This document shows, piece after piece, positions 1-64,000 of a stretch of DNA of 64,000 bases; position 1 is the first letter of the stretch; every line of letters begins with the position of its first letter. Made by a program: the position numbers and the translations under genes. The notes under the pieces are model-generated. The model searched no databases and was not told the origin of the DNA. It saw only the letters and a list, made by a program, of their open reading frames with translations. The stretch comes from Octopus sinensis. Its lineage: Eukaryota. The stretch lies in the NCBI RefSeq assembly GCF_006345805.1, contig NC_043000.1, positions 144,150,001-144,214,000 of the forward strand, given 5' to 3'.

Positions 1-1199
1 TCAAAATTGTTAGTTTCAAAGTGAGAATCGCTATCTTTTTAATCTGTTTGTCCTGTTTGTTCCGCTATTAAAAGCAACGTGTTTGCTCAGACAGTCGGCA
101 CATACCGTTTCGCTAGCAACAAGGCGAGTACATTCTTAACGCCAGAAAAAAATTCCTATGCATAGGAATGAACACAAAACCTTTGGGCTTAAGATGTGTC
201 CCGAGCAGCAAGAATACTGTGTCAACGTCTATCTACACAAATTAAAATGTGAATTCAAACGTCATGCACAGCGTTTATAAGAGGAGATCAGTTAAACGAA
301 CCACGGCGAAAAATAGGATATGTGTGAACAATAAATAATAAAAGAGGAATGAAACTAAAAATATAATTCAAAATTATTTACGAATATATCAGTGGCCCGA
401 ACATGTATGCAACATTTCTTTTCATAAAAGGAGTGTATATAATTGTAACAAAATTACAATTATGCACTATCCGTTATATATGCATGTTTCATGCGATTAT
501 TGATGCTAATACCAACACAAGAACCTAGTATCGAATTTTTTTGACAAGATGGAAGTATTAATCCAGACTCCCCTAAACTTCAAATACTGTACTTTCTTCA
601 GTACATTCAGGATAAACAGGATTTTAATATATTATACAGTTTTCAATATATCATACAGTTTGAGATATATCACAACAATAAGACTTAGATATGCAGAAGA
701 CATAATACCAGAAACGCCTTTATTCCTACGAAACAATGTGCTACAAATTTTATTCACTACAATTGATCAGATGCCGGTGTTCATATTTTAGACATATTAC
801 TTTTAAAAACGTTTATGAAGCAAAATTAATATCTCAGAAATGGTTCAATGACATGCGTATAGCATCAGAAAAAGCAATTTTAGCTGCAGCGAAATATATA
901 TAGTGGGGTGGGGGAGGCTGATTTTCGATATAGATTACAAGAATAAAGAGATTATCGGTTCCTAATTTTCTATCTGTTTTCATATCAGCATGTTATGATA
1001 TATGATAGCATATGTTGTTCACTTAGAAAAAGAGTTTACTCATCTGCAGCGACCAACCGAAATTTGCCTTGAACAAATACTATCATTTTACTGCAACATT
1101 ATTCACTCATCCGTTCTGCTATCAATGAAGAATATACCACTGCATCTAGCAATTAAGCTCCCCTCGTCTATTTCTCAATTTCAGCATCTCTCCCTTACA

Positions 1200-1201
<2 letters not shown>

Positions 1202-1254
<53 letters not shown>

Positions 1255-1382
1255 ATATATTGCACAGACACGCACATATACTATATATACACATATATGT
1301 ATGTATGTGTGTATATCTGTATTTGTATGTACATATATGTAGGGCCAGTGGCGGAGAATTGTGTCTATTCAGATATGTGTAT

Positions 1383-1440
<58 letters not shown>

Positions 1441-1468
1441 GTGTATGTATATATATATATATATATAT
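1202..1468. repeat. Compound (TA)n/(CA)n/(TG)n microsatellite
   Basis: Pure TA run 1202-1248, CA run about 1384-1408, further TA runs; source of the YIYI/HTHT ORFs. Confidence 0.95.
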
Positions 1469-2625
1469 GCGTACTTGCTATCCTATATGCATGATACTTC
1501 ATAAGTCCTAATGCTTCAATATTTACTTTATCTCTACAATTTTGTTCTTCATTCCACGCTTGCTTCCTCTCAAATAATATACTTGCATTCTCATTCTGTT
1601 TTCTTATTATATAGTACTACTTTTTATTCATCTCTTATTTCTCTCTTATCATTGCTAGTATATCTCTCATTCCCTTCAGTTTTCAATTTGACTCCAGTGT
1701 TCATTTACCACAGACTGTTCTTTACATATGCGTTTCTCACTCTCTCTCTCTCTCATCCTTAGTTATCTCCCTCATTATCTTTTGTATCATTAGTCATAGA
1801 CTTCATTCACCATAGAGAAGCAGTATTGAAATCAAGGCAACAGAAATAAGAAAACAAAACAGTGAAACAAAGGGAGGAAAATGATACAAAGGGACGAAAT
1901 ATACAATGCAGTTATAAATGTATAATAAACGATGTATTAGGAGATATACTTTTCCATGTGCAGTCGCCCATTATTTTGTATAAATGCATGCATGCAACGA
2001 GATCTGCATCAGCTGACATGCTAGATAATGTAATTAATTTTGCAGATCTCTGAACTACCAAAGTTTAGAATTAGATAGTTTAGCTAACCGAAATATTTCT
2101 GAGTGCACACGATGGGTCACCGAAGCATTAATTCTTAGAGTGATATATATAGAGACTTAGAACTCGACATCACACATAAACATACGTTCATACACAAATA
2201 TATCCACATATATATTATTATACACATATACGCGCATAGAGATATATGCCTATATATGTGTATTTGTGCGTGTTTGCACGCGTATGTACGTACTCGAAAG
2301 CATATATAAATGCATACAAAAATATAGAGAGAAATTTACATACACAGGCACACACAAGAAATATACAAATGTATTTCTATGTAAAATACAATAAGAAAAC
2401 AAAACAAAAAAAAAATGTCCACATTTGCTATTCGGGATTTCATGATGTTATCTGCATGCAGTTTATTTCGTAAATATCGAGGCTTCTTCATCGGTGAATA
2501 TGTACCTCTCTAGAGGAATCCATGGAAATACAGAAAAAAAAAGTAAGCATTCATTTGTTTGCTTAATAATTTGTTAACGATTTAAATTTTTAAAGTCGAA
2601 ATGTTACCATTTTGACTACCAATAT

Positions 2626-2642
2626 ATCTATCTATGTATCTG

Positions 2643-2705
<63 letters not shown>

Positions 2706-2760
2706 CTATATATCTATCGGTATATATATATATATATATATATTTATATGTATATATGCA
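2626..2760. repeat. (TATC)n followed by (TA)n microsatellite
   Basis: TATC tandem about 2643-2703, then a TA run. Confidence 0.95.
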
Positions 2761-2800
2761 TGTATATAAACCGATTTCTTTTGTATGTGTGTGCGTGTAG

Positions 2801-3302
2801 ATGTGTCTGTGTATGTGTCTGTGTGTGCTTTTGTGCGTGGGAAGAGATATTGTCTTTATTTGATTAAATGTAGCAACATTAATAATTTAAGATATTTTCG
2901 CTCTAAAAGACCCCAAGTATTTCTCTGCGACTAGACGTTAAGTTTGAAGCAGAATATCAAGCACATAACCACTGCAGTCTTTCTCTGCATTTGGTTGGCT
3001 TAGAAACATAGAGTTCGGATTTCTAACTAAAATGATAAAGTAAAATCTTGAAGTATATGTGTCTGTGTATGTGTCTGTGTGTGCTTGTGCGTGGGAAGAG
3101 ATATTGTCTTTATTTGATTAAATGTAGCAACATTAATAATTTAAGATATTTTCGCTCTAAAAGACCCCAAGTATTTCTAGACGTTAAGTTTGAAGCAGAA
3201 TATCAAGCACATAACCACTGCAGTCTTTCTCTGCATTTGGTTGGCTTAGAAACATAGAGTTCGGATTTCTAACTAAAATGATAAAGTAAAATCTTGAAGT
3301 AT
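2801..3302. repeat. Tandem direct duplication (256 bp + 246 bp)
   Basis: 2801-3056 is repeated at 3057-3302; copy 2 lacks 2 bp (tttt->tt) and 8 bp (ctgcgact) and otherwise reads the same. Confidence 0.95.
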
Positions 3303-4067
3303 AGACTGTTCATATAACCTCTAGTGTGAACAACTGCTGAATTAAGGATACCGCACAAACATGGCTGCGATAGAATTATTTCCTTCTCACGGAACGACCT
3401 CTCAAAGAAAGAAACGATGACCCCAGCTGCTCACTTACAAAGTAATATTAATAACATATAAAGGTTAACAGGGTGGAAGAAAGAGTGGAGCGCCAGAATG
3501 AATGCCTTATGGTATTATTCTGGCGCGCCTTTTATATATCTGAGATCGATAAAATAATTACCAGTCAAATACTGGAGTAGATTAAATTGACTACTGCTAT
3601 GCTCAATGAATTCGTAGCCTAGTACCGATGATAGAAATCAATACTATGAAAGCATAATGAATTCTGATATTAGTATCTTGATACGAATATGTACGGTAGA
3701 GCAATCGATAGCGCAACATGGATTTTATCTAATCATATGTCTAGAACAGCACCGACCCTGACATTGTACTAAATACATGAGCAATGGCTCAATATATATT
3801 TTTGTTACATCAAATAGACCTGTGTGTTTGACACGGCGCTTATACTCATATACTACACAGTGGTGGTAGAGTCTCCGTCGGTTTCGAAGATGTGCTTTCA
3901 GTTTATTAATTGCGAATTGTGGATGATATATAATAAAAGAAGGAATATTTCATCGGTACATGTATCCTTAATCTAATCCCCGAGCCGACCTGTCTGGACT
4001 TCGCATTTAAAGTCACAATGCAGAAATAAAGGGAAATATTGTGAGTGTGTGTGAGATATGTAATACA

Positions 4068-4374
4068 GGGTAAAGACCCCCTTCGGTCATGAATGACCAT
4101 GGGATTGCACCTAGAAAGTTACCCTCCTAGACACAAGTCCGGGCAAGGTTGTTTATGGAAGGCTAGCAGTCGCCCATGCATACCGGCCTCCCCTCTCCAC
4201 GCCACCAGTGTTATCCAAAGGAAAGACAAAGGTCGATACAGCTTGGCACCAGTGACGTCGCAACTCATTTCTACAGCTGAGTGAACTGGAGCAACGTGAA
4301 ATAAAGTGCCTTGCTCGAGAACACAACCTCACGATCGTAAGCTCGACGCTCTAACCACTGAGCCATGCGCCTTC
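4068..4374 (-). mobile_element. tRNA-derived SINE with a CORE-like central domain
   Basis: Minus strand reads gaaggcgcatggctcagtggttagagcgtcgagcttacgatcgtgagg (A-box tRNA head), then gagcaaggcactttatttcacgttgctccagttcactcagctgtagaaatgagt (CORE-like). Confidence 0.8.
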
Positions 4375-4668
4375 GCAATGGCCCAGTGGTTAGGACAGCG
4401 GACTCGCGGTCGTAGGATCGTGGTTTCGATTCCCAGACCGGAATTATTGAGCGAAAACACCTAAAGCCCCACGAGGCTCCGGCAGGGGATGGTGGTGATC
4501 CCTGCTGTACTCTTTCACCACAACTTTCTCTCACTCTTACTTCCTGTTTCTGTTGTACCTGTATTTCAAGGGGCCGGCCTTGTCACTCTCTGTGTCACGC
4601 TGAATATCCCCGAGAACTACGTTAAGTGTACACGTGTCTGTGGAGTGCTCAGCCACTTACACGTTAAG
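4375..4668 (+). mobile_element. tRNA-derived SINE, 3'-truncated; same family as 21111-21495
   Basis: gcaatggcccagtggttagg...ggtttcgattccc (A/B boxes); colinear with 21118-21422. Confidence 0.9.
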
Positions 4669-4678
4669 ATGTAATACA

Positions 4679-4717
<39 letters not shown>

Positions 4718-4982
4718 AATTAATAAATAAATAAAACATATGCATATATACATACATACATGTACTACCTACCTCTACATGTATATATACATGCATATAT
4801 GACACCAAAAAAAAATGTAGAACACAATGAGAAACGAAAACATAAACACAAAACCAAGGAAATGGACATTTTTTTAAACAACGAAAAAATAGAGTACAGG
4901 ACATACAAAACATGGAAAATTCCCCTTCTTCAGTCGCCTTACATTCATCTACTCCACGTTTCGAAGGTCATATATATATACG

Positions 4983-5290
4983 TGTGGAGGCGCAATGGCC
5001 CAGTGGTTAGGGCAGCGGACTCGCGGTCGTAGGATCGCGGTTTTTATTCCCAGACCAGGCGTTGTGAGTCTTTATTGAGCGAAAACACCTAAAAGCTCCA
5101 CGAGGCTCCGGTAGGGGGTGGTGATCTCTGCTGTACTCATTCACCACTCTTTCTCTCACTCATTCTTCTGTTAGCCTGCTCGCTTAGCCAGCGGGGTGGC
5201 GTCATTCGAAGGCTAAAACAATGCGAACGCATTGTGACCAGCGATGTGTAGCAACATCTGATGGTCTGGTCGGTCACGTGATCACGTGAT
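4983..5290 (+). mobile_element. tRNA-derived SINE with the same head as 21111-21495 but a different 3' half
   Basis: Matches the 21111 copy up to about ctctcactc (5160), then switches to an unrelated tail ending gtcacgtgatcacgtgat. Confidence 0.85.
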
Positions 5291-5782
5291 ATATATATAT
5301 ATACGTATGTGTGTATGCATATGCATGTATGTGTGTGTATGTATGTATGTATGTATGTATGTATGTATGTATGTATGTATGTATGTATGTATGTATGATA
5401 CTGAGAAAATGAAGGAGAGAGATTGTGGATTGAAAAGGACAGGAATCGACTCCTGGAATGAACTAATACTTTACCGTGATCTGAAAAACAGAAAACGAAA
5501 CTGGAAGTCAATGGACTTGAGTTCATGTTAGAAAAAGGATGTAAATTAAATATTGGCTGATAATATTGGAATTAAGATTCGTTTGTAGGGAAGGGTAAAT
5601 CTTACATCAAGCCCAGTTTTGATAGATAGCTCAATAAAGAGGTGCCTATCAATATTACTGAATCGAAAAGTAGATAGTATCTCATCTATTCTGATAAATC
5701 TGCGTATATAGCAGTATTTTAATGATTCCCTTCTTACAATTAAACATTTTTGACTAAAATATTTCACTGGTATTTTTTTCCT

Positions 5783-6375
5783 CTAGTTTCAGCTCAGAGA
5801 TGTGGCTATGCTGATGCACCGCCGTTTTGCTACACTGTTATTACTAAAAGCCTCCCCTAATATGTGGCACTTGGTGAAGCATGGCGTTTGATATAGCTAC
5901 CCTCATTTGCACCGCTTGCCGTGAGGTAGGTTCATCTGGGACTCTCGACAGGAAGAGGTCCACCTTTTATTTAAAAATCCCTACATCTACTTTGTGCAGG
6001 TTCCTACGACTCTTTGGGAGAATATTAAAAAGCGGTGGGCCCTTGAAATCTAGGTTGTTGCAGTAACTGGTCCTGAAGCGTGATGGCATTGCTGGGACCT
6101 TTGGTACTATGCAGTGTCGTCCCGTTCTGGCACTGGTGTAGCTTTCAATACCAAAATTTGGCACAATTCCTTCCAGGATCTTCCAGATATATATTACTGC
6201 TTATCTCTCCTGTCTTCTCTCCAGGAAGTAGAGTCTTAACTCTTTCAACCTTTCCCAGTAGCTGAGCTGTTTTAAAGAGACGATCTCCTTTGTGAATCTT
6301 CTCTGGATTGCTTCAAGGTCCGCTGTTAATTTCACACTGGTGGGTGACCATAGCTGTGAGCAGTAATCCAGATGG
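5783..6375 (-). mobile_element. CR1-type LINE 3' fragment (decayed ORF2 C-terminus + 3'UTR)
   Basis: Minus translation HLDYCSQLWSPTSVKLTADLEAIQRRFTKEI...SYWERLKELRLYFLERRQER...IWKILEGIVPN...GPPLFNILPK, typical of the CR1 post-RT region; homologous to 55220-55770. Confidence 0.85.
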
Positions 6376-7529
6376 TATTCGTGAGATTAACTAGCGCAAG
6401 GAGCCAATATTATGAGTTATTAGCTCAAGAGAATTAAAACATTCTCATTCTGCAAGTTGATTACCGTAATGTTGAGCAAAATAATAAACATTTAACGCGC
6501 TGACGGAAAGAAATATAATCAATTTATTCAAAAAGAGAAACAAAAAATTCATTTGATTGACACATTCGTCCCTGCACACAATAATTATATTATTAAATGA
6601 ACGGAAATAAATGTATTCAACGAACTGAAGTCGAAGAAGAGATATCAAACACGTGTGAATCAAACATGGCAACATTCGCCGTGAAAAGGTGCACATTAAA
6701 CGAGAGAGCAAAATAACATTGCGACATTTATAATAAAATATCACTGAATAGAATTCGGGAAATACACCTAAATTCTGGCTGTCATAAATGAATATTTCAA
6801 ACAATTTAATGAACGTCAAATGTACAACACATGAAGCATGAACTAAAATCTTGTGTATGAAGTTTGACATCATCATTATCAACATCATCATCATCATCAT
6901 CCACGTCATCGACGTCGTCGTCATCATCGTCATCATCGTTATATCCAGAATGTAAAATATTGCTAGTATTATTTTGTTCATGGTTAAAAAACAGATTGAA
7001 AAAAATGACAGCAGAATATTTTATTGATCTTGCTTTACCTTTATTTTCTTGGATTGTACATGGCTATCCTGTGTCAGTATTTTATCAGACAGGATTAGGC
7101 CTCACATCACTTTTACAAATTACAAATGTGATGATGCTTACCTTCGAAGTATTTTAAACCTTTTGTATAATTTGTGTAATTGGAAGTAAACGCGTAAATT
7201 TTAAGTTCGTTTCTTCATAATATTATTGTCCTAGCATTCATAAAATTTATGTTTATCGTATGCTTCTATGTCCGTATGCTAAAGTCCATATGAATTGAGC
7301 ATTGCTATCTTATAGTATGAGGGAGTTTGATGAAATTCACAAAGTATTTCCTTGAAGCAGGTAAAATCAAAAGACTTCTGCTGCTTTGTCGCTAAGTATA
7401 TTTCGTTAAAGCTACTCTTTCGGTTAGTATACTTCGTTAAAGCTACACTAGGACATTTTGATACAATGCTATTTTGATTTATTGGTATGGTAACAAGGAC
7501 GATTTGAGAAGATACGGCCCTGTATGATT

Positions 7530-8690
7530 CGTGTAGCGCATCGGCTAACTGTTTAGAAAAGCCACTCATCAGACTGTCGAATCTTCCCGATGATCAACGG
7601 TCGAGGAATGAATCACACTAACTATTCACTCTCGCATATCTTCTAGAACGAGGGAAAGCATATCAACATTACCATATCTACAAAGTATATCAATACTACC
7701 CTATCATCAAAGCATATCAAAATTTCTGTTAACAGCGTCGAGAAGAATACGGCGCTGAAACCGGCAGAGATACAAAAAGACGAAGCGCAATACTTCATAT
7801 TTTGAAAGCGGATGAAGGTGATATTAGCCACCAATATTGAACTAATAGCAACACCCGTATGAATTCTAGTCGGGAATTTAGTGGCCAAACAAGAAGATAA
7901 CTACTCTCCAAACATTTTTTCATCGCTTGTCTTGAAATGGTAAACAGATAGTGATTAGAAATGTGACATAAACAGCAACAGAGGGTTTTTAATGCATCTC
8001 TGATTCACAGACGATACCGTACAATCGCAGAAGTCTCAGATAAGTAGCAAACTATCACTCAGAGCTGGACATCCAGATTTCATTAGTACGTCTCAAATAT
8101 ATAGCGAATTAAAACAAAATACATACAGTCCGAAAACGTACAACGAAGCCGAACAGTGGTGAGAAGCGATGTAATCGATGAGATGAAAGAATATGTCTAA
8201 ACAGTAAGTATATAGCGAGACATATCTTACAGAGGATAAGAAGAAGCTGACAAACATCTGTCCTGGTGAAAGACGCGTTCACCGCTCAGCTGCACAACAC
8301 TTTACGCATTTATGGCTTCAACAGAATCGTGCTATTGTGCTTTTTTATGTAAGTGCCGCATTGGTTGCGATGAAGAAAGAAGACTTATTACAAGTTACGA
8401 AACAAATCCACATGGACAGATTCATGCTAGGAATATAGTTGCTGGATCTTATGCGACACGAATTAATTTGAGATCAGATTGGAGTGGACGATATTAAATA
8501 TCAGGATCAAAAACACTGCTGCGCTGGATATATTCTAAGTTTGCCTGTTACAATTGAACCCGTGCTATTGTCTACGTTATCCGAGAAGTGACAGAAACAC
8601 ACGGAAGAACTTCAAGTCTGTGAGAACCTGTTATATTCAGAGAGTTCGGGCCTGATTGAAGGACTTCAGTGCGATCATAGAAAGAATGGA
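7530..8690 (+). mobile_element. Highly decayed RTE-clade LINE reverse transcriptase fragment
   Basis: Frame-shifted remnants in the expected order: KQEDNYSP (~RQGDTISP), IACLEMV, HL*FTDDTV (~HLRFADDIV, about 7995-8020), DEMKEYV, MDRFMLGI, RHELI*DQIGVDDI, KHCCAGYI (~KWRWAGHI). Confidence 0.7.
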
Positions 8691-8717
8691 CACGTATATA
8701 TATATATATATATATAT

Positions 8718-8963
8718 TATATTAAATTAGAGACAAAACCACTATTAGGCAAATCATACAATGAAAAACCTAAGCCAATACATAAGATTAATTAATTTAT
8801 ATTATTCAAATATATATCAAAATTATTAAAAAAGATAATTAATTATTGTTTTAAATAATTTTGTTATATATTTAAATAATATAAATTAATTAATCTTATG
8901 TATTGGCTTAAGCTTTTCATTGTATGATTTGCCTAATAGTGGTTTTATCTCTAATTTAATATA
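8718..8963. repeat. Near-perfect spacerless palindrome (123 bp arms) beside a (TA)n tract
   Basis: attaaattagagacaaaaccactattaggcaaatcatacaatgaaaa... mirrored by ...ttttcattgtatgatttgcctaatagtggttttatctctaatttaat; centre at 8840/8841. Confidence 0.9.
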
Positions 8964-9864
8964 GTATAATATTTTACTATAAAATTGGATTCAATCCTAA
9001 ATCTGATTTTTCCCTGTAAGTTTGGATTTATTCCCTAATATTTTATTATTAATTTATATATATATATATATATATAACAATGTAGAGAAAAAGAGTAAGA
9101 CGAAAAAATCGAATATCCAGTTCGTGAAGGATTGGCCATATGAAAGAAAGCAGTTAGGATCATTTCACCGCTTTGGATTTGTGTGCAATTCGCATATATA
9201 TCCTTTTTCGAAGGTGCTTTAGTATCAGAATTCCCTTGCTACAGAAATATTAGCTGTGTTATATTTTGTATGATAATCTGCGTGAAAACACAGCAGGTCT
9301 TCTTTTGAGTTTGGAAGGCAGTGGGTAATAGATAACTGCATTTTAGTCCTTCCTTATAACTCAGCAGGCCATTATTCCTTCTACGTAGGCATTACATAAT
9401 AAGGTTTCAGACTTATATTGTTGTATGTAATTTTCAGTAAGTAAATCTATCTTATTACTGTCCATGGAATTTCGCTTGGATTTGTTCAACTCTCATTTAA
9501 TATTGGCTGGTTCTGTAACTGTATTTATAGCACATATACTAATCGCAAAATTAAGATGAGCTTTATAACGTATTCGAATCTACCAAACTATATTTTCTCA
9601 TTTTCCTTTTCTCATTTTTACATATGGGGCTATTAAAACTGCAGGCAATTATTTGCAGGAAGCAGACTTGTACAGCTACGGTATTAACCACCTCTCTATA
9701 ACTCTACTCATGTACTTTCAGTTGCTGCAATACCTTATCTTGTGTTACTTGTGAAATTGTTTGTCGAACATATTTTACTGAGCAAATTTTCGTTCTCTTT
9801 TACACTACGGTTTGCCTACATTTAAGAAAACTTGTTTTCGAATTTTATTACGTTAAGACGGATA

Positions 9865-10257
9865 TCTTTATATATAAAAGTGAAGTTTTGTGTCTGTCTC
9901 CTACGATTTAGATTCCTAACTACTCCCACATTTTGCGGTGCAGTTTAACCAAAACCGGGTATCTTATAGTCGTGATTCATATCGAGCCCTTCTGGGTATT
10001 AGCGCGCGTCTACGATGTGTCTACGATTTAAAAAAAATTAACATAATTGTTTTCCATTTTAATGCATTTTCTCGCTATTATATAAGGGAAGTAACTCTCT
10101 AAAAATGTCTACGATGAGTCAACGATTAAAAAAAAATTACCGTCATTTTTTTCCATTTTCAATGCATTTTTTTGCTATTTTTTGGCTATAACTCTCTAAA
10201 AATGCTTATATAGTTATTTCCCTTACAAACCCGAGCAACGCCGGGTGATACTGCTAG
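9865..10257 (+). mobile_element. Non-autonomous Helitron
   Basis: Starts A|TCtttatatataaaa and ends CTAG|T with no TSD; subterminal hairpin acccg-agcaacgc-cgggt at 10229-10246; internal ~100 bp duplication (about 10009-10200). Confidence 0.85.
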
Positions 10258-11129
10258 TTCTTTAATAATTTAGAGTTTGCATTCATTGCCTATCTATTAT
10301 GTACATGTTATCATCTTTACTATCAGAAAATGCAGTGTAATCGACACCACACAATGTCTAAGAATTTCACGAGAAGGAGGTGGATGGAAACTTGAACCCG
10401 GTATTTGCTTGAGTGCAATAGAGTTGAATCCGCTGAAGGTCCATCAAGGTACCAGGTGGTATATAGAAACCTAATGATAGGCTAAGTCTACTAGCGAAGT
10501 TGACAGCAATGTGATTTGAACTCGTAACAGATTGAGTCAGAACAAAGGCCACAACGTATTCGCTCCGACATTCTTACAGTTCAGCGAATCCATCGCCCTC
10601 CTCTTGATTTCTTCTTGATCTGATTTACATCGTCCAGTGCCGGATCAATATCGACATATTTGTTTCCAACATCGATGCTTCGATCGTCTGTATGATGTAG
10701 ACATTTTTATAATTGCATTGAAGCTGCATCACACAGCGGTTAAAAGAGCGATATGCGTTTAGAATAATCTATTACACAAATTTGGTGTCAGTCACTTCTG
10801 TGGTAGTGTCAATAGAAGCAAAGTATGTGTTGAAATTACTCATGTGTTTGTGTATGTCTTCGCATATGTGCGCGCCTCTGTGTCTGTGTGTGTGTGATTC
10901 ATCATACAGTCATTAAACGTAGCATGATTCACCATGGTATACATCATGAAATGACGTATACCATCATTACAATAAAGTTCTGTAATAATTGGTGAGAGGA
11001 AAGCATTTTTTAATTCTGTCATATACAAACTTGACTAAAGTTGACTTTTTAGATATTTCGCTAGACTTAAGAACGAAACGCTTCCAAGCCCTGCCATAAA
11101 CCAAGTGAAATATTTATGTATGCACACAG

Positions 11130-11545
11130 ACTTATCACAACTTTATTGTCGTCAAAAACCTTATAACAAACATTAATAATACGAAGTCTAACCTCTCATC
11201 CTCAAAAGAGATGTTTGATAAGGCACTCCCTTAGCATAACGGTGTCTGACTTGTACGACAGAGAATTTAAACAGAAGATATACAATATTATCAACAAAAA
11301 AATTCTTATAATAAATTAAGATAAGTTATATTAATATAACAAACTAAGTTATATAATATTATAACTAATATATAATAAACTAAGATTAGTTATATATAAG
11401 TTATATAAGTTATTTGTTCCACATTTCTCCTTCTATGTTTAGATTATTGTAGGTAAAAAATTCGTAACAGTGATTGAAAAACATTTCCCCAATAGTCATA
11501 GATATAAGAAAAGCTTCAATAGAATTTCAGTCAACGTTTCCAGGA
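11130..11545 (+). mobile_element. Penelope-like element remnant (RT C-terminal/linker region)
   Basis: Translates VVKNLITNINNTKSNLSSSKEMFDKALP ... FVPHFSFYV*IIVGKKFVTVIEKHFPNSHRYKKSFNRISVNVS, resembling the PLE motif WFNPPFS..V.TNIGKKFL.LIDKHFP..H.L.KIFNR..VKVSY. Confidence 0.75.
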
Positions 11546-12009
11546 GCTTCAACTCCGCCAAATAAGGCATAACAAACAAATGTATGAAGAAAGCTCTGTC
11601 TCCAAAATTAAATGATTATCAGGCTCAGTGGACCGGTTTCTGAGTTATGTATATCGACTCTATACCTGAAGTTTATTTGTAAAAGTTTAAAAGGGCAGGT
11701 ATTATGTTATAGGCAGTGGAGCCTGATAGTCTTTTAATTTGCGGGTTGAAGATTTTTTGCATGTTAGTGAGCCATTGGAATATTTTGTTATTTTAATCTC
11801 AGAAAAAAATTATATAGATATTACGGTATTTTACGAATTGCTAAAATCTTTCGTCTGTATATTCTTACTTCACATTCCGCAGGAGTCAACTTTGCCATTT
11901 AGCCTAGCAGGATTGAAAAAGTAAGTACCAGTTAAATACTGGGGTTGATGTATTCGATTATCACCTTCCTTCAATATCTTAGGGCCTTGTGCCTCTAACA
12001 GAAATACTA

Positions 12010-12211
12010 CTTTACTTGTTTCAGTCTTTTGACTGTGGCCATGATGGAGCCAGCCTTTAGTTGAGCAAATCGACTCCAGGACTTATTTTCTTAAGTCTAG
12101 TACTTATTCTATAGGTCTATTTTGCCGAACCACTATCTTAAAGTGACGTAAACACATCAGCATCGGTTGTCAAGTGATGTTGGGGGACAAACACAGACAT
12201 ACACACACACA

Positions 12212-12280
<69 letters not shown>

Positions 12281-12441
12281 CTATACGACGGGCTTCTTTC
12301 AGCTTCCGTCTACCAAATCCACTCACAAGTCTTTGGTCGGCCCGAGGCTATAGTAGAAGACACTTGCCGAAGATGCCACGCAGTGGGACTGAACCCGGAA
12401 CCATGTGGTTGGTAAGCAAGTTGCTTACCACACAGCCACTC
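12010..12441 (-). mobile_element. SINE with an internal (TA)/(TG) microsatellite (family also at 13823 and 35081)
   Basis: Shares cttgtgagtggatttggtagacggaa.ctgaaagaagcccgtcgtat and the tail gactgaaacaagtaaa with the two other copies. Confidence 0.85.
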
Positions 12442-13822
12442 TGTGGTATTAATAGTCACTCTTGCGCCTCTTAATATTTTGTTGTTTATGTTGATAATGG
12501 TGTTGTTATAATAATAATAATTTTTTTATGTACATTTAATGGTAATGTTTCAATTGTTGTATTTTTTTTGTCTTGATTTTGTAAAATACATTTCGTTCCA
12601 TTCATTCATACATTTGATAATGTATTTCTTCACTTATGTTAATTTTCACTTTGTCTTAGCAGATTCAACTTTTTCCGAATATTATACTGACAAAGTACTT
12701 TCTTCAGTTACTGCCATAATCTTCTGAATACTTATGTCGCAACAAATATGATCTATTGCTCTCATTTTGTTTGAGACAGATGGCACTATTCACCTTGAAG
12801 AACTAGTAGTAAATCATCATTGAATCTGTTATTTAGTGTTGTTCCATCGTTCCTCTTATAAAGCTGCATTGAAGAATATTATCTCAAACGTGATTTTAAA
12901 AAATCCAAACTGTACTTAATTAGAAAAAGGAAATATTATCCCCTCCCACGTACACCCAAAACATTTGTGTGTCTTTGTAGTCGATTGCCATCAGCGCACC
13001 CATTCCGAACTACTACCCCCAGCAGCTAACACCACAAGGAAAGCTGTGAAGAATTAAACAGGACAAATAAACTGTCACCAATGACAATAATATCACTAAG
13101 GGTAATTAAAAATTTATACAACATAAGATTAAATAAAACACATTGCTAATGGAACAAAAATTGCAGAAATCAGTCAGCTAGTTTAACAAATAAAACATCA
13201 CTGCTACCACAACTACCACCATTACCACCACTACCACTAAAACCACCGAAAAATATCAGCAGCTAAACCAAAAACAACGACGATGACGGCGACAACGATA
13301 ATAAAAATATATCGCCAAAAATAATTAAAAGATAACAACAATAACAGCTGTCACAAAACAACATTTATAAAAATGTAAAAAAAAAACAATGAGCCTAAAA
13401 AATATCACTAATATTACAAACACCAATAAATCTGCCAATACTCTTCATAAAAATGACACCAATAATACCAACAACATCAGCAACCACGACGACGACGATG
13501 ACAACCTGAATAATTAGTGGAGGCTTTTTTTTAGTATTTTCCGAGATTGTCAGAAATATTTCGATAGCAACAATCAGAGCCAGAACGTTAGCAATTGTCA
13601 ATATTTTTTTTCGAGTATGATTTGCGGTTTAGTATTGTAGGCAGCTGAAATATTATATCCTTAACGGGAATTTTGCTGGCATATAGGGATGGGGCAACTG
13701 CTGCTCTCTGAAAACGAGGAAAAATTTAAAGAATACCTCTACAGTAAATAGAACCAGAGATGTAAAAGTTGATGGTTAAAGGTACTAGAATACTAAAATA
13801 ATTACCACTAACATTTTCACAA

Positions 13823-14027
13823 GGCGTAGACGCGGCTATGTAGTAAGTAGCTTACTTACCAACCACATGGTTCTGTGTTCAGTCTCACTGAGTGGCATCT
13901 TGGGCAAGAGTCTTCTACTATAACCTCGGCCCGACCAAAGCCTTGTGAGTGGATTTGGTAGACGGAAACTGAAAGAAGCCCGTCGTATATATGTATATAT
14001 ATATATATTATATATATATATATATAT

Positions 14028-14068
<41 letters not shown>

Positions 14069-14262
14069 CTGTGTCTGTCCCCCAACATCATTTGACAACC
14101 GACGCTGGTGTGTTTACGTCCCCCTAACTTAGCGGTTCAATGAAAAAGAATCCGATAGAATAAGTACTAGGCTTACAAAGAATAAGTCCTGGGGTCGACT
14201 AAAGGCGGTGCACCATCATGGCCGTAGTCAAATGACTGAAACAAGTAAAAGAGTAAAAGAGT
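13823..14262 (+). mobile_element. SINE with an internal microsatellite and a (gagtaaaa)n tail
   Basis: Full-length copy of the family at 12010-12441 and 35081-35451; tRNA-like head and a cttgggcaag CORE-like segment. Confidence 0.85.
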
Positions 14263-15291
14263 AGCCGATAGCAAAATTATCCAAACGACAAGCTATGTCC
14301 GCCGTAATGCCCAACAAATTTCCTGGGATATCATTACTGAAGTATAGTTAAATATACGAACTATATTCAAGAGAGAATAGGACAAACGTAAATTCTCGTC
14401 TATCACTGATTGATTCTTCCTCATCCGAAAGTATATCTGTCGAAGCTTCATCAAACTGAAACATCTTTAAAGTGATGCCAATGGATGTGTCATTAGCCAG
14501 GGTCTGGACTGTGAAGGCTGTGTCGAGAGAAACTGTCAGGCAATTCGTAATTTCGATGTCTCATTCTCTGAAAAATGGTCGACTAGTAAACTGAATCCAA
14601 GTTTTGGGAACACAAGATATTTTTTTGAATAAGAATCTCATCTGGTGTTTATAACAATAAGTTTCTAAAATATCCTCAATGAATCGCAGCTCAATGCTTA
14701 CCGATAAATCACCGAAAGTTTGACTTTATTACAAACATAACATCTACGCCAATAGTAACAGTACATATTTTTAGTGAAATCAAACTTTCTTTTGAAATTA
14801 TTCACTTCAAGTAATAAATTGTCACTTAAGAGGATTGATACAGGGTGGCACGACCAAAATCAACACAGAAAATGATGAACGTAACATTGGAGAAAAATAT
14901 GAGAGAACTCTTATGAAACTCTCAACTAATATAATTCGAAAACAATGTTGGCAACAATTAAAGCAGCGTCAGAAAATCTAGAGAAACAACAGCGAGAAAG
15001 GCATAAAAAAGACTGCATCTTTACCAAGATATTTAAGAACATCCGATTCAATGGCACAGAAAATATTTAACAACATAATGTAGAGACAACCAACTTAGTT
15101 TAGCCTGCTAAATTTGCAGCTAAATCTATTTTAGATTGTACCAGAAACAGTTGACTGCATACAAATCATAGATCTGATGAATAAGAGCCGAACAGTGACT
15201 GTACACCATCGTCAGCGACAAAAAGTGCAAAAGAAACAGCAAGAGCAAATTTTGCAAGTAGAACATAAAATAGAAAAGCCTAACGAAACGC

Positions 15292-15350
<59 letters not shown>

Positions 15351-15358
15351 TGATGATG

Positions 15359-15413
<55 letters not shown>

Positions 15414-15421
15414 TGATGATG

Positions 15422-15470
<49 letters not shown>

Positions 15471-15478
15471 TGATGATG

Positions 15479-15517
<39 letters not shown>

Positions 15518-15618
15518 TAATAATAATAATAATAATAATAATGATAATAATAATAATAATAATATTAATAATAATAATAATAATAATGATGATGATGATA
15601 ATAATAATAATAATAATA

Positions 15619-15672
<54 letters not shown>

Positions 15673-16125
15673 TAATAATAATAATGATGATGATGATAAT
15701 AATAATAATAATATAATAATAATAATATAAAATAATAATATAATAATAATAATAATTATAATAATAATATAATAATTATAATAATAATAATAATAATAAT
15801 ATAATAATTATATATAATAATAATAATTATAATAATTAATAATATATTATAATAATAATAATAATAATTATAATAATAATAATAATATAATATAATAATA
15901 ATATTATAATAATAATAATAATTATAATAATATAATAATAATAATTATAATAATAATATTATAATAATAATAATAATAATTATAATAATAATAATAATAA
16001 TAATAATAATTATATAATAATAATAATATAATTAATAATAATAATAATAATAATTATAATAATTAATAATAATAATAATAAATAATTATAATAATAATAA
16101 TAATAATAATAATTATAATAATAAT

Positions 16126-16156
<31 letters not shown>

Positions 16157-16329
16157 TATAATAATAATAATAATAATTATAATAATAATAATAATAATTA
16201 TAATAATAATAATAATAATTATAATAATAATAATAAATAATAATATAATAATAATAATAATAATTATAATAATAATAATAATATTATAATAATAATAATA
16301 ATATATAATAATAATAATAATTAATAATA

Positions 16330-16360
<31 letters not shown>

Positions 16361-16503
16361 TATAATAATAATAATAATTATAATAATAATAATAATAATT
16401 ATAATTATAATAATATAATTATAATAATAATAATAATTATAATAATTATAATAATAATAATAATAATAATAATAATCTAATAATAATAATAATAATTATA
16501 ATA

Positions 16504-16541
<38 letters not shown>

Positions 16542-16625
16542 TAATATAATGATAATAATAATAATTATAATAATAATAATATAATAATAATAATAATTAT
16601 AATAAATAATAATAATATAATTATA

Positions 16626-16668
<43 letters not shown>

Positions 16669-16727
16669 TAATATAATAATAATTATAATAATAATAATAA
16701 TAATTATAATAATAATAATAATAATAT
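15292..16727. repeat. Very long (AAT)n microsatellite (~1.44 kb) with interspersed (GAT)4 blocks
   Basis: Read directly; the first ~200 bp shows an (AAT)~16-19(GAT)4 higher-order period. Confidence 0.97.
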
Positions 16728-17832
16728 CAAATGCAGCTGCAAAAGAAATGTAATACGCGCAACAGACATGCTTCGATACCCTAGCATCTGAAATACCTAT
16801 GGCGCTTTCATGGATTGCATGAAACTGATTAATATAAACACATAGAGCGAGAGCATTAGGTAATGTCTAACTGAAATACTCGCCAAACAAATGCATTCTG
16901 AACAAGATTAGAAAGTTATTTACTAAATGGTCTTCAAGAGACGTCTGGGAATGACAGTGTAGTTAATATAGTGAAGGCGATAATAGCTCTTGCCAATTTG
17001 TTCGATGCTAAATACGGAAATATGTGCGTCAAAATAGGGATAACTTAAGCTTTGATGTTCGATAGGCCTGATTTACAGAAGTATGACGTCACAACAACGT
17101 CCCTATATTGTCTTTAATGGACAATGCTTAGCCCGTCGTATATGGTTCTGCGCAATTAATTTACATCAATGAAAAGCATTGCAAAACATTTCTTTATTGT
17201 TCCGACTTAAAATCCAACCAGGATCGAATTTGTCGTTCATAAACTTGGGATAAAATAATTGCCGTATGTGTATTGGAATGAATTAATCGATAATACAAAA
17301 TCTTGCTTCTGTGCTATTGTATCATTCATCATCCTCATTGCGGGCTTCGTTAATATCCTCCCGCTCCTTTCCATTAACAAGATCTTCCTCAAACACTTTA
17401 TCACCACCACCACCACCAAATTTATCACTACTATCAACACCGCCGCCGCCGCCTCAACCACAATCACCACTACCATCATCATCCTCATCTTCAACATCGT
17501 CTTAAATACTAGATGCAGCGTTATCAGCAGAACAATAATTAAACAAACATTACCCCCGAAATCATATCGTAGTAGTTTTAACATTATTATTGTTTAAGTA
17601 GTCGGATGGCTGAATAGATGGATGGCGAGATAGTCAATAATGTTAAACAGTTTCATGAATTTCTAAAGTCTGAAAGTAATTAAAAAATATGAATGATGGT
17701 TTTTCATAAAATGTAACTTCTAATATTGAGCAGAGGAAAAAATCAATGTTTAAAGAGAATTTTGACTCTTTTATACATATTTAAATTCATTCTTCTCAAC
17801 CGGGTACAACTTGTTCGCCTAACAAGCACACC

Positions 17833-17971
17833 GTCACCATCACAACCACCACCACCACCACCACCACTACCACCACCACCACCACAACCACAACCACCAC
17901 AACCACCACCGCAAACAGAAACACTACCACCACCTCAGCCACCACCACCACCACCAGTTCTACTGCGGCTG

Positions 17972-18022
<51 letters not shown>

Positions 18023-18452
18023 TTACTACTACTACTACTACTACTACGTCGACGACGACAACTAACAATCATATATAATAACAGCAAAGATGATAATTCC
18101 TTTTCACTACAAATAATGTTAAGATAATACTACTTTAGAAAGAATTGCAATACAAATAATAATAAGAAGAGGAAGGAGAAGAAGAAGAAGAAGAAGAGAA
18201 GAAGAAGAAGAAGAAGAAGAAGAAGAAGAAGAAGAAGAAGAAGAAGGAGAAGAAGGAGAAGAGGAACAATAAGAAGAAGAAAAAGAAGAAGAAAAAGAAG
18301 AAGAAGGAGAAGAAGAAGAAAAATAAGAAGAAGAAAAAGAAGAAGAAAAAGAAGAAGAAGAAGAAGAAGAAGAAGAAGAAGAAGAAGAAGAAGAAGAAGA
18401 GGAAGATAATAATAATAATGATATGATGATGACAACGACGATGATCATGATG
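17833..18452. repeat. Chain of trinucleotide microsatellites (CCA)n-(CTA)n...(GAA)n-(TAA)n-(GAT)n
   Basis: Read directly; produces the poly-P/L/V/S pseudo-ORFs. Confidence 0.95.
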
Positions 18453-18457
18453 AGGAT

Positions 18458-19900
18458 TATTTCTTTATAACAACCAGTGAGGGCTTACAAAAAGAGGGAT
18501 GGTAGAGGATGATATAACAAAACACAATATTGGAGATACATAAAGTCATAGATGAACACAATTAAAGGGAAACGAAAAGAGAAACAATGATGCATCCCAC
18601 AAATGTGTGGAGACCTCTGAGAGCTACTTTTGGTAAACCTACAAAACCATGACCCTGGCCTCTTGACTGACAACCCTCTTCCCATTTTCCTCCCACAATC
18701 TAAAGTCCCGAGCTCAAAGCAGTCCTTTAAACTTGCGCTACAACAATCCTCTTTTCCACATTTTTGCTTCAAAGCGCTTTCCACTTCACCTGCAGCACCC
18801 TTTTCAAGTTTAACTTGAAATTCGTGAGGTCTCTGACAAACAAGAATGCGTTTGTCATCTGTCCTTTCAGTTTGGTCAACGGCACAATCTGTTTAGCTAA
18901 GACCAGTTCAGGGGAAATTTATCTGCCTGTCTTTCGCAGACAAAATAAAGTGAAATGACGGTCTTCATAATGGAGGTAGTTGATACTCGGATATGTTCAA
19001 TACGCGACCAAGGAAGTTCGGCTTAACTCGAGAAGTAAGCAATAATCCATTACTGGTTGAGAACGTGCAAGACAATTCCGTCGTTCGGCGAACATTTCGG
19101 GCAGTTCTGGGTGACTGCTCTTCCATACATGAAGAATTTACCTGGAATTGATAACCACTCTCTACGATTTATCGCATGAATTGAAGTTTGTCGTGGATAG
19201 ATCATTCCGAGATAGGGAATTTCTGTACATAACCAATTCGAGTACCTATGATATTTGCGAACATTTTGCTCAGGAATTTTCGGAAATCTTTGAAATTTGT
19301 GAATGATAACTTTATAAACAAAAACTTATTTCTTAAGGTCCTTTCTCAGCAACGCCACCGTACATCGAGTCACATTACTTCTTTATCTGCAAATTGTAGT
19401 TGACATCTGCGAAAACATCTCCAAACAAGTTAGGATTGTAAAAGTATAGATGCAGGTCAGAATATCCAAACCAGGTGATTTGACTGCTACGTAACGGAAT
19501 TATGTTTTCTGAATTTCCTAACCTGCAATGAGATTTTTATACCACTCCGGGGGTGTGGCCTGCGTATGTAAAATTGTAAATAACCTATGCTATCATCACT
19601 ATCCTAGTGAATTCCCTAGATATTATCTGGATGACACAATGCGGTTCCTCCAAGCCCATAGTGAGGCACCCGAGAAATTTGGTCGGTACCTCGCACAGTC
19701 GGAATCGCTTACCCGGTCTGTGAGACTTGTGTATCCGTTTTTCCTATCCTCTAGACCCCCGCAATTCGAATATTTACCCAGAATGTACCAATCCCTAGAA
19801 ATACAAAAGCGTCGATGTTCCTAGAAAAACCCGTAGATACCTGAAGAAAATTTCTGTTTCAGCTAAAACATAACTAACTAAAAATGGAAACAGCAATGAA
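18458..19900 (-). mobile_element. Old, internally deleted L1/Tx1-type LINE related to 43712-46260
   Basis: Minus-strand remnants: APE (FFRYLRVFLGTS...WAWRNR), RT start (KSPGLDIL, PNLFGDVFA, SIHDKLQFMR), zinc-knuckle region (NCPKCSPNDGIVLHVL) and C-terminus (LAKQIVPLTKLKGQMTNAFL...NFKLNLKR), all colinear with the 44075-46258 protein; tail agccctcactggttgttataaagaaa. Confidence 0.8.
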
Positions 19901-19984
19901 ACAACAACAAACCACGAAGGTAAAACAGCCTTGCAGGTAATATATTTGACATGATCATTATTACGACCAGCTTTGAATGAAATA

Positions 19985-20575
19985 ACATACTTTTCTACTC
20001 TAAGCACAAGACCCAATAGTTTTGGAGAGGGTGTCCGTCGATTAGATCGACCCCAATACGCAACTGCTACTTAATTTATCGACATCTAAAGGATGAAAGG
20101 CAAAGTCGACCTCGGTGGAATTTGAACTCAGAACGTAAAGACAAACGAAATACCGCTAAGCATTTCGCCCAGCTTGCTAACGTTTCTGCCAGCTCACCGT
20201 CTTTAAAATTATCCTTTTTACTATAGGCACAAAGCTTGAAATTTCAAGGGAAAGGGGTAAGTCGATTACAGCGACCCCAGTACTCAACTGGTACTTATTT
20301 TATCTACCTCGAAAGGATGAATAGTAAAGTCGACCTCTGCGGAATTTGAACTCAGAACGTAGCGGCAGAAGAAATACCTATTTCTTTACTACCCACAAGG
20401 GGCTAAACACAGAGAGGACAACAAGGACAGACAAAGGAATTAAGTCGATTGTATCGACCCTGAAAGCCTGAAAGGCAAAATCGACCTCGGCGGAATTTGA
20501 ACTCAGAACGTTGCGGCAGACGAAATACCGGTAAGTATTTCGTCCGGCGTCCTAACGATTCTGCTGACTCGCCAC
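19985..20575 (-). mobile_element. Cluster of Meta-domain-type tRNA SINEs (monomer + dimer)
   Basis: Repeated gaaaggatgaaaggcaaagtcgacctcggcggaatttgaactc, the reverse complement of B-box + gaggtcgactttgcctttcatcctttcggggtcgataaattaagtaccag (Meta/MESC-like core). Confidence 0.85.
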
Positions 20576-21110
20576 ATTATTGCTACTTTATAACAACACC
20601 AACAACAACTCTTTGAACAATGCGCTCATGTAGTATAGTAAATGTATTTTATTTCATAATTAGAATTATTCCAGGCAGAAGCAGTGAAAATAATGCATAT
20701 TAGATGAAAGAAATCGCAATGTTTACTAAGTAAAAGAAATAATATTGCTTACTAGGTAAAGGAAATATATGGGTAAAAGAAATATATCAGACAATTTCAT
20801 TTGCAAAGAAATTTCATTTTCATAGTTGTGCATCAATTTTCAACAAAAAACGTAAGTGAAAGATGTAGATGGAGAAAGAGCATTGAGTAGAGATAGTAAA
20901 GTTTTAAAGGTGTTACACGTGACGAAGACAATATTAGCCACAAGTAAAAAAATTGCAGGAATTCCACTAACAAGCAGACATATTAAACACATTAAATGGC
21001 AAAACAATTCTACATGCTCACATAAAAACACTATGAAATTTATCTCCATCTCTCTAAGAGTTTGTCTCTGACAACTCTTATTCTATTTGCGGTAATCATC
21101 ATACTAAGGA

Positions 21111-21495
21111 GTGGAGGCGCAATGGCCCGGTGGTTAGGGCAGCGGACTCGCGGTCATAGGATCGTGGTTTCGATTCCCAGACCGGGCGTTGTGAGTGTTT
21201 ATTGAGCGAAAACACCTAAAGCTCCACGATGCTCCGGCAGGGGATGGTGGCGACCCCTGTTGTACTCTTTCACCACAACTTTCTCTCACTCTTACTTCCT
21301 GTTTCTGTTGTACCTGTATTTCAAAGGGCCGGCCTTGTCACTCTCTATGTCACGCTGAATATTCCCGAGAACTACGTTAATGGTACACGTGTCTGTGGAG
21401 TGCTCAGCCACTTACACGTTAATTTCACGAGCAGGCTGTTCCGTTGATTCGGATCAACCGGAACCCTCGTCGTCGTAACCGACGGAGTGCTTCCG
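21111..21495 (+). mobile_element. Full-length tRNA-derived SINE with a 12 bp TSD
   Basis: A/B boxes tggcccggtgg / gtttcgattcc; flanked by tcatactaagga at 21099-21110 and 21496-21507. Confidence 0.93.
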
Positions 21496-22515
21496 TCATA
21501 CTAAGGAATAGTAGAGTGTAATACAAATACTTCATAAGAGCACTGAACAGTCTTGTGTTTATAACATCGATATGTACAAATAAATGTACATACGCGCTAC
21601 TAAATAAACATAAATAACAATCAGATAAGAAAATTGAATCAAAAACACAAATTAGCAAATACTTAAAATAATCAGTCAACTAAATATTACTTGGTTCAAT
21701 GTAAAATATAAGGAAGAAATATTTTAGACACGATAGATAAATACATAAAATAGCGATAAATTCAACAAATAACGTAACAGCGATTACCATCTTAGTTATA
21801 CCAGTAATAAGTTGTAACTGGTATATTCTCAATTAGAGGATAATCGTATTTAGCAGCGGTAGACAGGAAATCGATATGTGTTGTAATTGCTTGTAGAATT
21901 CAGCATAAAAATTTGTTATGGTAATACGTTTAACAGGCTTTTAGGTAAACAGCATGTTTTTGCAACCAGAAAACTATTGTGAAAATTCTTTTGTAGATTA
22001 TCGAGGATACTGAGTAAACATAATGAAGATTAGAAAAATATAAATACGTAACAAAAATAACTGAAAAGTCTATGGAATGTATTGAAAGAAATGAAAGTAT
22101 TTGAAATAGAGGCTAGAGTAGCAGTGACGTAATGGAAGGATATGTGGATCAAGCTAAAATTGTTCAATTAAAAATGAAAACTAGTTTACCATCAAACAAA
22201 TTAAGGCCAGGTAATGACTCATCAAATCAGAATAAAAAAAACTTACACGGCATTACCTGCAAAATCTGAGCAGTCTCTTGGTAAAATTATATTTCACATC
22301 TTGGTAAGAAGTTCAGTACTCTATGAGCAAGCTGCCTTACATCGACTCAACGTCTGCGCCAGAACAAAAGGTCTGTAAACAGGTGAGAAGTGGTTAAGAT
22401 TACAGTCAACGATACGGTGGAAATATTGTTCTCTCAGCACATATCTGTGTAACATCAGTTATGATATGCCTAGTCATCCACAGAGAGGTTGTTAGCAGCG
22501 CCTGAGAAGTAACGT

Positions 22516-22739
22516 ATTTCTTTATTACCCACAAGGGGCTAAACACAGAGGGGACAAACAAGGACAAAAATAGGTAATAAGTCGATATCATCGACCCCAG
22601 TGCGTAACTGGTACTTAATTTATCGACCCCGAAAGGATGAAAGGCAAAGTCGACCTCGGCGGAATTTGAACTCACAACGTAAAGGCAGACGGAATACGGC
22701 TAGGCATTTCGCCCGGCGTGCCAACGTTTCTGCCAGCTC
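22516..22739 (-). mobile_element. Meta-domain-type SINE with an 18 bp TSD
   Basis: gcgcctgagaagtaacgt at 22498-22515 and 22740-22757; tail ...agccccttgtgggtaataaagaaat. Confidence 0.92.
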
Positions 22740-23415
22740 GCGCCTGAGAAGTAACGTGTCATGTCCTTAGAACGTGGAAGAACAGCCATTCCATTCCGTT
22801 GAGATGCCACCTGGTGAAATGCATGACGTTAACAGAGGCAATGTAATTGTTTGCTACTTCACCTCAATCTTGCAGAAATAGGTTTCACTCGGCCGATTTC
22901 TCATCGGGTTATCAAAACTGCTCGTCACTCTCACCCAGTAATTTTATTTTCACTGGAGATGTGGACTAAATCTGACACCGAGCAATATGACTGATCTGTT
23001 TGATTAGAGCTTTACAACGCTGATGTATGGTATATGTCACATTCAACTGGTACTGGGCTACAAGCACATTAACTTTTCTTGGTTAATTTGTGTTTTTCTC
23101 TCATCCTTGTAGCCCCATAGATCAGTGCTAATCTCAACGTGTCTTGTATGCGCTACTATGGGAACGCAATTCTTCCACATACTGTCTCGCTTGAGATTCC
23201 CCCTGACTCCGTCTAGTTTTCACAATTACTTTTTTAAATAAAAAAAACAAGAAAAGATGTGTGAGTGGACGATCCGAACACATGATGCTAAATGATAAAG
23301 AAACATGTCTATAGAGCCCAACAATCGACCACATGCCATTGTTCGTTGCGGCAATTCAATTGCTAAGACTGGAACGAATTTGACACTGGAGTAAACATCC
23401 ACCAAATATTGATAG

Positions 23416-25644
23416 CACTGGTCACCAACAAAAATACATCGGAGATCAGAGTATCAATTTCCAACTAATTTAGGTCACTGATAATATCTATAATGTCAAA
23501 ACTGAGGATCTCTACATTTCAAGATACACGTACGTGTCACCACAGGTTCCAACGTGCTTGTGGAAGTGTGATTCTTACAACACTCACAGTCCTGCTGCCC
23601 TTCAGTATTGTTTCAACAGTCATAGGAGGTGGTTGTGCTGTGCAAATATATGTATATTGGGGTAAAAAGTAGGCGATTTTCTAGTCAAATACTTTTTCAA
23701 CTTAAAATAAATATTCAATGAATAATTTATTCAATAGGTTTGAAGCACTGTATGTTAATTTTATTTTCCCGCTGAACGATAAAAAAACTTCTGCTAAGCT
23801 GGCTTACTTTATATTCTAATGATGAATTTATGAATGTATGTTCTGGATATCTTCTAATTGCTTGCTTTCTTCTTTCAGATGTGAATAAGGCAGACGACCT
23901 CTGCTACATTCGTACTGAGGTGACTTTTGCATCCCTGAAGCACCGTATGGTAAGTCTGGTTAGAAAGGCATATCACCTATATTTTGGATGCAAGTCTTGT
24001 GACTAGGATAAGTAGAGGGCTCCTCACATATGAAGCAACACTTGTCCTACTAACCTTCACCAATGGTTGAACAGGAAGAAGGAAAGAATGATGTGCTGTG
24101 AGCCAACAGACCATGCCAGCATTTGTCATTTCTGCATGGTACCATCAGTAAGAAATAAAGGCTTGTCAAAGAATAAAATGTTCTCCAATGAATATCCAAA
24201 CATTCCATTAAAAAATTAGCCCAGTTTCACATAGAAAAGATCTACCTATTCTTAATGCACCAAATTCAGTATCATTTGAGCCAGATGAGGAAATGGTGAG
24301 GGGGAAGCAGAAAATGATGACGGTGCTGGATTGCAGAATGACATAAATTTTAACGAAGCACACTCCTCTAGACAATATCTCATAACACAAGAGGAACTCA
24401 ATGACCCGCAACTACCTAAGAATAAGCAGGGTTGCCAGGCTCTCATCTTCAACAATGGAATCTCTAGCAGCTTATGTGAAGATTTCAAAATTCGTGACCG
24501 TCAGTTGCAGTTCAGCAATTTCTGTATAATAGACATCGAATAATTGGCCCGATATTGAATACGAACCCAGTCAATGGAGGCTGTTCACAGATTCGTCAAA
24601 CACTAGTCCGAAACGTGTCTTACTGCATGATAGCAATAGTGAACCATCAGTTCCTCTGCGTTATGCATCACATGTAAAAGGAGCTTATGACAAATTAAAG
24701 TATATGCTGCAATGTATAAAATATGATGGAAATCAAGGGCAGCTCAGTGGTAATTTAAAGGTGGTTGCTCTTGTGATGGACTTCCAGGGCGGATATAGAA
24801 AATACTGCCGCTTTCGACAGCCATGCAAGAAGTTCCATCTATATCAGGAGAGACTGACCACTTCGTCAATTATTGGAAATAGGAATAATAAGGTTGAATA
24901 TCTACCTCTCACTGAACTAAACTAAATTTTGCTACCACCATTACAGATAAAACTAAGGCTCATGTTAAATTTTACAAAAGCTATGGAACAATCAAATTAG
25001 GGATTTGAGTATTTAATATCAAAACTCCCACTTACTTAGCGACGCTAAGATAAAGGAGGGAGTCTTCATTGATCCTCAGAATCAAGAGCTTCCGTAAGAT
25101 GATGACTTTCCCTTAACTCTTGACGGAGAGAAGAAAGCTGCTTGGGAATCATACAAGTTAGCGGCGAAGGATTTCTCGGAAACAGAAGGGAAAGAAACCA
25201 TTAAGAATTGGTGCAAAATCTCAACAAGGCTTGCAAAATCATGCGATGTAACATGTCAGTAAAATTCCACGTTCTGGACTCACTGTTAGATTTTTTTTAT
25301 CCAGCGAACTGTTGCGCAGTTAGTGAGGAGTATAGTGAAACGTTTCACCAGAATATTTGAAACATGGAAAAGCGGTACCACAGCAAATGGAGCACAAAAA
25401 TGCTTGCAGACTATTGCTGGACATTGGTAAGAGTCAAGCAAAAATGCAGAGAGTAGATATGGACTAGAGCTTGACATGTATTGAACATGATAATAAAATA
25501 ATCAAATATCCCGTTGTGTATATTTAAGCCTATAGGTAATAATTATCTTTGACGGTGATATTTGGATTCAGGACATGGAAATATATAAGAATTAACCAAT
25601 CCTTTTTAATGAGTACACGATTTTCCAAAAATTATTGACCAGTA
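23416..25644 (+). mobile_element. Decayed Chapaev3-type (CMC superfamily) DNA transposon
   Basis: Left end CACTGGTCA (23416), right end TGACCAGT (about 25636-25643); contains the transposase pseudogene listed next. Confidence 0.8.
23881..25440 (+). pseudogene. Chapaev3 transposase pseudogene (multiple stops and frameshifts)
   Basis: VNKADDLCYI..EVTFASLK...RKAYHLYFGCK.CD*DK*.APHI...EPTDHASICHFC; YLITQEELND; QWRLFTDSS; LSGNLKVVAL...GYRKYC; ILLPPLQIKL.LM; LSDAKIKEGVF; CNMSVKFH; MEKRYHSKWSTKMLADYCWTLVR. Preceded by a pyrimidine tract + cag acceptor (about 23865-23878). Confidence 0.88.
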
Positions 25645-26394
25645 AAGTTGACAATATCGAAAACATTTCTTTCATTAACATTGATGATTCTTCACAGGTT
25701 CCTTAGAGTTTAGATGGTACAATTATGTCCATATTATTGGTACCACTCTCCAATAAATTTCTTTCCAAATATAGAAAACAATTCCAAAAGGAAAAGCAGA
25801 AAACCGGGTTTATTTATAGTATATTCAAACAAGAGAAAACCTTATAGTTGATATTTATAGTTATGTATTTCAAATCTGAAAATTCCTTCATTCATTTCAT
25901 ATTTCAATTTTGCTTTCAAATATTTCCGCTCTTCCAACTATATAAACATCACTGTATTTATTATTGCGTGTTAATTATCTTACAGGTTTCTAAGAAGATC
26001 TATTTCTGATATTTCAAGCTAATACTAACAAACACGTCACACCCGCACGCTCTCACTCAATTACACACTGACTCAATGTGTGTATATATTAATTGTTATT
26101 CATTATATATACTTTTATATGAATTGATACTAAATATATATGTACACGTATGTAAATATACATGTAAATACGTATATTTGAGAATCTATCAATCTATCTA
26201 AACACTTAATTATCTATCCATCTACCACTCCACACACACACACACACACATGCATACATACACAGACATGCATACATACACACATACACAGAGCAAACGT
26301 ATATGCTTAGGTTCAACGTTTCACAAATATATGTGGAAATTGACATGATTCCTCGGAGCGAACACATAGACGTACGTCATATTTGAATTGATGT

Positions 26395-26396
26395 GA

Positions 26397-26476
<80 letters not shown>

Positions 26477-26527
26477 AGATAGTAAACCGTCTTCGTACAT
26501 CTAACTATCTGTGTATATGTAAATATA

Positions 26528-26622
<95 letters not shown>

Positions 26623-26800
26623 TATATATACATATATATACGTGTGTGTGTGTGTAAATATATGTATATACATATATAAACATATATATATGCATGTATA
26701 TATAAATATATGTATACATGTGTATGTGTGTGTTTGTAAGGATATATATATACACACATACATGCATACATACATACACACATACATATACATATATGTG
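26395..26800. repeat. Compound (TA)n/(TG)n microsatellite region
   Basis: Read directly. Confidence 0.9.
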
Positions 26801-27795
26801 TGTGCGTATTTTAGTGTGGTATGTGTTTGCATCTCTGTATGCATGCATTTATCGCCACATCCCTTTTTTATCCCGCAATCCATATGTACGTACTCATGTA
26901 CGTATGTATGTTTATTCGAGAGGAGAAATATCTTCTATATACCGCAGCACTTTGAAAAAATCATTCCAAACTACGTGTAAAAACGAAGGAAATAATCAAC
27001 ATAATATACAAGTTAGAAAGAAACGAAGGACCAGAAAAAGAAACCTCTATTTTATATAAAATATAAATAAAAATGCCGCTTGATAAGGCAGTTTTGAATA
27101 TCATGAATATTTTAAAAAATACCGCCGAGATTTGTAACAACCAGAAAGTTAACCACCCCGCAGGGAATTATAACAGATCAATGCGAAAAATAGAATGATA
27201 ATAACTAGGTATGTGTAGAAGAGTGTAAAAGAGAATGCAATATAAATAGATAGATAGATAGAGTGAAAGACCGATAATGTGAAAAGGAAATTGTAAGGAG
27301 GAGAGGGAGTGAACAATTGAGAGAACAGTACTTTGAAAGGATGTTGTCAACTGACTCATCGAAGCATAAACATTTCAATTGAAATGCGCACTTACATATA
27401 CACACGAATATAAACATATGCACAAAGACACAACCACAAATATACACATATACATGTTTAAAATTATATATATATATGTATATATATATATGTATGTATG
27501 TATATAGGCGTGTGTGCGTGCATCACTCATATATAAATATGTGTTGATCAGGTATAGATGTATGTATATAAGTATATGTACACTGATGTAAATATGTACA
27601 CAGCACACGCATACATGTACACCTACGGATAAATATATGTGCGTATCTATATATCACTCGTTAATAAATATACGTATGTTCAATGGCAGATGTATACATA
27701 TGAATGTGGATATGGCCATAGAAATATTTGCACACTCGCACTCAGAACAAAACACACCTTCCACTGTACATGCATACATATGTGTGTATCTTTGC

Positions 27796-27921
<126 letters not shown>

Positions 27922-28384
27922 TATATATAATATATATGTATATGAATTTGTGTAGATACGTATATATGCATGGAATCACACGCTTACATACATAATGTCA
28001 AAAGCCAAAACAACATATAAAGGGTATCAAATGGCAAAGTAACCACTAATAGCAGCATGGCATCTGCAATATCTGCTACAACAACTGTTGTAACAACAAG
28101 AATAAAACAATAACAACAACAGAACAAAAAACATGATAAATAACAACCATAATGATGATAACATGAACAACATCTAAATAATACAGTAGGTTCAGAACAG
28201 AGGTCGTTCCATGCACTTACAATCATCATGCTTCGAGTGCTTCAGAGGTATATAATTCCATCAGATAGGAGATGTAAAATGGATACAACTGATTCCAGTG
28301 ATGCTTTGCCCTTTTTTTGGCTATTTTATTGTTAATTTACATATTTCGTTTTAATTCTTTATTCCTTGTCATTATCACTATTTT

Positions 28385-28420
28385 TTTGTAATAACAATAA
28401 CATTCATGACAATAATAATA

Positions 28421-28474
<54 letters not shown>

Positions 28475-28494
28475 TAATAATAATAATAACAATA

Positions 28495-28530
<36 letters not shown>

Positions 28531-28768
28531 TAATAATAATATGAAAAAATAATAATAACAACAACAACATCAGCAACAACAATGATAATATTAATAATAT
28601 TAATGATGTGGTGATGAAGGTGATGATGATGATGATGAGGAGGAGGAGGAGGAAAGGGAAGTAGATGATGATGATGATGACGACGACGACGATGATGGTG
28701 ATGATGATGGTGATGACGATGATGATGATGATGATAACAACAATAATAATAATCATAACACTAATAAT

Positions 28769-28808
<40 letters not shown>

Positions 28809-28870
28809 GAATGAACAATGAGTGTTTGGAAAATAATGATAAAATTAATCAAAATAATAATAATAATTGT
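28385..28870. repeat. Compound (AAT)n/(GAT)n/(GAG)n microsatellite
   Basis: Read directly. Confidence 0.92.
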
Positions 28871-29264
28871 AATAATGATGTTTACTATTCTTTTTGTTTC
28901 TATATTTGTTTTAATACATCCGTGCAGTTTGGATATGCATCAGTTGTTGTTTAGTGTTTGATCTGAAGTCACATTGATATATACCATTGGATCGATCGAT
29001 CAAAATTTAGATGGAACGATGTCTCGACCTGATGTCTCCCTCATAGTTTTCCTGCTTTTCTGTCGTTTACACTCACATATCTCTTTCTTTCATTTTCTTT
29101 TAATATATTTTGTAATATTTTAAAATGGTTTTTATTCTTGCATCAAGCCTACACGATATATGTGTGCGTATATATATATATATATATATATATATAAGAA
29201 TATGTTCCTTGTTTTATATCGATCTATCTATCTATCTATCTCTATATATATATAACACACATAC

Positions 29265-29348
<84 letters not shown>

Positions 29349-30520
29349 ATATATATCAGTATATATATTTCATATATATGTATGCCTCCATACGAGCAGA
29401 TTTGTGTTTAGTATAAAAAGGTTTATACCCATTTATGTGTAAATTTGTGTCTGTCTGCGAGTGTCTTTGTGGGAAAGTAAGCCCTCGGATTCGGAAACCC
29501 TGCTGAAATGTTAAAACACCTTTAGAAATGTTTAGAAACATGCGTTGTGAGAAAGTTACAAACCACATGAATGCGTTAATGTTGAAACACACTTATACCA
29601 ATCTTGTATGGATGTGTTCTTTTAATCATACAACAGACATGTAACATTCGTTGTAAAAATCCCTTTTATGTATATTCACAAAGTCAAAATGCCTTCGTTT
29701 TATGCGTCATAGGAAATAAAACTCCTACGATGTAAGTAAAAGAGAAAGTAAATCCGTGAATACAAAAGGATAAAAAAAAACTGTACGACATCTGAGAGCA
29801 AGCACCAAGTTCTATTTAACAATTCTGCCTTGCGATCATGTGTTTTCCATGTTCAATGCGCTGCCACATTTGCCGTCAGAAATATAAAGTTCCAGCATAA
29901 TACCTGGAAACCTGTGAGCGATATCTTGTTTTTTTCAGTGTTCGCGATATAAAATATTTGAAGCATATTCATGTTTTTGCGTATAGTAAAATTTACAGAT
30001 CTCCACTCTCAAAACATCCTATTTATATGTCAGACAAGCAAAGTCATGCAAGACGCCAGGCAAGCAAGTAAGTCAGTAAGTCGATCAAATCGTCCCCAAT
30101 GCTGATACTTATTTAATTGATCCCAAAGGATAACAGGCAAAATTGAGCTCTGCCTTTTAAAGTACTGTCTTTTAAGCTACTTAATCATTACTATTACATC
30201 GTTGGCAATTTAAATCATGGTAATTCGTATTAGATTGTTGACCCCATAATTCCCATACGTATGAAAGCAATGTGAAATGCTGTGTTTACGTTATATTTCA
30301 GCTCTATAACAACGCATCATCTTTTTCTCTTGATCCAGCAGTAGTCTTCCTGAATTAACAATTAAATCCTAGCATTAATTTTGATTCTAGTTTCAAAGTT
30401 CTTCTTTCGAAGGTTTCCTTTTCTGATTCTTGGTCTCTCAAGACGAGAGACATGTATGAAGAGAGTTGAAAATACCCCGATATGTGTGATATACAAGGAC
30501 TAGTAGATTATATATATATA

Positions 30521-30580
<60 letters not shown>

Positions 30581-31922
30581 GTATATATATATATATGAGC
30601 AATGCAACAATACTATAAGCGCAGGATGGGATTGGCAATACTTTTGACGTAGAGTATAAGAATGGCAATGCCAACGACTACGATGATGATGAGGAGTTGG
30701 AGGATGAAGAAGTGGAGTAGGAAGAGGATGATGACGATGAATTTCATGTTGATATAATATCTGCTGCTGGTGTGTTGATGATGTTGATAATGATGTCTGC
30801 AAATATTTCAGCAATAGCGATGTGTCTGTTTGTATACTATGGACTCTTGTTAAATGGAGTAAACTGTTGAAGAGGAAAGATTAAATTTCTCATATGTCTC
30901 TAACATGAAATATTATGCAATGATCGATAATCTTCTCGCTGATGTTATTATTTATTGTAGTTTATTCTTGCTGTTGATCTCCTTTTCGGTGTATTCGCTG
31001 CTCCACTCAACTAACATTTTTAATTGTCCTTCTAATCGTAATATTTATTAATGTTGTAACTATTTCATCGGGAAGAACAAATGTGGAAGGCGTATACTTA
31101 TACAGGGCAGTAGATATAATCCCTTATTTATTCACTTTCCTAATCTATTTGGAATTCATAAACATACGATATTAGCCTTACGTTACATCGTTACCTCGTT
31201 GATATTTATATGTACTCGTAATATCTGCAATGTAATTTATTCAATGAAATTTAGCTCTACAAGGTAAGTTTCCTAATCAATTGCTTTCAAGTAAAAATTT
31301 ATGAAGTAGAGACATTTTTTCAGACTGAAAAAAAAAAGAGAAAAATTCGTTTCATTAGGGTTAAATAGTTATCAATCTATATTCACGGTGATATCTGTTG
31401 GAGCACACATTTTCCCACTGATACCCTATAGTCAGGCGGTCCGCTGTTTTTGGCGAATGAAAGTAAATTAAATATTTCTTCAATCCGAAAAGCTTAGATA
31501 AATATTACAATAAGAAGAGATTCTATCTCAAACATAAATAGCAATATTATTACTATTTTATTATGTAATAACGTTCAAACTTAATGGAAAGCGTCACCAT
31601 CTCTCCTTCCTGATATCATGTTACCATAGACAATGTAGAGATCTAGTGAAGTGTTGGTTCTTTAAGATCGATCTTTTAAGTGAAGTGGGGTTCGCATTTT
31701 ATGTAATCAGGTTAAAAGTGAGCTGCCCCTCAATGACAGTTCAGAGAAGCCCCCAAAAGATTCTAGAAATGTGGTTAAGATTTAGTCCGGTTCTCAGTGT
31801 TTTGAGGAGATTGATTAGAAACATGTTGCAAGTTGTAGTGGGGGACAATAAAGCACGCATATACACACATGCATACACACAGAGACAGAGATACACACAT
31901 ATATATGCATACATACGCATTC

Positions 31923-31997
<75 letters not shown>

Positions 31998-32242
31998 TTA
32001 TATATATGTATATACAGTATATATGTATATAAGGGATAGATATATCCTAAGGCACTCTTGCTAATTACCTGATTAGGTATAGTTCTTGCCAAAAAGGTAT
32101 TGCGGCAGCAGGCAATTTGGCGGGTAAACCGTAGTTATATTTAGATAGACAATAAGAAAATGGAGCGATAATAAAAGTAAGAAGTGTTCTTTTGCGCTAG
32201 GAAGCCATTATTTAATTAGTTAAGGAAGATGAGAGTGAGAGT

Positions 32243-32425
32243 GAGTTTATTATCGTTTCTGTGTACCATGGTGAGGAAAATATTTTTCTTTGCCTTGTTG
32301 CCAATGGTAGGCATTATCAGAACGAAGAGGTCAGAGGTAGAGAAGAGCGAAAGATAGAGGGATCATCAGCAACGAGGCAAAAATATATTTTCTTCTCCAT
32401 GATACACAGAAACGATCATAAACTC
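32243..32425. repeat. Imperfect inverted repeat (~58 bp arms, ~67 bp spacer)
   Basis: gagtttattatcgtttctgtgtaccatgg...tttgccttgttgc (32243-32301) versus gcaacgaggcaaa...ccatgatacacagaaacgatcataaactc (32369-32425). Confidence 0.8.
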
Positions 32426-33379
32426 TGAATGTATCTTAATGTCAGTATAGTAGTTCCTTCAACATCATATGACAGTACCCTATTGATTAGATCAAGGTAC
32501 GTAACCAAGTTTTCCTTGAAAGTAGGAATTAGCTTCCTACCAACGTTAAAGCAATTAACGTGTCTTGTACCCAGTGATTATAGAGGAATAGATCATGCAG
32601 CTATCTACTTCTTACTGATATGACTTTAATGTCATCTACAGGACATACTGCCCAGGCAGTAAAGAGTGTATTCGCAAATTTCTTCACAATTTGACATAGC
32701 CCTTCACACCCAGCTAAAACCGATGTCCAAGGAAATTCGTATTACAGAGAATTGGTTCATACAATTATGATTCTGTATGCATATCATTGAATATACTTTG
32801 ACGTTGAGAAGTATTATATATGTTTGTGTTTTTGTGTTAATATACGAATAATCAGCTCCGAATGAATGATTGAGAATTTGCAGCTTGGATTTTTTCTTTG
32901 ATTAACGATTTCTGTCTTCCTATCTACCAAAATATATTTGCGAGAACAATTAGACCTTACACACTCACAGTAAGCATTTCATCAATCGACATTCTCTAGA
33001 AAGTAATCAAATCACGCGTAAACTACACGAGGCGCATCTGAATATTAAGGTAGTAACGTGCTTATATCAGTTTCACGTCTGTCTTGTATTCACCTTAATT
33101 GAAAAGGTGCTAGTTTGGACGTAGTTTCAAGACCTTACATTGTAAGACTACCGCAGGAAAAAGAATGGGCGTATGTGATAGAATACTGCATCAACGTTCC
33201 CACTGAACATAATTTAACATTTGTGACTCTAAGATACACATTCTTAGAAAACTGAAAAAATGACTATTATATGGACATTATTATGTTGAATATAATCAAT
33301 TTAGAATATTCAGTAAATTATATTCAACATAACAAATTTTACATAGAATTGTGCGCCCGCACCAAAGATACAGACACAT

Positions 33380-33426
<47 letters not shown>

Positions 33427-35080
33427 GAAGCACATATATTATAAATGTATGTACGTAATGTACAAAGAAAGAAAATAATCTAATATTTTCATGCTATTTC
33501 TGTCAGTAAAACTCTGTAACCTAGAATAGATGTGTCACTTACTAATTCCACTGGAACCTACTCCACAATGATATATATAATGGATCAAATAGCGGAATCC
33601 TAGGAGTTCTATACATAATAACTAAAGGGTTGTATTTATGTCTACTTACGTTCCCAGTTCAAAACATGACGAGGGCGCTAGCGCTTAATTCTCACAGATA
33701 TAGTCATACACACACATATACAAACCAACAAACACACATACATATACTTATGTCTGTATATATCTATATTTATATATTGGATAGATGATGCAGTATCTGG
33801 TGAAATATGAATGACCATATAGTAGCAAGATTCAGGAAGAATAACATACAAATGATTCGTGAAATTAAGTTACTTAAAATTATACTTTACTTCCGAGATT
33901 TATCAAGTAAATGTTGTCCACCTAGACATAATGTGAGATACTAAGACAGTTTGCTTTATAATGAATCCAATAAAAGTCTATATTGATAAAGTTTCTAATC
34001 TTCCACAAAACACTAATTTCGACTGTTAGGTTTGTAGGTATATATCATCAATATCCGTTGGAGCAAATTCTGTTGCTAAGGTTTCTTATTTAAACAACAA
34101 AGCATTTAATACCAGCAGTCTTTCGTATAAGACATCATTTATACAAATGACTTAAACTCACAAATGTAGAAATGGAAATAGAAAAATCTCATTTCATAAT
34201 TCGATTTTAGTTTGAATATTATAACACAATACTCAAGCTTATAGCTTATAGTCAGAGCATCACGTTGATAACGATGCCAGGCTTCATATAATCTTTTGCA
34301 AAAATTCCATTAAATTTGTTGCAAAAATATTCGAATATTTCCTACAGTTTTCAGATACATGCACGAAACACATAGAACAAGACCGTGAGCATGTTTAATT
34401 GTAGAAACGGTAACAATAGAAATTACCCTGCTACATTATTATACGTATGAAATGGATATTTGAATGATCGCTAGCAGCTGAAATCGTGTATCGAATCAAC
34501 AGCAAAAGAATTTAAAACGTGATTTTATTCTCGTGTAAATTCTTTATGAAAACCGAGATTTGCTACTGGACATTCGAAATATAATTTTGAGACAACATGT
34601 TTGCCTTTCCGTTAGTAGAATCTTTACTTAAATATCTGCTTATATGCATGGGTATATTAGGGGGAATGTTATACGTAATTTTTGTCAATTTGTGTGATGA
34701 CATAGCGAGATAAGTTTGTATTAATCAAAGCATGTTGCTATGCAATTTTCGTAAGGCGCACCCTTATTTCAAATTTAGCAGGGTTCTGTTTTATCCATAT
34801 ACCGATATTACCTGAGTTTCATGGCAATTTGTATTTAAACATTTTCCTTTTTTTTTCTTTCTCTCTCTCTCTCTTTTGATTAAACCATATTTATAACTCA
34901 AAATCCCATTTAGAGAGTTTTCCAGAATAAGCTTACTTTATAGATGGCATTCTTCTTTCTTGTTCTTTTCCTGCATTCCTACATATTGTTCTTAATATCT
35001 GCAGTAAATTTAGAAGTGGATGGGTTCCGGTGAATAGTTTCAGATTCTTTCAGTTTATAAGATCCTGTTACATGAGGATA

Positions 35081-35451
35081 CTCTTTTACTCTTTTACTTG
35101 TTTCAGTCATTTGACTGCGGCCATGCTGGAGCACCGCCTTTAATCGAGCAACGCGACCCCGGGACTTATTCTTTGTAAGCCCAGTACTTATTCCATCGGT
35201 CTCTTTTGCCGAACCGCTAAGTAACAGGGACATAAACACACCAGCATCGGTTGTCAAGCAATGCTAGGGGACAAATACAGACACACAAACATACACGCAC
35301 ACACACACATATATATATATATATACATATATACGACGGGCTTCTGTCAGTTTCCGTCTGCCAAATCCACTCACAAGGCTTTGGTCGGCCCGAGGCTATA
35401 GTAGAAGACACTTGCCCAAGGTGCCACGCAGTGGGACTGAACCCGGAACCA
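35081..35451 (-). mobile_element. SINE (family of 12010/13823), 5'-truncated
   Basis: Colinear with 13867-14262 in reverse orientation. Confidence 0.85.
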
Positions 35452-35509
35452 TATTTTAAATACAAAGTGCTCTCATTTTCTGTTACTTACACGGAAGACT
35501 TTCCAGTCT

Positions 35510-37599
35510 AGTGATTTTCGTAGTGTATATTACAGTCGAGTCTAGGTACTCCTGTTTTTTTTTCTTTCGTTACACCTAACGACGTAGGAACAGGAAATTT
35601 CCTGATACTTATCTAATTTCTAACGTTGTAGGAAGACCACACGTTTTGAACGGGCGTAAGCTGGTCATATATGAATTCATATGTAAATGGTACACCATTA
35701 TATCAACTCTAGAATAATGAAATCCAATGTTTGAAGGGGAAACATTAATCACAATAAATAAATCACTCTAAAAGGAAATTTGCTCACAATATAAACTCGT
35801 TTTCATTAATCTCGACCAGAATATGTCGTTTAAAACTTTAAAGTCGACGATGTACATTCTTAGCATGATATTGAAAAGTCTTGAGGGTTGGAAAAATCAT
35901 TAACGGTTTGGACATAATAGCTAGAGTGATTTATTTATTGTGATTAATGTTTCCCCTTCAAACATTGGATTTCATTATTCTAGAGTTGATATAATGGTGT
36001 ACCATTTACATATGAATTCATATATGACCAGCTTACGCCCGTTCAAAACATGTGGTCTTCCTACAACGTTAGAAATTAGTTTTAGGTCGAATGATAACAT
36101 GATTAAAATATAAACTTAAAAGATACGTTTAATCTATATTTCCGATATGATTAAAACTCATTTATCCTGAGTGTTAAAGAATAGTATGTACTCATAACAT
36201 ATAACAGCAAGATATGAGGCCGTGGAAATATACCTGCTCATACACGTATGATTCATGAATTAGGCGTTATTGCCGATATTTTTCCGGCAGTGAATTACAT
36301 AGCAATGTGAAGTAATACTATTTACATATAGCGATATATATTTAAAGGATTCTATTCGTAAACCACATTACATAATGCTTTTGGTTATTTCTTGATTATA
36401 CAAATATATAGTGAATTTTAGAAGAATGTTAGAAGAGGAGTTTCATATGTAGACCAGTGTAACATTCTTATTTTCAATGTAAATATATTACAAAGAAAGG
36501 ATATTTGATAGCAAAATGTGGGAGAATTGGTAAACACACGTAACTGTAGATATGAAAATATTTCGACATCACATCGAGAATCAGAACTTGAAAGAGAATC
36601 ACATAATTAGAAATTGAGATGATAAATATAAATTATTTGAGCAGGAGAGAAGTAAGCTCTTTTAAAGATTAGTCAATGTATTGTATTGTTAATTTCAGCA
36701 AAACAAGTTTGAAAGTGAGAACGAATTTCCAAACAATGCAATCGCCAAAACAAAAATAGTAAAGGATTTAGGATGCATTATTAAAGCAATTAATTGAAAT
36801 GAGTCTTAAATAAGTACAATCTTATTCACAAAACTATGTTTTGCTGTCTACTGATCAGAAAAAAACAAATACATACTAGCCAGTATTCCAATGTTCGTAT
36901 GGTGCTATCATTATAAAATATATCATTAAAGAAAGTAGGCATTACATGACAGTTTCAGGAACAATGACTGCAAACCTTGACCCACCAAGTGATCACCTTT
37001 TTTCAGCATCTCTTCTCTCGACTCAAGAATACTATTTTCAAAGAGAAGTGACACTGACTCCTTTAATGTCAATATAAGTGTTTAATAGGTGTCCAGAAGC
37101 GAAATCGTCCAAAGTGATCTCCTGGAAAGACATACTTTATATGCAAGTAATCGTTTGATTTGACAAGACACTACACCAATTTTCACTGTGGAGTATGTTT
37201 TATCTAAACGAATTTGTATTATGTCAAACCTCTTGCGAAGGAAGATAAATTGCAGCGTGGTCCAGCTTAACATTGCGAAATAAAATATGAAAAATTGTAA
37301 ATTCATTGGTCGAGGATATGCCTCTACGTAATATTATCCATCAATATCTAAATCCCGGTTCACACCTTCCACAGGGAGGAGATATTTAATTTATGGATAT
37401 TTGCTAAACACATCACAATAAATATGCACTAAAGTCAGGAATAAGATTATCTTGAAGATTTTAAAATAAACTAATAAATATTAATGAAAACGAGTTTATA
37501 TTGTGAGCAAATTTCCTGTTCCTACGTCGTTAGGTGTAACGAAAGAAAAAAAAACAGGAGTACCTAGACTCGACTGTAATATACACTACGAAAATCACT
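35510..37599. mobile_element. ~2.1 kb fold-back/non-autonomous TIR element with ~120 bp near-identical terminal inverted repeats
   Basis: Right arm 37480-37599 is the reverse complement of 35510-35600 plus 35773-35810; no coding remnant recognised inside; no clean TSD. Confidence 0.6.
35613..36079. repeat. 158 bp inverted duplication (35613-35770 versus 35922-36079)
   Basis: I can see only one mismatch between the arms (ccacacg/ccacatg). Confidence 0.92.
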
Positions 37600-38044
37600 T
37601 CAAGTGTTGTTTTTCCAGCACTATTGAGAGGCTTTAGCGAGATTATTTACAGATATCTGTTATAAAATCTTAAACTGTCTTTAAACTATCTTAGGGAAAT
37701 AGAAATATTTGTCTGATTCATAGTGAGAATCCAAATACATACAATTACGCACTGCGGCATAAAATCTATGTGTGTATGTGCGTGAGGCATGTTCGCCTGT
37801 ATGTGTGTGCGGCGGGTGCATATTTATTGGACACGAAATAAAGAAAATAGTGGGTTTTGCTTTCACAGGATTAACACACCGCGACACAAACTGAACAATA
37901 GTGGTATATCATCTAGTATCAATCTTGAATTCGTTTCAAATTTGTCTCTGTTGTTCTAATAACTAGAGGTGGACGTGTCCTACCCGCCCATCTACATAAT
38001 GTACAGAGATACAGACACATACACATGTGTATACATATATATTT

Positions 38045-38110
<66 letters not shown>

Positions 38111-38112
<2 letters not shown>

Positions 38113-38315
38113 CGGGAAGCTTTATGAAAATAAACAAAAGACGAAAGCAGGTGGAATACAAACAAACAATTGTATTAGTATGGCGCTCAGGAATGTAAAT
38201 AAAACAAGTCTTTTACGTTTCGAGCCTACGCTCTTCAACAGAAAGATACACAGAAAAGAAACACGGAGAGAAACAAGGAGAGAAAACAAATGCGTGCAGA
38301 AGCTAGCGAATCAAC
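38111..38315 (-). mobile_element. (TA)n-associated short repeat with a variant hammerhead-like motif (putative Penelope pLTR fragment)
   Basis: Minus 38209-38246: tcttt CTGTTGA a gagc-gtag-gctc GAAA cg TA aaaga; homologous copy at about 57595-57750. Confidence 0.5.
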
Positions 38316-39431
38316 ATGAGACGGATGTACCGATGAATACACAGATAGAGGCCACTAATAGTTTCACAGATTAGAGACACACATATGTATTTAAATTGAT
38401 AAAACTATAATATTGTTCTGTTACTAGACCTATACGTAAGGCTAAACTCATGGAAAGAAATCGATAATGAATAATTGAAGTATAGTAACTTTGTAATATC
38501 TATATATTTCTCATATATTTTCTTTAACATCTAAATCTCAACAGGGTACCTGTAACACATCGTTCAGTAGGATAGTTGGTTCAAACCCAACCATACACAT
38601 CCTCATCTTAAATGAGATTTAGAATGCAGCAGTGTGTAAATATGTTTTTTTTACAATTTTACCAATGTGGCATACCCTAGCAGAATAATGATATCGAAAA
38701 TATCTTAAATTTCTTTCCATACTTAAAATTGTTTACGTCTTGACGTAAAGATGAAAATAAGTGATAATAAATCTCAATTTAGCGGAGGTGACAACTGTAA
38801 GAGCTAAGAAATATTTTCAAAGATATTCTCTCCTAAGAGTACACATTAAAAACTACCTGTTTGATTTTACACTATCCCAAGAGACACACTTCACATAAAA
38901 AAAAAGAATGTATTTCACTTTTACCGAAACATAAGTAATGTTATAGTTTGCAGAAAAACAGTAAAATTTATAAATACTACTTGTTATATATGGATAGAAT
39001 TATAAATTAACAGAATACAAGTATACTTTGGTAGAGGAACATTTGTATACATTTGTTCTTGTATAGAAAAATAAATATATCCACGTACTAATTTTTATGC
39101 GTAAATGTTCATACATGCACTCCTACTGACATAGGTGCACTCATATACACGCATACACAATACAAACACACAAAGACATACACACACATGCATACATACA
39201 AAGGAACGCATACAATAATACATAATCATACAGGTGTATATATATTTTGTTTTGAAAACCTGATCTACGACATATAGACTTATTTTTATGAAGTATACGC
39301 ATGCTGCTGACAGGCATATACGTTCACATAAGGATTTGTGCTTCAATGCACGTATGTGTTTATATATATATATATAATAATACACGTGTATGCAATAATA
39401 CACACACACACACGCACACACACACACACAC

Positions 39432-39488
<57 letters not shown>

Positions 39489-39766
39489 TTCAACAATTGA
39501 GGGTCAAATTAATTAATTATTAATCAATTTCACCAAGTATTCAGTATGTAAAGGGACCATTTAAGGCGAATTCAATTATTACATTATATAAAAGGGCTTA
39601 GTAAAATAAATTACTTTGCCACATACTGAACTCATTAGAAATAGTAGCTAAAAAAACTTTTTTAAAACTATTTCTAATACTTAAAGAAAATCTCTCTCAT
39701 ATAGTGTTTGCTCAATTCAACTCACGAAAGTATGGGGGTAAAGACATTAAAAAATCAAATGCAAAG

Positions 39767-39828
39767 GTTATTTGAGAAAGTACGTTTCAAGATTAGTCAA
39801 CTCGACATTTCTATCATCAGCTCAGAAC
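39767..39828 (-). ncRNA. Hammerhead ribozyme-like motif (degenerate copy)
   Basis: Reverse-complement copy of 40254-40315 with a G->T change in helix III. Confidence 0.45.
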
Positions 39829-40253
39829 TTCTTGGTTTTGATTTGAAAACACTGAAAGTGGGAGCATACCCTTTCGGCTTCTTATACTGAGTTCAGTATG
39901 TGGCAAAGTAATTTATTTTACTAAGCCCTTTTATATAATGTAATAATTTGAATTCGCCTTAAATGGTCCCTTTACATACTGAATACTTGGTGAAATTGAT
40001 TAATAATTAATTAATTTTACCCTCAATTGTTGAAATTATAATTCAGCTCTCTCTATTTAATGCTTCGGATTTTACCGAAAAAGCATAGTGTTTACTGATT
40101 TTAACCCACGCTGGTGGAAAGGGGAGAGCGGAAATTCTTCGCTTGCATATTTTGGGTTTGCTGGCACTGTTAGTTTCGAGCAGATCTTCAGAAGCGATAA
40201 GAAGCCGAAAGGGTATGCTCCCACTTTCAGTGTTTTCAAATCCAAACCAAGGA

Positions 40254-40315
40254 GTTCTGAGCTGATGATAGAAATGTCGAGTTGACTAATCTTGAAACGT
40301 ACGTTCTCAAATAAC
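40254..40315 (+). ncRNA. Type I minimal hammerhead ribozyme-like motif
   Basis: tgag CTGATGA [t-aga-aat-gtc-gagtt-gac-taa-tct-t] GAAA c-gtac-g T T ctca: core boxes, palindromic helix III loop, helix I tgag/ctca; the closing pair of helix II is mismatched. Confidence 0.55.
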
Positions 40316-40496
40316 CTTTGCATTTGATTTTTTAATGTCTTTACCCCCATACTTTCGTGAGTTGAATTGAGCAAACACTATATGAGAGAGATTTTCTTAA
40401 GTATTAGAAATAGTTTTTAAAAAGTTTTTTTAGCTACTATTTCTAATGAGTTCAGTATGTGGCAAAGTAATTTATTTTACTAAGCCCTTTTATATA

Positions 40497-40549
<53 letters not shown>

Positions 40550-41526
40550 TTATTATATCTTTTACAAGGGCATGGTTGAGAGTTTTAAGTTATAAGTTAT
40601 GTAGCATAACTGTAACCCACTATGGACTTTCAAGTTCATTTCTAATTGTTTGGGTTTTTATAGATGTAGAATGAATGTAGATTAATATTTCTGTATAAAA
40701 TTGATAAGTAACAGAATAATAAAGACGAGGGATAGGAAATTGGGAGGAAGAAAAAAGAAAGCAAATATTTATAAGTAGCGGGAGAAACGCAGGTTTGCTA
40801 TAGACAGTAGAAGAATTATATGTAAGGAACGCATTCGGAACATCGTTTATTCGTACAGGCGACATATATTTTAACGGTACAACGATAGCATATTGAAAAT
40901 AAGCATGCATGTATTAAAAAGAAGCATAAATATGCACGCATCTATACACTCATATATATATATATATAATATATATATATATACAACGATTTCTGCTTCA
41001 ATACACGATTACACATCAGGAATCTTGCTAAACGAAATAATAAACGTATATAAAACAACAGGTCCAGTGTGTATGTGTGTGCGTATGTGAGTGTTTTCAT
41101 GCATATATCCCTAAATATATCTATATTCAATCGTGTGTGTGTATATATATATATATCGGGACGGTCGTTTTTTTTTGCCAAATAAACACACGCACAATAC
41201 ATCTTTTCTTCACTCGTTTATTACTGTTCTTATTTTAATATTGTCACTCATGTCCATTGTCCATAAATCTTTTGTCACGCATCTGTGACATTTTCAGTGA
41301 CACTTTTCGTTTTCGCGCGTTCTTGCTCTACTTCATTCTGTTCTCCTCAGATGTGTATCCTTATGTGCGCATGCTTTTATATTCTTGTTTGTGCGTGTGT
41401 GCATGTGCGTGTATATGTCTGTCATAGTTTTTAGCAGCTGTGTGGCCTTCTCCTCAGGCCCATCTCCTCACCCCATTGTACAGCAGCTGTTTTAAGACTC
41501 CAGAAGACTATGGTATAGTTCCTGTA

Positions 41527-41943
41527 GAAAAGGCGGCGAGCTGGCAGAAGCGGTACCACACCGGGCGAAATGCTTAGCGGTATTTCGTCTGCGTTACGTT
41601 GTGAGTTCAAATTCCGCCGAGGTCGACTTTGCCTTTCATCCTTTCGGGGTTGATTAAATAAGTACCAGTTACGCGCTGGGGTCGAATTATCAACTTAACC
41701 CTTTTGTCTGTCCTTGTTTGTCTTCTCTGTGTTTAGCCCCTTGTGGGTAGTAAAGAAATAAGTATTTCGTCTGCGTTACGTTGTGAGTTCAAATTCCGCC
41801 GAGGTCGACTTGCCTTTCATCCTTTCGGGGTCGATAAATTAAGTACCAGTTACGCACAGGGGTCGATGTAATCGACTTAATACCTATGTCTGTCCTTGTT
41901 TGTCCCCTCTGTGTTTTAGCCCCTTGTGGGTAGTAAAGAAATA
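41527..41943 (+). mobile_element. Dimeric Meta-domain-type SINE with a 15 bp TSD, nested in the Penelope element
   Basis: ggtatagttcctgta at 41512-41526 and 41944-41958; two tandem cores, the second lacking the start of the tRNA head. Confidence 0.92.
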
Positions 41944-42419
41944 GGTATAGTTCCTGTATTCTTGTATGTACAAGTGTGCACCCACGGTGCTGCCATCGTG
42001 GAAGTTGTTGTTATTGCCAATTTGTTATTATTGTTGCTGCTGTCGTTGTTAATTATGTTGTCGGCATTGTTATAGCCATACATCAATTTTCGTATCTACG
42101 TGTTTGTGTGTGTAAGTTTTCGCTTTGTATGTTGTATCTGTCCATGCCATTTATATACCTTCATTTATTTATTTTATCTATCTCTATATCTCATATTCAT
42201 CAATGGTATGTGACAAATATATTTATATATTTACGTATTTATGTATTTATAAATTTTATTTATATATTTATATATATATCTGTTTCTCATAAATATGACA
42301 CAAATATATTGTGTGTATTACGCTGTGTTTTTTTTTTGTATATTATTTACGATCATTTTCCCTCTCTCTTCTCATCCTTCCTGTCTTTAGTCATGTAGCG
42401 TGGTGGTGGGTGTTACTGT

Positions 42420-43040
42420 TCTATTCGTGTTTTCTATTGAGTCTCGGGCTGTCTATTGTTATGTGTGTAGCCTCTGTGATCTATCTAAGTGTCGTTTCAG
42501 TTTTATGTGTCGATAGTATATTAATCCCTATGCTATTAATCGAGCCTCCATATTCTGCCTGAGCATGTTGGTAGAACACTCACGAGCTATTCCCTTCTTT
42601 GAGCTCTCGCCAATGACACCTATACGCTCTCCTGTATTGCGTGCAGTCTCTCCAATGTAGGTAGCTGTCATGTTTCTGCACCGCCTCTCACTACATCATA
42701 AGCTTTACACTACATTCCTAAACTTACAGCTAACCTGTGGGTTCAACCTACATATAACACAATTGTACCCCGCACACGGGGACTTAGGAAAGAGATAGAT
42801 ATTGCCGATCAGCGATTTTAAAAGAGCAACTGGCCTCCCAACTATTTTAATTAGTAGATGAGCCGTACTTAATTTTTTTTCTAAAAGATGTGCTAGTTCG
42901 CCGCCAGAGGTAGCATCGACGTACATGTCACTCTAGTGTTTTGTTGTCATACCAAGGCCTTATTTAACATATTACTGGTCCATTGTGTGTTGTTACAGGA
43001 TATACTCCAGTACAACGAGCAGATCCTTTTAGAATCACTC
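42420..43040 (-). pseudogene. Penelope-like GIY-YIG endonuclease remnant with a Cys-rich linker
   Basis: MYVDATSGGELA...PCAGYNCVICRLNPQVSCKFRNVV*SL*C...TYIGETARNTGERIG...LR*ITEATHI...PRLNRKHE*. Confidence 0.8.
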
Positions 43041-43711
43041 TCTATGATAGCTTTTTACTTAGTGCTGTCTCCTTTATACATTTAAAGGCTGCGAAGAGAG
43101 AGGAAAGACGGAGGAAACATTAAGAAACTAAAACAACAAAACACCGTAAATTACACACAAATACATACAGAATGCTACACATACAATAGACATATATGCA
43201 CGTAGCTGTGATACGTATGAGAAATAGAGATAGATGCATAAAGAATAAAGAAATGTATAAGTAAATAAATAAATAGATAAATAGATAATTACCTTTATTT
43301 TTCTCCGGTCTTAGGACAGTAACAGTGTTGGGGCTGAGGGGAAGGCCACACTGCTGCTAAAAGCTATGACACACACATGCATACACACACTCACGCACAC
43401 AAACAAACAAAGAGACAATCGCATGTGCACATAAAGATACACATCTTAGAAGAACATAAAGGAGTGATTGGAGCAAGAACACACACGGAAACCCAAATTG
43501 CCGGTGAAGAATTCACGAAGGATTTGTAAACAATGGACGGGCGTCAAAATAATAAAAATAAGAAAAAATGTGACCATCCCAAAGTACAATAATATCTGTT
43601 TCAACACATTGTTTCAAATGAGGATGTGAAATCTTGCAAAACGAATAGCTAAATATGAGTGTGTATGTGTGTGTATATATATATATATAGCGATAGATAG
43701 ATATATAGATA

Positions 43712-46260
43712 TGTTTCTTTATTAGCCACACAGGGCTGCACACAGATAGAACAAATTACAAGGTAGAGCTTTTCTTTTGGGGGTAAAAAAAAGGGAGTGG
43801 TGGTTTTCGATCAAAAGGGATCGTAAAAGGAAAGAAGGATGACACAAAAAGGGAGGGTTAAAAAAGAGGGGGGGAGAGCAAAAAAAAATGAATAATAGGG
43901 ATTGTTATCACAGAAATGTCAATATGAAGTGTAATGGGGAGGACAGGTGAGGTTTACCCGTGGAAAGAAAAGCCTACGGAAAAGACCACGGTAACCTCGG
44001 TCAATGAAGTCACATGTTATATTTCTTTTTTTTTTTTTTGCAAATTAGCAACTCTCTGTATTAATTTTTACGGTTCATAGAATCATAGTCAAGGTGGCTT
44101 CGTCATTGATACGTGCCATCCTTGCTACATTCACCCATCTTTTTTTAAAACATTCACTAGACAAAACTTGCATCTCTACTCTCACTTTTTTCTTCAAGTG
44201 ATACTTGAAGAAGTTGATGAGAGATTGACCAGAGAGGAAAGTGTTTGTCTCTAATCCTTTCAGGCGCGTCCACCAGATACATTCTTTCGCCATAGCCACA
44301 AGTATGATAAAAATAGCTCTTCCTTCCCGTTTGAAGGAAGGAGGCGTGACGATATTAACGATAGACTCGGCTGATAAACCGACTCGTCCCACACGTGGCA
44401 GCAGTCGTTCGACATAAGCCCACAGGTCGGAAATTGCTGGACACTGCACGATTGCGTGCAGAGCGGTTTCGTCGCTCTGCCCGCATCTCGGGCATGTCGG
44501 CCCCGTGTTTCTCGAGCCATGCCTATAGAGCTTATCCCGAACGGGTAGCGCTTCTCGGTAGCACCGCCAGGCCAGGGATCTCTTGAAGTTGTCCATAGGT
44601 CCCGGGCCGAAAGTCGTTTGAAACAGGCGGGCCAGGTATTCCTCGTCGACGCCCAGGTTTGCCCCGAGCTCGTCGTCGTACCTCCCCTCCACTAATCCCC
44701 TATAGAATGCTTTGGTTGTGTTGAAGTCACTCAAGGTCGACCCGGGACGGCAGAGTTGCTTGAGAGCAACACGACACTCGCGGTGCCATTCGCCCTTCCT
44801 CGGCCTCTTTTTGATCCACGACTGTAGTTCGGTCATGGAGACGAGTTGCGGGAATGCGTGCCTCACAAACGGCGACCACATCTGGTCACCGTCGTCCACA
44901 TAGATCCGGAGATGTCGCAGTCTCAGCGCGTGTCTGCGCATCATCAACCACGGCATGCCCAGCCCTCCTTTTAACGGGTGTTGACAGCAAATGGATCGCC
45001 TGACCAGCGGGACGCATCCTTTCCACAAGAAGCGGGAGAGGATGCGTTCTAGTTTGGTGGTGGTAGGGTCGGGACAAGGTACGACGGTCAGGCGGTAGTA
45101 GATGATGGACGCGATGTACGCGTTCACCACCTCCGCCCGACCTTTTAGGGACAGTTTCCTCTCGGCCCATTGCTGGGCGAGAGTGACCACCCTACTCGTT
45201 ATCTCGTTCCAGTTCTTCTCCATTTGGAGGTCCGGACCGAACCAGACCCCGAGCAACTCAACCGGGCCGTCTGTCCAGCGTCCTACGACGGAGGTACTGG
45301 TGGACGGCATGGGCTTGCTTCTTCAGGTGCCGAGCCACAAGCCCACTGACTTTTCCCGGTTGATTTTTGCTCCTGTCACCGCTTCGTAGTCTTTCAGTGT
45401 CTCGCCGACCCGCTCGATGTGCTCGTGGCTTGACACTATGACGGTGACGTCGTCCGCGTATGCAGACATGCTCGTCCCGCATCCCAATTCTCGCGGGATG
45501 CCCCTTAGAGTCGCCAGCTTCCGCAGTAGTGGCTCGAGAGGCAATACGTATAGAAGCGCCGAGAGGGGGCATCCCTGACGGACCGAACGTGCAATGTCGA
45601 AAGGTCTCGATAAATGTCCATTTACGCGAATTACCGAACGGATGCCTCTGTACAAGGCAGCTATCCAGCCACGGCAGACGGGACCGAAACCAGCCGCTCT
45701 CAGGACTGCCTCCAAGCATCGATGGTCTACCCTATCAAAGGCTTTCGATTGATCCAAGTTGATCAGGGCCCCACCCATGCCAGGTTCGTTAACTACCCTG
45801 TCTATGATGTAGCGCATCAGATGGAGGTTGTCATGCAAGCTCCGACCCGGCACGGCGCACGTTTGTGCGTTGTCGACCAGTTTCTCGATGACAAGCGCCA
45901 ACCTCTTGGCTAACACCTTTGTCAAAATTTTCAGGTCTGCATTGAGCAGCGTGAATGGTCTAAAGTTATCTATAATGTTTCCCTTGTTTGCATCTTTCTT
46001 CAGCAGAGTTACAGCTCCTCGACTCACAAAACCGGGTATGCTCCCGTTTTGCTGCCAGTTGCAGTATACCGCTGCCAAGACGTCTCCAAACAAGTCTGGC
46101 ATACAATTGTAAAACTCGTAGGGTAGACCATCCAAACCCGGTGATTTGTCCCTCGAGCATTCTGCTATCGCTTCCTGCACTTCCGCCGCCGTGATGGCAC
46201 CTTCGCAGCACCCTGCCTTTCTTGTCGAGAGTCGTGGCAGGCTATGTAGGTAGGCACTGA
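43712..46260 (-). mobile_element. 5'-truncated L1/Tx1-type LINE inserted in a (GATA)n microsatellite
   Basis: GC-rich island; RT + zinc-knuckle ORF2; 3'UTR ends cagccctgtgtggctaataaagaaac; flanked by gatagatagatat (left) and (agat)n (right). Confidence 0.92.
44075..46258 (-). pseudogene. LINE ORF2 reverse transcriptase + zf-RVT with a single in-frame stop at 45323-45325
   Basis: KSPGLDG, NFRPFTLLNADLKIL, LDQSKAFDRVDH, VRQGCPLS, AYADD, GGLGMP, CPRC..DETALHAIVQC. The two track ORFs are in the same frame, separated only by TGA (probably from TGG). Confidence 0.93.
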
Positions 46261-46322
46261 AGATAGATAGATAGATAGATAGATACATACATAGATAGAT
46301 ACATAGATAGACATATATATAG

Positions 46323-46420
<98 letters not shown>

Positions 46421-46799
46421 CTTACTTGGAAATGGATGCGTGGCGGTCGATCATATAATAATGTAAATAATATATATATATTTGTGTGTGTTTGTGTTCA
46501 TATATTCATACATACATGTTGATACTTGCATATATATGTATATACACATGCATATATGTGTATAGGATGTCAAAAAACATAAACAGCATATAAAATGAGA
46601 GAGGCAACACAAAGGACAATCTCTACACATGTTGTCCATTGTTTTATCTACTCCGCATTTCTTAAACAGTGGACAACTGATAAGGAGATGGTTCTTTATC
46701 TTGCTTGTCTCTTGACTCTATTTGTTTCTTTCGTCGTTCAAAAAGAGTTCTTTTTCCATATTTTTGTACTTCATGTTCTCGTTTTTCTTGTTGTTTACC

Positions 46800-46997
46800 T
46801 ATTATTATTATTATTATTATTATCATTATTATTATTATTATTATCATTATTATTATTATTAACATTATTATTATTATTATTACTATTATTATTTTTATTA
46901 TTATTATTCAGGTCACTGCCTGGAATTGAACTCGGAATCTTGGGGTTAGTAGCCCGCGCTCTTAACCACTACGCCATATATATGCCCCTGGGCATAT
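46800..46997 (-). mobile_element. Short tRNA-derived SINE with an (AAT)n tail
   Basis: Minus: tggcgtagtggttaagagcgcgggctactaaccccaagattccgagttcaattccaggcagtgacctg followed by (aat)n. Confidence 0.7.
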
Positions 46998-47342
46998 GAC
47001 ATTCCAAAAGTTAGAGCAAACTGAATGGGGAACGACGACCCACTCACCATATTCGCTGGACATAACCCCAACCAATTATCATTTATTCGGCATTCTTCAA
47101 AATGATTAGGGCGGAAAAAATATGAATTATGTAGACGAGATCAGAACAGTATTGGAGCGGTATTTTTCGTCACGGACAAGTGAATTTTGGAAGAGGGTCC
47201 TTGCATGTCTACCATATAGATAGAAGGGCATTGTTGAAAATGAAAGACCGAAGAGTTTAGATTGAAAAAGAACCTTGTTTATCGTAATTTTGAAAAATAA
47301 AACATTTCATAGCACTGCGTTATTTATGGTATGAGGATATAT
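46998..47342 (+). mobile_element. Mariner transposase C-terminal remnant and 3' end
   Basis: TFQKLEQTEWGTTTHSPYSLDITPTNYHLFGILQN...YFSSRTSEFWKRVLACLPYR*KGIVEN, resembling HPPYSPDLAPSDYHLF...LPERW. Confidence 0.82.
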
Positions 47343-48502
47343 TTGTTTTACAAACTATATATTTTGTCTTCGTATATACGTGTATATTCTCTTGATTTAT
47401 AACAAAATATATCTGTATTATTTCAGTAGGTTCTTCTCGTTTTCAATTCTGAAAATATATAGAAACAATAAACCTATAAACCATAAAATTGATAGATCAA
47501 TTAATGCAAATTTACGTACATTGCGTAATGCACTCCACTGGAGTACGGAATATCCTTTCTCATTTGTGAAAACAATTGTGAAGTTTAAATGTTAATATTT
47601 TTTCGAAATCAGCTTAATTGATTAGATATAAAATATTTGTTGACAATGAAAAATCTTTATTGCTTGTTACATGTATAATCTTTATGCAGAGAAAACACAT
47701 GTTTCCCACTTCAATCGCTTTAGTTTTAAAAAGTTCAAGTATCTATTTTTCTAAAAATCTATAGTGGTTGTATCTAAAAACCGAAAATAATTTTGCTTGA
47801 AAATTCAATTGGTTCGCTTTGCAAATGAACAGGTCTCTAAAAGTTTGAAGGAATAATGGAAACACACAAATATTTAGACTATCCATATTAAATATTATTG
47901 AATACAATGTAGGGCAAAATATGAAAATATATTTAAAATACAATTTTCAAATTCAGCCGAAAATAGCATGTAGCTGTTTCGAAACAGGATCGACAATTTG
48001 CAAAGTTAGAATCACAGATTTAAACAACAGACTTTTCACATAATGAAGCGAGGCATGGACCAATCAGCATCAAGACGTCACATGATACAACTTTCCGGAA
48101 TCACCTAGAACGTCCCTTTACAATGCTTATAACCAGGCGTATTTTTGGAGTGTCAAAGACAACTAGGCATATTCCGCAGAGAGCGGCTGCTTCATTTCAC
48201 ACATCTCACCATTTGCTTCAGTTTCTGGCTGGCTAAGCTAACCACATTCACATTTAGCCTTTTCTTAACAGTCATTTTATTGACGTTTTACTCAATCTAG
48301 CAGAAGCCAGCGAATATTTTGCAGTAATGAACAGAGCATGGTATGCTTTCTGCCGGTTTGGTAGTTTATTTACAGAGCGTTTTCAATCCACTAATTCTAA
48401 CAGCTATAGAATTGTCTTTTCCAGTGTGTAAACTTTGTTGTCGCAGTTTCAAGTCACGACCATCATGTAAAAGATTTGTGCAGAGATATAAAATTATTTT
48501 AC

Positions 48503-48735
48503 AGTAATCCCTCGCCATATCACAGTTCACCTACCACGGTTCACCTATCAGAGTTTATTATTTAAGCTTACTCGATTCCGCCGTGATGTTATTTTGCATT
48601 TATAATTAAAAATATATTTTTTTTTAAATATAGAAATAATTTTAAAAACATACATTACGCTACTGTTTTAACTTTGCGGATTTTCACCTACTACGCTGGG
48701 TTTTAGAACGTAACACCCGTGATAGTCGAGTAATT
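48503..48735. mobile_element. pogo/Tigger-like MITE (decayed)
   Basis: Starts TA|CAGTAATCCCTCGccatatc; right end acccgtgatagtcgag is a degenerate inverse. Confidence 0.55.
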
Positions 48736-49260
48736 TTCTTTACGAATGCTGTTGTTTATGAGTGCTGCTCATTCCTTACACATAGACAGAACTCCAGTCA
48801 GTGAAAAACATTTCATAACTTATTTCCTATGACCATATGACAACAGTCAACTACATCTTGTGTCAAACAGCTCTAAATAGAAAAACTAATCTTAACTGCA
48901 TTATTATTAAAAAAAAACATTTTGATTGGCCAATATTAATGGAACGCTGTTCCTTGCTTGTTTACAATTAATTTAGAATTTAAATATCTGTTAAGAAATT
49001 ACTTGTCTTCAAGTGGCAAGGATGATCTCAGTTCCTGAATGTATCAAATACGTGTATTATAAACGCAGGGCTCTACATTATGTGTACTGAAGCTGTAAAA
49101 CCTTTTAGTATTATTTTCTGTTGGCTAATATTTCTCACAGCTGCATCTTGTCTAACATCGTAATAAAGGAAGTGTCGTATTTTGTTCAGAAATTAACATA
49201 AATATTAAAATTACACAAAGATTAACACTATGGTAATATACCATGAGATGTATTCATTCA

Positions 49261-49314
<54 letters not shown>

Positions 49315-49451
49315 TCAATAAATGGTGGGGTTGTGTCGACCGCACGTGGAGAAATGATAAGTAACGAAAAATTTTTTTTTAAATGCAGAATGCTCAAATG
49401 AAAGAAAATTTTAATAAAATGAGAAATTGATAAAATATATAAATATATATT

Positions 49452-49492
49452 TATTCAACCGGTTTTCGTCATTGTATGACTTGTCAAGAATA
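49452..49492 (-). ncRNA. Minimal hammerhead-like motif with a U3-A8 core variant, in a ~290 bp element between TA tracts
   Basis: Minus: tattc TTGACAA gtcat-aca-atgac GAAA accgg T T gaata; 5 bp helix I and II, palindromic AACCGGTT. Confidence 0.5.
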
Positions 49493-49603
49493 TTTATGTA
49501 TTAAAAAGTTTTTTTAGAAATTAGAAAGGGGAAAAACTAAGATCCAAAGGGATTTAGAGCATGTGTTGTGTGGTTTAATTGAGCATGTTGGTAGGACAGG
49601 AAG

Positions 49604-49635
<32 letters not shown>

Positions 49636-49645
49636 CACACACACA

Positions 49646-49725
<80 letters not shown>

Positions 49726-50346
49726 ATACACAAGGTTTCATTTTTACGAATATTTCTTCAATCACAACTGGTATAACTGAAATATAATCTCATCAGTTGA
49801 ATAAGATGGAGAAAAAATAGATTTAAACTGTTTATAAACATTGAAAACAGTGCCCTAAAAAAAGATTAAATATTATATATGGAAGCGTATTCGCTCATGC
49901 ACCACAATTTTTCTCTCGACCTACAATTATGAAATAGCAATAAAATAGTCTTAAGATTTTGTATGCTTTTCTACATTATAAATGTATGTATTCCACATCA
50001 TATCATTGGTGTTTTCCCACGATAGACGAATCAATCGGAAATATACAAAACTTAGTAGAAGCAGGTAGTATTTGAATAAATTGGTGCAGAACACAAAAGA
50101 CAGTAAATAGTCTGTAACAACATCTTGTAATTGTTTATAATCAGGAGGTTAGATACAAGTGATAGTATATACGGAATTTATTTTTTGCCTTGCGATAAGA
50201 CTTATATTCGCGTCTGCTGTGTTTTTCATATTAGTAAAAAATGTTGGCATACAGAAAAAAAGCTTGTACGATAGAACCCCCATCACCTAATAGTGTTTCC
50301 AATAGAGAAAAATTTGCTTTCATGATGTGTATTTTTTATGGTTTCA

Positions 50347-50745
50347 AAGGCGGCGAGCTGGCAGAAATGTTAGCATGCCGGGCAAAATGCGTAGCCGTAT
50401 TCCGTCTGCGTTATGTTCTGATTTCAGCTATCGCCGGGGTCGACTTTGCCTTTCATCCTTTTGGGTTCGATAAATTAAATACCAGTTACGCACTGGGGTC
50501 GATGTAATCGACTTAATCCGTTTGTTTGTCTTTGTTTGTCTCCACTGTCTGTAGCTCTTTGTGGGTAGTAAAGAAATAGGTATTTCGTTTGCCGCTATGT
50601 TCTGAGTTCAAATTCCACAGAGGTCGACATTGCCTTTCCTTCTTTCGGGGTCGATAAATTAAGTACCAGTTAAGTCCTGGAGTCAATGCATTCGACTATC
50701 TCCCATCCTCGTAATTTCAGGCTTTGTGCCTATAGTAGGAAGGAT
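50347..50745 (+). mobile_element. Dimeric Meta-domain-type SINE
   Basis: aaggcggcgagctggcagaa head, two cores, same dimer junction (aagaaataggtatttcgt) as 41527-41943, alternative tail ttgtgcctatagtag. Confidence 0.85.
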
Positions 50746-51655
50746 TTCATTTAATCGAAATCATTTAAGGTTTCAAAAGCATATCAAGAATTTAGTTTCT
50801 TAAAATAAGAGTAGGTAATCTTGAGCAAATGAAACAGTGAAGGTTAAAACAGGTAGATATTGAAGCTTAACAAATACGTTCATGCTTCTAGAAGATGTCC
50901 ATGCATAACAAGCGATTTCTTGTTTGAGGGAAATGTTTCACATACATTACTTGGGAAAATTTACTGGTCCTAGCAATTCTACTTCTGTAATTTGGCTTTG
51001 TCTTTAGTTATAAATAACGTAGACTAAGTTTATAGAAGTGACTGTCTATCTCTTCAATTGTGTCAAATGCAAATGAGAGGTTACACGCATCCCTCATTCA
51101 AGAGAGGTAGTTTAGGGTGATAATAGTTACAAAGGTAACGCGAAACATTGTATCAAAATACTCCTTTTAATCCCGTGCAGTTGTTATGCGCTGTGTTTAT
51201 ATCATTGCCTTATACTTCTATGGAGTAAGTAGTCCACGGATATATCGACCATGTAAGGTCATATTTTTAATGCAATGTAATTAGGTTAATTTGCGTGTCG
51301 ATATTATAATTATGTCTATACAATAATAAGCATATACACTTTTGAATATATTTGTAGTAAATATCTAACACATAGGTGATGCTGTAAACAATCATAATTA
51401 TTTCATAAAGCCAATTTAAAGCCTTCGTACATAGGGGAAGTGTGGACTGTGGATATATTTCCATACGTTAGAGACAATTATAGATATATTATATTATTGA
51501 ATAGATTGGAAACGTTTACTTGTGTAGTTATTTCTATTATAAAAAAATATAATCTACCCAAGCTCTGTGTGTTGTTCTAATTGTGTATCCCTAATTCAAA
51601 CCTGATCGTACAGATATGTTTAGAGATGATTGAGTGTTTTGAGCGCATCATTTAC

Positions 51656-51691
<36 letters not shown>

Positions 51692-53744
51692 GAATGCTAT
51701 CTAACTAATGAAATCCGTTTTTGGTTTGTTTTTTTCAGTTTCCACTTCTCTAGGATAGAAAGAAATGTGATGCAAACTCATCCGTTGTGTCTGGTAGTGC
51801 ACCACTACTAGAGGCTGTCTCTTTGATTAATAAAAACGTCAATTTAATATGAAGCGTGTACGCGTGTGTAATTTTAAAACCTTGAAAGTTTTCACACATA
51901 ATACATACACATTTCTAAACTATACTAAGTATTTAATAACATGCTATTTGTAATGAGTATGTTTGGATTCATTTTTCAAACAGAGAATGGATGTTCAGTT
52001 ACAAGAAACCGTGACACTGTCTGTGCCTTGCAGATATATTAATTTTAAGCGTCTTTTTCAATGAACTAAGCAATATGATAGACAATCAATATAGATGTAG
52101 CATTGAAATATTGATTTAAATATTCAGAAATGTAAGTTTAAATCTACTGCAGGTATTACGATTTGTTTCTAGTCATAATGTTTTATTCTGCGAATAACTA
52201 TTTCATGTTCCTCTCAAGGAGGAGGAGTATACCGGATTAAAGAGGTGATCTAATATGCTGGCTATTCTAGGTGAAAAAATGCCCTAAATCTACGTAATAT
52301 AAATTAGACCTGAGCGCCTGCATTTATATGTGAAATAAATGAAATGTAGAAATAAAATATGAAATACATGAAATTGACTGCATCCATTGCTTTCTCTGCA
52401 TCTTGGGCAACAGTGATATTTTGAAAATGACAGCTGAAAATGGTGGCGTTGCTTGTAAGATAAACGGCGCATTTGATATCGCCCGCCTTGGGCATATGCT
52501 ATCTAAGCGGACCACAAAACCGCCATTAATTTTCCCTTTTGGGGATCAGCCTCTTCTTAGATCGCTCATATATATTGTTATTACATATCAGCATCCCTAA
52601 ATCATCTCTTAATTTTTTCCTTCCCATTTGATGAGCAAGAAACTAGAGCGGAGCCCTTTTGCCACTCTGCTTTCTGTTATAACGAATCTCCGATTATCCT
52701 TATTCCATAGAACTATTGATTGTTAATACTCCTATCCCACTTCGTTTCATATTATGCACAGTGTATAACATTAAACGCAATAATTCCTCCCCAATCTTTC
52801 CCTTTACGTTACGTAAATGCTACGGATACCCACATCTGTTACAGTATATTTTTCTGCAGATAGATATGCTCTACATCGCAGCATAGACTCGATAAAAATA
52901 GCTTACATTTTAAAGAAATGAAACATTTATGAAATGGGTCATCTACTGTATCATACTCTGGCTGAACAGATCATCTAATAATACATACTAAATGCGGAAA
53001 ACTATAATAGTGCTACTTATAATCGAATACCAGACATTTTTTAGCAACCTATTAAATCATATTCTCTAAATTGATTGATAATTTAGAGTAAAAAATTCAG
53101 AAGCTCTGTGCTGGAAATATTTATGCACGTAAATAAAGATTGTAAAATATTTTTTCGTGAACTGGACATTTTTAGCAACCTAATTGGCTATTAAGTACGC
53201 ATTGTAGCACTAATCAACATGCCATGCGATATATAAGTTACATGTTATACATATGAAGGGCGAAATGAAGTACTAATAAAAAAATATGTTCACAGCAAGG
53301 AGACATCTTCAGATACATTTATTTCTAATAGAGATTATAGGTAATAAGACTGTGATAAGGAGCGCAATTAAACAGAAAATATTGCTTCGGCTTTCATTCG
53401 CCATTTTGAAGTCAAAATGTCTTCCAATTATGGAAGGATATATATGATGAGAGGTTGCAGATCATTTGGATTTCTACAGGTTGCAATGTATACTAGTGTC
53501 GAGAAGATAAACAAAGCAACGCAGAAATTTGATATAACATAAATGTGACTTCTTTGTAGACTTGATTACGATGTAAATCATGCTACAAAGGGAATCAGTT
53601 TGTACATATTAATTTCTACAGTTTTATTATATGCGAGGTATGTAGTACTATAGTCTAAGAGACTGAATGTACTTTTCTTCGAGACCTACGTATTTATATT
53701 AGTCTTGTATGTGAATGCACATGCATTTATATACGCGATAATCG

Positions 53745-53750
53745 TATATA

Positions 53751-53796
<46 letters not shown>

Positions 53797-54272
53797 GGGG
53801 GTGCTTATGCGTGCGTGTGAGTGTATGTGTGTGTTTGTGTGTGAGTGTATGTGTGTGTGTAAATATATATCTAGATGCATAAATATGTATATATGTAAAT
53901 ATATTATATATATATATATATATATATAATATAATATAATATAATGTAATATATATATATAAGATATGATAATAGCATATATATGTGACATATATAATTT
54001 ATGTTACATATATGAATAGAATATATATATATATTATGTATCTATATAAACATAAATATAATTAATATATATAATATATATATATATACACATAAATAAA
54101 TACCATATATAAAATATATATTATAGAATATATATATATAATATAATATATATATATAATATAAATATAAATAATATATATATATATTATATAATATACA
54201 TATAATATATATATAATATAAATATAAATAATATATATAGGTCACAATATATAAAATCTATATATATATAAA
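53745..54272. repeat. Degenerate (TA)n-rich tract
   Basis: Read directly. Confidence 0.9.
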
Positions 54273-54304
54273 CTTAGATAAAGTTAGATATGTTTCGACA
54301 AAAT

Positions 54305-54678
54305 ATTGGTCCAGGCCATGTCTAAATTAATAGCACAACCTGATATGATTATTTGAATCCTGTTTAAGTCAAGTTTTGTTTATGGTCCATTGAAGTAGTG
54401 AGTTTTTGTCGGGTGAGTTGTATCCAATAATGGGTGCTTATCTGGTATTCCTTGAAGGAATCTATCCAGACTCCGTTTAAAGTTGATGGAATCCTTTTCC
54501 TCTTTCGGGACAATGTTAAATAGGGCAGGGCCTGTTGAGGAAAATAAATTATGTTGCAGGGTACATGTATGCTGTGATCTTGAATTGGGCACGGGACGTA
54601 CGGCCCGTGGTCCCAGTCTTGGATGAACCTTGAAGCTACTGTTCAGGTCGTTTGGGCAAAGTTGGCGGTATATATCTC

Positions 54679-54679
<1 letters not shown>
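54305..54679 (-). mobile_element. CR1-type LINE 3' end fragment
   Basis: IYRQLCPNDL...FKVHPRLGPRA...FSSTGPALFNIVPK...FKRSLDRFLQGIPD, then a 3'UTR. Confidence 0.78.
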
Positions 54680-54728
<49 letters not shown>

Positions 54729-55012
54729 AAATACATATATAATATATATATATATAATATATATAATAATATATATATATACAAAGAGCAATAAAGATTC
54801 AAGTTAATTTAAAAATTACTTGAATATGGTACCTAAATTAGATGCACCAAAAAAAACTTACTGATAACAATACAGTAATGTGGGGTGATATAAGCGAGAA
54901 GAAGCAACAAGAATGCATCCATTCTTGTTGCTTCTTTCTCGTATATATATATATATATATATATAAATAATCTACATAATATATATAACATGTGTATATA
55001 TATGAAAATATT

Positions 55013-55046
<34 letters not shown>

Positions 55047-55224
55047 GTTATTTAATTGGTGCAAGATATTTTATGTGAAGTCGTATGTTGAAACAGTATT
55101 ATATATTTCGGAAAAGGTCATTTTGCCAGTTTAGCCAATCAAAACACGAGCACTATATATTTGGTGTTACTTTGCTTCAGTGTTATACATATATTTACAT
55201 ATACATACATATATATGAGTGCTC

Positions 55225-55770
55225 ATTACCAGCATTGTAACAAAGTGCAGCCGAATGGCTGGATGGATCCTGAGTACATTCAGAACCATAGAAAATGGAA
55301 CGATGTTGGTCTTCTGGAGGACTATGTCCTCAGCCGCCAGGATTACTGCTCCCAACTTTCGTCACCCAACAGTGTAAAATCAACAGCTGAATCTGAAGCA
55401 ATCTATCGAAGCGTCACAATGATGATCGTCTAATAGCAATAGCTCAATTATTGGGAAAGGCTGAAACAGCTAAGACTCTACACCCTGGAGCAAATGCGAG
55501 AGAGGTATTCAGTGACATGCATACAGAAGAAGCTTTACGGGACAGTGCTAATTTTTGGCATTAACAGTTACACCAACCCGAGAAATGGTCGACATTGAAC
55601 ACTGCCCAAAATCCCAGCAATGCCATTGCACTTCAGGTTCAGAACTGGTTACTACAACAGTCTGGGTTTCAGGAGCCCACAGCTTTTTAATATAGCCCCA
55701 AAGAGCATAAGGAAAAAACACAAAGTTGATATAGGTGTTATCCTCTACCTATCGAGTGTTTCAGATGGCA
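55225..55770 (+). mobile_element. CR1-type LINE 3' fragment (same family as 5783-6375)
   Basis: KCSRMAGWILSTFRT...DYCSQLSSP...NYWERLKQLRLYTLEQMRERY...RSPQLFNIAPK. Confidence 0.82.
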
Positions 55771-56039
55771 AACAGAAGGTACAAAAATATAATACATATA
55801 ATATATATATATATAGATATAGCATAATTAAATCTCAGAATGAGATTGAAACAGTAACCGCTCGATAATGTAAAGTATAGAAGCCATCTTATCATGGCTA
55901 ACCACATTGGGGAGGGGGTTGCTACTGTAGCTTTATAGTCCCAAGAGATCTTCGTCTCTAGCTGGCTCTAAACACAATATCTGTGTCTTTGGAGTATTTG
56001 CAAAGGGAGGCCATCCCTTCCTCGCAAGCCTGAGTGATA

Positions 56040-56083
56040 CGCTAGAACTAGTTTCGGGATGGTTGTCCCTCGTCAACGGGCGG
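56040..56083 (-). ncRNA. Type I minimal hammerhead ribozyme-like motif
   Basis: Minus: cgcccg TTGACGA ggga-caacca-tccc GAAA ctag T T ctagcg; G-C-closed helix II and palindromic CUAG loop; C3 is U. Confidence 0.6.
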
Positions 56084-56546
56084 TAACCACCAGGTAGCGA
56101 TGAAAGTGAAGGCTCCTTTGCAAATAGATATAAGTTTTTCTAATGGCGTCTGCCACTGATGTCGAAAAACGAACGGTAAGCATAATTAAATCTCAGAATG
56201 AGATTGAAACAGTAATCGGTCGATAATGTAAAGTATAGAAGCCATCTTATCATAGGGATGGCCTCCCTTTGCAAATACTCCAAGGACACGGATATTGTGT
56301 CTAAAGCCACCTTGAGACGAAGATCTCTTGGGGCTATAAAGCTACAGTAACACGCCCTCCCCAATGTGGTTAGCCATGATAAGATGGCTTCTATACTTTA
56401 CATTATCGATCGATTACTGTTTCAATCTCATTCTGAGATATAATTAAGCTTACTGTTCGTTTTTCGACATCAGTGACAGACGCCATTAGAAAAACTTATA
56501 TCTATTTGCAAAGGAGCCTTCACTTTCATCGCTACCTGGTGGTTAC

Positions 56547-56589
56547 CGCCCGTTCACGAGGGACAACAATCCCGAAACTAGTTCGAGCG
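56547..56589 (+). ncRNA. Second copy of the hammerhead-like motif (core mutated to TTCACGA)
   Basis: cgcccg ttcacga ggga-caacaa-tccc gaaa ctag tt cgagcg. Confidence 0.5.
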
Positions 56590-57179
56590 TATCACTCAGG
56601 CTTGCGAGGAAGGGATGGCCTCCCTTTGCAAATATCAAAGACACAGATATTGTGTTTAGAGCCAGTTAGAGACGAAGATCTCTTGGGGCTATAAAGCTAC
56701 AGTAATACCCCCTCCCCAATGTGGTTAGCCATGATAAGATGGTTCTATACTTTACATATATAATAATATATATATATATATAATATATATATATACATAT
56801 TATATATATATATGCATATAATATATATAATATATAAAATATATAATATATATATATATAATGTATATATATATATCATATATATATTAAATACATATAA
56901 TATTATAAATAGATAAGTGTATTTTTACCTGTTAACAATTAACACGGAAAAAATAAATAAATAGTTACCAGGGTAGAAAAAATCTCACAAGTAAAGATGT
57001 TGTAACCTTGTTTATAAGGTAGAAACTTCGTGTTTACGTTGAATATATTCTGAATAATATATGAATAAATAAATGGAGTTAACGCAGGCGTAATCAAATA
57101 TTTTTAGTTTCGACACATGTTTCGAAAATTCCACTTAAACTCCATTTATTTATTTATATATATAATATATATAATATAT

Positions 57180-57220
<41 letters not shown>

Positions 57221-57386
57221 GTAATATATATATTATACTTTCACTTGTTTAGTCTTTTACTACGACAATGCTGGAGTACCGCCTTTAGTCGAGCAAAACA
57301 ACCCCAGTACTTAAATACATGTATATATATACATATACATATATTATATAATATATAATCTATATATATCTATATATATAATATAT

Positions 57387-57420
<34 letters not shown>

Positions 57421-57511
57421 ACATAATATGCATATAATGTAATACCACACATATATATGTATACATAATATGATATATTAAAAATAATACATATTACAAA
57501 TATTATATAAA

Positions 57512-57563
<52 letters not shown>

Positions 57564-59300
57564 TATTATATAAATATATACATATATACATGTTCAGACA
57601 GGTGTGAAAGCACAAAACAGAATTATTAGTTTAATTCTCGGGAAGTGTGGAACTCTTTTATGTTTCGAGCCTAAGCTCTTCAATAGATAGGAACGCGCAA
57701 ACAACCAGGGAGATGAGATAAAAAGTTTTAGTTGCTAGCGATCTATTATAGAAAATAAAATTGTATATATACTCCTTTATTCTTCCTTTATTTTTTCACC
57801 ATCTTTACTCGAACCAATCGTTCTGGCTGTCTGTGTGTGTGTGTCTTCTCGGATCTCGGGCATCCTCCATCCTATTGCGCTCAAATTAGATATGTACATA
57901 CCGATCGTATCAGGGCGTGTATAAATCTTGAAATAATGAAAAAAATCGATTGCAGGTTAAAATGCGATCGATAAAGCGGTTTTTGTCCTGCTTTTCATCC
58001 GTGAACCTGTACGTAACTGCACGTTGCATTTTTTGTTGATTTTGTACTGCTCAAAGGCACGTTTCTTTCCTGCCAAGCTTACTGTTTAAACCATGTTTCT
58101 GGTCTCCCAGTCAACAGCCTTGTCATTACTAGTAGTTTAAACTATTCGGTTACATATTTGTGTGAATAATATCGTTTTTCTTTGGAATAGTAAAAATTCT
58201 ATCTTTATGTCTTCTTTTGCTGGTGTCTCAAATGTAGGTTAAATCAGTGTTTCTCAAAGGGAAGGCCTATAGGACTGTCGGACAAGTTGTTTTGAGAAAA
58301 TTTGGTTTAAATGTTTGACAACGTAGCACCGTCCATTGGACGGGGGCGTTTTGTTCATATATATGTACGTATATATATATATATACGTCATTGTTCAGTT
58401 TTATTTCAAGATTTCTTGCCAATAGAGAAATGGCATATAGTTGCATATCTAGAAATGGTTATATATATTTAAATGATAGACTCCCGGAAAGTTTTACAAA
58501 CTTTTACAATTCCAGTGATGGATTTGATCTGTAGTCTTCGAATTAGCTTTCTTCTTCTGGTTTTGAGAAGCCTATTTCTTAAGATTGATATTTAGCAGTG
58601 TGTTACATATCTCAAGGCGCCAATACTTACAGGTATAAGCCTGGAATGAGAGACTGCAGATTTCTTAATAGTTCAGCGTAGCTATACAATGCATGCATAC
58701 ACGTATGTATAAATGTATGTGTATATACATATACATGTTTATGTATATACACATACATTTATACTTATATACTTGATTATATACATAATACATAGAGGCA
58801 GGCAGACACGTTCATGCATATGTAAGTATATATGTCCATATCAATAGATACTACTTGAAATTATACAATCCATAGAGAATATTTGATTTAGCTTCACAAA
58901 CATATAAGAACGAAATGAAGTAGGGTACTTAGAATTTAGGTGTCAGAACATTTTCAATTAAGTATATACCAAAGGTATTTCATTCGGAATATATTCTACA
59001 AAGTTACATCACCAGTGATTTAGTGTGGTGCTTTCAAATGACATAACAGAGCACTAACGTTATGTATACATTTGATATTCAAATGCGAATAGCAATCCAT
59101 AACCGCGCAAAATATTACTATATATTCATGTTCACAACCCTGGAAGATATTAACGTATTTCTCTTATAAACTCTGAAATATAGATTAATTATTAACATAT
59201 ATTTCTAGTCACTATATTGCTCTGAATCTGCCTGTCTGTCACTCGTTCTTTATGAATTTATATAAATATATATACCTATATATGTGCGTTATATATATAT

Positions 59301-59355
<55 letters not shown>

Positions 59356-59439
59356 AGATAGATAGATACATCGATAGATAGATAGATTATATACATATAT
59401 ACATATCTATACATACATCTATATATGTATAAGTATGTG

Positions 59440-59481
<42 letters not shown>

Positions 59482-59961
59482 AGAGAGAGTGTGGGTGTGT
59501 TCAGTGTGTGTGCACGTGTTTGTGTGTATGCGTATGTTTATGGATGTATACATCCATCAACTGTTTAGCTCTCTAGCTAGCTATTTACCTACATGTATAT
59601 GCCTTGCTCTTTTTTAGTCTTTTTTGCAACTCATATTTATGAATCACGTCTCTACGCATCACCGCTACCGCGATGGCTATATTTTGAGATGGGATATGTA
59701 ATATCCAAATATTTCTAGATTTTGTTTGTTGTTGATATTCTGTCTATTTCAAGAACAGCAGCATAGGTTAACAGCAATAAGATACAGGATGTGACTTGTA
59801 ACATTTAAATTCCAATCGCCATGGCTATGGCTCCTCATTCAGAAAAAGGTCAGATCCCCTCCTTTTCCTTTGTGGCAGATAAAGGTAAATAACTGTTATA
59901 TCTTGAAAACAAAGAACTCGATTATTATACTCTGTTTATATTATACTGTTATTTATTTACT

Positions 59962-60800
59962 CGATGTTATATCAAGATTCACGGACAAATTTTAACATCA
60001 ACTACTTAGAGAAAGTTATCTTGCACAGCACTACACCAGTGCCAGCATCCCTGTCGACCTGGAAGTCAGTGCTTGTAAGTGAGTCGTGGATCTTCGGCCG
60101 TACGCTCTGGATTTTGACCACGAAGTTTAGCTGTTTTCATCCTGCGGAAGATAGGAAGTCCACAAATGCTACATCAGGCGTAAAGGTGTTTGCAGAAGCG
60201 ATATCATGTTGTTCTTGGCGAGAAACTTACGAGAGAAGAGAGTTCGGTGACAGGTTACATGGTCGTCGTGAAGAATCCTTTTCTTTGCGCTTCTCAAATC
60301 AGGACACTTTTGCCAGATGTCCTCGTTCGAACGGTTAGGATACATGAAAGTAGAACTCTCAACTAACGTCCAGGCACTGGGTGTCAAATTCACGATGCAC
60401 AATACAGTATTTCCAGGGACTATGCTAGTGGCAGCTCTTCTGATTTCACATAGTCTCCCGGGGAGTTTCTTCCGCTTTTCAGGTACCCGTGTCATTTGAT
60501 GCATTTAGGACAACCAATTGCCTCATCACTGTAAGTTTGTTGAAGCACTCTCAAATTCAAATTCTCAAGTTTGACGTAAAATTTCCTGGTGGTGCTTTGT
60601 TTCTGCCCATACAAGTTCACAAACTACAGCATATACTTGATAACATAAACACAAATTTCATAACTTGCAAAGTAAACACTGCGATGTCACTCGGCACAGA
60701 GCTTTATCAAGGTCACAACTAGCTATCATTGCGCATGCAACTGTGTGCTACCATTTGCTGGTACTCTACTGAACTAGACCGGAACTTTTGATACCACTTC
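59962..60800 (-). mobile_element. Internally deleted mariner (Tc1/mariner) transposon
   Basis: 5' end TA|CGAAGTGGTATCAAAAGTTCCGG (reverse complement at 60779-60802); degenerate opposite TIR near 59962; translation CPDLRSAKKRILHDDHVTCHRTLFSRKFLAKNNMISL, resembling WILHHDNAPAH...FLAKN. Confidence 0.78.
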
Positions 60801-61137
60801 GTACATCAAAGGGCACCAATTTGTTAATAGAATGAACTGGTTGCTGACTAAATCTATTTTTCTCCATACTTTCGTCTATGAACACATCTTTTATGGTTCA
60901 TACCTGGAGGATTATTCATCAATTTGCTTTCGCACGAAATATTTGGGGAGTTTAAATTTATTCATCTCTTTCGTCGAAGTAAAACGATTCTTTGATATGT
61001 TGTTGATCATACACATATTAGCGGAAAATAACACAATTATTACATTTGTTATGGACTTATTTCCAATTATTGACTAGTATTAAAGAGAAGTCTAGTATCG
61101 AAAAAAGAAGAAACGAATTTTCTGGCTATTGATGGGG

Positions 61138-61270
61138 CACGGAATGTGTGCCTATAGCCAGCTGGAGGAGACATTCTCCTGGGGCTACAAGCTACAGTAA
61201 CACCCACCCTCAGTGGTTAGCCATATTGAGATGGCAAATATACCTCACATTGTCATGCAGTCCCTGTTTA
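61138..61270 (+). mobile_element. Diverged fragment of the 55821-56757 family
   Basis: ctggggctacaagctacagtaacacccaccctcagtggttagccatattgagatgg versus ttggggctataaagctacagtaataccccctccccaatgtggttagccatgataagatgg. Confidence 0.7.
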
Positions 61271-61295
61271 TACCCTGTTTAGAGATTTATTATTG

Positions 61296-61341
<46 letters not shown>

Positions 61342-61346
61342 ATATG

Positions 61347-61477
61347 TACTCTTCATTTCGAGCATTCAACGAAATATGAGTCTTCGATGACGGTTGATCC
61401 CATAAATTCCAAAACAAAATTTAGAGCAACTGTCTTTGAAGACTCATATTGTCGTTAAATGCTTGAAATGAAGAGTA
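61347..61477. repeat. 131 bp fold-back element (~50 bp arms) flanked by (TA)n on both sides
   Basis: tactcttcatttcgagcattcaacgaaatatgagtcttc ... gaagactcatattgtcgttaaatgcttgaaatgaagagta. Confidence 0.8.
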
Positions 61478-61481
61478 TATA

Positions 61482-61525
<44 letters not shown>

Positions 61526-61526
<1 letters not shown>

Positions 61527-64000
61527 CTCAATGCACAAGGTGTCAGCCCTTCCATCAATGCACAAAAATGGAAGGTCCATTCATTGAAGACTGGGTTGGT
61601 AACCATTCACACCACATCCCTTTCTTCATTCTCACTGAGACCCACCTTGACAACTCCCACTTGGAAGCCGAAGTGAGAGTGAAGAATTTCACAACCATCC
61701 GCGCGGATCGTATCGGCAGGAGGAAGGGTGGAACTGCCATTTTCCTGCATGATTCATTTGCGGCAGATGGAAATAGTATATTCTCCAACGGCTACTGTGA
61801 ATCGGTCACCGTGCACAACAAAGCCAATGACCTGACAGTAATTGGGCTCTATAGGCCGCCCCAAACACCCATACTGTGCTTTAAAGAATGCCTCAACATC
61901 ATTAAGTGCTTTATTCAACAGTGCCATGCTAGCAACATACTCATGATGGGAGACTCCAATCTACCCTGTGTTGACTGGACTACAAACTGTTTGAAACCAA
62001 GCACCCCCGCCTCAACCGCTGACAAAGAAGCAGCAGAGTCACTTTTCGACTTTACGAATGAGTTTTTCTTGTCCCAACTTGGCCTTGCACCAACAAGACA
62101 TCAGAACATTTTGGACCTAGTGTTTAGTAACCACACTAACACTATACATAACGTTACAGTGGAAAAAACCCTTCTTTCAGACCATGACATGGTTCTCTGT
62201 AACATGAAATTCCACCAGCCGAAAGCTAATCCTAGTGACCTCCCTCCAGCCCACCCATTTGACAACATGGATCTCCATAATGCCAACTGGGATGCAATCA
62301 GGAACGAGCTATCACATGTTGACTGGTCCTTTACACATACACACATCTCCACCAACCATAAAACATCTTGGCAGATCTTTGTAGACACCGTCACAGACAT
62401 ATGTGCAAAACACTCCCCACCAAGACCTGTGAACAAAAAGTGCAGAATCCCCCAAAACAGAAAAACCATTATCAGAAAAATAAAAAGAACAAACAAAAAA
62501 ATTAACAAACTAAAGTACTGCCAACAGCAACACACACATTCGACGGCTATCGCACTGCTTGAATCCAAAAAATATAACCTCCAACAATGCATGAAGACCC
62601 TCATCAATAACCAAAGATCAGCTGAGGAGAAGTGGGCCATTGAAAAAATCAAACTCAACCCTAAAGTGTTCTTTTCATTTGCGAGGAAACGCAGGGTCAC
62701 TGTCTCCATTGTTGGCCCTCTAATTGACGAAACTGGCACTCTCCAAGATAATGCCAAATCCATGGCCGAGATACTGCAGAAACAATACTGCTCTGTTTTC
62801 AGCAATCCTGATATGGCCGATCTGGGCTGTATCAGTGATGTCAACCCCCAACACACTATATCGGACATAACGTTTAGTGCCCCTGATGTCTTAGCGGCGA
62901 TAAACGAAATAAAACACAATTCAGCAGTAGGCCCCGATAGGTTCCCTGCTTGTGTCCTGAAGGTGTGTCGACACTAACTTGCATCTCCCCTTGCTAATCT
63001 GTGGAGAAACTCACTGGATGCTGGCTATATTCCAAAAAACCTTCTGTCCCAGTCTGTTGTCCCAGTTTTCAAAAAGGGAAACAAGTCCCTTGCAGTGAAC
63101 TACCGTCCGATCTCACTCACCTCTCATATCATCAAGGTATTTGAGAGGGTGGTGAGATCTCGAATAACCCAATTTCTGGAAAACAACAGACGGCTGATCT
63201 CCAACCAACATGGCTTCCGTAATGGAAGGGACTGCATAGCGCAGCTCCTGCATCATTTTGATGACATTTTGAGAGCTTTGGGAGAGGGCTCCAACACCGA
63301 TGTCATCTACCTTGATTTCAGTAAGGCCTTTGACAGGGTCGATCACAAGATTCTATTGAAAAAACTATCCAACGTTGGTGTCTCTGACAGACAGATCTCA
63401 ACATGTTGTAGTTGAAGGGGTAAAATCAAGCCCAGCCAAAGTCAGTAGTGGCGTTCCGCAAGACACTGTGCTGGGCCCACTTCTGTTCATCATTTACATT
63501 AATGACATTAATGACATCATCAAGCACAGCAACATAAAAATTTTTGCAGATGATTCCAAGCTACAGAAGGTCATAAATGAGGCGAGTGACCGGACATGCC
63601 TTCAGTCAGATCTACTGGCTGTTATCCAATGGGCAGAAAACAATAATATGTTGCTGAACGAGGATAAATTTGAGTTAATCCACTTTCGAAAAGAGGATGC
63701 CCTGGAACTCCCATACTCCCTTCAGGTGAAACTCTCGCGGCGTCCAACAACATCAGAGACTTGGGAGTAATTGTGGACAACAACATAAGCTGGGCCACTC
63801 ATATAAACACCAAAGTTGACATGGCCCGCAGAATGTGTTCCTGGATTCTCAGAACTTTCCAGTCGAGAGATATCCACACCATTATCCTTCTCTTCTCCAC
63901 TTTTGCCCGACCCCACCTTGAATACTGTTGTCCACTGTGGTCTCCCCACACAATACAAGGTATCAAAAAAGTTGAAGCACTTCAAAGGGCAATCACAAAA
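61526..64000 (+). mobile_element. CR1-type LINE ORF2 (APE endonuclease + RT), pseudogenised, continues beyond the window
   Basis: LNAQG, LTETHL, RADRIGRRKGG, LYRPP, MGDSNLP, ILDLVF, LSDHDMV (APE); NYRPISLTS, QHGFR, YLDFSKAFDRVDH, SGVPQ.TVLGPLLF, IFADD (RT). Stop at 62975-62977; frameshifts near 63380 and 63720. Confidence 0.93.

What the first reader, a model, noticed from the sequence alone, without database searches (positions are those of the whole stretch)
39487..40498. 559 bp hammerhead-bearing unit inserted as circularly permuted, head-to-head copies in a (TA)n tract
Seen: the right arm is 1.1 monomers. The left arm is an inverted copy that reads straight across the monomer junction, so the template was circular or tandem. 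Each arm has a CUGAUGA...GAAAC-GUAC motif, there is no ORF, and both 3' ends point outward into TA runs. Established: Penelope-like elements carry minimal hammerheads in their pLTRs and form inverted-pLTR insertions; animal retrozymes are non-coding tandem hammerhead repeats that yield circular RNA. Inference: a non-autonomous circular-RNA retroelement copied by a PLE RT from both ends of a break in (TA)n.
Basis: partly seen in the sequence, partly recalled or inferred. Interest (0 to 1): 0.75.

Follow-up and report, generated by a model that had tools for sequence, protein, structure and literature searches.

The report
Penelope-style insertion of a hammerhead repeat
A short repeat carrying a self-cutting RNA (hammerhead) motif has been pasted back-to-back into a TA microsatellite in the layout typical of Penelope retrotransposons, so it is most likely a new example of a known kind of hitch-hiking element rather than a new system.

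Summary
The anatomy is real. The right arm, 39888-40498 (+, 611 bp), is 1.09 units of 559 bp. The left arm, 39487-39885 (-, 399 bp), is an inverted copy of the right arm's last ~300 bp plus a 97-nt run-on. Both 3' ends enter (TA)n. The right type I hammerhead is the only strict hit in 64 kb (palindromic stem III in 0 of 200 shuffles); the left one is mutated. No protein, Pfam or Rfam match was found.

This layout (partial tandem, inverted truncated copy at the 5' end, 'tail' on one arm, TA target) is the published Penelope-like element (PLE) insertion pattern. Animal retrozymes as non-autonomous PLE derivatives is also already proposed in print. An unrelated 357-bp hammerhead-like unit at 55817-56757 repeats the geometry, and a diverged relative ends at the same base, so 3' ends look fixed rather than freely permuted.

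A circular template is not shown: an uncleaved tandem transcript explains everything equally. Closure of the 559-bp unit rests on one junction, read once. Verdict: new member of a known kind (non-LTR retrozyme-like, non-autonomous PLE derivative), probably in an octopod genome. Modest interest, as a footprint tying such units to PLE machinery.

The parts
39436..39488 (.). Left (TA)n target tract, preceded by (CA)n at 39400-39432; one AA interruption 20 nt from the arm
39487..39885 (-). Left arm, 399 bp: inverted 5'-truncated copy reading D-A-B (40197-40446 then 39888-40036)
   Evidence: 7 differences in ~400 columns
39487..39582 (-). 'Tail': 96-97 nt run-on beyond the point where the right arm stops (segment B)
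   Evidence: compare the optional PLE tail in PMC3846280, PMC8557442, PMC11167929
39755..39839 (-). Left hammerhead, damaged (G16.2 to U breaks the stem III palindrome; G to A in helix I)
   Evidence: (constrained fold -3.7 vs -9.6 kcal/mol; stem III self-dimer -4.4 vs -11.6)
39886..39887 (.). Head-to-head junction: 2 untemplated bases inside a 7-bp-arm palindrome at 39884-39899 (weak signal)
   Evidence: arm >=7 in 264 of 18302 random junctions; energy test not significant (634 of 4000)
39888..40498 (+). Right arm, 611 bp = 1.09 units, reading A-B-C-D-A'
39888..40446 (+). 559-bp unit; folds as a highly self-paired circle
   Evidence: circular MFE -150.3 kcal/mol, 62% paired, z -6.95 vs 30 shuffles; 1 of 32 background windows was lower (a DNA inverted repeat)
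40037..40196 (+). Segment C, present only in the right arm; the B-to-C link that closes the unit is read once
   Evidence: C pairs at long range with D downstream of the hammerhead
40243..40327 (+). Type I hammerhead: extended helix I, CUGAUGA 40262-40268, helix II region 40269-40293, GAAA 40294-40297, 2-bp palindromic stem III, predicted cleavage after GUU at 40305
40447..40498 (+). Second copy of segment A (pLTR-like terminal repeat); ends in TATATAAT, which merges with the target
40497..40545 (.). Right (TA)n target tract; one TT interruption 20 nt from the arm, mirroring the left flank
   Evidence: (I5)
55817..56757 (.). Comparison element (unrelated family 2): 357-bp unit, head-to-head arms of 434 and ~504 bp (both >1 unit), ~47-nt tail, hammerhead-like motif in each arm, TA flanks
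61134..61297 (+). Diverged 5'-truncated family-2 copy ending at the same base as the element-2 left arm, directly before a TA tract

Best explanation
This is one dead-on-arrival insertion of a non-autonomous, hammerhead-bearing ~559-nt element (non-LTR retrozyme-like, a PLE pLTR-type derivative), copied in trans by a Penelope-like RT/GIY-YIG protein.

(1) A master tandem array elsewhere is transcribed [inferred]. (2) The PLE protein cuts both strands of a (TA)n tract [inferred from PAc biochemistry and the TA bias of PLEs; the target itself is shown]. (3) Each 3' end primes reverse transcription at one of two internal sites on the RNA, 193 and ~290 nt downstream of the ribozyme cut site and both at TATAAT motifs [positions shown; priming inferred]. 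The 97 nt between the sites become the tail on one arm. (4) Both cDNAs read through the hammerhead site [shown], so the template was an uncleaved multimer (my estimate ~55%) or a religated circle (~45%). (5) The cDNAs stop after 611 and 399 nt and are joined head-to-head with 2 extra bases [junction shown; end-joining inferred].

This locus cannot release a unit-length circle by itself. Each strand carries only one ribozyme, the left one is damaged, and a read-through transcript would fold into a ~300-bp hairpin that includes the ribozyme.
For: Geometry matches the published PLE pattern: partial tandem plus an adjacent inverted 5'-truncated copy, a tail on one arm, mostly head-to-head (PMC3846280; PMC8557442; PMC8969392). 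(TA)n is a reported preferred PLE target that hides TSDs.

The hammerhead is above chance. Its 2-bp stem III with a tetraloop and U.U helix II base matches the description of axolotl retrozyme HHR_Amex2 (PMC7229834). The unit folds far better than shuffles, as retrozyme circles do. 559 bp lies within the 51-972 bp range of retrozyme families.

No coding match.

Independent replicate: family 2, with no similarity to family 1, has both arms longer than a unit, the same geometry, a near-MFE hammerhead fold and circular z -4.1/-4.6. A fixed 3' end is seen in 2 of 2 comparable copies.

PAc extends both strands from two fixed internal sites and prefers AT-rich DNA (PMC11167929). A minimal PLE-type hammerhead whose flank ends in (TA)n lies 1.3 kb away (38241).
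Against: No second locus of family 1 is in the window, and no animal genome could be searched, so copy number, master arrays and the partner PLE are unseen. The B-to-C link is read once.

The 97-nt tail is longer than the published 30-40 bp. PAc starts at sites without homology to the cut DNA, whereas both ends here share 2-8 nt with (TA)n.

Helix II lacks the conserved G10.1-C11.1 pair (PMC4209133), and the active fold is 4.6 kcal/mol above the local MFE. Rfam does not recognise the motif. In the retrozyme preprint only 1 of 9 tested elements cleaved.

No PLE ORF was confirmed in the window. The mirror-image TA flanks are unexplained.
Confidence: 0.65

Rival explanations
1. One reading: the template was specifically a ligated ~559-nt circular RNA, copied past its start by a PLE RT from both ends of the break. 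This is a sub-case of the best explanation.
For: Both arms cross the cleavage site, and both arms of element 2 exceed one unit. The duplicated 52 bp in the right arm are identical. The circle fold is strong. Animal retrozymes are abundant circles and this mechanism was proposed in PMC7229834 and PMC4209133.
Against: A tandem transcript predicts the same sequence. PAc uses unprocessed RNA, and ribozyme mutants still insert. The ribozyme here looks weak as a monomer. In element 2 the three copies of one 150-bp segment carry 7, 6 and 4 private columns (about 7, 4 and 3 events), which does not discriminate. 3' ends look fixed.
Confidence: 0.3
2. Ordinary debris of an autonomous PLE: C-D-A is the 3' UTR/pLTR, B is the start of the next copy, and the right arm is two truncated pieces (A-B and C-D-A') joined by a template jump, so no 559-bp unit exists.
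For: B-to-C is seen once, exactly where the left arm ends and next to a TATAAT. No long-range pairing links A/B with C/D. Opposite-strand hammerhead pairs 100-700 bp apart were already ascribed to truncated PLEs (PMC4209133).
Against: No PLE protein similarity in B, C or D (weak for non-coding UTR). No ATG frame above 18 codons on the sense circle. A 6-bp hairpin spans B|C. The sister element 2 is a closed short unit read in both arms.
Confidence: 0.15
3. Secondary rearrangement: a single tandem insertion ending in B-(TA)n was partly duplicated in inverted orientation by snap-back repair, flank included, and the right arm later lost B by a deletion between AAT microhomologies.
For: Read outward, both flanks give AAT, (AT)9, T, (AT)14-16, TTAT. 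Only 9 of 1035 pairs of TA-tract ends in the window agree this well, this pair included. There is a 7-bp palindrome at the junction. Self-priming was proposed for PLE inverted junctions.
Against: It needs two events. Element 2 has the same arm geometry without mirrored flanks. A one-sided tail is a normal PLE feature. The coincidence was noticed after the fact, and single-base interruptions are common in these tracts.
Confidence: 0.1
4. Assembly or library fold-back artefact, or a MITE/foldback DNA transposon with ~300-bp terminal inverted repeats.
For: A 306-bp inverted repeat at 98% identity between TA runs.
Against: The arms differ by 5 substitutions. The left arm holds a D-A-B path that is not a mirror of the right arm. 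The two ends are different sequences (B vs A), so there are no true terminal inverted repeats. The pattern recurs with an unrelated unit.
Confidence: 0.05

Closest known systems
Metazoan non-LTR retrozymes (PMC7229834; bioRxiv 10.64898/2026.07.22.740005)
   Same: Short non-coding unit with a type I hammerhead, GC <50%, highly self-paired predicted circle, size within 51-972 bp; hammerhead matches the description of axolotl HHR_Amex2 (2-bp helix III, tetraloop, U.U helix II base); PLEs are the proposed mobiliser.
   Different: No two consecutive hammerhead-bearing units here, so it fails the preprint's 'active retrozyme' definition; larger than the 170-400 nt invertebrate circles; inverted head-to-head insertion with a tail in (TA)n was not described in the parts I read; expression, cleavage and circularity untested.
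Canonical EN+ PLE insertions (Penelope/Poseidon, Neptune; PMC3846280, PMC8557442, PMC11167929)
   Same: Partial tandem with pLTR-like repeat, adjacent inverted 5'-truncated copy, head-to-head junction, one-sided tail, hammerhead ~100-300 nt upstream of the 3' end, AT-rich/(TA)n target, no discernible TSD.
   Different: No RT/GIY-YIG ORF; unit 559 bp rather than ~3 kb; tail 97 nt rather than 30-40; hammerhead has an extended helix I rather than the minimal form.
Non-autonomous Chlamys PLEs such as MRC1 (PMC8557442)
   Same: Non-autonomous PLE derivatives that form pLTRs and head-to-tail multimers.
   Different: Green-algal; most Chlamys lack canonical hammerheads; they show 3' similarity to a known autonomous partner, which is not found here.
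L1 twin-priming 5' inversions (recalled, no call)
   Same: Two cDNAs primed from both ends of a break and joined head-to-head.
   Different: No poly(A) tail, no TSD, and the arms overlap by ~300 bp instead of covering adjacent parts of one RNA.

Membership tests
Non-LTR retrozyme | Type I hammerhead in the unit | tested here: met
   (only strict hit; 0 of 200 window and 0 of 5000 monomer shuffles with palindromic stem III); Rfam gave no hammerhead match
Non-LTR retrozyme | Short non-coding unit | tested here: met
   559 bp; no Pfam or protein match for the frames tested; a 92-codon antisense frame has no homologue or confident fold
Non-LTR retrozyme | Tandem organisation with at least two consecutive hammerhead-bearing units | tested here: inconclusive
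   Not met at this locus (1.09 units, one ribozyme per strand). Dispersed monomers are normal offspring of such families, but the master arrays lie outside the window
Non-LTR retrozyme | Highly self-paired predicted circle | tested here: met
   z -6.95 sense, -4.85 antisense; 62% paired
Non-LTR retrozyme | Self-cleavage and expression as linear and circular RNA | not testable with these tools
   needs transcription assays or RNA-seq
PLE-mobilised element | Partial tandem forming a pLTR | tested here: met
   52-bp A/A' repeat
PLE-mobilised element | Adjacent inverted 5'-truncated copy, head-to-head | tested here: met
PLE-mobilised element | 30-40 bp tail on one end | tested here: inconclusive
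   a one-sided extension is present but is 97 nt (47 nt in element 2)
PLE-mobilised element | (TA)n / AT-rich target | tested here: met
   TA tracts >=36 bp cover 1437 of 64000 bases
PLE-mobilised element | Sequence shared with the pLTR of an autonomous PLE of the host | not testable with these tools
   no animal genome or repeat library available; no similarity to the pLTR-like piece at 38112-38400
Autonomous PLE | RT plus GIY-YIG ORF | tested here: not met
PLE minimal hammerhead (PMC4209133) | Short helix I, 7-8 bp helix II, bulge after A9, G10.1-C11.1 pair | tested here: not met
   extended bulged helix I, interrupted helix II with a U.U base; only the palindromic stem III is shared
MITE / foldback DNA transposon | Terminal inverted repeats at both ends | tested here: not met
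   left end is segment B, right end is segment A

The most novel reading that the evidence does not exclude
These loci are direct genomic footprints of a PLE RNP reverse-transcribing around a ligated retrozyme circle from both strands of one (TA)n break. In cephalopods, several unrelated circular hammerhead RNAs would then parasitise PLE machinery, and each head-to-head insertion would record the family's two priming sites. That would give insertion-level proof of who mobilises animal retrozymes and that the circle is the intermediate. A far less likely extension (~0.03) is that the 92-codon antisense frame is translated, making an ambisense coding circle.
Probability: 0.3. Interest if true: 0.62.

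Novelty: new member of a known kind. Interest (0 to 1): 0.38.

Why it matters
The link between animal retrozymes and PLEs rests so far on shared hammerheads, co-occurrence and pLTR homology (PMC7229834; bioRxiv 10.64898/2026.07.22.740005, which says the mobilisation mechanism remains to be worked out). Units too short to encode anything, inserted with the full PLE signature (inverted partner, tail, TA target), are a more direct kind of evidence. Two unrelated families in 64 kb suggest that the host genome holds enough copies to test circle versus multimer by sequence alone. My searches for cephalopod + retrozyme, octopus + Penelope + hammerhead and retrozyme + insertion + inverted + target site + Penelope listed no paper on cephalopod retrozymes or on this geometry for retrozymes. 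That library lacks most subscription journals, repeat databases were not searched, and supplements of the two retrozyme papers were not seen. It remains an extension of an existing model, not a new system.

Tried and rejected
Rfam at gathering thresholds over the whole window gave 0 hits. At E<=10 over the element, its hammerhead and element 2, only chance matches appeared.

Prokaryotic origin: an exact 21-mer in GTDB genomes gave 0 hits, and blastn of the unit against phages and plasmids gave none.

Coding: 4 frames of the unit against Pfam gave nothing at curated cut-offs. The 74-aa sense frame against longer proteins scored 0 of 8 candidates. The 101-aa antisense frame against 1.84 billion representatives gave 0 hits. 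The Atlas gave no usable hit, exact look-up found 0 of 3, and single-sequence AlphaFold of the 92-aa frame gave pLDDT 46.8. The third sense frame of segment C and the 58- and 80-aa frames were not run against the large protein sets.

Junction palindrome as evidence of self-priming: nominal 1.4-2.6% by arm length, but 16% by energy and 18% for element 2. Not relied on.

Variant pattern in element 2 as a circle/multimer test: uninformative. Shared sequence among the window's foldback elements: none clearly above shuffles. Antisense hammerhead: a core-like match at 40174-40191 (-) fails the descriptor.

A suspected PLE ORF remnant at 11100-11600 (motif recalled) was not confirmed. The sigma-70 scan was at chance level and is not relevant to an animal host. 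The relaxed hammerhead descriptor was written after seeing element 2, so its null rate (8 of 100 shuffles with a hit) is only indicative; it does not recover the element 1 motif because it demands 4 straight helix II pairs.

Full report
HOST AND SETTING. The window is AT-rich animal DNA full of microsatellites, SINE-like 182-bp repeats and broken LINE ORFs. The only eukaryote named among 28 relatives of one LINE ORF is the octopod Argonauta hians (2 rows, 58-61% identity). With my recollection that the 182-bp repeat is an octopus tRNA-derived SINE (no call), an octopod host is likely but not proven.

ANATOMY. Name four segments: A 39888-39939, B 39940-40036, C 40037-40196, D 40197-40446. The right arm reads A-B-C-D-A' on + (39888-40498, 611 bp; A' = 40447-40498 is identical to A; period 559). 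The left arm reads D-A-B on - (39885 down to 39487, 399 bp) and differs from the right arm at 7 of about 400 columns. Two untemplated bases join the 5' ends, and both 3' ends enter TA tracts. A simpler way to state it is that the left arm is the last ~300 bp of the right arm, inverted, plus a 97-nt run-on. The links D-A and A-B are each read twice; B-C, which closes the unit, is read once.

HAMMERHEAD. A strict type I descriptor finds one motif in 64 kb: CUGAUGA at 40262, with cleavage predicted after GUU at 40305. Window shuffles gave any hit in 28 of 200 and a palindromic stem III in 0 of 200; monomer shuffles gave 9 and 0 of 5000. Helix I is extended and bulged, stem III is 2 bp with a palindromic tetraloop, and helix II starts with U.U and lacks G10.1-C11.1. 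The active fold lies 4.6 kcal/mol above the local MFE. This matches the description of axolotl retrozyme HHR_Amex2 (PMC7229834) better than PLE minimal hammerheads (PMC4209133). The left copy has G16.2 changed to U and a helix I change; its stem III self-dimer drops from -11.6 to -4.4 kcal/mol. Rfam does not recognise the motif at any threshold tried, and activity is untested. In the retrozyme preprint only 1 of 9 tested dimers cleaved.

STRUCTURE AND CODING. As a circle the unit folds at -150.3 kcal/mol, 62% paired, z -6.95 against 30 shuffles (antisense -4.85). Of 32 background windows (from 54 eligible) only one, a DNA inverted repeat, scored lower. C pairs at long range with D downstream of the ribozyme; A pairs with B; nothing but a 6-bp hairpin links B to C. 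The longest sense ATG frame is 18 codons. An antisense frame of 92 codons is reached by 7 of 1000 shuffles but has no Pfam, homologue, exact match or confident fold. The 74-aa sense frame has no longer relative and no Atlas hit. The unit has no match in GTDB (one exact 21-mer), phages or plasmids.

A REPLICATE IN THE SAME WINDOW. At 55817-56757 a 357-bp unit with no similarity to the first lies head-to-head between TA runs. Its arms are 434 and ~504 bp, so both exceed one unit, and again the left arm is the right arm's 3' part plus a run-on (~47 nt). Each arm has a decayed hammerhead-like motif with a 4-bp helix II beginning G-C, a palindromic stem III and GUU; its constrained fold is within 0.4 kcal/mol of the MFE, and the circle scores z -4.1 and -4.6. 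Neither copy has a perfect core, so it fails the strict descriptor. A ~70-75% identical, truncated relative at 61134-61297 ends at the same base as the left arm, directly before (TA)n. A minimal PLE-type hammerhead about 100 nt upstream of a TA junction lies at 38241 (-), and smaller foldbacks next to TA runs lie at 8708, 54888 and 61345. The pattern is therefore common here and not an assembly accident.

WHAT IS KNOWN. PLE insertions are partial tandems, often with an inverted 5'-truncated copy at the 5' end and a 30-40 bp tail on one end, and several clades favour (TA)n, which hides TSDs (PMC8557442: passages and section 10; PMC8969392: passages). Head-to-head is the commonest inverted form (PMC3846280: passages and Discussion). 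The Anolis PLE protein cuts and extends both strands of AT-rich DNA, starts at two fixed internal RNA sites that define the tail, and uses unprocessed RNA (PMC11167929: parts 1-2 of 4). Opposite-strand hammerhead pairs 100-700 bp apart, and a circular template for more-than-unit copies, were described or proposed in 2014 (PMC4209133: parts 1-2 of 4). Animal retrozymes make circles and PLEs were named as likely mobilisers (PMC7229834: parts 2-4 of 6; supplement unreadable). A 2026 preprint argues they are non-autonomous PLE derivatives, from co-occurrence and pLTR homology (10.64898/2026.07.22.740005: parts 1-3 of 5; supplements not seen). PMC8490949 (passages) added nothing on insertion geometry. 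L1 twin priming is recalled.

MECHANISM. Shown: TA target, two different 3' ends 193 and ~290 nt downstream of the cut site, read-through of the cut site by both arms, and a 2-nt junction. Both ends fall at TATAAT motifs, 2 of the 4 TATA/ATAT-containing spots in the unit. Inferred: transcription from a master array elsewhere, cutting and priming by a PLE protein in trans, and end-joining of two cDNAs. Read-through rules out a cleaved linear monomer but leaves an uncleaved multimer (~55%) or a circle (~45%). The three copies of one element-2 segment carry 7, 6 and 4 private columns and do not decide this. This locus cannot release a circle by itself, having one ribozyme per strand.

AGAINST AND UNEXPLAINED. 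There is no second family-1 locus and no partner PLE in view; a suspected PLE ORF remnant at 11100-11600 was not confirmed. The tail is longer than published ones. The right arm could be two PLE end fragments joined at B|C (0.15). The two TA flanks are mirror images, including an interruption 20 nt out; 9 of 1035 tract-end pairs agree this well, which leaves room for snap-back duplication (0.1). The junction palindrome is weak evidence.

VERDICT. Observation confirmed; interpretation partly supported. It works like a PLE-mobilised non-autonomous element and most resembles a non-LTR retrozyme offspring copy. It is not an autonomous PLE, and retrozyme membership awaits tandem arrays, cleavage and circles. 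Three searches listed no report of cephalopod retrozymes or of this geometry for retrozymes, within a library that lacks most subscription journals. New member of a known kind; interest 0.38.

Noticed in passing
window 55817-56757: Second, unrelated head-to-head insertion in (TA)n: 357-bp unit, both arms longer than one unit, hammerhead-like motifs, ~47-nt tail. A cleaner example of the same class than the finding itself.
   Followed up: yes
window 61134-61297: Diverged truncated copy of the 357-bp family, ending at the same base before a TA tract.
   Followed up: yes
window 38112-38400 (-): PLE pLTR-like fragment with a minimal hammerhead (core at 38241), ending directly in a TA tract.
   Followed up: partly
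window 8708-8972, 54888-54948, 61345-61476: Shorter foldback (inverted) insertions next to TA runs, probably 5'-truncated PLE-type ends; no hammerhead found in them.
   Followed up: partly
window 39432-39489 and 40496-40553: The two TA flanks of the finding are mirror images, including a single-base interruption at the same offset; unexplained.
   Followed up: partly
window 40075-40350 (-): 92-codon antisense ATG frame across the hammerhead (7 of 1000 shuffles); no homologue or confident fold.
   Followed up: yes
window 11100-11600 (+): Broken frames that resemble the region after the RT domain of Neptune-type PLEs (motif recalled); three searches did not confirm it.
   Followed up: partly
window 35510-37599: Nested inverted repeats (35510-35603 with 37506-37599; 35613-35770 with 35922-36079, 99% identical) without TA flanks.
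   Followed up: no
window 2797-3303: Two tandem copies of a 246-bp unit starting in a (TG)-rich tract; no hammerhead hit.
   Followed up: no
window 41529-41948, 20024-20573, 22512-22745, 50346-50745, 11849-11997: SINE-like family with 182-bp tandem units (recalled as octopus tRNA-derived SINE; not verified).
   Followed up: no
window 44075-46450 (-) and 61472-63770 (+): Broken LINE ORFs (RVT_1 + zf-RVT; endonuclease + RVT_1); named relatives of the first are from Argonauta hians.
   Followed up: partly

Follow-up and report, generated by a model that had tools for sequence, protein, structure and literature searches.

The stretch of DNA analysed here, 64,000 nucleotides long and called the window below, contains a short repeat in two inverted arms, each longer than one repeat unit and with TA-rich DNA outside. 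What kind of element leaves such a structure, how was it copied into this position, and from which template? For animal retrozymes both transcription and the mobilising enzyme are open questions in the literature covered. We consider it probable that a non-coding hammerhead repeat of 357–358 bp inserted here in two arms, copied in trans by the machinery of a Penelope-like element (PLE) from an RNA that would start at an internal snRNA-type promoter and be circularised by its own ribozyme.

Anatomy of the locus and its hammerhead motif

Positions within the repeat are given as phase, i.e. the window position minus 56253, modulo 357. The labels A–E for unit families and LINE1–3 were coined in this analysis. 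The features of the locus are the following:

55821–56253, minus strand: left arm, 433 bp, 1.21 units, phase 123 to 197, ending at the distal fixed terminus
56254–56757, plus strand: right arm, 1.41–1.42 units, phase 1 to 150, ending at the proximal fixed terminus
56253/56254, no strand: inversion junction at which the truncated arms meet 5' to 5'
55821–55864, minus strand: 44-nt "tail", phase 154–197, on the left end of the insertion and missing from the right
55787–55820, no strand: (TA)n-rich left flank
56756–56915, no strand: (TA)n right flank
56469–56474, plus strand: ATCAGT box 59 nt ahead of the predicted start, likely the core of an snRNA-type proximal sequence element
56155–56160, minus strand: ATCAGT box of the left arm
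56528, plus strand: predicted transcription start of the right arm (ATCGC, phase 275)
56101, minus strand: predicted transcription start of the left arm
56524–56540, plus strand: LINE target site of the right arm, empty; 17–18 bp are duplicated upon insertion elsewhere
56089–56105, minus strand: LINE target site of the left arm, empty
56547–56589, plus strand: type I hammerhead motif, right copy, with a private G5>C at 56555 and a predicted cut at 56583/56584
56040–56082, minus strand: type I hammerhead motif, left copy, with the family core (U3, G8, GUU) and a helix I change at 56044
61135–61298, plus strand: 3' fragment of 164 bp, standing alone, from sister family B (unit of 352 bp), with the distal terminus followed by (TA)n

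The repeat period is 357–358 bp and the two arms are 95.6% alike. The layout agrees with a previous sequence-only reading, which had described a minus-strand arm of about 1.2 units meeting a plus-strand arm of about 1.4 units at 56253/56254, (TA)n on either side, no open reading frame, and a diverged relative near 61138–61270. The relative extends slightly further and is too short to contain a hammerhead. Among ORFs longer than 74 codons, the only one to overlap the element is a frame of 82 codons, most of which lies outside it. The unit shares with non-LTR retrozymes that it is a short non-coding tandem repeat with many dispersed copies (1681 candidates in a search of the 2.72 Gb genome, 40 of them scored).

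Each arm carries one hammerhead-like motif with a GGGA/UCCC helix II and a CUAG loop, as had been read from the sequence. Rfam gave no match in the window at the gathering score; two family copies reached 31.2 bits on Hammerhead_HH9, under the cut-off of 52. When 280 nt of the left arm were folded, the z-score was -1.18 and the minimum-energy structure contained helix II without helix I, so that folding energy gives no support for a hammerhead. Covariation does. Among 13 alignable motifs picked by hand from families A–E, which share a type I fold with helices I–III and one motif per unit, 92.9% of cells are paired against 25–47% in slid controls, and 11 of the 14 pairs changed two-sidedly; because the structure was written from these same, related sequences, the shuffle counts are not probabilities. 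The pair between positions 3 and 8 is C-G in three motifs, U-A in five and U-G in five.

The sequence-only reading held that both copies in the window have core substitutions, and expected the family consensus to be CUGACGA or to show a conserved U3. In 46 sampled units of family A we found U3 46 times, G5 44 times and G8 43 times, together with a GUU triplet. U3 is therefore the family state, and the idea of a decayed U3 was rejected; only the right copy is privately broken, while the left one retains the family core. Set against the canonical CUGANGA/GAAA/NUH, the core reads CUGAUGA with GUC in family B, and has U3-G8 with GUU in family A. A U3-A8 pair is documented in hammerheads, but the parts of the two papers covered here (PMC4209133, PMC3088659) hold no documented test of U3-G8, and cleavage in family A may therefore be weak. 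Cleavage is likely to form part of the cycle: by analogy with other retrozymes, transcripts with at least two hammerheads would undergo cleavage at phase 330/331, and ligation would then close the monomer into a circle. With one motif per arm, the window locus lacks the two consecutive complete hammerhead units that Li et al. call "active"; two cuts could not free a monomer from it, and it has probably come to a dead end. Other copies of the family do have two consecutive complete units (e.g. L006, L008, L011). Of nine Xenopus retrozymes one cleaved in vitro (Li et al. 2026, bioRxiv 10.64898/2026.07.22.740005), and the PLE of anole inserts without need of hammerhead cleavage and gave no reads ending at the cut (PMC11167929).

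Further hammerhead families were found, as the sequence-only reading had suspected when it spoke of a multi-family system. An A-like subfamily (L217, L227, L233; 88–90% alike) has U3-A8 and GUC, so the U3-G8/GUU core of family A may be derived. Families D (L246, L250, L268) and E (L249, L255, L263, L265), located past position ~1700 of these loci, are TA-ended and have hairpins in common with A and B; the core of D is U3-A8, and in E position 4 is often C (CCGAYGA).

Two fixed 3' ends and the template that was copied

The ends of family A copies were analysed in two samples. For sample 1 the genome was searched with one unit (of the 1681 candidates and 40 scored, 30 loci were taken, and 3 of these were left out as overlaps of the same arrays). 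For sample 2 the query was phase 77–157 (1055 candidates, 40 scored, 30 taken, 2 duplicates dropped). Both samples consist of top-scoring copies and are no census; combined they comprise 55 loci with 89 arms. In 78 of the 89 arms the 3' end coincides with either of two sites separated by 44 nt, the proximal one at phase 146–157 (n=35) and the distal one at phase 190–204 (n=43), windows which together span 27 of 357 phases. Three of the remaining 11 arms end at LINE junctions. The earlier claim that there is no fixed terminus was thus mistaken: only the 5' ends vary. They are scattered, with no pile-up at the hammerhead cut. In sample 2, 7 of 43 arm 5' ends fall at phase 265–273 (window 56518–56526), two of them at recognised LINE junctions; such ends could represent run-off of reverse transcription at the 5' end of the RNA, or breaks at the LINE nick.

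The two-armed inverted layout is present in 31 of the 55 loci, on many chromosomes. Nine of these have one non-canonical end. The other 22 have two canonical ends, and in all 22 one end is proximal and the other distal, as in the window, where the right arm ends proximally and the left arm distally. The 13 pairs of sample 2 are conditioned on one distal end, because its query favours distal-ended arms; in sample 1 by itself all nine pairs follow the rule. Family B, which is identical to family A in 239 of 361 alignment columns, behaves in the same way: across 25 loci canonical ends were found in 28 of 32 arms, and four of four pairs have one of each. TA repeats are located within 20 nt of 41 of the 78 canonical ends compared with 7% of distal flank windows, leaving roughly half of the ends without adjoining (TA)n.

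In vitro the reverse transcriptase of the anole PLE begins at two internal sites, and their spacing corresponds to the genomic "tail" (PMC11167929). Tails, inverted 5'-truncated copies and a bias for (TA)n are described as PLE traits in the part of Craig et al. (2021, bioRxiv 2021.04.23.441226) covered here, and all of them recur in the unit. One proximal and one distal end in each two-armed insertion is the Penelope-like "tail" signature. From the one-of-each rule we infer that each broken DNA end takes a different start site. Of the earlier proposal that both ends of a TA break are primed, the two-ended break and the bias for TA or AT-rich DNA stand; priming at random phases was rejected since the 3' ends are fixed at two internal sites. 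Priming at the ribozyme cut was rejected as well, phase 330/331 being far from both 3' ends. In the mechanism that we propose, a Penelope-type protein with reverse transcriptase and GIY-YIG domains, the likely enzyme, would break AT-rich or (TA)n DNA; priming would take place at phase ~153 on one DNA end and at ~197 on its counterpart, in keeping with the observed ends and their pairing, and the two cDNAs would stop at scattered points before being joined head to head, which is the structure seen. In this retrozyme, such a pair of ends is a fingerprint that Penelope-type priming left directly in the genome, and it suggests why the tail of PLEs occurs at one end only.

As to the form of RNA that was copied, pure arrays reach 3.9 units in family A and 5.4 in family B, and no seam is visible where they pass through phases 275 and 331. 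At 37 informative sites mismatches amount to 7.1% between laps, 6.5% between the arms of a locus and 17.3% between loci. The shared haplotype of laps and arms fits a circle or a homogeneous multimer. Circular retrozyme RNAs have been shown for coral, mussel and axolotl (PMC7229834, in the part covered), and by analogy a circular template would fit family A too. Parts of the unit are matched by contigs from four presumed RNA runs; start, strand, level and circularity are not readable from them, so that they weigh on neither side.

It is possible, though on balance we doubt it, that the same PLE-mobilised element was copied from linear templates, either uncut multimers or through jumps of the reverse transcriptase, with no circle and with a slow or idle hammerhead. 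Two loci point in this direction, the right arm of the window and L005, in which the haplotype switches between laps. In the window the first lap of the right arm differs from the last, so that one monomer circle cannot have produced this arm; mixed dimers, however, could be circular too. The clustering of 5' ends at phase 265–273 near the predicted start, with none piled up at the cut, likewise suggests that some templates may be linear, the U3-G8/GUU core agrees with a slow ribozyme, and unprocessed RNA was the main substrate of the anole PLE in vitro (PMC11167929). On the other hand the hammerhead pairs covary across families, retrozyme circles do exist in the three animals named, and most copies are shorter than two units, yet new arms often exceed one unit and are seamless.

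No Penelope ORF is attached to the unit in any of the 55 loci, which makes it a non-autonomous animal retrozyme. The sequence-only reading had itself named an alternative, in which the unit is no more than a terminal repeat belonging to an ORF-containing Penelope element. In that case the unit would be the pseudo-LTR of an autonomous PLE and its copies 5'-truncated insertions. The tail, the inverted arms and the hammerhead are all PLE traits, retrozymes have been linked to PLE terminal repeats, and those of Xenopus resemble pLTRs (Li et al. 2026, bioRxiv 10.64898/2026.07.22.740005). We nevertheless regard this explanation as improbable. The sole long neighbour shared by unit arms in the 55 loci is a LINE with target duplication and not a PLE, arrays of 3.9–5.4 units are unmixed, and the unit was found downstream of none of the 30 GIY-YIG loci examined, of 5029 candidates. 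ORFs with a C-terminal GIY-YIG domain are themselves abundant in this genome (147 matches among 150 scored of the 5029 candidates; 762–883 codons). One unit match of 74% upstream of a GIY-YIG ORF (L145) was judged a separate insertion. Among the PLEs one abundant family, which we take to be Neptune-like, has a CxxxxCxxC linker and carries in its 3' flanks a TTGATAA (U3-A8) hammerhead-like motif shortly ahead of a TA-flanked end (L126, L135, L138–L141, L146–L148). It is a candidate partner of the unit, with which it shares no sequence match.

A promoter-like box and LINE insertions at the unit

Both arms of the window contain the hexamer ATCAGT at -59 from ATCG. Upstream of snRNA genes the same hexamer is located at -57 to -61, both in 15 of 15 U1 loci and in 19 of 19 U2 loci whose upstream DNA is native and which form three divergent groups; these 34 loci are paralogues with about five independent flank groups, and the motif was derived from the U1 and U2 flanks here and is not a published consensus. 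ATSAGT occurs 66 times in the 128,000 strand positions of the window, so the chance of finding it in a given 7-nt span is ~0.4%. In family B the box is kept as a 9-nt block amid an otherwise variable stretch, and in family E it lies 55–57 nt ahead of the insertion start at five of five informative sites; the sole family D site seen has a variant box only. A second box is placed at -87 in the unit as opposed to -89 to -94 in most snRNA loci. A 3' box was not clear by eye.

Since box and spacing are those of 34 of 34 U1 and U2 loci, the unit is likely to carry an internal promoter of snRNA type, as predicted from a 6-nt box and its distance. RNA polymerase II would start at phase 275, 59 nt behind the box. 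The predicted first 12 nt of unit A (window 56528–56539) match the first 6 nt of U2 and have TACCTGG in common with the 5' end of U1; family B is without the U1-like part, and this likeness may be due to chance. Newt satellite 2, likewise a tandem repeat with a hammerhead, is reported to have an internal Pol II promoter of snRNA type (Coats, Zhang and Epstein 1994, as cited in PMC2220036). The newt promoter is reported there as tested, while that of the unit is placed by position and in an invertebrate genome.

Some arms run into shared non-unit sequence, and through these we reached a 5.5-kb element with two ORFs, LINE1. It has the domains PF03372 (APE), PF00078 (RT) and PF13966 (C-terminal zinc finger) and weakly PF00098 (ORF1 zinc knuckle), is nearer to L1 ORF2p (1e-38) than to R2 (1e-23), and by its sequence likely belongs to the Tx1 clade. 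A search with its 3' end gave 200 candidates, of which 40 were scored and 30 taken. The 3' flank was unit A from phase 271 in 20 copies, the equivalent site of B-like units in 3, the duplication of phase 271–288 followed by another LINE in 5, a full U2 gene (183.6 bits) in 1, and nine target bases followed by other sequence in 1. Altogether 28 of the 30 copies are located at retrozyme sites; eight of the 30 come from the loci of the LINE's discovery, and of the other 22, 20 are at such sites. Among 20 upstream junctions 19 belong to full-length copies, 18 of which follow unit sequence ending at the duplication and one U2 upstream DNA; one copy is truncated. Target duplications are 17–18 bp long and keep locus-specific variants on both sides.

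Two further elements share this preference. LINE2 is 83% alike to LINE1, and 29 of 30 copies (taken of 204 candidates) are at such sites: 26 in A- or B-like units by BLAST and, by eye, two in family E and one at a tandem junction; one flank was unrelated. LINE3, a 1.6-kb element with ORF1 only, is found at hammerhead units in 19 of 30 copies (of 203 candidates), 14 of these by eye. Five of them are A- or B-like and 14 belong to the two further families D and E, both assigned by eye; one more copy is located at a U2 start, and 10 have no recognisable target. Of 20 regions taken for LINE 5' junctions in other unit families, eight are without target duplication, and upstream unit sequence is present only at five sites of family E and one of family D. 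By Kojima's criterion (more than 20% of flanks of one type) LINE1, LINE2 and LINE3 are all target-specific. LINEs of the L1/Tx1 type thus insert at the predicted start of family A and its sister families. In the window the target site is intact and empty in both arms.

LINE-type insertions at U2 5' starts were seen twice (G000:C3:19724800-19731582, with L111 and L087, and C7:27337300-27340800, with L245 and L284), and they stem from two different LINE families. Among the loci taken an insertion lies directly upstream in 1 of 20 U2 loci and 0 of 15 U1 loci. The U2 target spans about -4 to +11, and the nick register is -4 at both U2 and the ATCG of the unit. The U2-inserted LINE1 consists, from 5' to 3', of the U2 promoter, the duplication of the U2 start, 13–14 nt of unit A beginning at phase 274–275, and the LINE. 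In this single case, reading from the sequence, the piece of unit A marks a putative RNA 5' end at phase 274–275, acquired through co-transcription or a template jump. The LINEs likely borrow the unit's promoter, and may use its ribozyme as well. The 3' A-run of LINE1 copies L069–L098 is constant at 4 nt; for a LINE this is unusual, as is the count of 19 full-length copies in 20, and both would agree with transcripts reading through into the target.

Tentatively, we suggest that this LINE lineage homes to snRNA-type starts, guided at least in part by the promoter complex and not by local sequence alone, and moved from U2 genes to a large superfamily of hammerhead retrozymes with promoters of this kind, forming a three-tier chain of parasites. 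If true, the RNA of the LINE would begin at the host start and end at the host hammerhead cut ~60 nt beyond the LINE 3' end, and the LINE would take promoter and ribozyme from a non-autonomous element which itself depends on Penelope-like elements. The unit family offers a placed promoter candidate, together with a young LINE family inserting almost only at one base position of a mobile ribozyme repeat and of U2 starts. Tools for targeted insertion are a further reason for interest in a site-specific LINE whose copies are mostly full length.

The tight association of LINE and unit, and a 5'-truncated LINE (L100) with unit sequence only downstream, might suggest that the unit is a SINE-like passenger of the LINE or that both move as one composite. 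This is very improbable, as the LINE lies inside the unit between duplications of 17–18 bp that retain the variants of the locus, the same LINE is found in different unit families and in U2, the unit ends without a LINE tail or A-run, and LINE copies are mostly 98–99% alike compared with 3.7% divergence between unit loci. A local inverted duplication, or an artefact of assembly, can be practically dismissed as the source of the two-armed shape: palindromes in TA-rich DNA are prone to mis-assembly, but there is a 4.4% difference between the arms, their fixed ends are not the same, and the layout recurs in the 31 loci.

Relation to known systems and other repeats in the window

Metazoan non-LTR retrozymes, as far as described in the parts of PMC7229834 and of bioRxiv 10.64898/2026.07.22.740005 covered here, share with the unit the non-coding tandem repeat (150–450 bp; 350–390 in mussel), one type I hammerhead per unit, a weak palindromic helix III, dispersed copies and a proposed dependence on PLEs. 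Unlike in those descriptions, the unit has two fixed 3' ends, two-armed insertions, a family-wide U3-G8/GUU core and a promoter-like box, and it is known from genomic sequence. In the literature searched we found no report of a cephalopod retrozyme. PLEs (PMC11167929; part of bioRxiv 2021.04.23.441226) have in common with the unit the tail-separated termini, the inverted 5'-truncated arm, the AT-rich or (TA)n targets and a hammerhead away from the start of reverse transcription; the unit differs by having no ORF and a tail of 44 nt, against 30–40 in PLEs. Newt satellite 2 shares the hammerhead tandem repeat and the internal snRNA-type promoter.

The LINEs resemble Tx1, Keno and Tx1-Mar in having two ORFs, an APE endonuclease and an L1-like RT, in using a fixed site within a target of many copies, and in showing tandem insertions and occasional snRNA-derived 5' pieces. 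Keno inserts inside U2, at a site ~37 nt into the gene, whereas the LINEs here insert at the U2 start. For Tx1 elements the known targets include transposons and U2, and transcription borrowed from the target has been raised (Kojima 2015, PMC4494074; further elements in the part of PMC4640811 covered). Unlike these, the LINEs described here have as target the predicted start of a hammerhead retrozyme, in families with unlike local sequence, in addition to U2 at -4 to +11. The literature covered, including parts of PMC4640811 and PMC8869645, describes no hammerhead retrozyme as the target of a LINE; such a case could already be recorded in supplementary files or in the target notes of Repbase.

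Several other repeats are present in the window. At 39482–40501 lies a copy of a young tandem family of 559–560 bp (1572 candidates, 98–99% alike), which is also inverted and has TA tracts on its two sides. Inspection by eye shows a hammerhead-like motif with canonical CTGATGA...GAAA near 40262–40310 (plus strand) and no ATCAGT at the snRNA distance. More inverted or two-armed repeats, some near TA tracts, are found at 35613–36079, 12005–14266 and 8708–8972 and may be PLE-type insertions. A 182-bp SINE-like repeat, presumably resembling a known octopus SINE, occurs in partial tandem copies at 41529–41948, 20037–20573, 22512–22745 and 50342–50745. Past the TA tract, the GC-richer stretch at 61530–64000 reads like the endonuclease region of another LINE.
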